This document shows, piece by piece, positions 1 to 64,000 of a stretch of 64,000 nucleotides of DNA. Each line of letters starts with the position of its first letter. Positions within the stretch are counted from its first letter, which is position 1. The position numbers and the translations under genes were made by a program. A model generated the notes under the pieces. That model was not told the origin of the DNA, searched no databases, and saw only the letters and a list, made by a program, of their open reading frames with translations. The DNA is from Eledone cirrhosa. Taxonomy: Eukaryota. The DNA lies in assembly GCA_964016885.1 (NCBI GenBank), contig OZ024742.1:174654001-174718000 (forward strand), in the 5' to 3' direction.

Positions 1-215
1 TCGGACTGGGTGTTGTGTTGTGTCCTTGATCAAGACACTTTATTTCACGTTGCTTGAGTTTACTCAGCTGTAGAAATGGGTTGTGATGTCACTGGTGTCA
101 AGCTGTATCGGCCATTGCATTTCCTTTGAGAGAGGAGGCTGGTATGCATGGGTGACTGCTGGTCTTCTACAAACAACCTTGCCCAGACTTTTGCTTCAGA
201 GGTAAACTTTCTATG
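1..215 (+). mobile_element. CORE-like SINE fragment (5' end outside window)
   Basis: GTGTCCTTGATCAAGACACTT...CAGCTGTAGAAATGGG resembles the CORE-SINE central domain; a related decayed copy lies near 31050-31240. Confidence 0.55.
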
Positions 216-564
216 TGAAAATCCGATGATCTTTATCCATGTGCAAATCCGGGGTCTTTATCCTTACCCTAGATAGGTAAACATGCCAGAAAATACAAAT
301 TTCCCTGGAAAATGATAAATACCTATAATCGATTTCAGACCTTGATTGACCCTCAGGAAAAGACTTGTATATCATCGAAACAAACACAAGGAAATATGTA
401 ATTGATGGGCTTATGTATCCATTCACTCATAGTATTATTCTGAAATAAACATACTAATTTGCATATAATTAGCACTCACTTTGGTAATTAAGATTATATA
501 GTAAGATGTGCACTAGCAGCCAAAGTTTACAAAGTGTATTCTTCCAACTGTTCCTCCATTTCTC

Positions 565-565
<1 letters not shown>

Positions 566-617
<52 letters not shown>
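566..617. repeat. (TA)n microsatellite
   Basis: Direct inspection. Confidence 0.95.
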
Positions 618-619
<2 letters not shown>

Positions 620-1402
620 TCAGCCTCACCACTTCCCAGCCCAACCATGTCCACCATGTAAAATGGTAGTGTCGGAGTCATGATAAAATGCTCCCAGTAC
701 ACTCTGTAAAATAATTGGTATAAGGAAGAGAATCCAGATGTAGAAACCAAGCCAAATGGAAGCATATGAGCAGGATGCAGTCACCTGACCAGCCTGACAT
801 TAACTGATGATATATATGTATATATACACACACACACATACACACACACACGCACACACACATACACAATCATCATCATCAATGAAGCAAATGAGGTAAG
901 GTTTAGTAGTTTCTGGCAATGGACAGAAGAATAGATGCATTTTGTTGAGGCAAATACTGTGTAGCTGCATAACTGCTATCGATTAGTCAAAATATCGATA
1001 CAAGTTTTGTTTATTTTGCCCACTGAGACAATTGTAAAACAATGGATTAATTATCTACTAAACTTTTTCTTATTTGTTTCATTGTTTAACATTATATATC
1101 TGACACTCTACTTCTTGAATACTAAACATGTAATAAGATATCACCTTTCCACAAAAACAAATTTTGTATTGCTTCAATGGAATATTCATATCAGCACATT
1201 GCGGTGTAATAAGATTATAAATCTTATTGTAATTAGACAGAATAGTAATGTGTATGTTTATGATATTCATTTTATTAATGCTAAATAGGGAGTCTTGTTA
1301 CTCTGGAATATCAAGACTCACTATTTAGCCTTAATAAAATTAATATTAAAACTCTACTTCGGTATTGAGTACTTTTTTCTCTCAGCCGTCAACCACACAT
1401 GG

Positions 1403-1412
<10 letters not shown>

Positions 1413-1490
<78 letters not shown>
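1413..1490. repeat. (TG)n microsatellite
   Basis: Direct inspection. Confidence 0.95.
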
Positions 1491-1494
<4 letters not shown>

Positions 1495-1791
1495 CAGTTA
1501 CGATTTACATGATTTTCACTCTACAAACGTTTCAATGCAGGAGGGCAAACCATACCACAATAGATATACTGGGTGCTTGTCCACAGTTCTATATATCCTC
1601 TTATTAAAATTTTGAGCTCTGCAATTCATGTCATAACTGTCCATAACGTAGTCCACGGAGGTTGAAAAATCACCCAACCTTTTGTATTATTGTTTGACCA
1701 AGGATACGGATTAGCATTGAGCTTCTACACTCTTCACCACAATATATATTGATAAGCGCCAATATAACTTAACATATATATATATATATAT

Positions 1792-2150
1792 ATAAACGGA
1801 AAAAATGAAACGAAATTTCATTTCCCATTCTTAGTACGACTGTTACTAAGAGTGGGAAATGAAATTTCGTTTCATTTTTGCCGTTTATCGTTTTCGGTGC
1901 ACCCGGCCGATTAACCCACTCGATATGCAAATTGGGCTACTCAGCCGTTAATATGCATAAGGTAAGTATATATTCAACAATCTGGCAGGAAGGTATACGT
2001 TGCTGACGATAGCTAATAAGCTTGAAACTAGTACAGCGTTCCTTTGTCAGTGTTGAACAAACGAGCAATGATGGTTGCTAGACACTATGGCTTAATACGG
2101 GATGTTTGTTTACAAACACACCGAGCATTATAATAAATGTTCGGTGAATA
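1792..2150 (+). mobile_element. Penelope-like pLTR fragment with inverted 5' segment, between (TA)n tracts
   Basis: 45-bp inverted repeat (1792-1836 / 1844-1888), hammerhead motif at 1982-2050, AATAAA near the 3' end, TA-rich flanks. Confidence 0.6.
1982..2050 (+). ncRNA. Type I minimal hammerhead ribozyme
   Basis: CTGACGA (2003-2009), stem II AGCT-AATA-AGCT, GAAA (2024-2027), palindromic stem III ACTAGT, GUA cleavage after 2033, stem I ACGTTG/CAGCGT plus distal CTGGCA/TGTCAG. Confidence 0.8.
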
Positions 2151-2248
2151 CATACGTACATATATATATGTGTGTGCATGTATGTATATATATATATATA
2201 CAAACTACTGTACGTCTGTATACATATATGTATGTACGTGTACATACT

Positions 2249-2281
<33 letters not shown>

Positions 2282-2365
2282 CAAAGTATATATTGAGTTA
2301 GAAACTCATTAAGGTCCATTATAATTAAAATTAACTCAAGGAAAAACATTTTCCGGGCCGTGTAA

Positions 2366-2700
2366 TATAATTCAATAAAGGGAGAACACAGATGTATACA
2401 CATCTGTATTCAGATTATAAGGGACCAAAATTTGAATACCTAGAATTGAAGGGTTTACTAATTCCTTACATCCACTGACAAGCAGAAGAATTCGTAATAC
2501 CCTTCAATTAATGCGGAACAGTTTACCAAATACTGTCTGGGTGTTCTTGATAGTTATCACAAACAGTTTGTTTTTTCTTAATATTTTCTTTTAATTGAGT
2601 CTGGCTGACAGTTTTGTTTATAGCTAGTGTACCCTTCAACCTAGAAAATGTTGGTCCCTTATAATCTGAATACAGATGTGTTCTTTCTTTATTGAATATA
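2366..2700. repeat. Imperfect inverted repeat (about 75-95 bp arms), MITE-like or Penelope-type inversion
   Basis: CACATCTGTATTCAGATTATAAGGGACCAA at about 2399-2428 and its reverse complement at about 2651-2680; homology extends on both sides. Confidence 0.75.
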
Positions 2701-3126
2701 TATGTGTGTGTGTGTGTGTCTTTATCTTTACTGTTTCTTTTTGTCCTGCAACTTAGAGGTTTGATAAAGAGCGATCAATAAAATAAGTGCAAAACTTGAA
2801 AAACCTACTGGGCTAACATGATCAACTAAATCCCTTTAAGGTGATGCTCCAGCTTTGCTGCAATCTAATTACTGAACCTAGTAAAAGACTAATATCATCA
2901 ACATAACATTGATATTCTCTAGCATTTTATAAAGATGGATGTATTTATAATAATTCATTGTTTTGACATCTCTGGTTTTTTCCTACTATCATTGACTATC
3001 CTACTCCATATCAGGTTTTATTGTTCAAATTAAAATTTGACAAGATTATATATTTTGAGATATTGAGAGTTAGAATATTTGATAAAATGACAAGTTGAAG
3101 TAACAACTATTATGTATTATACTAAC

Positions 3127-3310
3127 GGCGGTGGATTGGCAGTATCGGTAGAGGGACGGACGCCATGCTTTCCATCATAGTTACGTCCCTTTACGATCTG
3201 AGTTCAAATCCCGCCGAGGTTGACTTTACCTTTCATCCTTACGGGGTCGATAAAATAAAGTACCAGTAATGCACTGGGTAATTGCTGGCCTTGTGCCTAA
3301 AGTAGAAACA
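3127..3310 (+). mobile_element. tRNA-derived SINE with Deu/Nin-like domain, full length, 16-bp TSD
   Basis: A-box-like TGGCAGTATCGG, B-box GAGTTCAAATCC, CCTTTCATCCTTACGGGGTCGATAAAATAAAGTACCAG; TSD ATTATGTATTATACTA at 3109-3124 and 3311-3326. Confidence 0.8.
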
Positions 3311-3531
3311 ATTATGTATTATACTATCTAAAATGATACTGTCATTTTCTTTGCCAGTCTTCTGCAATGTTTTATATGATGATGATCATCATCATTTAAC
3401 GTCCATTTATATATATATATATTCTTTTGAATTTGAAGGTAAATATGTGAAAAGAAATTGACCATGTGCAGTTAAATACATCTAAATATAAAAAAAGCTG
3501 TTCCATAGTTGTTGTTATTATTATTATATAA

Positions 3532-3885
3532 GAGCTGTGGATTGGCAGTGTCTGAAGAGGGCCGGATGTCATGCTTTGCAACATAGAGTTGTGGCTCTTT
3601 ATTGTCTGAGTTCAAATCCTGCCGAGTTTAACTTTGCCTTTTGTTCGATAAAATAAAGTTCCAGTAATAAACTGGGGTCGATTTAATCGACTTTCCCCTC
3701 CCCCAAATTACTGGCCTTGTGCCTATACTAGAAATCATTATTATTTGAATTGGCAGTATTGGTAGAGGGCCGGACGCCATGCTTTGACTCATAGAGTTAC
3801 GGCCCTTGCCATTCGGCGTCGATAAAATAAAGTACCAGTAATGCACTGGATATTTGCTGGCCTTGTGCCAAAAGTAGAAACAATT
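3532..3885 (+). mobile_element. Two tandem copies of the same SINE family
   Basis: Repeated head ATTGGCAGT..GAGGGCCGGA and tail GGCCTTGTGCC...AGAAAYMATTATT. Confidence 0.75.
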
Positions 3886-3909
3886 ATTATTGTTGTTGTT
3901 GTTGTTGTT

Positions 3910-4430
3910 ATTTTCTTTTCAGAGAATTGTGTTGTTCCTCTATTGCTATTTGGATTGCTAGATATCAAGCTGTCACCTACAGCTTTAGGTATATTTAACA
4001 CCTTTTGTATGGTTCTTGCTTTGCCAAGCAAACAAGCCTTTCGTGGAATCCGGAAATTCCCTTCTAATATCTTCAATCACATATTATCATTATTTATTAT
4101 ATTACATCAGGATTCATCTGGTAAGGTATGTGTGGTTAGTAGATTACTACCTGTAACCTTAGGTATCTACATAATTTCAATAAGCTATTAAGAGCTAAAA
4201 ACTCTTCTGATGTTCTTCTCTGTTCCCTAGAGTTAAACGTTCTATGGAAGCTCTTCAGGACAGTCCACTCTAATCTCCTTCATCCATTTGTCTATTTTAT
4301 CACTCACAGTCCCATGTGCACCAATTATCACAAGCACAATCTTTTTAGATTCCGGGTTCCAACTGTAAGTGGTTGCCATTTTCTACTTTTTCATCTGCTT
4401 TCTTCCCAATCCTAGTATTAAAGGACTTGA
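3910..4430 (-). mobile_element. Decayed R4/Dong-type (RLE) LINE 3' fragments
   Basis: Translates to KACLLGKARTIQKVLNI, matching the C-terminus of the intact 9778-13170 ORF (KACLLGTARTLRYVLNI). Confidence 0.65.
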
Positions 4431-4439
4431 ATTTTTATT

Positions 4440-4640
4440 ATTAGGCAGTATTGTTAGTGTTGGACTCCATGTTTTGCAGCATAGAGTTTTCAATCTGAGT
4501 TCAAATCCTGGTGTGTTAGGCTTTGCATTTCACCTTTATGGGGTAGACAGAATACAGTATCAATAGTGCACTGGGGTTAATTTAATCAACTTTCCCCTCA
4601 CTCCAAATTGTTGGCCTAGTGCCTAAATCAGAAATCCTTA
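4440..4640 (+). mobile_element. Diverged Deu/Nin-like SINE
   Basis: CTGAGTTCAAATCC, TTTCACCTTTATGGGGTAGA, tail GGCCTAGTGCCTAAATCAGAAATC. Confidence 0.65.
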
Positions 4641-4669
4641 TTATTGATATCATTATTATTTTTTTTTTT

Positions 4670-6090
4670 ATAGCGCATCATTAATGCTTTACCGAACACA
4701 GGTCTGTGCACCTTGGGTATGAGCAGTGTAGTTTTTGCTGGTGTTACTATTTTATTGATAGTACTTTTTTTCAATATGTGTGAAGTGCCTAGTAGTGCTA
4801 TTTTTTGTATGCTGTATATATTTGTAAGTCCTGGGGATTTTGTTATGTATTTGCCTGAGTTTTTTTTTTATCATTCTCAAATCACTTATTATTATAGCTA
4901 TTGTTTCTGTTTTCATTTTCCACATTTGAGTTATTTCTATTGCTAGATATTTATATTTGGTGAGTTTCTCTATTTCCTTGGACGATATATTGTCGTCTGT
5001 GGGGATTGATGCATCTATTATTATTATCATCGTTATTATTATTTAGCATGCTATTACTGCATTATTGAGCACAACTCTGTGCACCTTGGCTATGGGCAAT
5101 GTGGGTTTTGGTGGTGTTTCTTTTATTTTCTTGAGAGTACTCTCTGTAATATGTGTGCGGTGCCTAGGAGTGCTTTTTTTATGTTGTATATGTTTGTGAG
5201 ACCTGGTGTTTTGGCTATGTATCTGTCTGCATTCTGTTTTATCATTCCCAGTGTTCCTATAATTATAGGTATTGTTTCTGTTTTCAACATCCACATTTGG
5301 GTTATTTCTATCTCTTAATCTTTATATTTGGATAGTTTCTCCATTTCCTTGGTAGAAATGTTGCCATCAGTTGGGATTGATACATCAATCGAAAGACATT
5401 TCTTTCCTTTATAGTCTTTGACTATAATATCTGGCTGGTTGGCTTTGATCTCCCTGTCTGTATCTATTGGCATATCCCAAAGAATGGTTGCTTTGTCATT
5501 CTCTGATAACTTTTCTGGTGGATGTTTGTACCATCCTTTGTCTGTGGATATGTCACAGTGTTGGCATAATTTCCAATGTATGTATGTCCCTACTCTATCG
5601 TGTCTGTGGATGCATTCCTTTTTGGCTAAGACAGGGCAGCTTGAGATAATGTAGTTAATGGTTTCATCCCCACTTCCGCATATTCTGCGTTTACTCACTA
5701 TGTTCTTTTTCATTATGCATTTCAGGTGATTTCTGGTTGGGAGACTTAGATCTTGTGCTGCAACCAAAAATCCCTCTGTCTCAGCTTTCAGTCCAGTGCT
5801 TTGTAGCCAGTTGTATGTGCTTTGTTTGTCTACTCCCTCACATGGCATTCTGGATTGTTTTTCGTATGGATTTTAAGTTTTTTACAATTTCTGCTGTTCT
5901 TTCTTGTTTGTTTTCTTATTTCTCAGAGCCATCTGTTAGTTTGGTATCTGTTTTGTATTTATTGGCTTCTTTGAAGACTAAGTGTAATGTTTTGTTTTGT
6001 TCAGGTTTTGTAGCTATTTTTATTAATTTTTCTTTGTTCTTCCTTAGATATTTTTGTAGTCTTATAGTTATTTTATAATACTTTTCTAGT
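4670..6090 (-). mobile_element. Two tandem 5'-truncated RLE-type (R4/Dong-like) LINE copies of a second family
   Basis: RICG..ETINYIISSC, RHDRVGTYIHW, ILWD, PDII..D, EKLSKYKD motifs (5315-5848); the shorter copy at 4670-5015 repeats IPTDDNISSKEIEKLTKYK; separated by (ATT)n. Confidence 0.8.
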
Positions 6091-6109
6091 TGCATAAGGC
6101 CCGTTCCTC

Positions 6110-6272
6110 TTGAGGGTCAGACGCCATGCTTTTCAGCATAGAGTTACGGCCCTTGCCATTCTGAGTTCAACTCCCGCTGAGGTTAACTTTGCCTTTCATC
6201 CTTACCGGGTCGATAAAATAAAGTACCAGTAAGGCACTGGGATAATTGTTGGCCTTGTGCCAAATTTAGAAA
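6110..6272 (+). mobile_element. Deu/Nin-like SINE, 5'-truncated
   Basis: Near-identical to the 3127-3310 body; ends AGAAACA followed by (ATT)n. Confidence 0.8.
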
Positions 6273-6293
6273 CAATTATTATTATTATTATTG

Positions 6294-7277
6294 TTCTTTG
6301 AGCCTCAGTCATTGATGCTATTTAACTGGAAAGTTTGTTGAAATGAATATCAAGCCACTACCTGCAGCCTCAGATATTCAGGACGTATCGGGAGGATCTT
6401 GCTGATCCCAGCAAGCATGCCTTTTGAAGTGTTCCAAAAAGCGGGGCTGGACCAATCTTCTTTAACCATTCTTGGAAACTCTTTGAGATAGTACCTAGTG
6501 CGCCTATGACAATCGAGACGACCTTGATTTCATGGCAGTTCCTAATCCTTTTTAACTCCCACTTTAAATCCTGGTATCAGTTAATTTTCTCCCTCTCCTT
6601 TTCTTGCACTCTCGTGTCAAATGGGCAGGCTACATCTACAATCAGGCACAATCTTTTTTCCTTGTTCAAAACCACCAGGTCAGGCCTATTGTGTTCTAAT
6701 TTCTTGTCCGTCTGTATCCTAAAATCCCATAGCACCTTCACTTGATCGTTTTCTATCACCGCCTCTGACTTATGCTCATACCACTTCTCAGAATGTGGTA
6801 AATTGTTTACTTTGCATAGATGCCAGTGGATCACCCTGCCTATCACATCTTGTCTCCATCCTTTATAGTGAGTCTGGGCTAGGTGTTTATACTCGGATAC
6901 AATGTGAGCCACAGTCTCTATCTCTCTCTCTCCACAGATCCTACACAGTGAGCTAGCCTCCTCTTTGTTAATATGGTGTTTCACCCACTTCGTTCTGAGG
7001 GCCTCCTCTTGTGCAGCCATTAGCATTCCTTCTGTAGCCTTTTTAAGGTCTCCTCTTTTTAACCAGTTCCATGTCTGTGGATCTCTAAGTTCAGTTTTCT
7101 TGAAGAAGGTACTATGAAGGGATTTTTCATGAAGGTTGCTCTTCCTCCTTGTTGTTATTTCCTCCTTGGACATCCCCTGTCTATTGTCTTCTCCTTCAGT
7201 ACAATTCTGAGCATTGTCTTCCTACTGTCAGTCACGTATTTGTGCAGGCTGTTTTTCTCCATCTGAACACAGCCCTC
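6294..7277 (-). mobile_element. R4/Dong-type LINE 3' fragment, same family as 9700-13402
   Basis: ORF 6577-7173 nearly identical in protein to the intact element C-terminus (CRICG, VLWDF, RPDLVV, IVDVACP); 3' end abuts (TAA)n. Confidence 0.9.
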
Positions 7278-9260
7278 ATGCGATATTTCATAGAGAGGGT
7301 GGTTAAGGAACCTGACACAGGTGGGGCCCTGATCAACTTGGATCAATCTAAAGCATTTGATACGGTCGACCATCGGTACCTGGCTGCGGTCCTCGAGGCG
7401 GCCGGCTTTTGGACCGTTTTTAGGGGCTGGATCGCTGCGATGCACAGCGACATCTGCTCGATTGTGAGGGTGAATGGTCACCTGTCGCAGCATTTCAGCA
7501 TCATGCGCTTTGTCAGCCAGGGCTCCCCCTCTCGTCCCTCTTGTATGTACTGGCCCTAGAGCCATTACTGCACAAATTGGAGACGATGGGGGTCCCACAC
7601 GAACTGGGATGCAGAAGATCTGTGTCCACTTACACCGACGACGTGACTGTTGTGGTTTCGAACACCAAATTCGTCCAGATGCTCTGCACCACTCTCAAGG
7701 AATACGAAGTGGTGACAGGAGCGAAAATAAACCAGGAAATGTCAGTGGGTTTGCAACTTGGCACCTGGAGAGGCAAGTCCATGCCATCCAACAGCATCGT
7801 GGGCCGCTGGAGGCAAGGACCGGTTAAATTGCTCAGGGTCTGGTTCGATCCAGATGGAGAAAAACTGGAGCGAGGTGACGAGCAGGGTGGCCTCTCTCAT
7901 CCGGAAATGGGTCGAGAGGAGACTGTCTCTGAAAGGTCGGGCGGAGTTGACGAATGCGTATATTGCGTCCGTCCTCTACTACCGCCTGACCGTCGTACCT
8001 TGCCCCCGCCCAACTCTGACCAAAATGGAGCGCCATCTCTTCCGCTTTTTGTGGAAGCGACATGCTTCCATGGTCAGACGATCCATTTGCTGTCAACACC
8101 CATTGCGTGGAGGACTAGCATGGCATGGCCGATGATGTGCAAATATGCGCTGAGACTGCGACATCTCTGGTGCCTGCTTGACGGTGAACAGGTGTGGTCG
8201 CCGTTTGCCAGACGCGCTTTTCCCCAGCTCATCTCCTTGATGAAGCTGCAGTCCTGGATCAGGAAAAGACCGAGGGTTAGTGCTTGGAAGCTGGAATGTC
8301 TCCAAGTACTCACCAGTCTCTACCAGCTGGGCACTAGTATCGGTGGAATATCCACCTCGGCATTCTATAGAGGGCTAATGGAGGGAAAGAGCGACGACGT
8401 TTTCGGAGAGACTCTGGGCGTCGAAGACGATCAGCTGTTTGCTCTGTTCAAGAGAACTTTCAGCATGGGGCCTATGGACAACTTCCAGAAATCCCTGGCC
8501 TGGCAGTGCTACCAGGGAGCATTGCCGGTTCGGGATAAGTTCTACAGGCACGGAGGTGCTGTCAGTCGAGCCTGTCCGAGATGCGCGCAGGGCGACGAAA
8601 CCATCCTGCACGCACTCGTTCAGTGCCCGAGAATTGCTGACTTGTGGAGCTATGTCGAACAGCTGCTGTCGCGTGTAGGACGGATCTGGTTATCGACTGA
8701 GTCCATTATGCAGATAGCCCCGCCAACCTTCTTTAAAGAGGAGGAAGGGCAGCCAGTTTTCATCTGCTTGCTGGCCATGGCGAAAGAGATTGTGTGGTGG
8801 ACAAGGTTGAAAGGGTTGAAGACGGGCACTTTCCTCTCCGGCCAATCCCTGATTAACTTTTTCAAGTTTAACTTGAAGAGGAAAATCAGAGTGGAGAGGC
8901 AAGTGCTGTCTTCTAGTAAGTTTGTTGAAAGGTGGGTGAAAGTGGCGAGTCTGGTCCAAGTGAATGGGCCCGCTCTGAGTATGTGCCTGTAGACTGAGGA
9001 GTGGGAAAACAGAGAGAGGGCGCTTGCCCTGGTGGTCAGGGTGGCTATGGTCTTTTGTGTGGTTTTCACCATGAGTGACCCTCGGAGGTTTTCCCTCTTT
9101 TGGGAATATTTGTTGTTTGAATTTTTTTTATCTCTATCCCGATTTTTATTTTGTTATAACCTGTTTACACTACCAAAACCCACTTTGTATCGTCCTGTAC
9201 TGTTCTATGCCGTTTGTAATGTTTTTCTTCATGTTAGCCCTTGCGGCCAATAAAGAAACC
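7274..9260 (+). mobile_element. Tx1/L1-group LINE 3' fragment (RT C-terminal half, zinc finger, 3'UTR)
   Basis: LDQSKAFDTVDH, YTDDV, CPRC..ETILHALVQC; homologous to 17516-19484; ends AATAAAGAAACC then (ATT)n. Confidence 0.9.
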
Positions 9261-9284
9261 ATTATTATTATTATTATTACAGCT

Positions 9285-9635
9285 GCATTTATCTTGCTTT
9301 ATGTTCATACGAGTTATCACCAAGTCACAACCAGTGACCTCAAGAGACAACAAGGTCCGCCATGTTCAAGAAAGAACATACATACTCACACATGCATCTT
9401 TAGGTGTTTAGACTCGTGATGTACTTATATTGACAGAATCTTCCTTAGTATATGGGCAGTTCCCATTACTACTATCTTTTGTATTTCTCCTATACGCGGG
9501 TTTCCTGGGATTTGCGATAAGTAATCATTAGACGCCTTAGGTATCATTCCTAGAGCACCTACAACCACTGGTATTGTTTTGGTTCTCAATTTCCACATTT
9601 TTCCAATTTCTATCTCCAGCTCAATTTTTCAAATG
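9285..9635 (-). mobile_element. Decayed RLE-type LINE 3' fragment
   Basis: Minus strand reads LEIEIGKMWKLRTKTIPVVVGALGMIPK, typical of the RLE C-terminus; bounded by (ATT)n. Confidence 0.7.
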
Positions 9636-9699
9636 TTTTTATACATACATTCTGGTCTATTGGAACGGACATTATTATTATTATTATTATTGTTATTGT

Positions 9700-12600
9700 T
9701 ATTCCTTGAATCTCAGTCATTGATGTTGGTTAACTGGAAAGTCCGTTGGATTGAATATCAAGCCACTACCTGCAGCCTCAGATATTCAGGACGTATCGGA
9801 GGGTTCTTGCCGTTCCAAGCAAGCATGCCTTTTGAAGCGTTCCAAAAAGCGTGAAGGGGCCGATTTTCTTTAACCATCCCTGGAAACCTTTGGAGATAGT
9901 CCCCAGTGCGCCTATGACAATCGGGATCACTTTGACTTCATGGCAGTTCCAAATCCTTTTCACCTCCCACTTTAGGTCCTGGTATCGGTTAATTTTCTCC
10001 CTCTCCTTCTCTTGCACTCTCGTGTCGAACGGGCAGGCCACATCCACAATCAGGCACGATCTTTTTTCTTTGTCCACAACCACCAGGTCAGGTCTATTGT
10101 GTTCCAGTTTTTTGTCCGTCTGTATCCTAAAATCCCACAGCACCTTCACCTGATTGTTCTCCATCACCGCCTCTGGCCTATGCTCATACCATTTCTCAGA
10201 ATGTGGTAGATTGTTTACTTTGCACAGGTGCCAGTGGATCACCCTGCCCATCACATCGTGTCTCCAGCCCTTATAGTGGGTCTGGGCTAGGTGTTTACAC
10301 TCGGACACAATGTGAGCCACAGTCTCCTCTCTCTCTCCACAGATCCTGCACAGTGGGCTAGCCTCCTCCTTGTAGATATGGTGCTTCAACCACTTCGTTT
10401 TGAGGGCCTGCTCCTGCGCAGCCATTAGCATTCCTTCTGTAGCCTTTTTGAGGTCTCCTCTTCTCAACCAGTTCCATGTCTGTGGATCTCTAAATTCAGT
10501 TTTCTCAAAGAAGGTACTATGAAGGGATTTTCCCTTAAGGCTGCTCTTCCTCCTTGATGTTATTTCCTCCTTGGGTATCCCCTGGCCTACTGTCCCCTCC
10601 TTCAGTACAGCTCTGAGCATTGGCTCCTTACTATAGGTCACGTATTTGTATAGGTTGTTTTTCTCCATCTGAACACAGTCCTCTATGCTGATAAGACCTC
10701 TTCCACCCTCAGATCTCCTTAGGTAGAGTCTATCGACATCACTCCTCTTGTGGAACATGTTGTAGATAGTCAATAGCTTCCTAGTCTTCCTATCCATTTC
10801 TTTTTGTTCAGCAACATTCCATCTCAGAATTCCCGCACTGTACCTAATAATAGACACAGCTCGGGAATTTACTGCGCTTATGGCATTTCTGCTGTTCAGA
10901 TGTGACTTCAATACGCTCCTTACTCTCCGAATGTATTCAGTTCTTAACAATTCCTTCATTTTTTTGTTCTTTATGCCATCAGCCTCCAGAACGCCCAAAT
11001 ACTTGTATCCTTCCTCAGAGTCAATTTCCTTTATCATCTCACCTGTTGGTATCTGGATCCCGTTACTTCTGCTCAACCTACCCCTCCTCATCACAATGAC
11101 TCCACATTTACCAATACCAAACTGCATACATATATCACTGCTGAAAATACGGACAGTGTCAACAAGCACATCCAACTCCTTCTCACTTTTCCCGAAGAGC
11201 TTAAGGTCGTCCATGAAGAGGAGGTGATTGATGGTAAGCTCTCCCCTTCCCAACTTGTATCCTGCTCTCACTTTCCGCAGCATAATGGTCAAGGGCATCA
11301 GGGCAAGGACAAACAACAGAGGGGACAGGCTATCTCCCTGGAAGATACCTCTCTTGATCTTCACGCTTCCCAAGGATACTCCAGTTGATGTCAACTCTGT
11401 CTCCCAGGACCCCATACTCCTGCCCAGCAACTGTCTGATGTTATCTGCCACCCTGAAGATCTCCAGGCTTTTGGTGATCCAGGAATGAGGCACCATGTCA
11501 AATGCCTTTCTGTAGTCTATCCATCCCATGGCAAGATCAGTGTGTCTCCTCCTGCAATTCCCCATTACCATCTTATCAATAAGCAACTGGTCCTTTGTAC
11601 CACGTGACTTCTTTCGGCATCCTTTCTGTTCGTCCGGCAACAAGTTGTTTGTGTGGAGGTGATGGTAGATTTCCTCAGACACAATGCTCGTCAACAGTTT
11701 CCACATTACGGGCAGACATGTGATAGGTCTATAGTTGGTGACATCATTACCCTTGATTTGGTCTTTCATTATCAGAACTGTGGTACCTTTTGTCAACCAC
11801 TCTGGCACCTCACCCGACACCAAGCAGTCATTGAACATGGCCGTCAGCTTCGGGTGGAGGGATGTTAAATGTTTAATCCAATACCCCTGCACACCATCTG
11901 GGCCTGGTGATTTCCAGTTGGTTAGTTTTTTGGCTTGCCCCTTAAGAGTTTCAACTGTGATACTCAAATCAGTCTGTTGCTGTGCCTGCTCACCGATCTC
12001 CCTCTGTACTGTCTCAATCCACCCTGCCTGGGCATTGTGTCTAACATCCTGCTCCCATATTCCTCTCCAGAATGTTTTAGCTTGTTCCGCCCCAGGGATC
12101 AAGTCGGTGCCTCTTTCTTTCCCCTCAAGCTGTCCAAACAGCATCTTCTGGTTGTTGTCGAACATGCGGTTCTGTTTATACCGACTGACTCTGTTCTCGT
12201 ATCGCCTGATTTTGGCACTCTTTGCTACAATGCGTTGCTTCAATTCCTCTATGATAATATTTAGCTTTTTACTCCTAGTTTTGTATTTTATTTCCAGTCT
12301 ATTTTTAGTGCCTATGTTTTTTAGTGTCCCATTCAGTAGTGACTCAAGCTTTCCTATGTCATTTCTCATTTCCCCGATTTGCCCACTCAGTCGCTTCTTC
12401 CACCACGGCTCTGCTCTTTCTTGTCTGTTGTTTCCTCTCGCTTTTATACCAAGTAGTTTCCTCACCGTATTTGCTGTTGCTTTGAGGATATTGTTGCACT
12501 GGTGAAGACTCCTCGCCTCAAGGTATGGGATGACTTTGTTTACCTTAGCTGTTGTTTCTTTTAACTTTTTCCTGTCTACAAATCTTAGGTTCATAGGTCT

Positions 12601-13402
12601 CCCACTATCATTGTTCAACTCATCTACCACTAAATTTAGGATGTCAACCGAATCTTGTCCTAGCCCGTCAGCATTCATCTCCTCAGTGGCCGTATCTCTG
12701 TTCCAGGTATTATTTATCTCAGTATTCAGATCATTGTCTGCTTCGGGTGGTTCCTTCGCTCTCAGGACCTCCTCACCTTCATTTCCCGCCGGCTCGCTTG
12801 TCTGGCATACTACACCCGCCATCTCCAAGCCATTCTCTCTGCTCAGTTCCTCCAGTTCCAGCTCGCTTATCCACCCATTAGTTCTTATTACCCGAGCCTG
12901 CCCGGCCAATTTTTGTTCATCTAATTTAAATAAACCAATCTCGTTCCAGATGTTATGCATCCGTCTCCTGTAGCCCCTCTCCTTGGGGTTACTTTTCAGG
13001 TAGCATTGCATAGCAGTTCTATTCAATTCTTTCGTCCAGTTGGTTCTGGCCCCTTTCCTTCTTCTTCTTCCTCCAACATCAGCAGTATTTCGTTGACAGT
13101 CAGGTTCCTGCTGCTGAGCCAGGGGGCACCTGTTGGGTGAGAGTCTGTCACATGACGTTCTAGTCTCCATTTCACCGTTATTCGAACTGTTTATGTTCGA
13201 TATTTAAACACTCTTATCGAGGATTGGCGAATGTATGTTTACATAGCCATCTGTGGATCCGCCATCCCACTTGGCCCTTGTGTGGCATTATCACCACGCT
13301 GTATACGGACACACATAAACAAACAAACACACGGGCAGAAAGGGCCCCAAAAATGAATAAGCATAAGTTTCATTGTAATGTAGTATTCGAATGTCCGACT
13401 TA
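9700..13402 (-). mobile_element. Apparently full-length R4/Dong-clade non-LTR retrotransposon in (TAA)n
   Basis: Single intact ORF with RT and RLE, short UTRs, (AAT)n tracts on both sides (9671-9703, 13448-13488). Confidence 0.9.
9778..13170 (-). CDS. Reverse transcriptase / restriction-like endonuclease polyprotein (1130 aa, intact)
   Basis: WKSPGPDG, YRPITCL, QKGC, WIDYRKAFD, GIFQGDSLSP, LLFMDDLKL, YKYLG; CCHC CRICG..ETVAHIVSEC; RHD; RPDLVV..IVDV; K..RYQDL. Confidence 0.95.
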   Translation of the reverse strand: METRTSCDRLSPNRCPLAQQQEPDCQRNTADVGGRRRRKGARTNWTKELNRTAMQCYLKSNPKERGYRRRMHNIWNEIGLFKLDEQKLAGQARVIRTNGWISELELEELSRENGLEMAGVVCQTSEPAGNEGEEVLRAKEPPEADNDLNTEINNTWNRDTATEEMNADGLGQDSVDILNLVVDELNNDSGRPMNLRFVDRKKLKETTAKVNKVIPYLEARSLHQCNNILKATANTVRKLLGIKARGNNRQERAEPWWKKRLSGQIGEMRNDIGKLESLLNGTLKNIGTKNRLEIKYKTRSKKLNIIIEELKQRIVAKSAKIRRYENRVSRYKQNRMFDNNQKMLFGQLEGKERGTDLIPGAEQAKTFWRGIWEQDVRHNAQAGWIETVQREIGEQAQQQTDLSITVETLKGQAKKLTNWKSPGPDGVQGYWIKHLTSLHPKLTAMFNDCLVSGEVPEWLTKGTTVLIMKDQIKGNDVTNYRPITCLPVMWKLLTSIVSEEIYHHLHTNNLLPDEQKGCRKKSRGTKDQLLIDKMVMGNCRRRHTDLAMGWIDYRKAFDMVPHSWITKSLEIFRVADNIRQLLGRSMGSWETELTSTGVSLGSVKIKRGIFQGDSLSPLLFVLALMPLTIMLRKVRAGYKLGRGELTINHLLFMDDLKLFGKSEKELDVLVDTVRIFSSDICMQFGIGKCGVIVMRRGRLSRSNGIQIPTGEMIKEIDSEEGYKYLGVLEADGIKNKKMKELLRTEYIRRVRSVLKSHLNSRNAISAVNSRAVSIIRYSAGILRWNVAEQKEMDRKTRKLLTIYNMFHKRSDVDRLYLRRSEGGRGLISIEDCVQMEKNNLYKYVTYSKEPMLRAVLKEGTVGQGIPKEEITSRRKSSLKGKSLHSTFFEKTEFRDPQTWNWLRRGDLKKATEGMLMAAQEQALKTKWLKHHIYKEEASPLCRICGEREETVAHIVSECKHLAQTHYKGWRHDVMGRVIHWHLCKVNNLPHSEKWYEHRPEAVMENNQVKVLWDFRIQTDKKLEHNRPDLVVVDKEKRSCLIVDVACPFDTRVQEKEREKINRYQDLKWEVKRIWNCHEVKVIPIVIGALGTISKGFQGWLKKIGPFTLFGTLQKACLLGTARTLRYVLNI

Positions 13403-13408
13403 GTTTTT

Positions 13409-13489
<81 letters not shown>
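13403..13489. repeat. Poly(T) tract followed by (ATT)n between the two divergent LINE 5' ends
   Basis: Direct inspection. Confidence 0.9.
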
Positions 13490-13706
13490 TAATGCTATGG
13501 TTGACGGAGGCTCGGCTCTGTAAGGTATTGTAAATTTTGACCGCTATAACAATTGTAAATTGTTTAAATCTTTAACCAACTTGTAGACAAAAACACCCTC
13601 CTCCTCGTGAGAGGGGTCTTTCTGCCCGATATTTGGCCCTTCGGGGTTAAATAACCGCTTATTGGGGTTTTGTGCCCAATATTTATTTTAAACAAAAAAA
13701 AACAAC

Positions 13707-15646
13707 ATGGCTACGAAAAAGAATTTTCATAGGTCACTCCCTCTCATTCCGTCTTCTTCTTCCTCAATCGTCACTACAGCAGAGAGAAGATTGTCTCTCT
13801 CCCTCCCTTCTCTAAATGTGTCTCTCTCCCTCCCTTCTCTTTCGAAAGCGACGCTAGTAAAGAAAAATCACGTGCAAAGCGTGCAAGATTTCTCCACGAC
13901 GACAACAACGAAAAAGGTGTGCGGGAAATACGAAAACCCATTTCATTCGTCTGACGTCAGGAATAATAGCAGTAGCAGCCGTAATAACAGCAGCAGCAGC
14001 AACAGTGACAAGGAAAACAACAGTAGCAGCCGCAACAGCATCAGTAGCAGCATAAACAACAATAGCATTAGCAGCAACAGCAACAACAACAGCAACAGCA
14101 GCAACAACAACAACAACCACAGCAACAGCGGCGGCGTCAATAGTCGTAGTACCTGCAGCAACAACAAAAGTAACAGCAGCTCTGACGACAACAACAACAA
14201 CAGCAGCAAAGAAAACCAATCTCGTTTGCAGGTATCGCAAAGAACCTGGAAACCATCCTCATAACAGATGAGGAATTAGAGGAAGCGAAGAAGATGGTGA
14301 CGAAAGCCGGACACCGAGCAATCTGCAAGGCAGCCAGAACATTTTTCGAAACCCAACAGCAGTGTACGGTCACGTACCGTACAGTAAGCACAAAATCCCG
14401 TAGGGTTGAAAGAGCCACAGAGACTCAACTACAAAAAGCCTTAGGGTCTGTGTGGCAGCGGAAAACGCACATCACCCGAGGCAAGAAATATTCCACCGTA
14501 GACGTGCTTTTTGCCACACCCCAGGAGGCAAAGGCTCAATCCTTAGTGACCCTAAGGAGCGAGGAAATGGTGTTGGTGCCCTCCTACTGCGGGCAAAAAA
14601 TTGTGAGGGTCAAACTGACCCATGGCCCCTTCTTGGCTGGCCGCGTCTGTCCTCGTCAGAATCGAGGACAAAACAACTGTACTGCAAGTACCGAAAATTG
14701 AGATGTTAATCCAAACCAACCAGGAGTGCATCGAAGCTATACCGGATGTGATAGACTTCGATAACGGCACTCAACTGCCCATAAGTGTTGAGGGCAAACG
14801 CCCGAAATGCTTTCGCTGTGGATCGAAGACTCACCTCAGTGCCTTCTGCAACGAGAAGACCCTGAGAAAGGAGAAAACCCCCTCCTTCCGAAACCGGCTC
14901 CACGGCTATCAGCAACAGGACAAGCGGCAACCAGGAACGATAGGTCCGTGGCACCCATACCCACACCACGGAAATCAAAAACAGCAGCAGCAGTGGAAGT
15001 ATTAACAACAACAACAGCAATACCAAATGAAGCTGCAACAGAGACTCCAGTGCAAACATCACCAACAACAACAAGTGAAAGAGTGGAGCTGGTACCCCTC
15101 CCCGACCTCACAAAATCAGACATGGAGTGTGAGGTGGGAGAGGAATGGCAAAAGGTCGTAAGAAGGCACAAACGCAGAAGCAGCGCATCGTCGCCTTCGA
15201 AAAGGGAAGAAAGAAATGAAAAAAGGGTAAAGGCTACCGCAAAGAGACTCACAGCAGCAACACCACCAACACCATCACCACCCACACTAGCACCACCATC
15301 ACCACCGGCGACAACCCCACCGCCAACAACAACAACACCTTCAACACCTCCACCACAAGCACCAACATCGCAAACACAACAACAAAACACACACACCCAG
15401 CAACAACGACAAGAAAATAGCAGAACTCCACCCCACCACCAGAAAAACAAATGCACGGCAATAAATACACACAACAAGAAACTAATGACTTACATAATTG
15501 AACACACAGACATTTCAGAGCACGACTACATAATACCAGCACCAATCAAAACGCCAACTAACATAAGACTGCTAGAAATAGCACAGAAACAATACACACA
15601 CATTAAAACGAATTCCCCAACGCATTTTGTGATTTCAGAGACCTAG
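13707..15646 (+). pseudogene. Tx1-type ORF1 (gag-like), frameshifted
   Basis: Overlapping ORFs 13707-14264, 14294-14701, 14622-15005, 14807-15646; CFRCGSKTHLSAFC (CX2CX4HX4C); N/S-rich and P/T-rich low-complexity tracts. Confidence 0.75.
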
Positions 15647-15827
15647 GAGGGACTCTCAACCGAAGAGTATATTCAGACATACTCATAGAAGAGCCGACGA
15701 CCAGCCGAAGGGACGATTCAACGGTCCCTTCACCAGACGATCAAGTGAAAAGGGATGGAAAAACCATCCTTCCTCTACGAAAAGTACGGTAAGTGGTCTT
15801 TCCCATCTTTTCCACTCTATTTTAAAC

Positions 15828-18800
15828 ATGACCTCACTCAGAATAGGCAGCATAAATGCGCGTGGCTTGGGGTCGTCATGGATGCAGGGTCACCTGCTCA
15901 ACGACCTCAGGTCACTAAACATAGATGTAGTGGGCATCAGCGAGACCAGAATCTCCGAAGCACGGGCCTTCGCACCGATCTTCGGCGGCTACGATGTGTA
16001 CGCATCTCCCAGCCGTCGTGGATCGGAGGGTGGAGGAGTTGCTGTGCTTTTTCGGAGAGGTTTGGATCTCACCAGACGGGCCATATTCCTGGACCCAGAG
16101 GGTAAGTTGGTGGTGCTGGACGTGACCAGCGGAGACGGGCAAGCTTTCAGGCTAGTGGCTGTCTATGCCACGACAGGAGCAGGGCGGCCTGATTTCTTCC
16201 GGCGTCTGGAGACCTTTCTTGGAACGTCCCACTCTTTAGTGTTAGTGGGCGACGGGATCTTAGATGCACGCTGGGACTGTGTGGGATTAGCGGATAGGGG
16301 TGGAGGGTGCAAGAGCCTCACCAACCTGCTCAGGCGTTTTGAACTGTCTGACAGATACCGATTGGATTTCCCGAATGTGCCAATGTGGACTTGGCCAATT
16401 CGCATAGGATCATCCAGATCATATCTAGATAGAGTATTTTGTAGGGAAATAGATAGGTCTAGCATAGGCTGTCAACAATTCAAGATAGTCAGCTACACGG
16501 ACCACAAATTCGTGATCTGTGTGCTTGACTTAGATAGGCTTCATAGACGAGGACCCGGCTACTGGAAGCTAAACGCGTCCTTACCAGCGCACAAGGCCTA
16601 CAGATACCGGATTAGCGAACTAGTTAAGCGGGCGTTGACGGGGGCCATCGTCAACAACAAGTGGTGGTTTGCTCTGAAAAGAGCGATTAGTATAGAATCC
16701 ATTAGGTATAGTAAGGCTTTAGCAATAGAGAAAAATAGAGCAGAGGGAGAACTAGTTAGAAAATTAGACGAGGCGCTTAGCAAAGGCATTGCGACCGACG
16801 TGCTTGCGGCTAAATTGGCCCTTGACCAATTCTTTAAATGCAAAGCACGAAGGCTGCGTTGTCAGAGCTAGGGTGCGTGCTCTCAGATACGAGGGGACGA
16901 AAGCCGTACAATGGGCCCAGTGGCGGAGGCGCGTCGTGGAAACAAAGCCACGATCCAGTCTTTGGTGGACCACGACGGGCGCATGCTACTCGATCCCGGG
17001 AAAATGTGTGAAGCTTTTCAGCGACACTTCGCACAGCTGTTCGGGGGCAGCGGTGGGCCGGGTCGAGGGATGGACATTAGTGTCTACCTCGACGGACTGC
17101 CGCGGCTCTCGGCCACTGAGGCGGAGTGTTGCGAAAAGCCGATAACAGCTGCTGAAATACGGGAGGCAATGACTGGCTGCACAAGGGGTAAATCGCCTGG
17201 TTTGGATGGTCTGCCCTATGAACTTTACTTACAGATGCCAGACTTGTTCGGAGGCATCTTGGCGGACGTCTACTGCAACTGGCAACAGAACGGGAGAATT
17301 CCCAGCTCTGTGAGCCGAGGAGCGGTGGCACTGCTGAGAAAGGATCCGAACAAGGGGGATAACATAGATAATTTCAGGTCCATAACTCTGCTAAACACTG
17401 AGTTCAAGATTGTGGCCAAGGTGCTAGCAAAGAGGTTGGCGCCTGTCGTTGGTGGTCTGGTGGGAGAGGCGCAGACATTCGCCATTCCCGACAGATCCAT
17501 CCGCAACAACCTCCACCTCATGCGATACATCGTAGAGAGGGTAGCTAGGGAACCTGGAACGGGTGGGTCCTTGATCAATTTAGATCAGTCGAAAGCTTTC
17601 GATAGGGTCGACCATCGTTACCTAGCGGCAGTCCTGAGGGCGGCTGGCTTTGGCCCCGTCTTCAGAGGCTGGATCGCTGCCATGCACAGCGACATCTGCT
17701 CTGTGGTGAGAGTGGACGGTCACCTTTCGTAACCGTTCAACATCATGCGCTCGGTCCGCCAAGGATGTCCCCTCTCGTCCCTCTTGTACGTATTGACTCT
17801 CGAGCCATTACTGCACAAACTGGAGACGTTGAGGGGCGTCCCGTGCGAACTAGGATGCGGGAGATCCGTGTCAGCATATGCGGACGATGTCACCGTAGTG
17901 GTGTCGAACGCTAAACACATCTAGGTGATCGGCACTACACTAAGAGAATACGAAGCGGTGACAGGAGCAATGATCAACCAGGAAAAGTCAGTGGGCCAGT
18001 AGCTCGGCACCTGGAGAGGCAGGTCCATGCCGTCCAAGAGCGTCGTCGGACGCTGGACGGACGGACCGGTTAAATTGCTAGGGGTCTGGTTCGGTCCGGA
18101 CCCCCAGACGGAAAAAAACTGGGACGAGCAGGGTGGCTTCTCTCACCCAGAAATGGGCGGAGAGGAAGCTATCCCTGAAAGATCGAGCGGAGGTGGCTAA
18201 CGCGTACATCGCGTCTGTCATCTGCTACCGCCTGACCGTCGTACCTTGTCCTAAGACCCGCCAGACTGCGCTGGAGCGTTTGCTCTTTCGCTTTTTGTGG
18301 AAGGGACGCGCTTCGATGGTCAGGCGGTCCATCTGCTATAACACCCGCTACGTGGAGGGCTGGGCATGCCGTGGCTGATGATGCGCAGACACGCGCTCAG
18401 GCTACGACATCTCCACCTCTTCCTCGACGGTGATCAGGTGTGGTCGCCGTTTGCTAGACACGTATTTCCCCAGCTCGTTTCCTTGACGGAGCTGCATTCC
18501 TGGGTCAAGCGAAGACCGAGAGGGAGCGCCTGGACACTGGAATGTCTTCAGGCGCTCACAGCCCTCGACCAATCGGGCAATGTGATCGGTGGAAACTCCA
18601 CCTTGGCGTTCTATACAGGATTAGTGGAGGGGAAGAGCGACGACGTACTTGGGGAAACTCTAGGCGTCGAGGAAAATCAACTAGCCAATCTCTTCGGAAG
18701 AACTTTCGGGCCGGGACCTATGGACAACTTCCAAGCATCTCTGGCCTGGCAGTGCTACCGAGGAGCCTTGCCAGTTCGGGATAAACTCTAAAGGCATGGA

Positions 18801-19235
18801 GGTGCCGTCAGCCGGGCATGTCCGAGATGCGCGCAGGGCGACGAAACCGTCCTGCACGCACTCGTCCAGTGTCCGAAAATTGCTGAATTGTGGATTTATG
18901 TCGAACACCTGCTGTCGCGTTTAGGACGGATCCGGCTATCATCTGAGTCCATCGTGAGGATTGCCCCGCCCTCCTCCTTTAGCCGGGAAGGGCAGGCAGT
19001 TTTTATCTGTCTGGTGGCCATGGCGAAAGAGATAGTATGGTGGACACGTTTGAAAGGGCTGAAGACGAGCACTTACCTCTTCGGTGATGCTCTGATTGAC
19101 TTTTTCAAATTTCATTTGAAAAGGAAAATCAGAGTAGAGAGGGAAGTGCTCTCTTCCCAGCATTTTGTTGAAAGATGGGTGAGAGAAGCAAGAATGGCCC
19201 GAGTGAATGGGCCTACTCTGAGTATATATCTGTAA
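15828..19235 (+). pseudogene. Tx1-type ORF2 (APE endonuclease + RT + zinc finger), with stops and frameshifts
   Basis: SINARGL, ISETR, SYLDRVF, TDHKFV, GYWKLN, KSPGLDGL, LDQSKAFDRVDH, RQGCPLS, AYADDV, CPRC..HALVQC. Confidence 0.9.
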
Positions 19236-19484
19236 ATTAAAGGTGGAAAACTGGGAGAGGGCACTTGCCTTGGTGGTCAGGGTCACTGTGGCCTTTTACT
19301 GGGCTTTCTCCACAAATGTCCCTCCGAAGTCTCCCCCCTATTGGGGAATTTTTCATTGTTATTTTTGTTACATCCTCTGTTTTTGTTTTTTACACGCAGA
19401 AATGCCCATTTGTACTGTCCTACATTGTCCTGCACTGTCCTTAATGTCTACTTTATGTAAACCCTTGTGGTTAATAAAGAAATC

Positions 19485-19516
<32 letters not shown>

Positions 19517-21529
19517 TAATGACAATGGATTGACAAAATTGTTAGAATGGAAAACAAAAGGCCTTATGGTATTTATTCTAGCTCTTTACATTCTGAGTTC
19601 AAATCCCATTACGGATTAAGAGATGTCCTATTAGGTTGTGTCTCATAGAAGGTTACTTGGGTGTTTAATTGTTAGGGGTCACAGTTCTATCATGAAAAGA
19701 ATCTCCACTGGACTAGAAGCCAATCCACAGCCTGGCTAACCTCCAACTGTTAGCAGTGCTCACATTTTCAGCTGAGTGTACTGTAGCAATGTGTAATGAA
19801 GTATCTGTTTCAGGAACATAATATACTGCCCAGTCTATGATTCGAACCCTTAATCTATGATTGTGCATACAACCCCATAACCACTGTGCCATGCACCAGC
19901 AGTATGAAACATATTTAGACTTTTTTCTACTTCTCTATTGACTAGCTTTACAATGGAGTAAATTGCTTGCACAATCTATTCTACGCTCTACATTGAACTG
20001 ATATATATTTATTAATCGTAATCATCCTCATTTTTACATCTGCCTTTTCTTACATGCATGGGTTGGACTCCCCCCTCCAAACTAGCAATTTGCAATTTAT
20101 CCCATTCCTTTGTGTGGTGCACCATTGAGAGATGAAATCTCAACACTTTTCCACATATTTTCCTTTGTCTTCCTCCCCTATGACTTTCTCCCAAATAGAA
20201 CTGTCATATTCCATACACATTATGACTATACCAGTTCAATCTCCTCTCTTGCATACATTTTATTCTTCTTAAACCCATTTTTTTCCTTAACTCATCCATG
20301 TTTTGGTCTTCATGCATGCTCTTGTTATTTAAGCATTTATTAGCTTTCATCAGCAGATATCATATTACAATTGTCATGCAGATTACTAAAAAATATTCAC
20401 ACTCGAATATTACTAAAATATATTTGACTTGAAGCATTTATAAATGTAGGCGTATTATTTGAATACCATAAATATATATACTATTGAGTAACATCAATAT
20501 TTTAGAAATAACTGAAAATGTAGATGTTAAATATATCTCCCATGACTAATAGAAGTTCCAATTATCTTCCATCCAAATGCTTTTTGTTGTAGTTTTCTTT
20601 ATTACATTCCAGATGGCATAATTGTTTGGAATCTAGGTTTCTTTTTCTATGAATATCTCCAAAGGGCTAAAAAGTAGGCCACTATAATATTGATACATTT
20701 GTATATTTTATAATTTTAATGGTAAGAATGTTTCACTTCTTATATTTATTTATATATTTTTTAAATTCTGTTTCCTTTATTGCTAATTAATTTTAAAGGA
20801 AATACATTAAAAATAGAAAGAAACAGTTCCTAAAGAAATATTGTGGCATATATTTTGTAATGTAAATGCACATTTTAATGGAAAGCAAAATTAAATGAAT
20901 ATCTTTAAAAAAAGGAAATTTGACAAGAATTTTCAAAGGACCTTTCAGAAATGTTAACTTAAATTGACGTATGTAGTCACTTAAAGTGTCTTTCTATATG
21001 AAAATGTTCACATCACTTTTATATTTATACTTTTATAATATTTACATATTTACATATTGTCAAAAATATTATTTGAACTTTTGTAATTTGTATATGTTTC
21101 AACACATGCTTTCATATTAAGAACCTTGCAGAATAAATATAAAAATTATTTGAAATTTATCCTAAAGTTACATCTCAGTTTCAGAAGTTTAAATCCATGT
21201 TTAGATACATTGTTAACACTTTTCATAATAAGTGTTTATATATATATAGCTAAAACTTTCCATCATCATTTTATGTAAGAACTTTTATGTTTAAGTGTAT
21301 GAGAAATGAATAAATCAGATATTGTCTTTTCTGAAAAACAATACTTGGATATAGAAATTTTAGTTTGAATTTTAGTTATAGTTTAATATTTTCTCTACTG
21401 ATTTTTAGGAATGTTCTAAAGGTTTGTCAATTTCACAAATTTTGAGAGGGATATACATCTTAGTTAAATATCCTTTCAAAAATATTATTTTTGAATAGGA
21501 CTCTTGCTCTTTAGATACAGAAAATACAC

Positions 21530-21820
21530 ACCATCATCATCATCATTTTTATGTCACCATCTTTATGCTTGCATGGGTTGGGTGGGTTCTGTCTTGTACA
21601 ACCTCCATCCACTCTTAGCATTCTTTCACCATCTCCACTGTGAATATCAGTGTTTGAGAACAGCTATAATCACCTCTGCCCAGGTTTTTCATGGTCTTCC
21701 TCTACTACAACATTCTTCCTATGGCATCACCTGCCACTTCTTCACCCAGCATTCGTCATCCATATGAATTACATGTTCCATACCAGCACATGTTTCTCTC
21801 TCACCCACTATACCTGATTC
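21530..21820 (-). mobile_element. Old RTE-type LINE 3' fragment
   Basis: (CAT)n tail plus GCTTGCATGGGTTGG; similar to 50862-51570 and 20010-20330. Confidence 0.5.
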
Positions 21821-22109
21821 ATGACTAGAATAGCTCCAGAAACTCTTCAGCTTGTCAGTTTCAAAGTGGCACAGCTAAAACCTTCAAAACTGGGATGAAG
21901 AAAAGTATGTCTGAAGATAGGAGAGGAAAGTGAATGTATACTTTGTACAATAATTAAAATGGAAGGTAGTCTCTGTCTGATTTCTCAAAGGCAAGGATCA
22001 CACATACAAATTCTTATGGATAGGTAAAGCACTGGAAATAGTGAAATAGTTGTTGGCAGAGAAATGGATAAAAAAATAATTGAAGGAAAGTAATTAACAG
22101 AATACTGTA

Positions 22110-25100
22110 TATCATCATCATCATCATCATCATCGTTTAACGTCCATCTTCCACGCTTGCATAGGTTTGGACGGGAGTTTTCCCACTTGAGGCAAGAGTG
22201 GTTGTCTTGCTCGCATAGGACTGTCTGGTGGGTTTTCTATAGCTGGATGCCCTTCCTAACACCAACCGCATTTACAGTGTGGACTGAGAGGTTTTTACCG
22301 TGTTACCGACATGGCCACATTACAGCGTGGACTGTGTGTTTTTATTTGTCGTGACACCTATATGCCCTCATTTGTTTCGGACTGGATGTTGTGGTACCAA
22401 CATAACTTTACATTGAAAGGGGTGGTGTGGATGGGGTGGAGTAGTGGGATGGGGGTGTATTTTTGTTAGAGGTGCCTACTGACTGTAGTAGGTTTCACTT
22501 TGTATTTAGGTAAGGCGGGTCTACTGTGTTACTGTGTAGCGCCAAAGATCTCGGTCCAGTGACATTGTCTTGGAGAGGTGCAAGTGTGTGAGGTCGGAAT
22601 TTATTAGGTTGTCCCAGATTTTTCTGGCTCTGCCTACTCCGTGGCTACTGTCTATTTTTATTGCCCTGCACTTTTTTATACAGCTGTCGTCTTTCATGCG
22701 CATCACGTGACCGTACCAACATAGTCTTCTCTCGAGTAAACAACATCTGATCCCTCTTATTTCTAATTTTTCCCTTAGTTCGTTTATGCTTTGCCGTTCA
22801 CGTATATTACTATTACACATCCAGCAGAGCATGCAAGCCTCATTCCTCTCCAGTCTGCGTATATCCTCTGCACACAATGCGCTCGTCTCGCTGCCATGTA
22901 AAATTGCTGTTCGTATGCAGGCATCATACAGCCTGCCTTTGATTTTCAGAGAGAACCCTTTAGCGGCTAATAGTGGTATAAGCTCTCGGAACTTTTTCCA
23001 TCCAGTTCTGACTCTAGCTACTGTACTTTCAGAGCACCCTCATCCACTGCTGATTTTGTTACCCAAGTAACGGAAGGTGTCCACTATTTCTATAGAACCA
23101 TCTGTGCAATGGAATGAGCTAGTATTTAGTGGGCACTTTCTGCTACTTATTGCACCAGGGCACCGGCCACATATAAATCTATATTCTTAGTTAGCTTACC
23201 TGTGATCCCACTACATCTTTTATGCACCCATAGTTTGCATTTGGGACATAAAATGGAGTTTCTGCCTACTCCTTTTCTACACACTGAGCATGGCCATTTC
23301 CCGGATGGGACCGGTGCCCTATTTTCCTTCATACAAACTAGAACTTTAGTCTTAGACAGGTTAATTTTAAGGCCTTTTGATTCTAGGCCATGCTTCCATG
23401 TTTGGAATTTCTTCTCTAGTTCAGCCATTGATTCAGCTATGAGTGTTAGATCATCTGCGTATAGGAGTTCCCATGGGCAGCCGGTCTTGAACTCCACTGT
23501 TATAGCCTGAAAGGCAATAATAAATAGTAGGGAGCTAAGAATGGAGCCCTGATAAACACCAACTTTTACGCTAAGCTCTTCACTATATTCGTTGTTAACT
23601 TGCTGACTGTTTCTTTATACATGGCTTGTATAGCTCTCAAAAGCCATTCATCAACACCTAGTTTTCTAAGAGCCACCAGATAATGGAATGGGGGACTCTG
23701 TCAAAGGCTTTCTCCAAGTCGACAAAAGCTAAGTATAGGGGTTTACTTTTAGCTAGGTACTTCTCCTGTAGTTGTCGTACAATGAAAAGAGCGTCTGTGG
23801 TACTTTTACCTGACACAAACCCGAACTGCATTTCATCTAGATCAATTCGCTCTCTGATTAGTTGCGCTATTACTTTTTCTGTGACCTTCATGACATGGTT
23901 GATTAATTTAATGCCTCTATAGTTACTCCTATCTAGGGCATCTCCTTTACTCTTGTAGCAGTTAATGATGATGCTGCTACGCCAGTCCTTTGGAACAACC
24001 CCATTCTGTATGACTTTGTTTACTATCCGAGTGACCATAGTGTGTCCCACCGTTCCAGAAGCTTTCAGCATTTCAGCAACTATTTCCGAAGGCCCAGCCG
24101 CCTTACCCATCTTCATATCTTTGATTGCCTTACTTATTATACTACCTTCGACTAACACTGCTGGTCCCTCTATTGGATCAATGTGGGGGAGACTGTCTTT
24201 CTCCCATTTATTCCCCTCATTTAGTAGCCTTTCGTAGTGAGATTTCCAAGCTACCTTCTTATCAGCATCAGTGATGGCAAGTACACCATTATCAGTAATG
24301 ACACACTTCTCCCCGACAATATCACGGTTTTGCTTGACACATTGCCTAGCAATCCTGAACAACTCACGTTTTTGGTCCTCGCGTTGTAGAACATGCTTGA
24401 ACTCTCTTTCCTCTGCTTCCCTTCTTGCGAAGTACACTAGTCTCCTAGCTTCCCTCCTGGCCACTTGATAGTCTTCTCTACTTCCCCCATCCCGCCATAC
24501 TTTCCAAGCCTGCTTTTTGGCCTTAATTTACTCCTCCACCTTACTGTTCCACCACCACGTTACTCTCCTCCTGCCTATAGGCCTGCTCCAGCCACAGACT
24601 TCATCTGCCGCCATCAGCAGGTTTGCTTCCAGGAATACCCACTGTTCCTCTATATTGTACAACTCTAATTGCTCTTCCTTACTGTCGAAAGCATCAAGTA
24701 ATATGCTTTTAAATGTATTACTGGCTGTGGGGTCCTTTAGCTTCCATATTTTTCTCCTGAGGATAGTCCTCTTCTGCTGTCGAGTACGTCTCGTCCTGAC
24801 TATGAGGTCGCTAATTATCAGTCTATGTTGGGAGGTGCATTTTTCATGGGGGAGGTATTTAGTGTTTACAACAGACACTCTGTCACGTCTTCTGGTAAGG
24901 ATATAATCTACCTGGCTGGTATATTCCCCTGATCTGTAGGTGATCAAGTGATTGTCTCATTTTTTTGAAGTTAGTGTTACAGATAGTTAGATTATTTGCG
25001 TCACAGAATTCCAGGATTCTGGAGCCTTCCTCATGTTTAGTATCAAACCCATAGCCTCCATGGATTCCGTCATAGCCGTCACAATGTTGTCCAACGTGAC

Positions 25101-25800
25101 CATTTAGGTCGCCAGCAATAATTATATAGTCACTGTCGGTTATTTGGGAGGTAGTGAGCATCAGTGTCTCATAGAATCTGTCTTTTATAGCGCCAGGCAG
25201 TCTGGATTGCGGTGCGTACGCAGATATTACTGTCACAGTAGTTCTATTTAGAACAAGTCTTATTTTTATTATTCTGTCGTTTACTCTATTTACGTCTATT
25301 ATCTTATCCACCCATTTTTCTGCTAACATGATTCCTACCCCACCCAGCCCATTGTCATTTCCCACCTAGAAAAGCTTATAGCATCGTTTTTTACCCACAA
25401 TGAATCTAGCATCCCTGCTCCTCCACCTTGGATACAGCAAACATCAAGCTCCTTACGTTCAAGCATTTCTACGACGTCGTTTGAGCGACCTTTTAAGGTG
25501 CCTACATTCATGGTACCAACTCTGAAGTTTTGGATTGCGTTTGGTGGGTGGGGCGCGGGGAGGGGGGAGGGGGTTGGGGTTATGTTGGCAATCCGCAGCC
25601 GAAACAAAGAGGAGGAGTCCTTGCCCTTTCGTCCGGTAGCATGAGGCGAATTTGTCGTTATCTTTGGCATTGTCACTGAGTGTCTAGATTCTTCGAACTC
25701 TCCAGAATTCCTTAGTCCATCCATCATATCGAAAAGCAACCAGGAGAAGTGATAGCTTAGGCCGCTGACTTATGATTGGTCCAAATAATAATGGTGGACA
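22110..25800 (-). mobile_element. Near full-length RTE-clade LINE, decayed
   Basis: Single APE+RT reading frame in pieces; 3' end GCAAGCGTGGAAGATGGACGTTAAAC(GAT)n. Confidence 0.9.
22521..25739 (-). pseudogene. RTE endonuclease-reverse transcriptase, frameshifted
   Basis: TMNVGTL, SAYAPQ, GDLNGHVG, QVDYIL, NYRGIKL, QFGF, FVDLEKAFD, LLYADDL, then a Cys-rich WPCSVC..CPKCKLWVHKRC insert. Confidence 0.9.
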
Positions 25801-25821
25801 GTGGGGGGGGGGTATGGAGTA

Positions 25822-26424
25822 GTTAGCGAAGAGAAGGTTGTAAATAAAGCATATCACAGTAATAAGCGATATACTGGGATTTTAAAATACACTAGATTAT
25901 TTAGAACAGCCAGACAGAATTATAGAATAGCATTGAGAAAGCAGGATTGGATTCTGGGCGATTATACAGATATATGGATGAATGAACCGAAGGATGAGGA
26001 GAAGAAGAAAATGGTATTTTTACATTACATTTCGTAGAAGTGGACTGACCATTAATAAGAGTTGACAAATTCTGAGATTCGTACCTCGTAACAGGTTTAT
26101 TTATATTTGGTGCGAGTAGGTAGTGATCGAGAGAGAGACCAACAGGTACGTATGTGATAAAGAGTGGAGGGTAGAGATTTAGTAGGATGAGGGAGGCCAT
26201 TTTTATGAATCCTGGAAAATTTCGGCCAAAATTAAGATTAAGCGAGGAGAAGGTTTTAAATAAAGCATATAACAGTAATATAGAATAGCATTGAGAAAGC
26301 AGGATTGGATTTTGGGCGATCATACAAGATATATGGATGAATGAACCGAAGGATGGGGAGAAGAAGAAAATGGTATTTTTACATTACATTTCGTAGAAGT
26401 GGACTGACCATTAATAAGAGTTGA
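25822..26424. repeat. Imperfect direct repeat (about 185-240 bp) upstream of the RTE 5' end
   Basis: TAGAATAGCATTGAGAAAGCAGGATTGGATT...GACTGACCATTAATAAGAGTTGA at about 25923-26065 and 26281-26424, plus a shared upstream 40 bp. Confidence 0.85.
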
Positions 26425-26739
26425 ATTCAAATATAAGTTGAACCCTATTTTATGTCTGAGAAATTGGGCAAAAATCCAGAGGCAGCTAATTAACACATTA
26501 TGGTTAGATGGCATGGTTTTGAAATTCACATGAGTATAGAATATATTTATGAAGTTTTAATATTTTGGTATTTAACTTGTTTAGAGGGTTATTTAGAATA
26601 TAGTTTTTTTGTTTCACGACTCTATTATATATACTTTTCAACAGGTTTCTTGCATTTTGGATTACTTCCAGCCATTCATATACTGGGAGTAAGTGAAAGG
26701 AAGAGATCAAATAAAAGAATTTTGCATAGGGATTCTTAG

Positions 26740-27170
26740 AGTAAAAAAGGGAGGGAGGGATAACAAGGGAGAAAAAAGTTCAAGCGTTAGAGCAATACAA
26801 CACAAGTCAAGAGTACGATTGAAACAAAAAGTATTATAAAGTCAGAGAAAAACGGTCAGTGTGCATGTGGGATATTTATATATTAAGATATTCAATTACA
26901 ATAACTTGTTGGAAATATTTTCAAGGGAATGCATAAATAACACTAATGATGTATTAAATGTAGAAAAACAGTGTTTCATTGTAAAATAATCATTCTAAAT
27001 ATTTGAGCACCTTATTTACATAGAATTTGAAGTTGGTGAAAATTGTCAAAATATTGACGTTGAATATATACTAAAAACTACATTTCAACATCGATTTAGC
27101 TAAAAACCATCTTTTAACATCGATTTACTTTGTTCTTTTTTTTTTAGTCACATATACATCGGTTCATATT
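26740..27170 (+). mobile_element. Unclassified interspersed repeat (related copy at about 38990-39680)
   Basis: Shared TTGTT(G/A)GAAATATTTTCAAGGGAAT and TTATTTACATAGAATTTGAAGTT blocks. Confidence 0.55.
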
Positions 27171-28589
27171 CAAGATTTAACTAATCATAGGCAACAGAAC
27201 TATAGTGATCTCAGTGTATATATCATTGTTGGAACTAACAGATGAACAGTAGGAATGCTTTGATAGGGTCTTCATATAGACCAGCTCTTGTAGATCTTTG
27301 ATAGTTGTATTCAGAGATGCTGATAGCAAGAGGAGAATTAGTAATGAATTCCGTAACGGTTTCCTTGAAATTAATGTGCAAGTCACTAAGTATTCCACAG
27401 ACATGTGTGCAGTTAATGTAATTTTCTGTGAGATTCAGTTTGATACTGTTTGCAACAGGACCCCTTTGAATTGCAGGTACACTCCATCCGATAGTCTTGG
27501 GTCGACCCTCGGCTGTGGTAAATGTGACTTGCCTAAGATGCTTCACAGTAGGATTGAACCCAGGATCTAATGATTGTGAAGTAAATTTCTTAGCCATTCA
27601 GCCATGTTGCATCCACATCCAGCTAGTATAAGTATAGAAAAAAGAATATAAAATGTTGTTGGAAGAGGTTGATTTCTTATGACGAATTAATTGTAGTATA
27701 TTTGCATTTACAAGATTAGATGTTCTGACCTTTTCAAGCAATAGCATCATAAATCTAACCATTTCAACTATATTAAGATTACACATTCATACAAAAAGTA
27801 AACATGAATTAGGATAATGGGATTTTTTAGTGTAGTATAGCCAACATTGACTATTATGAGATAGCAATCATGGAAAGAATTGAAAGACAATATGAGAAAC
27901 AATGAGTCTGAATAAAAACTGAAACAAAACCGAATCTAAATAAAGTATGCAATAAAAAAATATATAAAGTTAAATATCAACTAAACTTGTATTTTTAGAT
28001 TTCCGAGCGTGATATAAAATTAATTAGCTATTTAATCTGAAGTAATGAACATTAATTTAGCAGGTTGCCAAAGAAAAAGAAAGTGATCGTGTAGGTAGTT
28101 GAACAAATCTAGAGCATTTATTGAATTTCTTTTAATTGTTTCACTGATTTCAATCATTAGACTGTAGCCATGCTGGGGCACTGCATTGAAGGGATTTAGT
28201 CAATCATATTGACTCAGCACTTATTTTTATCAAGCGTGATACTTATTTCATTGCTCTTTTGTTGAACCACTAAGTTATGGGACATAGACTTACACCCCCA
28301 CACCCCACACACCCAAATACCACCATTGCCCCCAAAATAATAAAGTTTAGTATTTGAAATGCATTTTAGCTTAATGCCCTTATCACATACCTTCATGGAA
28401 GGAGGTTTCACAGGTGTCAGTGTATGCTGTTATAGATAACAAAGTTATTATTGCACAGAAGGAAGAATCATAGAAGTGTATATGAAAGCATATACGATAC
28501 GTTTATGAATAATAGACATGTAAGAATCTCGCTATGAATCTTTTGTAAGATAGCTGTGATCATGTCACATCTATCTCAGTGGAGCTGAG

Positions 28590-28634
28590 AATGCCAGACA
28601 GCTGTTTCTGGATTTTTATGTCATCAGTGACATT
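28590..28634 (-). ncRNA. Type I minimal hammerhead motif with weak stem II
   Basis: Minus strand AATGTCA-CTGATGA-CATAAAAATCCA-GAAA-CAGCTG-TC-TGGCATT: 7-bp stem I, palindromic stem III, GUC site; 3' half recurs on plus at about 36431-36465. Confidence 0.65.
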
Positions 28635-30344
28635 TAGTTATTCATGAATGAGATGAGAATAGGCTAAGAATAATGTATAAGAGTGGTTAAGTACTAGTTC
28701 GACAGACCTCTAATTGACTGGCTGTGAGTATTCTAAGCTGTGATCATATAACATTCACCTCAACACTTATGTAAGAGTGTTGTATACATGTATTTTATGA
28801 TTTTTTATTCAGACTTTCTGAGTTATGGAAGACAATATCTTTTTGTTTGACATTGCTTTAGCTACTTTTTTTAGCTTTTTTAAATAACTGTAGCAAAGGT
28901 TGTGGCATGTATATATATATATATATACCTAATCATCATCATCATTATTTTACATGCTGACCTGGGTTAGATGGGTTATTATATTGTGTGATGTGACAGG
29001 TCAAATGACCATGCCTTGCTCAAATGTTCCACTTTGGTATGGTTTCTATGTCTGGATTCTTTTCCTAAGACCAACCAGATTGCAGGGTGTACTGGATGCA
29101 TTTTCTCATTACTTTCTAAAGTGGGCTGCATGCATTTTGTCATGGCACCAGCACATTTATATATGTATATTTGTAATTGTATATAACTCATATATAAGTA
29201 TAAATATTATTATTATTATTTTATATATATATATAAATTTCTCTAGCATATCATACCAAACCACACTTTAGAATCTAAAAGGATTTCAATATTCTCTTTT
29301 TGACTGGCAAAGTTTTTAAATTGCCTATGTGAGTGTGTTTGTGTGTGTGTATGTTCGTGTATGTGTGTGCATGTATGCATTCATAAATAAACTATATACA
29401 TTTCATACAATTTGCTATGAGTTTCTTAGTTTGTTTCTAATGAGATAATGTAGTATTCAATTATTTTAAACGTGTTTCTAGAAAAATATTGCTGATTGAT
29501 GTAACAAAATGCTGTACAAAACTATTTAAACATTTATACAAAAACCTTAATGTAATTTAAAATCAGTTCACTCCTCTCTCTAAAATATTGAATCTTTTTC
29601 TAATGTATGGTTTCACTTTCTAATGAAATTTTATATATGTTTTCGATGTTCAGATAAGAGTTTTCTTTTCCTACTCCATTGCTGATGATTGTTTCAGCAT
29701 CTATTTGTCAATATATCTTTGTAAGGTTTAAAGTTGAAATTTAATTTTGAAAAGATGTGAAAGGATTTTTTAAATAAAATTTGTTTTCATTATTCAATAA
29801 CATGAATTATTGGAAGGGGAAAAAACAATAAATAAGTGAATAAATAAATAAAACTTTATCTATTGAGTTATGCGATATATTTTTGTCAAAGCATTAAGAG
29901 GATGGTGGATTTGACAAATATATTTTATTGAAAACAGAGACCATGATAAATAATTATATATTTATTTAATGTTCTAAATATAGAAATGGCTTTCTCTTAT
30001 CAATTTAATATTTAACATCAACATTTATTTGTTCTCTCATAGAAGATAGAACATTGCTATCACTTTGAAAAATTCATTTAAACATTTAGCCAGCATAAAA
30101 CGTTATTTTGATGATATTAATGCTTAGGCAGGAAACATGCATGCATTGAGTGGAATATGATGTTTCAAACTTGTGTGTTAAAATTGACTTAGTCTCAATA
30201 GATAAATAAATGTATATATATGTATATAAATGTATATATAAGTATAAATATTAGTTCCCGTCCCACCCTTGCAAGCAGGGAAAAGTGGACATAAAATGAA
30301 ATGATATACTCGAGGTAAATGAAATTGATATGCTGTCTCCTCAT

Positions 30345-30615
30345 TGGGGGAAGAATTGGCAGATCCATTAGAATATCAAATTGAATGCTTTATGGATTTC
30401 CTTCCAGCTCTCTGCACTCTGAGTTCAAATACCATCAAGGTCAACTTTGCCTTCCATCATTCAAATCCCGCCGACGTTAACTTTGCCTTTCATCCTTACG
30501 GGGTCAATAAAATAAGGTACCAGTAATGCACTGGTAAATTTCTGGCTTTGTGCCAAAAGTAGAAACAATCATTTTGAGATCGATAAATAAGGTACTAGTC
30601 TGTTACTGAGGGTTG
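30345..30615 (+). mobile_element. Nested SINEs: younger 5'-truncated copy (about 30461-30567) inside an older copy
   Basis: Duplicated TTCAAAT...AACTTTGCCTT(C/T)CATC; ATCATT on both sides of the insert; old copy resumes GATCGATAAATAAGGTACTAG. Confidence 0.6.
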
Positions 30616-32097
30616 ATTCTTCTGCTATTTCTCTTTACTGCTTCATCTCTCTCATTTCCTCTTTCTATCTCGGGAATAAAGTGATTGGAATTAGACATGA
30701 GGAGTGTTAGACCCTTCCAGGCCCAAATGTCATGATAGTGCCATTACGACTCCCTCAGCTGTTATGGGTCCAAAGGAAAAATATTTACAATAAATTATTC
30801 ATGTGTTGTTCAATTGTGTGTGTGCTGTCAACAGCGTTGAGGCATTGATCATCCCATTACTTTCTTGGGAATTGCATAGTTATGATATTATCCAGAATGT
30901 CTTCTGTTTCAACATAATATAGTGCAATTTGACGAATATTTGGGTGCTATTTCTAATAGTTTAATTAACCCTGAAATACCTCCTTCACTGTGATGTAATC
31001 ATTCATGGTGAAGGCTCTCAAGCTCATGTTGAAGTTATTGGACTTAGGTCATGTGTTCAAATCTTTGACTAGGTAGCATGCTGTGTTTGAGTTAAAGACT
31101 TTATTTAACCATGCTCCAGTTAACTCAGTAAAAAATGAATACCAAATGCAGGTGAGAGTTTGCAGTTAAGTGGCATCCTGTAATACCAATAAAACCAAGT
31201 TCAGTACTACGCTGATGAACCAGTTGGGTTGAGACAGACATAAGTATTTTAATCCTTCACAATAAATATCTTATTTCTTGCAGCAATTTCCAGAGAAGTA
31301 TCATGTCACTGAGTAACGTTTCAGTTACACCCGAAATAATGAAATAAGGATGGAACAAACCTTTAGCCAAAATCATTATCCCACCATTATATGCTAGCAA
31401 TGGTAAAATAATTAGAATTAACAGGCTTTTGGTCTTTTAATGGGAAATGATATTTTCATTAAATTTTGAACAACATCTGTGAAATTTAAAGGATAATATT
31501 TCATGATTAATATCCAGCAATATTGCTAACAAGATTAACACTGTATGAAATCCTTCATTTCAATGTTAATTAACATTATTCTGAGACTAGAAAAATTTGA
31601 GACTAGTTCTAATCTGTTATTTTGAAAGAGTTTATAAAATTTCCTTTGTTTAATGTGGTATTTGAGCATGGAAATTGAATCCAGTAATATAATGCATTGA
31701 GAGTAAGAGCAGCTGGATAATTTAAAGCAAATTGCCTAATGAGTTAACTAGATTATACTGTTTTTCTTGTAATATTATTATTACTGATCCTGATTTATCA
31801 TTTAGTTCTGTACCATGCTCTGCTATATGTATAGCTGTCCTTTGTACTTTACCCTTATGATACCATATTTCTAACGAAAGACACTGCCTATTCTTATCAA
31901 ATAATTTTGAAAATATCAAGAATTTAAAGAGATTTAGTATAACTAACTTTTCCATTATTAAACAGGTACTTGGAACATAACAAATGGCCTTACATAACAT
32001 TATGTTGGAAAGGTTTGAAATAAATATAAACACTTTAGAAAATATGTTGTTTGAAGGCTACAGTAATTTGAATTGTGTGGTGAATGTTAAAGTCTGA

Positions 32098-32218
32098 TGT
32101 TTCTACTTTTGGCACAAGGCCAGCTATTACCCCAGTGCATTACTGGTACTTTATTTTATCGACACAGTAGGGATGAAAAGCAAAGTTAACCTCAGCAGGA
32201 TTTGAACTCAGAATGGCA
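32098..32218 (-). mobile_element. Deu/Nin-like SINE, 5'-truncated
   Basis: Reverse complement of the 3127-3310 family 3' half. Confidence 0.75.
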
Positions 32219-33938
32219 GCATATTACCTCTCAATTGTTTATAGGTTTTAATATTTCAGGATAAAATATTTTGAAACAAATACTTTAAAATAAATAACTT
32301 AGTGTTGTAGAAACAAGAGCAATTTTAGACAGTTTGGTATGAAAAGAGTTAAAGTAGAAAATAGAAAAGTAGTTTTTCAGAGAAAAGAAAATACTATATC
32401 TATTTGTGTGTAATAATGTACAACTCTAATTATGAAGAATACAATCTTTTAGAAAAACATATCTCTTGTGTATAACAAGAGCTGAAATGTTGGTTGTTTC
32501 TTATTTTACTAATACACTGAAATGAATCAAAAGAAAAATCTAAAACCAAAATCTAAATTACAAAATGTACATAGTTTTTGTATATATGGTGTTATGTACT
32601 TAGTGTGTGTGTGTGTTGTTTGCTGAAGTTAGCTTTACTTTTCATCCTTTCAAGATCGAAAAAAAAATACCAGTGCCTTACTGTGGTTGATTCCTCCTCT
32701 GTATCTCTTTCTCACTTCTTCTCTATTACTCTCTCTTGTCTGGAAGAAATCTGTTGTGTTCAGAACTTGAGAGAGGATAGGCTCTCTCATGTTTAAAAAA
32801 AAATGACTACAAAATGCTATTTGTGACCATGGTTGCCCAACACCTCTATGTGGCTTTATGGGTCAATATATATATGTCAAAAGAACATATATTTCTTAAA
32901 TGTTTCCATATTATGGTAATGCCTCAGAATGATGCCTCAGAATCTGACAATCTGTGTAAAACATGCAATCAAGAAAACGAGACATAAAAAAAGGGATGTT
33001 GATTGTATTATATATTGACAGGATGGCCGTAGCAGGAACTGTTACTTCCTATTATTCACAAAAAGAAAAGTTTAAGAAAGATTGGATAAAAGTTTCTTCT
33101 TCAGGCTTGGTAGCTCTATTGATTGATAGACCTCTGTTAGTTATAACGATGTGTGTTCCAGTTGTTCAGTTGCTGCTAATGAAATAAATGTGTAAGTGGC
33201 TGAGCATTCCACAGACACATTACATTGCATCATACCTCATCATGTCTGAAAAATTCCTTCTTCCACTGGCCTTAACCATAACTTCCAGCTCAATACTTTT
33301 ATTGCTGAAAATCTTTGTGCAATCAAACCAAGTTATTTGGTTGCAGTTTGTCAAGTCTTCTTCTCAGTCACTTCAGTAGAAACAAATCACTTCAAATCCA
33401 TCCCAGCATAACCACAGAACACGTGTCCATGATATTGCAATTATCATCTCCTAATATTTCATAATATTGGGCCATCCACTACTTATTCAGTACTTGAGAG
33501 TTACTCATTTTCTCAGTCCATGAAATTTGCAATGTCCAGCAGTTGCCCCACATTTCAAGAGAAAAGCTATCTTTCTCATAGCATTCCTAGTCATGCACAA
33601 CCATTTTGAAATACCAATCACACACAAGCTCTGAGTACCCTAGTTGTTTGTAGAAATATTGAGGGTATTCTGCAAACATATGTACTCTTAAGATAATCCA
33701 AAAGGAGATTCCATTTGACACAGTGGCTGACAAGTCTGAACCTTTGATTTACAGCTACAATCTATCCAATGGTATTCCAATCAGTTTCTGACAATTTAAT
33801 TTCACTCACAAGGCATCATTTGACTTGAATTATAATGACTTAACCAAGATGCCACACAGCCAAATCAAACAAGGGGCCTAATGATTGGGAAGATAATTTC
33901 CTAACCACTCAACCATGCTGTATCCACACCTGTATATA

Positions 33939-34457
33939 CAGGGTGATAAAAAGTAACTCCCTATTGAATGCTGAAAGGTACCTCCCCATGCTGCAAGTTA
34001 AAATCTGGCCAGTTATCCGTCCTTGGGAGAATAATGAAGATTTCATTTTGCTATTGTTGTTCGTGAATGGCTGAATGCCCACTTCCCTGGGAGATGGATC
34101 GGTCATCATGGTCCACATGGGTGGCTAGCCAGAAGTTCTGACTTAACACCCTGCAACTTTATTCTTTAGGGTTGTTTAAAGGAGCAAGTCTACTCTACCA
34201 AACTAATGACTTTGGAAGAACTTGAAGGGTGAATACGAGGAGTTATGTATTTCATTCCACAAGAGTTCCTGGTGAAATCAGTTGAGTCAGTTGCCGGGCA
34301 GCTTGAGAAGCTGGTGGTGAAGGCTGGTGCCCATATTGAATTTTAAATAAAACTTCCTGCTATACCCTTTCTTTTCATATTAATTTCTTGTAAATATTAT
34401 AGTTGAAAAATAAATTATAAAAATTTAAAAATAAGGAGTTACTTTTCAATCCCCCTC
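33939..34457 (+). mobile_element. Tc1/mariner internal-deletion derivative
   Basis: TIRs CAGGGTGATAAAAAGTAACTCC / GGAGTTACTTTTCAATCCCCCTC, TA on both sides; internal WLARSSDLTPCNF..GCLKEQVY resembles the Tc1 WPPRSPDLTP motif. Confidence 0.8.
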
Positions 34458-34564
34458 TATATATAAATGAAAATAGAGAAATTAATATAAGCAAAATGCC
34501 AACAATAATTCAGACATATAAGTAACTATACCATCAAGATGAAAACATGTTTAATGTAAGATGA

Positions 34565-34700
34565 GGGAAAAGTAATATAATCTTAATTCAAAACAAATCA
34601 AGAAGAAAAACTTTACCCTCAGACTTTGTGTACGTTGGGGAAAAAGCAATACAATCTTAATTCAAAATAAAATCAAGAAGAAATACTTAACCGTCAATTT
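34565..34700. repeat. Tandem dimer, unit about 73 bp
   Basis: GGGAAAA..AAT..AATCTTAATTCAAAA..AAATCAAGAAGAAA..ACTT..ACC..TCA occurs twice. Confidence 0.75.
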
Positions 34701-37389
34701 GGGGAAAACTACAAATACACTATATAGTCTTAAAAGACTATTTCACGAAACTTTTCAGTGGTGTTAGTCACGGTTGTAATCGATCTTCAGTAGTGCTCAA
34801 CACATTAACCAAATCACCACTGCTTAAATGCCGAAGGGGAATTAAAAGCAGGCAAGCGACAGCATGTAGAAATGAAATAACAAAACACACAGGCTTTCAC
34901 ACAGATTTTGACTCTCAAATTTTACACACAAGTCTATAGAATACATTTATTCAGCATGTGACTGAACCTGAAACCATATTGTTACAAAGTCAACTCCTTA
35001 CCTACACAGCCATATCTGCACGTGTGTGTGTGTTTATATATAACACATACAAATGCATACTAAAGATTTATACCCAGTCTCTGTTTAACAAACTTCACTA
35101 ACAAAGCATTGGTAAACCTGAAGCTACATTAAAAGGCATAAAATATAAATCATGGCCTTCTGCACATTTCCATTTTCTAAATTTCAGTTTTAATTTTTGT
35201 CATCAATATTGTTTTTATCACCTTAATAAATTCCTTTTTATGAACATACATATGCAAGCTCATATGTGTATATGAGGACCATATATGTCACATTAAAATT
35301 TATTCATATAATGGAAAAATTAAAATGAGTGTGAATAGAAATTTACAATATAGATATTGGCTACTTTTAATTTTTAGAATTATTTATATTTATTACTAGC
35401 TCAATTTTTAATTGCTGCAAGTGTCATTTTGTATATTGAATTATTATTGCTAATGTGGAAGGGTTTGTATTTTTGAGCAATATATTCTAGTTTTCTCTGT
35501 TGTAAAATAAATGTCAAATACAATATAGAATTGTTGGAGACAAATGAGTGCCTTTTAAGTACAGATAATATCTAAAATACTGAAATATTGGCAAGTATGC
35601 TTAAGGCAATAAAAGACAATATGTATTTACCATATAGATTTATAATTTTTATGTTTTGTTATAGACATATCACTGCAACTCTTTTGCTATTGACGTGTGT
35701 AAAGTGTTCAAATTGTATATATTTAATAAAGATTGAAAATTAAATTAAAAGCAATATCTGAAGCTGATTTTACTTATATTTAAAGGCAAAACACACTTAT
35801 TGTTTCATGTGTTCTTCTTGAACGAAATACTTTTATATGGATATAATTGAGCTAAGAATCGTTCTTTAGTTTATATTCTTTTATTCTTTTACCAATTTTA
35901 GTCATTATACTGTAGCTATGCTGGGACACTACCTTTGAAGGACTTAGTCAATCATATTGACTAGTATTTATTCCTTCAAGTCCTTTTAAATTTCTTTGGT
36001 CAAATCACTAAGTTATCCAGTATAAGGACAAAAACCAATCATCAAATTGGAGTATGGAAACTATATATTGGTTGCCTTTCTATTCCTGATATTATTTGAG
36101 GGTTGCAACGTGTGGCATAAGAAGCAGGGTTTGAACTCAGAATGCACAGAAACAAATTAGATATTGTAAGGCACCCATTCCCACTCTTTAACAATTCTCC
36201 CAATTCACCATGCTTTTGTACTGGTACTTTATTTATTAACCTGTTAAAAGGATGAAAGACAAAATTGAACTTAGTGGGATTTGAACTTTGTGTTGCAAAC
36301 TGGAACAAATACTGGGACATTTAATCCAGTGTTCTAATGGCTCTGCCAATTTCATGCAAATGCAGACATGGGCACAAACTTTCAAATATACATATATATC
36401 AATTAGCAGTAGTAGTAACAGAACATAGTTCATATAAATGCAGAAACAGCTGTCTGGCATTCTCACATGCTATTAAGCTAGCGGTTATAATCACAGCTTA
36501 AAACGTTCATTGTGAAACTTTCATATTTATTATATGTAAACTTACTGTATATGTTTTCATATACAACACTATTACACATACACACACATATACACATGAC
36601 AGGCTTCCACCTCGTTTCCACCTACCAAAGTCATTGGTCAACCTGAAGCTTTAATAGAGGACACTTTCTAAAGGCTCTATGAAGTAAAACTAAACTTGAA
36701 ATTACATGTTTGTAAAGTGAATTCCTTAACCACACAGCCATGTATGTGTCTATTGATAAACAATATTATGTAATGATGCATAGATTAGACATTTCAATTC
36801 TACAAAGAGTTTTTTGAAAAATTTGGTAAATTTCAAAATCCGTACACTGACTGATGTGTAGTACAATAATAGATGAAAATAATTTTTTAAATTAAATTTT
36901 TCCACCATTTGTAACTTGAAAAAAGAAACAAAGAAACACTTTAAAATTGTTGAAGAAGGTAGTTCATCAATTTAAATTAAATTTTCATAAAGTTGTTGTG
37001 ACAACAGACAGCAATAATGTAAAAATCACTTTAATTTCTATGTCAAAATTCATTACAGAAAAAACTTTTGTAACAGTCTTTTAATTTTATTTTTGATAGT
37101 TTTCTTGACAAAAAGTTTAAATGCAATAATGTTCAGTTTTATATCAAATCAAATATTTATATGAAATTACAGGAGAATATTTATTTCACAATTAAATTAG
37201 CCATTCACCTTTTTATTTTAAATTAATAAAAGTAATAAGACAAGTATGACATTAAGCATGGTGATTTTTTTTTGATTTTTGCGTAAGAATAATTTTAAGA
37301 AATGGGTTTGTTTCAAAAATGAATGAATATATGAAAAGGTTAGAAATGATGCTCCTCTGTCTCAATCAATAATGTGAAAATATATGTTT

Positions 37390-38510
37390 TTAACCCTTTC
37401 TTCAAGATATTTTTAATGAGACACAGTCCATAATGTTAACCTTTTCCTCACCATATTTCTAATGAAAGACACTGCTCATAATGTTAACCCTTTCACTACC
37501 ATATTTCTAATGAAAGATACTGCCCATCATTTTCAAGTAATTTCTAAAATAATGAGGAAATTCATGTGATTTAGTAATATAGTTAACTTTCTTGTTATTT
37601 ATCTGGTGTTTGGAATACACCGAATCTTATTTCATAAAATTCTGATGGAAAGTTTTTAGATAACTATAAACACTTTAACACTTTTGTTACCATATTTCTG
37701 TTGAAATACATTGTTTAAAATGTCCAAGTAATTTTGAAAGTAATCAACAATTTGGCATAATTTTCCTCATTGTTCAGCTGGTGTTTGGAACATAACATAA
37801 CATAAAGTTATGATGGAACATTTTTATATAACTATAAACAAATAGATTAGTGGTGAATTGGCAGTATCGGTAGAGGGTCGGATATGCTTTCCAGCATAGT
37901 TAAGTCCCTTTATGATTTGAGTTCAATTCTCGCCGAGGTTTACTTTGCCTTTCATCCTTACGGGGTCGATACAATAAAGTACCAGTAATGTACTGGGATA
38001 ATTGCTGGCCTTGTGCCAAAAGTAGAAACAATTATAGTATCCAGAGCATTGTCAGGCAACTTGTATTAAAAGGGTCAATGAATATTTTCATTGATAAAAG
38101 CATAATCTGTCTGATATGGTGATGAGACACTTTTGAAAGTTGAAAGATATTCATTTAAAATTTTCAAAATATGCATTTATGAATATCATATTGACAAAAA
38201 GTCTGAAAACAAAATGCAGAAAATTCAGAGAGGGAAAGTTCATACTGTTGGTTGGATGTTGTTACACCTCAGCTATTTATATTTAAACTCTAAATCTGTT
38301 AACTATTTTGATAGCAAGCCCTGGTTCTGTAATATAAAACTGATAACTATAATTATATGAGAATTCTGCTTACTTTTATGTAAGAAACTTTGTTAAAATG
38401 TGTCAAAGATTAGTTTAATATTAACTAAGTTATTTTATTAAACCCTTCAAAATTATCTGAAAATCGTAGGCAGTGCCTTTCATTAGAAATATAGAGATGA
38501 AAGGGTTAAT
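37390..38510. mobile_element. Cluster of piggyBac-like MITE copies (TTAA-CCC termini), with three tandem ~46-bp terminal repeats
   Basis: TTAACC(C/T)TTT..CATATTTCT repeated at about 37390, 37436, 37483, 37675; AAAGGGT(C/T)AA ends at about 38078 and 38509. Confidence 0.55.
37849..38030 (+). mobile_element. Full-length Deu/Nin-like SINE inserted in a MITE
   Basis: Matches 3127-3310; followed by ATTAT. Confidence 0.8.
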
Positions 38511-39729
38511 GTAACATTTTACCAAAAAAGCTCCAGTTGGGATTAAAACCCACCTGATTTAAAGTAGTTTTATTTAAGTTACAATCTCCCAAAATAATTT
38601 TATTTCAAAACCATTTTTTAAAATTACGTTCCAAACATGAAATAATTACAAAAGTTTATTTTATCAAATGCTATCAAATTTTTGAATATTTTCAAAATTA
38701 ATTAAAATACACACTGTATATACTCTAATACAAGTACTACCCCTCCCCCATTTTATGTCTGACATTTTAGTATTCTGATGTTTAGAATGTTTGGAGTATA
38801 GATTTTGTTTCACAACTCCATTACGTAATGCTTTTTTACATATAATTTTAACAAGTTTCTTGAATTTTTGTTTACTTCCAGCCACCCACAGGAGTACTTT
38901 GCTAGGAGTACTTTGAAAACAAGAGATTGAAACAGAGAAATTTGTATAGGATTCATAGAGTAGAAGGGATAGATAGTAAGCGAGAGGGATAGGAGAGGCA
39001 AAGTAAGAAAAAGAGAGTGAGAAAGGAGAGAGAGAGTGAAAGTAATAAAGCACAAGTCAAAAGTAGAGTTTCAAACTTACATAAGATTGAAAAAGGTGGG
39101 AAGAACATGTATGAATGTGTGTGTGTATGTGCTTATGTGTATGAGATATTTATGTAATAAAAGTTCTTCGACTTAGAATCTGCCACATCTTGAGATGCAT
39201 GGGGCAGCCAAAGAGCATCAAAGACCAAGGTCAGTTTTATCTATCAATGCCAACATTTGAGGGGCTTTAGGTCTCTATCGATTATCTGCTGCCAATTTAT
39301 TGGACGTCCAATGACCGGATTAGCACATCACTAAATTGAGAGTCATGTGACATGCCGCAACCAGCCACATTGATGCTAGCACATGATGTTAGACATATTG
39401 TGGGTGGGTTCATTGATGGACTTTTTTGGTAAAAGGCTCAGATTATAAAAATTTGTTAGAAATATTTTCAAGGGAATACATAACACATATGACAATGAAG
39501 TAAATGTAGGAAAATTGTATTTCATTATAAATTAATTACTCTAAATATTTTAGTAACTTATTTACATAGAATTTGAAGTTACTGAAAATCTGTAAATTAT
39601 TGACCTCGAATATAATCCATTTTACCATCGATTGTTTTGTTGTTGTTTTTTTTGTCACATATTTCTCGCCTTATACAGGAGTATATCTCAGAGATACAGT
39701 CATGAAAGGATTAAGGTATATCAAATAAT

Positions 39730-39916
39730 TGTTTCTACTTTAGGCACAAGGCCAGCAATTACCCAGTGCATAACTGGTACTTTATTTTATCGACCCCGTA
39801 AGGATGAAAGGCAAAGTTAACCTCGGCGGGATTTGAACTCAGAATGGAAAGGACCGTAACTCTATGCTGCAAAGCATGGCGTCAGACCCTCTACCGATAC
39901 TGCCAATCCACCGCCC
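39730..39916 (-). mobile_element. Full-length young Deu/Nin-like SINE with 18-bp TSD
   Basis: TSD TAAGGTATATCAAATAAT at 39712-39729 and 39917-39934. Confidence 0.9.
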
Positions 39917-40619
39917 TAAGGTATATCAAATAATGCCAGACTAATACATATAAAATCCATGGTATCAGAAAGCCATCGATGGACAGGAATATGTATTTCA
40001 TTAGGTTGATAATCTGGTAGGGCTTGTCCCTTCTCTAGGCATTGTTAGCGGTTGGCTTTTCTGTGAGAAGATTTCTCTTTTGACAGGTTTTATTTTCAAT
40101 TCGCCTAGATTTTATTTTCAATCAGCTTGTGAATTGCGTGAGAGATTGCAGTTTATTTTCCAACCACAAGACAAATTGTACTGGTTACCAGTATCAGGTA
40201 GAACTTTATGACTGAATACATTAAACAACTAAAATGAAATACATGGTAAAAATAAATTGATGACTGATATTGTTTTAACCTTGACAATTAAGGGAAACAA
40301 CAGCTGATATATAAACATACAGTTAACAATAGTTTCCTCAGCAACTCTCTTGCAAATTGAGAGCTAAGCTACCAATTAAATACAAACTGTCTTATGAATC
40401 ATCATAAATATGGTAAAGTTGCTGTGTTGAATTGGAAACAAAGATAAACACCCCAACACACCAAAACAAAATATCCAAACATCTATTTCATCAACTGCAG
40501 ATATTCTTTAACTATTCCTTTTTCTAGTTTGTCATTAGATTACGGCCAGGCTGAAGCACTGCTTTGCTTTAATATTTATGAAATTATTCAACAAAGAACA
40601 AATTCATTGAAACTTACTG

Positions 40620-40902
40620 AATAATTTATAATGGAATCATTAACCCATTCTATACCAAGCCACCCGATACCACCCCTGGCTCTGTGATACATACAACATT
40701 GCTTATTTTCAAATGTTTATATTTATCTCAAAATCTTTCAATATAGTTAGGCATTTGCTATGTTATATTCTAAACACCAGTTTAATAATTAGGAAGTTAG
40801 TTATATTAGTAAATCTCTCCAAATTCCTGATTATACTCAAAATAATATAATAAATGTTATGCAGTCTTTGTTTTATTAGAAATATGATAGCAAAAGGGTA
40901 AA
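40620..40902. mobile_element. piggyBac-like MITE
   Basis: TTAACCCATTC... ...AAAAGGGTAAA termini; interior related to the 37.4-38.5 kb and 52.4-52.7 kb copies. Confidence 0.55.
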
Positions 40903-41314
40903 ACATGTTTACCTTTTGGTGTAGTGCATGGTAATTAAAAATAAAATATACATTTTTGATTGCTAATGAATTGCAAAGATTAGAATTAAAATGTTATTAA
41001 ACATTTCTGAAACAGAAGGAATCCTTTGCAACATTATTTTCTGTATTTGTTGAAGTAAAAATGATAATAATCCTCTGTCAATATTATTATCCTTTTACTG
41101 TGTATTGAATATTATTGTGGATTTTTTAATGTGCCAAACATCAAATATGCCTTCTCCCATTTAGCTGTTAATTATAATGTGAATGTCATCTCAGAATTAT
41201 TAACAGATCAGTTGATGTAATTGCCCAAAATATTAGGTAAACAGTTCCAAAAATCAAGCATATGGTGATACAACATTGATACTAATACAACTGTTGCTAC
41301 TATTATTAATAATG

Positions 41315-41810
41315 GTTTCTAATTTAGGCACAAGGCCAACAATGTTTGGGGAAAGGATTATGACAGTTATAGCGACCGGTATTTGACTGTTATTTTATTT
41401 TATTGACCCTAGAAGGATGAAAGACTAAGCTGTACTTAAGATCTAAATTGAAAATGTAATGAGCCATAATTAAATATTGCAAAGCATTTTGTCTGTAAGT
41501 CTAATGATTCTTCCACTCCATCAATACTGCTACTAATAATGATCATTGTCTTTTAACATCTATTTTCCTGCTAGCAAAGGAAATTAATATTATAATGTTA
41601 ACAATGATACCCATAACTCTAATAATAATTATTATCCGGATTTGTTTTATTTTGGGACAAGGCCAGCATTGGTTTTTACTTTTTCTTTTTTTTTAGATGG
41701 GTAAGTTGATTATAGTAACCTGAGTAAATGATTGGAAACTTATTTTTATGACACTGGAAAGATGAATGACACAGTTGATCTTGGTGAAATTTGAACTCAG
41801 AATGTAAAGA
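41315..41810 (-). mobile_element. Two old Deu/Nin-like SINE copies
   Basis: GTTTCTAATTTAGGCACAAGGCCA, GGATGAAAG, TTTGAACTCAGAATG motifs next to (AAT)n. Confidence 0.6.
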
Positions 41811-44800
41811 GTACTGCAATAATGAATTACTGTAGCAATTATATTATAAAATTACATTAGCTTTTACAGTAATATACACAAAGTTCTTGTTATTATTGGC
41901 ATCTTGTTGAAGTATGAGGCAATACTCAGGTGAATGCTTGACTGCTCCTTCATTGCAGTCCCATTATCACCCATTATACTGCTGTATTTTGGGAGGCTGT
42001 CTAAATATATGAGAGGGAAATACTGTTATTCCCATTGTATTATTGGGGCAGTAAGTATACCATTTTGACTCACATATTTTGTCATTGCTCAATTACTTTT
42101 GTAAATAATATAATTTTGTAAATTAAACCTTAGCATCTGGTAATGATTTATAAGAAAGTATCATAAAACATGGGTTCATTAGTAACTCAAATGTTCATAA
42201 TATATTTTCTGTATGTGTAGACAGATTGTTGCAAGCATTTGAAGTATTTGTGGGCTTTAATTCTTAATGTGGTAAAGTCAGTGTTGTTTTATACTTTGCA
42301 ATAATGTCTTGTTAATGTGGTACAGGAGTTTAAAAGTTTTCTCCAAAGAATACAAAAATCATGTATGACACAAGTTTGATTAAATCATCCAGATGTATAA
42401 AAATATCCTTGGACAATATGGGATTAGTTTTGTGTATTATTTCAAACGTTTAAACAGTTCAGATATATTTTCAAGATTTTTGTAAGCATTGTGGTGCCAC
42501 AGTAAAATGCATTCAGTGCACACTGTAGATTGGTAGTGCTGATGCCACAATTAAATGCACTGTGTAACTTGTGTAACATATTGATATTAGGAAGGGTATC
42601 CGGCTATAAAGACTGTCAAAACGAATAGGATCTGGTCCTCTAATTTGTCTAATCTCAGGTGGTGACAACCTGCACAACTCATGCAAGCATAAAAAAAAAT
42701 ATATATATAGAACAACAAGCAAAAAAGAATAATTAATGATTATCTCAGCCTCACAAGATTCAAGGCAAACTTGTTAGTGTTGGAATCACAATGAAATGCC
42801 CCCTGTACCATCTGTAAAGTGGTAGTGTTGGTGCTATGATTAGATGCATGCAGTACATTGTAAATTGGTTGGCTAAAAATTAAATATGAGCAAATCGTGG
42901 CACTCAGACTTGTCTAGTCTCAGAAAATGAACGTAAAGTGATGATGATGATGAGGAGGATCTTTGTCAAATCATGTGCTGTTTAACTACTTTGAATTCTA
43001 GTGCCACTTAAACTGGATAAGATGTACACTTCAGGTGGCATGTGGGTAATAAAGTTACATATTTTTATATGTAACTTTATCATTATCTCTGTGAATACTT
43101 TATTTTTACAAACAGCATAAACAATATATGTATCCTTACAGTGGTTTGTTTGATATGGTGTGCAACTCATAAATTAAACAAACTCCAATATTTCAAACTA
43201 GTCTTAGAAAGAACATTTTATTTAGTAGATGTAGTATAAATAGATTTGTGTGAGAAAAGCTAAAAATAGTTAAACAAATGTATAGATTACAATTCAGAAA
43301 GAAGCAGAGAAGCATTATAAATAAAGGGAAAAAATGTTCAAATTAATTGTGAAAGGTAGTCTCTTGAGTTAAATTTTGATAATTTCTTGTTTTGTTGATA
43401 AGCATAATCATACAGTGTTCTGTTGTTTGAAAAGATAGACTTTTGAACAAAATACATTAGGGGAATTAATAATCTTTAGTATTTTAATGTAATTTATTTC
43501 ATTTTTCATCTTCTATTTTGTCATATTGAAATTATAAGTTTGAAAGAAAAAATGACATAAAAAATACATTTTTAATGAAATATTCTCAATTTTAAAATGG
43601 TTTCTTTACATCTTCTGAAAAGTTAGATTCGGTAAAAAGGAAGGAAAACTGAAATGAAATTCAGTAGACTAAGGTATTTTGGTTATATAAAAACATTGAG
43701 AAGAAAGTCCAGATTCAAAGCATGCTTTTTTATTTTACATGGAAAGAAAGCATTTTAAAATTTGTAAAGGAAAACATATTAAAAGATATGTTAAAAAGAA
43801 AATGCTTTTTGAAAGCTACATGAAAGATAGATGAAACAACAACTGTCTAGGTAAAAATATTTAAAACTTTTATATACATAAAATGATGATAGTATATGAA
43901 AGATAGAACAAAATAATCAAGAATTATCATTTGAGAAATACATTTATTAATGGAGTGACCCTTTCATTTCTATATTTCTTATGAGAAAAAATGCATATGA
44001 TTTTGAAATAATTTTCAATATAATCAAAAATCTAGAGGGATTTAATAATATACCTTTTGTATTAATGAGCTGGTGTTGAGAACATGAGTCAACAAATTTT
44101 CTTACATAAAGATGAAATGGAAGGTTTTTGTATAAATATAAAAACTTTAAAACCAATAACTTTGTATCGTAGAACCATGGTGGTTTCAGGTATACTTCTA
44201 TATAAGACTTTTGTTAAGTTAAGCTGTAAACATCAGCTCAATGAGAAAGTTAATTATATTACTAAATCTCCCAAAATTCTTAATAATGGCCAAAACTTAT
44301 TGCAAATCTGTCTTTCATTACAAATATAGTAATGAAACAGTTAAACATATGCAAGGCTTTGGAGGCAAGTTTAGTTTTTGTGCAAATAGGGGTGACATAA
44401 GCAACTGGCTTGAAAAATTCTTACAACTATAGACTGTTAACTTTTAGATAATTGTAAGTAATACTGGAGAAAAGTGTAGTGTGTTTTAAAATCTAAAAAC
44501 GAAAAAGAATTAAAATCTCATTTAGCAGTGTTACATAATATCTCATTTAAATATATTAGTCTTGCTTTGAAACAATCACTAGTAAATTGATTTACCACCA
44601 TGTAATATTCATTATATTTGACAAGTGTATATTTCTAGTCAGAGAAAATATTTAATCAGTTTTCGAATTCAGAAATATGGCTCAAATTAGATTGGAATCC
44701 ACTTACATAAAATTGCCAAAATAAATTCCAACTCAGCAAACTATATTTACAAAATAACAACAATAATAATAATAATGATAATAATAAAACAGTCATCTAT

Positions 44801-46197
44801 GTGTGCAAAAAGTATTAATAGCACATAATTATTTACCAAAATTCTGACAGGCAGATATACTAGATAGACATTGTTAGTGAATAGTAATCTTATACCATTT
44901 AGACATTTGTTTTAAATGGAAGCATGAATGAATGGTTAAGAAGTTTAATTTACAATCATGAGATTTTGTGGTCAATCCTACTGTATCATATCTTGCGAAA
45001 ATATCATTTACCATAGCATCTAATCGGCCCATGCCTTGTGAATAAATACAGGTAGATGGAAGCTCTTTGGAAGCCTGTAAGATGGACTGTATCTGTAATT
45101 GTCAAATGTTATGTTATGTTGAAATCACCCTTAGAATTATATTAAAGGTATAAGTGTCTCTGGCATGCCCAGATACTTATTCATTTCATAAGCAGGCTAT
45201 TCCATTGATCAAATAGGCAGAACATTCATCATGGAAACTGATGGAGTTCTATTCAAATTCATCAGGGATGCTCCAGTGCTAAACATCAATAAGTGGATTG
45301 CCCATATAGATTATCATCATCATTTAATGTCTGCTTTCTCTGTTAGCAAAGGCTGGATAAGGTTACATAGACCATATCACTACTGAAGCTGTGCGACTGA
45401 CCTCCCAAACAGGCCAGAAGTCTGTATCTCCATTATGTATGGCCTTACGTTCTATTGAGTGCAGAGTAGAAGTTATGTCTTTTGACACAAAGTGAATGTT
45501 CTTCCCAACCCCTTGTTTGGCAATCTTTCTATGGTTGGATACCCTTACATTATATATATATATATAATGTAAAGTATTGGGTTGGTATGAAATTCCAGAT
45601 GCAGAAAATAACAGTAAATTGTTGATTGCTATAAAAAGTATTTCAGAAAATTGGATAAAATAGCGCCAATTCATCCAATTTTCTAACCGATAATATACAG
45701 CAATAGACTGTGTTAAGTTAATTTCTGCATCTGGAACACATACATTGTCTATGAAAATATATTTAGTATATATATTCCAAAATGGTCCTGCCGAAAAGGT
45801 CCCATCCAATAACATGCAAGCATGGAAAATTTGACATAAAAACGATGATATGGCTCTCAATTGAATATATGAGAGGGATGAACACCGATACAAATATACA
45901 TGGGTTCGAATTGCAAATGAATAAAGTTAGCTAGGTTGAAATAAATACTAATTTAAACAATATGGTTTGCCTGTCTCGATTTAAAGTAATAAATCAATAA
46001 AAATAACAAACCTATATTGGGCAACTGCTGTTTGATACCCAGACAGATCTAAATCTGTTTCGCAAGAATTATTAAGTGAAAGCCACCATTCCTGTGCTCT
46101 TCTGTGGGTATCCAGGAAATTTGTATCTTTCACTTCAAAAGATCTAACAAAACTGAACTATGTGTTGATATAAAACTCAATCTATGATATATTTATA

Positions 46198-46384
46198 TAA
46201 TATGGAAAACAAAGTATCAGTGATGCATCGGAACATAATTTATTATGTATTACAATAGTTTCTCCAGCAAACAGCTTGAGGTGCAATCTGTTTGTGGATC
46301 GAACCTGCCTCTGGATTCGCAAGTATTAGTAATATGTAATAAATTGTGTTCCGATGCATCACTGGTCCTTCATTTTCCATATTA
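46198..46384. repeat. 56-bp imperfect inverted repeat with 75-bp spacer
   Basis: TAATATGGAAAA..CAGTGATGCATCGGAACA.AATTTATTA..TATTAC (46198-46253) and its reverse complement (46329-46384). Confidence 0.85.
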
Positions 46385-46455
46385 ACATACTCTGCTCCGA
46401 AGGAGCATAGAGTACTCAACCGGCACACCGCATATGGACGCATCCTAGGAACCAT

Positions 46456-46486
<31 letters not shown>

Positions 46487-46491
<5 letters not shown>

Positions 46492-46864
46492 CTACTACAG
46501 TCAGTAGGCACCTCTAACAAAATACACCCCCGTCCCACCACCCCCACCACATCCACACCGCCCCTTTCAATGTAAAGTTATGTTGGTGCCACAACATCCA
46601 GGCCGAAACAAATGAGGTCGTGTAGGTGTCACGACAAAAAAAAACACACAGTCCACGCTGTAATGTGGCCGTGTAGGTAACATGGTAAAAACCTCCCAGT
46701 CCCACACTGTAAATGTGGTTGGTGTTAGGAAGGGCACGCAGCTGTAGAAAACCCGCCAGACAGTCCTATGCGAGCAAGACAACCACTCTTGCCTCAAGTG
46801 GGAAAACTCCCGTCCAAACCCATGCAAGCGTGGAATATGGACGTTAAACGATGATGATGATGAT
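46487..46864 (+). mobile_element. RTE LINE 3'UTR fragment inserted in (TA)n
   Basis: Matches the reverse complement of 22110-22497 and matches 62042-62421. Confidence 0.9.
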
Positions 46865-48597
46865 ATATATATAATCGTTTATATACACACATATACATAT
46901 ATATAGTTCGGTACTAGCTGTTGAAACAGCAGGAGCTCAGCCGGCAGGCTCCCAAACTTTGTGTATATATGTGTGTATGTGTATATGCACACAATGTCAG
47001 TTAATTTCTTTGATATACTCTAGATGGTGCTACTGTAGTGAAGGCATGTGGTTGAATCTTTTTGAGAATTATGTTAAGGATACACATGTTTGTGGAATCA
47101 TCAGTCACTTGCACGGAAATTTGATGATCAGGTTGTTGTTGAACAACTGGAACGTTCATCGTCGAAATTGGTGAAGGTCCATTTTAGTTTCCAGCGGAGA
47201 ACATTATTGAAAGTGATATTGTTATAGATGACATCAACGAATGGTTTTAGGTGAGATGAGGTCATGAAAAATAACTCAAGAAACTAAGCCTTATGAAAAT
47301 GACACAGAATCAAGTTTACTGGCTACTAGCCAGATAAGAAATCATCTGTCCACTAGCATTGCAAAGCTCAAAGTACATGTGGTGAGAGATCAAAACTGTA
47401 TGGAGTAGAGAGGTCTCTTTTAGCCTGCATCGGATGATGAGATTTGGTGTCAAAATAGAATTTCGTCAGTATCTCCTGTAAAATGGTGGATGCAAATATC
47501 AAGGCAACGTATGGTTAAAGAAGCCCCATTTGGTCTTGTCAAAGATTTGAGAACCTCTTTAGTGGTGGTATCATGATAAAGTGCTACCATTAAATTCTGT
47601 AAAAAAGCTGGCAAATAAATGGAGAGGAATCTTCAGTCTTCCCAAGAACATGAAAGCCTCTCTAGTGTAAGAGTCCCTATAAAATGCACAGTATACACCC
47701 TTAAAGTACTAATAATAAAATGCATGCTTCACAGTCTGTGTTAGTACTGGTGTCATGATACACTCATGTGAACTACTATAATAAAATGCACCCAGAGAAC
47801 TCCCTAACCACACAGACATTGATGTGGGGAAAAAATAGACAAGATGGTCATAGCTGGAATGCTTTTAATCAAGCTTCTACTCACTCAAAGATGACATGGT
47901 GTTAAAAATAAAGAATACAATTGTGGATTCTATTTAGTTGCTTCAGCATTTTTTTATAATGCTGCAGTTACTACTTTCTTCATATTAAGTTTCTTAACTC
48001 TTAACATCCTATAATTATTTACCTTAAATCATCTAAAAATGGCTTTGTTCATTCAAATGTTTATAGTATCGTTACTAGTGAACATTTGCAGTAAACAAAA
48101 AAACTTGAATTGAATATGATACAGTCTTGAACATTTCAAGAATATCTTAATGGTGTTTCATGTGGTTTATTAATTCAAATGTTTATGATATCTTTATTAG
48201 CAGACAGATTTTTTAAAATAATATTCAGTATTGGAGTAAAGACCTTAATTTTTAATGTGGTGCAGTACAGTCGTAATGGTGTTTTGTACTTTTGAAGAAT
48301 GTTTTGCTAATGTGGTTTCATGCGGTACAGGACACTAAGAGTTAATTTGATTAAATTCTGTTAGATTCTTCACTGGGAAAGTTCAAAGAATTTTGTTAAG
48401 TACGACATTCAGTAAAATTTTCAATCTTCAAAGTTGTAAGATCCTCAGAACATATGAGGTTTAGTATGGTTATGAAGAAGCAATATATCTGAAAATAGGA
48501 AAGTCAAGAAATTATTAAATAGGTATTTAGTGTTCATTTTGGTGAATGGAACAGCTTGAATGTGCAGAAATTACTTTACCAGTTTATATTTTGTGTG

Positions 48598-48645
48598 TGT
48601 GTGTGTTTGGGTGCATGTATACATACAAACATACATACATATTTG

Positions 48646-48678
<33 letters not shown>

Positions 48679-48759
48679 TACACGTATATATAAATATGTA
48701 TATATATATATATACAAATATGTATGTATGTTTGTATGTATACATGCACCCAAACACAC

Positions 48760-48808
<49 letters not shown>

Positions 48809-48847
48809 TACACGTATATATAAATATGTATATATATATATATATAT
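48598..48847. repeat. Compound microsatellite with ~50-bp inverted duplication and a direct duplication
   Basis: TGTGTGTTTGGGTGCATGTATACATACAAACATACATACATATTTGTATA and its reverse complement at about 48711-48760; AATATATATACACGTATATATAAATATG occurs twice. Confidence 0.8.
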
Positions 48848-48973
48848 GCAAAAGTTTTATATAAAATTGTTGGGTTACAACAAGTAAATATTTTATAACT
48901 GATATAAAGCACTCGACAAGTTTTGGAGTAGATATACGATATTAAACAAATGGAAACTATATTTATAAAACCA

Positions 48974-49048
48974 TATTTATTTCATTATACATATTTCGGG
49001 GATACCATATTAAAAATATGGCATGCCTTCTTCAGATAAAATACAATA
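48974..49048 (-). ncRNA. Type I hammerhead ribozyme (mirror copy, left arm)
   Basis: Exact reverse complement of 49186-49260. Confidence 0.7.
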
Positions 49049-49185
49049 TATAAACAGTTTTATAAATAATTTTGACGTACCATAAATATTGACCAACCGT
49101 TATGTAAAAACTACCAAACCAGCTTTTTACATAACGGTTGGTCAATATTTATGGTACGTCAAAATTATTTATAAAACTGTTTATA

Positions 49186-49260
49186 TATTGTATTTTATCT
49201 GAAGAAGGCATGCCATATTTTTAATATGGTATCCCCGAAATATGTATAATGAAATAAATA
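49186..49260 (+). ncRNA. Type I hammerhead ribozyme (right palindrome arm)
   Basis: CTGAAGA 49199-49205, long stem II ATGCCATATT/AATATGGTAT, GAAA 49237-49240, self-complementary stem III ATATGTAT, AUA site after 49248, stem I TATTTTAT/ATGAAATA. Confidence 0.7.
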
Positions 49261-49514
49261 TGGTTTTATAAATATAGTTTCCATTTGTTTAATATCGTAT
49301 ATATATATATGTATGTAATTACAGTATGTATATAAGCACCCAAACACACACACACACACACACATATATTTATATATATATATATATATACACACATATG
49401 TGTGTGTGTTTGTATGTTTGAGTATGCATACGTGCCTCTATATATATATATGTTGGCATGTATAACTATGTATGCATGTGTATGTGTGTTTGTATGTATG
49501 TATTAATGTTTTTG

Positions 49515-49551
<37 letters not shown>

Positions 49552-50861
49552 AACTCTCTCTTCCTGTTTCTCTCTCTCTCTCTATATATATATATATTTA
49601 TCTCCTATGTACTTAATAATCAATGGACCAATCATGCACAAACTTGGCATGTGAGTTTCGTAGACTCAGGAATAGGTTTACTCCACACATGGGCCTATAT
49701 TCATTTGTTTATATGTTAGTTTGTCTGTTTACCAATCTGTGGTAATGATGGTCGTCATGAGTTATCGTCTTCACTAAGATGGAATGTGATTGAAAATAGA
49801 GAATGAAAAAGTGAGCACATGTGAAATTAAAGAGTGGAAAGCTTCAGTATTGAATGTCCTCCTCTCTCTCTCCTGCATAAAAGGAGGTATGACTAAACAA
49901 GTGAGTGAGGCATGTTCAATCAACATAAAGCAACAACACATGCCAGCTTTAATATCAAAATCTGCTATCTCTTCTCTTAACTGCAGTACACTTTGTCATA
50001 CATTCTTCATATTTCTTCCATGTTTGCATGTATGTCGATTCTACTTCATATTTAGGTCGCAAACAAAAATCAAACTCCATACTGTTTGAGTGTGTTGTGT
50101 TTGTATTTTAATGCATGCTAAGGGAAGTGATTCTGAGTAAGTTGTGGTTGCAGTTGGTGGTAGCAGTGACACTGTTGATGTTTCACCACTACCAACGTTA
50201 TCTTTCCAAACTCCAGAAAGCCAGATATAAGTTTGAAAGTAGAGGCAATGAAACTGAGTTCCAGCTTGATCCTGTCAACAAAATCTCTATACTGTTTAAA
50301 TACACAAATCGCTAAATATCAATAAAAAGCCACCGAGGAGTCATGACCTTGATGTGGCCAAGCCATCTTCGAGTGTAAGAATTTAAGGGGCAAAGCACTT
50401 GCTTGAGGAGCTTTCTTTTCTGTATATAGCTCTGTGAGTATATATATGTGTGTATCAGCCTCACATTAAAGTTTTGATTCGTTATTTCATTTATGGAAAC
50501 TCTACTAAAAATAACATTTGTTAAACCTGTAATTTTTTTGGCATATTCATTTCCGTTAGTGTTTGGTTGTTGTTTCCAAAATATAACTGAAATTTAATGC
50601 AGTGAGTCCACGTACAATGAAATTTGACTCAACCTAGATTCATCATTTAGTGAAAAAAATTTAATTTTTTGATAAATAATAGTAACTTTTGAAATTGCAA
50701 ACAAAAGATGCCACCAAAGAATAGACGTTCATTTATAAGAAAATATCATAAAGCTATGGCAAAGCAGCTACAAAGGGAGAATGAAAGTGAAGAGTAAGAC
50801 AAGAAAATAAAGAAAAATAACAACAAAATATAGGCAAAAGGAATCAGAAGATCAAGGATGT

Positions 50862-51570
50862 ATATCATCATCATCATTTTACGTCTGATTTTCCCTGCTT
50901 GCAAAGGTGGGACGGGTCTTATTGAGCACAGCATCTCTCCACTTGTCACGGTCCTTCATCATCTCCACCGTGAGCTTCAGCGATCTGAGGTCTGTTCTCA
51001 CCACCTCCGCCCATGTTTTTCATGGTCTACCTTGACCACGTCTTCTTTCAACTGGCATTTCCTGGCACTTCTTCACCCATCAGTCATCCTCCATGCATAT
51101 CACATGTCCATACCACCTCAGTTTTCTCTCTCACACACTACATTCTATCCCTTTCAGACACAGTTTCTCTCTCAACACATTCATGCTGGGTCATTCACGC
51201 ACATTGACACGGCACATCCAACGAGCATGCTTGCCTCATTTCTCTCCAGCCGTCGCATATCCTCTGCAGTTGCACTACCATGCAGCATCGCTTGCTTCAT
51301 TTCTCTCCAGCCATCACATATCCTCTGCAGTTGCTGCCCATGTCTCACTACCATGCAGCATTGCGCTCCTCACACAGGCATCATATATCCGGCCTTTCGT
51401 ACGCAGGGAGAAATCTTTCTTTGTCAGCAGAGGAAGCAGCTCCCTAAACTTCTTCCAACCCATCCTTATTCTAGATACTATGGCCTCGGAACACCCCCTT
51501 CCCATGCTAATCTGATCTCCTAGGTACCGGAAGCTATCCACCACTTCTATAGCACCCGCCTGCATTTGAA
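50862..51570 (-). mobile_element. RTE LINE 3' fragment, second family, with internal ~60-bp duplication
   Basis: VDSFRYLGD, WKKFRELLPLL, YDACVRSAMLHGSETW; (GAT)n tail. Confidence 0.85.
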
Positions 51571-54500
51571 AAATGTGTCTATCAATGCGACTTCTACTGT
51601 ATGTATATGTTAATACACATATGTGTATGTATGTGTGTATATATATATACATACATATGTGTATTTATACAAGGATGTTGTGAGTAATGATTTCAACCAA
51701 GGATTTTGCATACATGATTTGGAGGAATCTTCAGTTGTGTCAAACATGTGACAACTTCCCTGTTGCTGTTACTAATATAAATTCACTTGGTTCACTCTGT
51801 ACAGTGTGAAAATATATGTGAGGTGCCCCCCACCCCACCCATCTGTGAGAGCAGTAGTACCAATTATACACTGACCTTGCCTGCGATGATTCATTCAACC
51901 TTTCCTAGTATGGAAAACATGTTAAATGGTCATGATGCTGGAGTCAGTCTAAGTTTCACTTTCTACCTGCTTCTGTTAATTATAGTTCTCCTGACTTTAA
52001 GAAAGGAAATTATAACTGGGTGGCCATACAAATTTCTATATACCAATAATATTATCATCATACCTGAATAGAAGTGAGGGAGGGTTTTTATAGTTTATCA
52101 AAAGTAGCTCTACATTATATTGTTAGTGAATTATGAAAGGACAATGTTAGGCCAGTCACATTCTATCATTGAAACGATCATTAAAGTTTTTCCTCTTGGT
52201 TATTATGTATGTGGTCGTCTGAGCCATATTAACCCATGCCTGGCCACATGTGTTTTGGTCTTCAGTCTTTCACCTTATTACAACAGAAAACAACATTCAT
52301 AGAGTTCTAGGTTTTGAAATAATAGAGCTCTGGTGATCGTGAGAAAGGTAGAATATAAACGTGCTTAGGAGGAGTTTTGCATATGTCTAATTGGAAGCAA
52401 AATGAGCAGTAAACATTGTGGAGTTTTCAGCTAAAGTATTACTTAACCTTATTTATAAGGAAAGACATTTATGTTTGATTATTAAATCATTTGGAAAATA
52501 ATCAAGAATTCAGAGAGGTTTAGTAATATAACTAACTTTTTCCTTATCAAGTTAGTGTTTGGAACTTAACAATGGTTATTATATAGAATTATGATGGAAG
52601 GTTTTTGGATAAATAAATACACTTCCCGCAAAGAGTTATATCATAGAATTGGGGGTAGTTTTGGGCAGTTTGGTATCAAAATGTTTAAAGAGTATTTGTT
52701 CAGTCTCTCTACATCATGTCAGGTTTATCTTTCATCCTTTCAGAATTGATAATATATCAGGTGTGATGGACTGGCAGAACCATTAAAGAGCCAAATGGCA
52801 TGCATTTCATTATCTCCTGCAACTTTATACATTCTGAGTTGAAATCCTGCCTCCTTGAACCAAGAGTTGCAAACAACAGATAATATCAGTAACAGAAAAC
52901 AAGTCTAAATATAGTTTCCTTGGTCCAATCTAGTATAGAACCAAATGTAAATGAATTGCTATTAATGAGAATAAAATGTGGATAGGAAACATATATGAAA
53001 TGATCAATTTTAAGAAACAAACAATCCTTATATAACAGATGTTTTTTGACTTGGAAACTCATATCATCATCATCATCGTTTTTATGTCTATTTTTCCATG
53101 TTTGCATGTGTTGGACCAGATGAGAATCTTATTCTCCATGCTTTCCATATTCTTGGCATGGTTCTTTCTTGCAGGATGCCCCTCCTATCACCTACCACTT
53201 TACAGCATGAACTGGGTGCATTATTGTTGCTACCAGTATGAGAGAGGTTGTTTTACTGGACACAAAAGTCCTCTACCCTGCATCAGTTCTTATTTGGAGT
53301 GTTTACTCCTTTATATGAGTTGCTGGCTTGCCTTCACTAGAGCTTACATAGCTCACATCTGTCCTTTTATATATACAATTCTTCAACTACTGAGTGCCTT
53401 TTGTTATGGCACCAACTTTAGGCAAGTTGCCATGTCCTTGACACTGCTGAAGAGTCCTTGCAACCACTTTTCAGTATCTACTGGGTGCATTGTGTATTAG
53501 TTGTGCCCTGCAAACAAGATGGGAAACATGTTGACAGAGAGAACAGCCAGTGGTACCAGTTGCATCAGACACTCTACCTTGTGGAGAAAACTCTATATGT
53601 TGGTTGAACAGTATGCCCCAGCTGTGCTCTTCAGGTAAGTTGGTGAAAGTGATACCCACTGCAGAGCCATTCCACCTTCCAGGGTTTCTTTCTCAGGGGA
53701 GATGCTCTCTTCTTCATTTTGTGGAGATAAATGGCTCTCCGGGGGGTCCAAGGATATGTATTGTTTCCTATTTCATTGCAGAAGTAAAATAGAACAAAAT
53801 AAACAAACTATTTTTCATTTCCATTTTCAGCACTCTTTATAAATTCAAGATAAAATATTTGCAAATGTTCTTAAAAGAAATTTTCATTGTTTTATTTATT
53901 TATTTTCTTTTGGGTTTTAAGCACCTATTCTTCCATAACGTTTAGTTTAGAGGGTTTAAATTCATTAATAAATTAAAAAAATATTTTAAAGGAACCAAAA
54001 AAATGTTCTATTCACATGAATATTTCTATTGAATAAGAAAATAATTAAACTTTACATAGAAAAAATTTATTTTAGAAAGCAATGTTTACTTTGCTTCAGA
54101 GAAATTTACTATGAAAAACAAGGTTTATTTAACTTCTGAGAATGCACATTAAATGAATAGCCACTATAGAAAGTGAAAACGTGGTGTTGTAGCCCTATAC
54201 GTTTCTTTTTTGCTGGAAAGATTTTATGATGTACTGCATCATGTTTGCACTTTGTTCAAATTTTCAAAGTTCTTTCACTATTCGTATATATTTTTTTACC
54301 AGGCTGGGCACTACCCTTGAGGGATTTGGTTGATCATATTCACACAAGTACTTCTTTTTCAAGTTTGGTTCTTAGTTTATCAATCTCTTTTTATCAAACC
54401 ACTATATTACAGGACATAAAGAAGCAATAAATGTAAACACAGACATGTGCACATACAGACATAAATATATTTATATTAGGCTTCAGCAAACTTTACTTGC

Positions 54501-56495
54501 AAGGCATTGGTTAACTCAAATCTTTAGTAGTCACTTGCCTAAAACACCATGTGGTAGGACTGAACCCAAAACGTTATGGTTGTGAAGCAAACTCCTTAAT
54601 CACACAATGATGCCAACACCTATTAAGATGAATGTAAATTACTGAAAGAGTACTTCAATATTATGGAGTATCCAGCTATAGCTTGGAATGTTTTAAAGAC
54701 TAGATTTATGTTTTCTATGGGGTTAACATAAATTCTTTAAATAGTAAAAAGGACATTTCTTCTAAGGAGTAGCAATTCTGAGTAAACACTTGCATAGAGA
54801 AGACATGGATTCTGTAGGCCATAGTGAAGGAAACCTGCCTAAAAAATACATAACTCTGAATAAAACCTGGTATATAGTCAAATAGACATGTAACTCCAGA
54901 GAGCTAACTTCTATAATCAGGGATGTAAAGAAGTTCATGTAAGGGAGGACATCTCACCAATAAATCTCTGCCAAAACTATGGAAAGTACAACTTATTTTA
55001 TATCACACGTTATAAATCTACGAAAGATTCTACTTATTAACTGAATCGCTGTAACAATGATTGCATTGGATTTGTTGTTCATCTGTTACATGAACATTAC
55101 ACTCTCACGATCATTTTACAATTTGCATTTATAACTCAAATGTACAAGAAGAAATGAGTAGGACGAGGAAAATGTCCTAAAATGCATATTATGTCAAAGG
55201 TGTTGTCTACCTGTCTCCCTGTTTCTCTCTCTCTCCCTCTCTCCCTTCCTCTATCCCTCCCTCTCTCCCTCTCTGCTGGAGGAAGTGAACTGATTCACTT
55301 CCACTGGCATAAGTTGAAAAAGTTGGTCCTCCAGGTCAAAAAACAAAGGTTCTTGGTATGGCTCCATTGTAGTAACTCCATAATAATTATATATCGTCAT
55401 CATCAATTAATGTCTGCTTTCTCTGCTAGCAAGGGTTGGACAGGTTCAAAGGCCAAATCAGTACTGAAACCAAGCCACTGATTTCCCTGACAAACTGAGG
55501 ATGTCTGTATCCCACATACATATGGTCATTATCAAGTGCAGGGGAGAAGTTGTTGTCTTTTGACACAAACTGAACTGTCATCTGAACCCCAATTTTGGCA
55601 TGCTTTCTACGGCTGGATGCCCTTTCTAACATCCATTACTTTACAGCATGTATTGGGTACTTTTATTGTGTTTTTATATATTTTTTTTGCAAGATTCTTA
55701 ATAAGAAATTATGTCTAGGTGTATTCAAGTAGATATTGTTATACTTAGGGAGAGTGATGCTGCTAATAAAAACACATGCTCTAGTTCCAGTTACGTTTTA
55801 TTACTAGTTAGACAGTTAATCCTCAGTTAACTTAGATGGTTTTCTTAGCCTTACACACACGACCACCAAACGACTGACCTATGCCCTCAGAAACCAAAAC
55901 CTAGATAATGTTTTGTTGTGGGAAGCTCTAGGCACTGGAGTGTCTGAAAAGAGGACAGTTGAAAAGGCCATTTGTGTAATGTTACTGGGCAACTTAATTC
56001 TTATATATAAAAGAGGTTTTCAACCTATGTTTGATTTTTGACTTTACAAATGTCATATTCTACTTTTTGACTCAGCATGATATGATCTGCTTACTAAATC
56101 TGCAACAGATTGTGTCTTTTGCCTCAGACATCCACACTCACAAGCCAAACCTGCTGGTATTGGCAATAGCTTAGTTTGTTACAGAGGTAAGTAAAAGTTA
56201 CTATTTATTTACATACATAACATATTGCATCTTTTTCTATTGTTCATTGCTGCACATAATTTTGATGTAAATCGCGTTATAAATTAGCTGTGATGAGTTC
56301 ATTTGTTAATTCTCATCCATGTTATTTGGGAAAATCATTTTCCACATTGTAATGTCACTTCACAGCACAACGAATTAGTACAACTACTTGTTTTCTCAAA
56401 CATGACAAAATTATTCTCGATTCCCTGAGACATACTTTTTTTACTCACTTGCCATCATCTTTACTCCACTAAATATGTATGTATGTAAGTACATG

Positions 56496-57071
<576 letters not shown>

Positions 57072-60000
57072 ATTATTTTCTTTGATTTTTCTCTTGATTT
57101 CACTTGGGCTGTGTAATTTGTAGAATGGGAATATTATAAATATTCCCTGACCACATGTTGCTAGATGGTTACTTAGGGGTATCTGACGGACATTTGGGGT
57201 CTCTGATTTGCTGTCGGTGTACCCGTGCACGTTTCGGTAGTGCATTTCCAGTTTGACCGACATATAGTTCTTCACAATTCGGGCATTTAATGCAGTAAAT
57301 TAGATTTCTGCTTTTGCAGTTCATATTTGCATTTGGGAATATTTTTCCAGTTTTTGTTTTCATATATTGACCGGCGTGTATGGATTGACATGTGCCACAT
57401 CGACTATCATTGCATTTAGATACAGTGAATGGTTGTTCTTTGTTGTTAAGGTCAAACTTTGGTTTCGTTAGTAATTGCTTCAAATTTTTCGGCTGTCTAT
57501 TACTAAGAGTAAAAGATCAATCTGTGATTAAGCCTTTTAATTCATTACTTTGAGCAATGGTCGGTAGGTTTGCTTTGGCAGTGTTGAAGATATTCTGGTA
57601 ACATGGGTTGTGTGTCATTATAAATGGTATGACCAGTACTTGGTTTCTTCTTCCTTGGGTTGTCCTAAGTTGTTGTATAGGTATTTTTATAGCCTGCTGT
57701 ATGTCATTTTCTATAAGTAGAGATGGGTATTTTTGTTTGAGCAAAAATTCTCTCAGTTCTATTAGGCGTTTGTACCTGGTATTCGTATCTTCTACAATGG
57801 TACAAATTCTTCTGGCTAGGCAGTATGGGATGTTGAGTTTTGTATGAGGTGGATGGCACGACTTAAAATTCAGATATTGATGGGTGTCTGTGTGTTTATA
57901 ATATATATCCGTGGTAATGGTAGTGTCGTTTTTGATTATCATTATATCTAGGAATGGTAATGTAGTCCTACTCATCTCTTTTGTGAATTGGAGAGATGGG
58001 TGTAGGCTATTCAGGAGGATATTGAACTCATCCAGAGTATCTAGAGATTCTGTCCAGATATAACAGTCGGCAAGATTTTTCAATGTACTTTCTAAAGTCA
58101 GTACTATATGTTTCCTCTATTTCTTGGTAGAGTTGTTGTTCTAAGTATGCCATTAGAGTTCGCGTAAACGGGAGCAAACTTCGTTCCCATCGCTGTGCCT
58201 CTAATTTGGATGTAATTATTTCCATTGAAGAAGAAAGTGTTGTTTTCCAGAATAAGTTTAACTGCGTCTAATATAAATGGCGCTGTGAATCTGATGGGAA
58301 TCACTTCTCTATGTTTTTCCACCCAGTATTTAACCGCCTTTATTCCTAAATCATGTGTAATGTTGGTGTAAAGGCTTACCACATCAAAACTAAGTAGAAG
58401 TGAATTCGTTTCCGTGGTTTTGGGAAGATGGGACAGGAAGTCGATATCATCCCGGATGAAACTGGGTATGTGAATACATAGTGGTTTCAAAATAATGTCA
58501 ACAAAATTGCTTAGACGGTGGGTGGGGCATGTTGGACCAGCTATAATAGGTCTAAGTTTGAAGTCTTTTGGGTGTAGTAATTTAATGCACTCACTGTTTT
58601 GTTCTCTTACTGCCAGTTGTATTTCTTTTGACTTATGAACTTTCGGTAGGCCATACAGGTAGCTGGGTTTTGGCTCAAAATTGGTGATGTAGTTTCTTTC
58701 CTTATCAGTAAGTGAGTTGTGGTATTTTGAAGACAGGTTGTTGATCTTCTTCATGATGTTGTGGTCTATATTTGACGGTATTTCATGATAGAATGTTGTG
58801 TCTTTCAGTTGTTCCTCAACCAAATCCTTGTAGTATTCAGCATCCATTATAACAACTGCCCACCCCCTTTTCCATTATCTGCTTATTTAATTATTATTGT
58901 TTTATCATTTTGTATACGTTTAAGTGCAGACATTTCTGATTTGTTAATGTTTGGCCTCACATTAGTATTACGTCTAAGAGGAAATTTAGACAGGATGTCA
59001 ATATATTTGGCGGAGTGAAATTTGATTTATTCTTTACTAGTCATTCATCACTCTCATTACTTTTATCAGCGAAGAATTCTACAAGACGTAATTTTCGACA
59101 GAATTCTTGGATATCTTCCTTCAGTTTTTGGTGGTTGACTGTTGGAGTCGGTGTGAATTTCAGTCCTTTTGACAGAAATTGCATTTCATCATTGTCAAGA
59201 TCTGTTTTGGATAAATTAATTATTTTAGGATCTACGTGTACAGTTGTTTTGGATATGTTTCCTCCTGGAGTTTTTCTTTTTCCGGTTTTTGTTGTCTTGA
59301 CGTTAAAAAATGAATTTTTCTCTGTTCAGGATTTATATTCCTGTTGTTGTTTGCTTGATGAACTTTTGGTCGTGATATTATATTTGGTTTCGTTATGTAT
59401 TTTGTCCTATTTTTGGTATTATGTATATTATTTTTCCATTTCTTGTTAGCATTATTTTTAACAATCTGGGGAAATGACCTAGGTTTACTTTCAGGTTTAG
59501 ATCGTTTTTTTCGCCCAGTTTCTTGTGGGTAATCTCTGTTGAGATCTTGAGAGTGATCTCCTGGTTTTACTACTTCTCATGGTCTGGTCAAAGGAATATC
59601 TATCGTGTTTGTGCTTTTTGTTCATGTCGTGTGCGATAAGGTTATTACTGTAGTTCTTCTTTGATTCGAGGTAAGGTGAGTGTTTGTGTTGGAACGTGTT
59701 CTGGCGTATGTTGTGTTGGTGAGATTGTCCACTTTTAATGCTTTCTCTCAGGGTTCCAGAGTCTTTACCGTAATTTTCAGCATATTCGTCGAGAAATAAT
59801 TGTTTCTGCTGCCATACCTTTCTTGATTTGTTTTCTTCTTTTGAGATATCTCTGATCCATAGTTCTTGTAGTTTTTCAGCTATAATACCAGTCGTTAGCT
59901 TTGAAATTTCAACTCCAATTTGGTCATCGATAGCTTCATATTTGGCTTTGTAGCGGGATTGTTTACATTGAGAAATGGAGATGTCGGTCCTGAATTTTGT

Positions 60001-60496
60001 CAATGTAAGTTCCCATCAGAGTTTTGTGTCTTCTTCTTGTTCTCCTGCAATTTCTGTAATTAGATATTTACGAGGGAGTATGGGTGCCGTTAGAGAGAGC
60101 GATTTCGAATGTGTTTCGACATATTTTTCGCATTTGTATTCTTTCCAGAATTTTTGTTTTCTTATGTTAAGAAATTTGTTCCATGTCTTCCACATTTCTT
60201 TTCTTATTCGATGTGTTTTGTTTTCCAAATTTCTTTCGTTTAGTTCTGACATCCAAGGGGGTTGTGGTACGCTTTCTCTTGTATCTTTGATAACTGTTGG
60301 TATAATTTCAGCTAAATTCTTAATTTCAGAGTTTATATGTTCAGTTATAAGTTTTCCGTCTGTAGATTGTTTTTTCTATTTCCTTTAAAATATAGGATTG
60401 TGTGTCAATCATCGTGATAAGTGTTGATAATTTCGATGATATCTCCTTTAGAATTCTTTCTGATTCTGTTGATTTCATTTGTTGCTTTCCAGACAT
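57072..60496 (-). pseudogene. Penelope-like element ORF (RT + GIY-YIG endonuclease), frameshifted, C-terminus truncated
   Basis: LYGLPKVHK, RPII, SFDVVSLYTNI, YIQIRGTAMGT, LPFLDI, YYKHT, C..SRCGTC, NLIYCIKCPNCEELYVGQT; likely ATG at 60496. Confidence 0.9.
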
Positions 60497-60757
60497 GTTG
60501 GCATATACATAATAGGAATCTATATATAGATAGATAAATATACACGGGTGTGTATGATTGTGTATAGAAGATTATATTAATAAAAGGAATCCCAACTTTG
60601 TCTCATTTACTCGTTTTATTTACAATCCTTTAAAATGTATAATGGTATTAGAATGAAATAGTATGGTAGAATATTAAATGTTAAGTGTTAATTGAACAAG
60701 TATTTTCATGCTTTCGCAATTTCAGGATCATAATGTGTGGTGACAGTCAAGTTTACA

Positions 60758-60790
<33 letters not shown>

Positions 60791-60825
60791 TATATAGTTA
60801 TGTAATAAACAACATAAGGCAATTA

Positions 60826-60885
60826 TTCCATTTACCAGTGATTTCTTAAAAGCAAAAAGTTTTGCTGTCAATCATCAGAATGAAA
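60826..60885 (-). ncRNA. Type I hammerhead ribozyme
   Basis: Minus strand TTTCATT-CTGATGA-TTGACAGCAAAACTTTTTGCTTTTAA-GAAA-TCACTGG-TA-AATGGAA: 7-bp stem I, long stem II, short stem III, GUA site. Confidence 0.8.
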
Positions 60886-60923
60886 AAATCCTGGTCTGTT
60901 TATTGAATTTGGATTTTAAAAAC

Positions 60924-61000
<77 letters not shown>

Positions 61001-61002
<2 letters not shown>

Positions 61003-62416
61003 CCCCCTACTATTTATTATTGTCCTTCAGGCTATAACAGTGGAGTTCAAGACCGGCTGCCCATGGGAACTCCTGTACGCAGATGATCTAACGCTCATAG
61101 CTGAATCAATGGCCGAACGAGAGAAGAAATTCCAAACATGGAAGCATGGCCTCGAATCAAAAGGCCTTAAAATTGACCTGTTTAAGACTAAACTTCTAGT
61201 TTGTAGGAAGGAAAGTAGGGCGCCGGTCCCATCCGGGAAATGGCCAGCTCAGTGTGTAGGAAAGGAGTAGGTAGAAACTCAATTTGATGTCCCAAATGCA
61301 AAGTATGGGTGCATAAAAGATGTAGTGGGATCACAGGTAAGCTAACTAAGAACATACATTTTATATGTGGCCGGTGCTCTGGTGCAATAAGTTGCAGCAA
61401 GTGCCCACTAAATACTAGCTCATTCCATTGCACAGATGGTTCTATAGAAATAGTGGACACCTTCCGTTACCTGGGTGACAAAATCAGCAGTGCGGGAGGG
61501 TGCTCTGAAAGTACAGTAGCTAGAGTCAGAACTGGATGGAAAAAGTTCAGAGAGCTTATAACACTATTAGCCGCTAAAGTGTCCTCCCTAAACATGAAAG
61601 GCAGGCTGTATGATGCCTGCATACGAACAGCAATGTTGCAAGGCAGTGAGACCTGGGCATTGTGTGCAGAGGATATATGCAGACTGGAGAGGAACGAAGC
61701 TTGCATGCTCCGCTGGATGTGTAATAGTAATATACGTGAACGGCAAAGCATAAACGAACTAAGGGAAAAATTAGAAATAAGAGGTATCAGATGTTGTGTA
61801 CTCGAGAGAAGACTACGTTGGTAGGGTCACGTGATGCGCATGAAGGACGACAGCTGTATAAAAAAGTGCAGGGCAATAACAATAGAGGGTAGCCACGGAG
61901 TAGGCAGACCCAGAAAAACCTGGCACGACTTGATAAATTCCGACCTCACACAGTTACACCTCCCCAAGAAAATGTCACTGGACCGAGATCTTTGGAGCTA
62001 CACAGTAATAGAGAAGACCCGCCTTACCTAAGTACAAAGTGAAACCTACTACAGTCAGTAGGCACCTCGTACAAAATACGCCCCCGTCCCACTACCCCCA
62101 CCCCATCCACACCACCTATTTCAATGTAAATTATGTTGGTACCACAACATCCAGCCCGAAACAAATGAGGTCGCGTAGGTGTCACGACAAAAAAACACAC
62201 AGTCCACGCTGTAATGTGGCCGTGTAGGTAACACGGTAAAAACCTATTTCCAAATTGTAAATATGGTTGGTGTTAGGAAGGGCATCCAGCCGTAGAAAAC
62301 CCGCCAGACAGTCCTATGCGAGCAAGACAACCACTCTTGCCTCAAGTGGGAAAGCTCCCGTCCAAACCCATGCAAGCGTAGAAAATGGACGTTAAACGAT
62401 GATGATGATGCTGATG

Positions 62417-62421
<5 letters not shown>
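61001..62421 (+). mobile_element. 5'-truncated RTE LINE (same family as 22110-25800) inserted in (TA)n
   Basis: ELLYADDL, FRYLGD, GSETW; 3'UTR and (GAT)n tail. Confidence 0.9.
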
Positions 62422-62448
<27 letters not shown>

Positions 62449-62449
<1 letters not shown>

Positions 62450-63660
62450 CCCAACTTGTAGAAAACTTATAATGAAACAATTGTTTGGAAAGAGAGATAT
62501 ATTTTAACTTTAATTATATCTCATATAAAATAATACAACTGGCTTTCCACAAAATACATATAGTTAGCACCCCAAACACTTAAATTGGGTTTATACTAAC
62601 GTATAACCTAATGTTTGTTGAGTGAGATGGTTACCAGTCGGAGTTTAGCTTAAAGCTATCTCTGTTATTGTATTAAATATTTTACTCTTGATTTGGCCAG
62701 AGATTTTATTTCCAGGTACCTTATAAACTTGACTTTCCGTATTTATTGCTGTTATGAGATATTGTTTTTTTTTTTGGGGGGGGGGTATACGTTCTCTGTT
62801 TTTAGCCTCAGAAAATATCTATATGCGTACATTTATTTATTTTTTAAATTAATTGAGTTCTTAACACGCGAAATTAATATTGGTTCTGAAATAACTAATT
62901 AACTCGCGTGTATTAAATATTTTACTCTTAATTTGGCCAGAGATTTACATTCCCAAACGCCTTTAAAGCGTAACTTTCCGTATTTATTACAGTTGTGAAG
63001 TGTGGTTGGTTTTTAGGTATTCACTTCTCTGTTTTTAGCCTAAGAAAATATCTATCTGCGTGTGTAATTAATACACGCATACATTTATTTTTTTAAAATT
63101 AATTGAGTTCTTAACACGTTGGATTGATAATGTTTTTGAAAAAACTAATTAACCCAAGTGTATATTATTTTATTTTTCTCGTGACTAGTGGTTGTCTCCC
63201 TTTTCCACTTCGTGACGCTATGATACTTCCTCAGTCAAAAGACTGCTGGAATTTCAAATTTGGCGGTCATTCGATGCGTGAAGGGACAACTTAACAGACA
63301 CGAAAATTAACTGCGGTAAGAAATGTTTTCTTATATCAAAGTTTAATGGGCTTCCACTGAAGATTTATAAGTGCCCACCTAAATATATTCTTACATGAAA
63401 ATGTGAGGCTTCTACATAAACTGGAAACATTCTCCCAACTTGTAGAAAACTTATAATGAAACAATTGTTTGGAAAGAGAGATATATTTTAACTTTAATTA
63501 TATCTCATATAAAATAATACAACTGGCTTTCCACAAAATACATATAGTTAGCACCCCAAACACTTAAATTGGGTTTATACTAACGTATAACCTAATGTTT
63601 GTTGAGTGAGATGGTTACCTGTCGGAGTTTAGCTTAAAGCTATCTCTGTTATTGTATTAA

Positions 63661-63664
<4 letters not shown>
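62449..63664. mobile_element. Unclassified element with 232-bp near-identical terminal direct repeats, in (TA)n
   Basis: 62449-62680 equals 63433-63664 except one visible mismatch; internal diverged ~240-bp tandem (62670-62909 / 62910-63163). Confidence 0.7.
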
Positions 63665-63950
<286 letters not shown>

Positions 63951-63953
63951 TTT

Positions 63954-64000
63954 GTGAAGGCGTGTGGCCGAGTGGTTAGAGAATTGGATTTCTAATCGTG
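63954..64000 (+). mobile_element. 5' head of a tRNA-derived SINE (runs off window)
   Basis: GGCGTGTGGCCGAGTGGTTAGAG with A-box TGGCCGAGTGG. Confidence 0.6.

What the first reader, a model, noticed from the sequence alone, without database searches (positions are those of the whole stretch)
6294..19484. The same two unrelated LINEs (R4/Dong RLE-type and Tx1 APE-type) occur twice as a head-to-head pair in (TAA)n
Seen: pair B is a full Dong (minus, 9700-13402) and a full Tx1 (plus, 13490-19484) with 5' ends under 90 bp apart. Pair A is the 3' ends of the same two families in the same geometry (6294-7277 minus, 7274-9260 plus), directly fused. In the blocks compared by eye, A and B differ mostly at third codon positions with protein conserved, so they look like different once-active subfamilies rather than a neutral local duplication. 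Known: Dong/R4 elements target TAA repeats, and several Tx1-clade elements are microsatellite-specific. Inference: the families either read the same microsatellite from opposite strands and repeatedly co-insert, or travel or are expressed as a divergent bipartite unit.
Basis: partly seen in the sequence, partly recalled or inferred. Interest (0 to 1): 0.75.

Follow-up and report, generated by a model that had tools for sequence, protein, structure and literature searches.

The report
Opposite-facing LINEs sharing one microsatellite
Two unrelated kinds of jumping gene in this animal genome sit in the same ATT repeat facing opposite ways, likely because each cuts a different strand of it, so head-to-head pairs like these likely arise from separate insertions at different times and not from a two-part unit.

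Summary
Both head-to-head Dong/Tx1 pairs are there, but they are not a bipartite unit. Genome-wide exact-pattern counts give 15 full-length head-to-head junctions, 379 tail-to-tail and 561 same-family tandems. Normalised, head-to-head is the rarest class (15 seen, 21 expected at the tail-to-tail rate). Among 100 consecutive young Dong copies, Tx1 lay on the 5' side 19 times and on the 3' side 21 times; all 40 faced the opposite way. Both junctions are single-copy. The halves differ in age: Dong B 0.1% and Tx1 B 2.5% from their closest relatives. Dong B is not full length (about 1.17 kb of 5' UTR missing) and Tx1 B is broken. Best reading: both families target (ATT)n, likely nick opposite strands, and stack by independent insertions, like TRAS/SART in silkworm telomeres. 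Pair A is likely a one-off microhomology fusion. An (ATT)n-specific Tx1-like family was not found in my paper searches. The scan has already noted this system at other places in this genome (8 notes listed).

The parts
4639..6075 (-). Two older, decayed 3' fragments of another Dong-like family ('DongC'), head-to-tail (4639-5018, 5016-6075)
   Evidence: tblastn of Dong B ORF, 38% and 31% identity; the two copies are 76% alike
6096..6272 (+). Short multicopy repeat (SINE-like) ending in an ATT tract; its tail is the tract that holds Dong A
   Evidence: several copies in the window and in loci; SINE label inferred
6275..6292 (.). (ATT)6 target tract
6294..7277 (-). Dong-type LINE, 3' 984 nt (older subfamily A): CCHC and RLE region, frameshifted
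   Evidence: 88% to Dong B, 94% to nearest copy elsewhere, 3.6-3.9% private differences
7274..7285 (.). Direct Dong|Tx1 fusion junction: 3-4 nt perfect microhomology inside an imperfect 11-13 nt match, no ATT spacer; single copy
7275..9260 (+). Tx1-type LINE, 3' 2 kb (older subfamily A), decayed
   Evidence: 77% to Tx1 B, about 89-90% to nearest copies, 4.8% (non-CpG) to 6.8% private differences; RVT_1 and zf-RVT
9261..9278 (.). (ATT)6 tract joining the Tx1 A tail to a DongD tail (tail-to-tail junction)
9281..9672 (-). 5'-truncated 3' end of a third Dong-like family ('DongD')
   Evidence: tblastn; a longer copy is 35% identical to Dong B residues 749-1141; 93% to it
9671..9703 (.). (ATT)n tract at the Dong B 3' end
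9702..13403 (-). Young Dong-type LINE (subfamily B): intact 1141-aa ORF (9778-13203) with RT (FMDD), CCHC at aa 952 and PD..D RLE motif at aa 1037; lacks about 1,170 nt of the family's 5' UTR
   Evidence: 99.8-100% to other copies
13404..13489 (.). Spacer of pair B: poly(T) (A-rich UTR tract at the Dong truncation point) plus (ATT)14 target repeat
13490..19484 (+). Full-length Tx1-type LINE (subfamily B): ORF1 with a CX2CX4HX4C knuckle; ORF2 with APE, RT and zf-RVT; both ORFs broken
   Evidence: 2.5% private differences
19485..19510 (.). (ATT)8 tract at the Tx1 B 3' end

Best explanation
A Dong/R4-type (RLE) LINE family and a Tx1-type (APE) LINE family sit in the same (ATT)n/(AAT)n microsatellite in fixed opposite orientation, likely because their endonucleases nick opposite strands, and the two head-to-head pairs are likely products of independent insertions at different times. 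Shown: Dong reads TAA and Tx1 reads ATT in sense; polarity is fixed; ages are unequal; junctions are single-copy; there is no head-to-head excess. Inferred from target-primed reverse transcription: Dong nicks the ATT-reading strand, Tx1 nicks the AAT-reading strand, and each insertion splits a tract and leaves repeat on both sides, so chains grow. With fixed polarity, any Dong to the left of a Tx1 is head-to-head and any to the right is tail-to-tail. Inferred order here: Tx1 A and Dong A (oldest), then Tx1 B, then Dong B, which dropped into the tract between DongD and Tx1 B and lost its 5' UTR. Pair A lost its spacer in one microhomology-guided event: either a later deletion, or 5' joining of a truncated insertion with target deletion; I cannot tell which.
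For: Genome-wide counts: Dong 3' 4108, Dong 5' 628, Tx1 3' 6580, Tx1 5' 2390. Junctions within 100 nt: head-to-head 15, tail-to-tail 379, Dong-Dong 105, Tx1-Tx1 456. Expected head-to-head at the tail-to-tail rate 21.0, P(<=15)=0.11. Paired sample of the first 100 listed Dong B-type copies: Tx1 on the 3' side 21, on the 5' side 19; discordant 15 vs 13, P=0.85; 40 of 40 Tx1 neighbours opposite, 78 of 78 Dong neighbours parallel. From the Tx1 side, by eye: Dong A/B directly left of 9 of 30 5' ends and directly right of 9 of 30 3' ends. An ATT tract precedes 30 of 30 full-length Tx1 5' ends and, by the script's rule, 87 of 100 Dong 5' ends. Pair A junction: 1 of 40 scored hits spans both halves. 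Pair B geometry: 1 match, the window itself. Private divergence: Dong B 0.1%, Tx1 B 2.5%, Dong A 3.9%, Tx1 A 6.8%. Four other direct Dong/Tx1 fusions have different breakpoints: three head-to-head (L151, L219, L340) and one tail-to-tail (L120); microhomology is 5, about 1, about 1-2 and 3 nt. Precedent: TRAS and SART enter (TTAGG)n in opposite directions on opposite strands (PMC7265360, passages).
Against: No nicking assay, so strand choice is inferred from orientation. Tx1 targeting looks looser at truncated 5' ends: 4 of 16 had an ATT tract by the script's rule, against 70 of 80 for truncated Dong. Insertions are not fully independent in the counts: same-family tandems exceed mixed junctions (odds ratio 8.4), which needs shared timing or later tandem amplification. 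Exact patterns see only young copies of one subfamily each. The 100-copy sample is from the first 84 Mb of one chromosome. One of the 21 '3'-side' Tx1 neighbours is a 5' fragment, not a true tail. Ages rest on the nearest of about 350 fetched loci, and the ten relatives used for Dong A are only 91-94% alike.
Confidence: 0.88

Rival explanations
1. Dong and Tx1 travel or are expressed as a divergent two-part unit (shared bidirectional promoter or co-mobilisation).
For: Two head-to-head pairs lie within 13 kb. Fifteen full-length head-to-head pairs exist genome-wide, far above random placement.
Against: Only 15 of 628 Dong 5' ends and 15 of 2390 Tx1 5' ends matching the patterns are so joined; this is the lowest normalised rate of the four junction classes. 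The sample gives 19 vs 21. Both junctions are unique. The halves differ in age. Dong B lacks most of its 5' UTR and the spacer is simple repeat. One RNA cannot carry both 3' ends in a divergent layout (established TPRT logic).
Confidence: 0.02
2. Pair A is an old local duplication of a B-like pair, followed by deletion and neutral decay.
For: Same order and geometry; A is a subset of B.
Against: dN/dS 0.24 (bootstrap 0.14-0.39 and 0.18-0.30); dS 0.32 for Dong against 0.61 for Tx1. Each A half is closer to copies elsewhere (94%, 90%) than to B (88%, 77%). Flanks differ. Dong B is younger than any such duplication could be.
Confidence: 0.01
3. Only Dong is sequence-specific. Tx1 merely carries or adds an ATT tail, which creates tracts that Dong then uses; the clustering also reflects survival in gene-poor zones.
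For: Truncated Tx1 5' ends often lack ATT (12 of 16 by the script's rule). Tx1 3' ends nearly always carry ATT. An ATT tail alone would give opposite polarity for tail-to-tail pairs.
Against: Full-length Tx1 5' ends are preceded by ATT tracts of variable length in 30 of 30 position-ordered copies and 29 of 29 other best-scoring copies. A tail cannot explain that. Head-to-head is as common as tail-to-tail.
Confidence: 0.09

Closest known systems
TRAS and SART in Bombyx (TTAGG)n telomeric repeats (PMC7265360, passages read)
   Same: Two LINE families enter one simple repeat on opposite strands and in opposite directions; the endonuclease sets the target.
   Different: TRAS and SART are both APE-type (R1 clade, recalled) and telomeric. 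Here one is RLE-type and one APE-type, and the target is a dispersed trinucleotide microsatellite at thousands of sites.
Dong (R4 clade; Bombyx Dong, DongAg, DongBg, Darwinula Dong1/2) (PMC3812793 and PMC7998251, passages)
   Same: Single ORF with RT and RLE, no N-terminal zinc finger, (TAA)n target.
   Different: Nothing essential seen. Very young here (99.8-100% identical copies; 628 full 5' ends), with a tandemly repeated 5' UTR of about 1.4 kb.
Kibi (TC)n, Koshi (TTC)n and crocodilian (TTCC)n/(TTTC)n Tx1 families (PMC4494074 and PMC3812793, passages)
   Same: L1-group APE elements specific for a microsatellite.
   Different: The target here is (ATT)n, not named for Tx1 in the passages read or in searches; it is shared with an RLE element. 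Figure 3 of PMC4494074 and its supplements could not be seen and may list such a target.
Recently active Dong-R4 and L1-Tx1 families in Octopus vulgaris (PMC13282606, part 1 of 3 and passages)
   Same: Both clades are listed as recently active (5 families/1129 copies; 13 families/421 copies).
   Different: The text seen gives no target specificity or orientation. That this genome is an octopod comes from recall and earlier scan notes, not from a call of mine.

Membership tests
R4/Dong clade | Single ORF with RT followed by CCHC and PD-(D/E)xK RLE; no APE | tested here: met
   RVT_1 E 6e-23, no APE domain; CCHC at aa 952, RPD..D motif at aa 1037; weak alignment to the R2 RLE region, i-E 0.07
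R4/Dong clade | No N-terminal zinc finger (unlike R2) | tested here: met
   only one CCHC-type match in the ORF, at aa 952; no N-terminal Pfam zinc finger
R4/Dong clade | (TAA)n target in sense orientation | tested here: met
   repeat tract at 30 of 30 3' ends by eye; ATT tract at 87 of 100 5' ends by script rule
R4/Dong clade | RT phylogeny groups with named Dong/R4 references | not testable with these tools
   no named Dong/R4 sequence among the 120 homologues listed; best solved relatives are R2 proteins, ahead of L1
Tx1 clade (L1 group) | Two ORFs; ORF2 with APE, RT and C-terminal zinc motif; L1-group RT | tested here: met
   Exo_endo_phos, RVT_1 and zf-RVT in a 1138-aa ORF2 of sister copy L107; best solved match human L1 ORF2p E 4e-49 against R2 E 3e-19
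Tx1 clade (L1 group) | ORF1 with gag-like CCHC knuckle (feature recalled) | tested here: inconclusive
   CX2CX4HX4C visible in the ORF1 fragment at 14619-15005, but no Pfam zf-CCHC or RRM hit on the 730-aa ORF1 of L098
Tx1 clade (L1 group) | RT phylogeny groups with named Tx1 references rather than other L1-group clades | not testable with these tools
   no named Tx1 among 92 homologues; the best named one is an uncharacterised fish protein at 26%
Target-specific Tx1 family (Kojima's rule: one target type in more than 20% of flanks) | Shared target in the flanks | tested here: met
   ATT tract before 30 of 30 full-length 5' ends; rule from PMC4494074 passage
Bipartite or co-mobilised element | Same junction at several loci, excess of one geometry, matched ages | tested here: not met

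The most novel reading that the evidence does not exclude
An (ATT)n-specific Tx1-type APE family has converged on the Dong target from the opposite strand. This gives a TRAS/SART-like two-way system across the RLE/APE divide, on a dispersed microsatellite, that builds self-extending polarised chains at thousands of loci. The spacer-less Dong|Tx1 fusions may be deletion scars of these chains.
Probability: 0.7. Interest if true: 0.5.

Novelty: new variant of a known kind. Interest (0 to 1): 0.36.

Why it matters
The striking claim, a two-part Dong-Tx1 unit, is refuted with genome-wide numbers, so head-to-head pairs in this genome need no special explanation. What remains is a natural test of convergent target choice: two unrelated nuclease folds (RLE and APE) on the two strands of one trinucleotide repeat, with one family young enough (copies 99.8-100% identical, ORF intact) for biochemical study. 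It also explains where young LINEs pile up in this genome, and warns that chains and fusions can produce chimeric repeat-library entries.

Tried and rejected
Bipartite unit and local duplication: rejected (see rivals). Rfam scan of a full Dong 5' end (L059) and of the pair B junction locus (L001): 0 matches at E<=0.1, so no ribozyme or known RNA was found. Sequencing-run search for the pair B junction: no RNA holder listed; this says nothing about expression. Laying 4 runs on the pair A junction: no listed contig bridges it and depth is dominated by other copies, so it is uninformative; the junction is not independently confirmed against an assembly error. Two protein searches gave no named Dong or Tx1 reference, so no clade tree was built. 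The planned larger Tx1-anchored sample was only partly obtained: 36 sites, of which 2 did not reach the 5' end and 8 proved to carry a different 5' module, leaving 10 full-length and 16 truncated. Target-site duplications cannot be read inside pure repeat. Literature searches found no paper on Dong and Tx1 sharing a target or on an (ATT)n Tx1. Kojima and Fujiwara 2004 and Repbase were not read. Supplements of PMC4494074 could not be read.

Full report
Observation. The four elements are at the stated places. The minus-strand element B encodes an intact 1141-aa ORF with RT, a CCHC motif and an RLE-type PD..D motif, and no APE. The plus-strand element B has an ORF1 region and an APE-RT-zinc ORF2 closest to L1 among solved structures, but both ORFs are broken. 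Two details need correcting. Dong B is 5'-truncated: 28 of the 29 other top-scoring copies fetched continue upstream, the complete ones by about 1,170 nt. The 86-nt gap is poly(T) plus (ATT)14. The window chain, left to right, is: decayed Dong-like copies, SINE, (ATT), Dong A fused to Tx1 A, (ATT), a third Dong-like fragment, (ATT), Dong B, (T/ATT), Tx1 B, (ATT). It therefore holds tail-to-tail and tandem junctions as well as the two head-to-head ones.

A versus B. Dong A/B are 88% and Tx1 A/B 77% identical. Nei-Gojobori dN/dS is 0.24 for both (298 and 557 codons); dS is 0.32 and 0.61. Each A half is closer to copies elsewhere (94% and 90%) than to B. Against those nearest relatives dN/dS rises to 0.44-0.68, as expected for decay after insertion. 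Private differences from the ten closest fetched relatives are: Dong B 1 of 981, Tx1 B 35 of 1412, Dong A 31 of 802, Tx1 A 96 of 1410 (57 of 1183 outside CpG). The halves of pair B thus differ greatly in age. Those of pair A are closer, and their order is uncertain.

Genome-wide test. Exact patterns give whole-genome counts: Dong 3' ends 4108, true Dong 5' ends 628, Tx1 3' ends 6580, Tx1 5' ends 2390. With both families fixed in polarity, four junction types are possible. Within 100 nt I counted head-to-head 15, tail-to-tail 379, Dong-Dong 105 and Tx1-Tx1 456. Per pair of available ends the rates are 1.0, 1.4, 4.1 and 2.9 x 10^-5. At the tail-to-tail rate 21 head-to-head pairs are expected; 15 are seen (P(<=15)=0.11). 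Random placement would give about 0.4 and 0.02, so the families cluster strongly, but not head-to-head. These patterns miss truncated ends and other subfamilies, so I also read both flanks of the first 100 listed Dong B-type copies. Tx1 of any subfamily was on the 3' side in 21 and on the 5' side in 19 (discordant 15 vs 13, P=0.85). All 40 Tx1 neighbours were opposite in orientation, all 78 Dong-family neighbours parallel, and 38 and 36 flanks had no library match. By eye, Dong A/B lay directly left of 9 of 30 Tx1 5' ends and directly right of 9 of 30 Tx1 3' ends. The 39 other full-length Tx1 loci show the same mix.

The two junctions. Only the window itself spans both halves of the pair A junction among 40 scored hits of 5554 candidates; a second copy would be expected to rank near the top. 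Pair B's geometry has one match, itself. At the A junction the two families share 3-4 identical bases inside an imperfect 11-13 nt match. Four other spacer-less Dong/Tx1 fusions turned up at different breakpoints: L151, L219 and L340 head-to-head, and L120 tail-to-tail, with 1-5 nt overlaps. The tail-to-tail case removed both 3' ends, so it is likely a deletion after insertion, which shows that such deletions occur. Truncated Tx1 5' ends often lack ATT (4 of 16 have it by the script's rule), while truncated Dong ends nearly always have it (70 of 80). So 5' joining of a truncated Tx1 with target loss is also possible for pair A. Public reads did not confirm or refute the junction.

Mechanism. 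Shown: shared target, fixed opposite polarity, unequal ages, unique junctions. Inferred from target-primed reverse transcription: the first nick falls on the strand antisense to the element, so Dong cuts the ATT-reading strand and Tx1 the AAT-reading strand. Each insertion leaves repeat on both sides, which serves as target again. ATT tracts of variable length before 30 of 30 full-length Tx1 5' ends argue for real targeting rather than tail addition alone. Same-family tandems are in excess (odds ratio 8.4). Shared timing and later amplification likely explain this: one search lists eight Tx1 junctions about 6.05 kb apart on C1 near 441.1 Mb, five with the same variant spacer.

Known systems. 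Dong targets (TAA)n in insects, molluscs and cnidarians (PMC3812793, PMC7998251, passages). Tx1-clade Kibi, Koshi and crocodilian families target (TC)n, (TTC)n and (TTCC)n/(TTTC)n (PMC4494074, passages). TRAS and SART enter telomeric repeats in opposite directions on opposite strands (PMC7265360, passages); this is what the system works like. Dong-R4 and L1-Tx1 are listed as recently active in Octopus vulgaris (PMC13282606, part 1 of 3 and passages). PMC4640811 and PMC9004415 were seen as passages and added only background. Membership of the R4 and Tx1 clades is met by anatomy and target but could not be tested by tree. I found no paper on an (ATT)n Tx1 or on Dong and Tx1 sharing a target. Repbase, Kojima and Fujiwara 2004, and the figure and supplements of PMC4494074 were not seen and may bear on this.

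Earlier scan notes. Eight notes on other pieces of this genome reach the same shared-target reading. My reading and the TRAS/SART search came before that look-up. These notes are not independent evidence. One gave the lead on truncated Tx1 ends, which I checked.

Verdict. The pairs are real but are an ordinary by-product of a shared, polarised target. The bipartite reading is refuted. The residual novelty is the (ATT)n Tx1-like family and the RLE/APE two-way arrangement: new variant of a known kind, interest 0.36.

Noticed in passing
L335, L341, L343, L344, L349, L354, L332, L333 (match to window Tx1 B stops at about window 15744): 8 of 36 Tx1 B-type 3' ends carry the same ORF2 (93-95%) behind a different 5' UTR/ORF1 module; the switch point lies just upstream of ORF2. 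It looks like a 5' module swap between Tx1 subfamilies.
   Followed up: partly
L050 and L059, about 1,170 nt upstream of the point matching window 13403: The full Dong 5' UTR has a tandem unit of about 340 nt in variable copy number, each with a TATA-like word and a poly(A) tract; no Rfam match.
   Followed up: partly
G000:C1:441092469-441134920: Eight Tx1-Tx1 junctions about 6.05 kb apart, five sharing a variant spacer: likely tandem amplification after insertion.
   Followed up: no
L151, L219, L340 (head-to-head), L120 (tail-to-tail): Other spacer-less Dong/Tx1 fusions with short microhomology and different breakpoints.
   Followed up: partly
L046 and window 13403: Two independent Dong copies are truncated at the same A-rich 5' UTR position; many Dong truncations end on bases that run into the ATT tract, suggesting microhomology in 5' joining.
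   Followed up: no
window 22108-23537 and 61000-62424, fragment at 46488-46904: A 1.4-kb dispersed repeat, two copies 92% alike in opposite orientation, not identified; decayed RT-like sequence at 23414-24383 minus.
   Followed up: no
window 3109-4645, 6096-6272, 30460-30574, 32098-32218, 37852-38040, 39716-39934: Many copies of one SINE-like repeat ending in ATT; in loci it mostly lies parallel to Tx1 and supplies tracts used by Dong.
   Followed up: partly
L180, L182, L285, L327: Some Tx1 and Dong 5' junctions abut (CTT)n rather than (ATT)n, often as compound CTT/ATT tracts.
   Followed up: no
P0001: A 1710-aa database protein related to Dong B has two RT domains, possibly a read-through of tandem elements.
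   Followed up: partly
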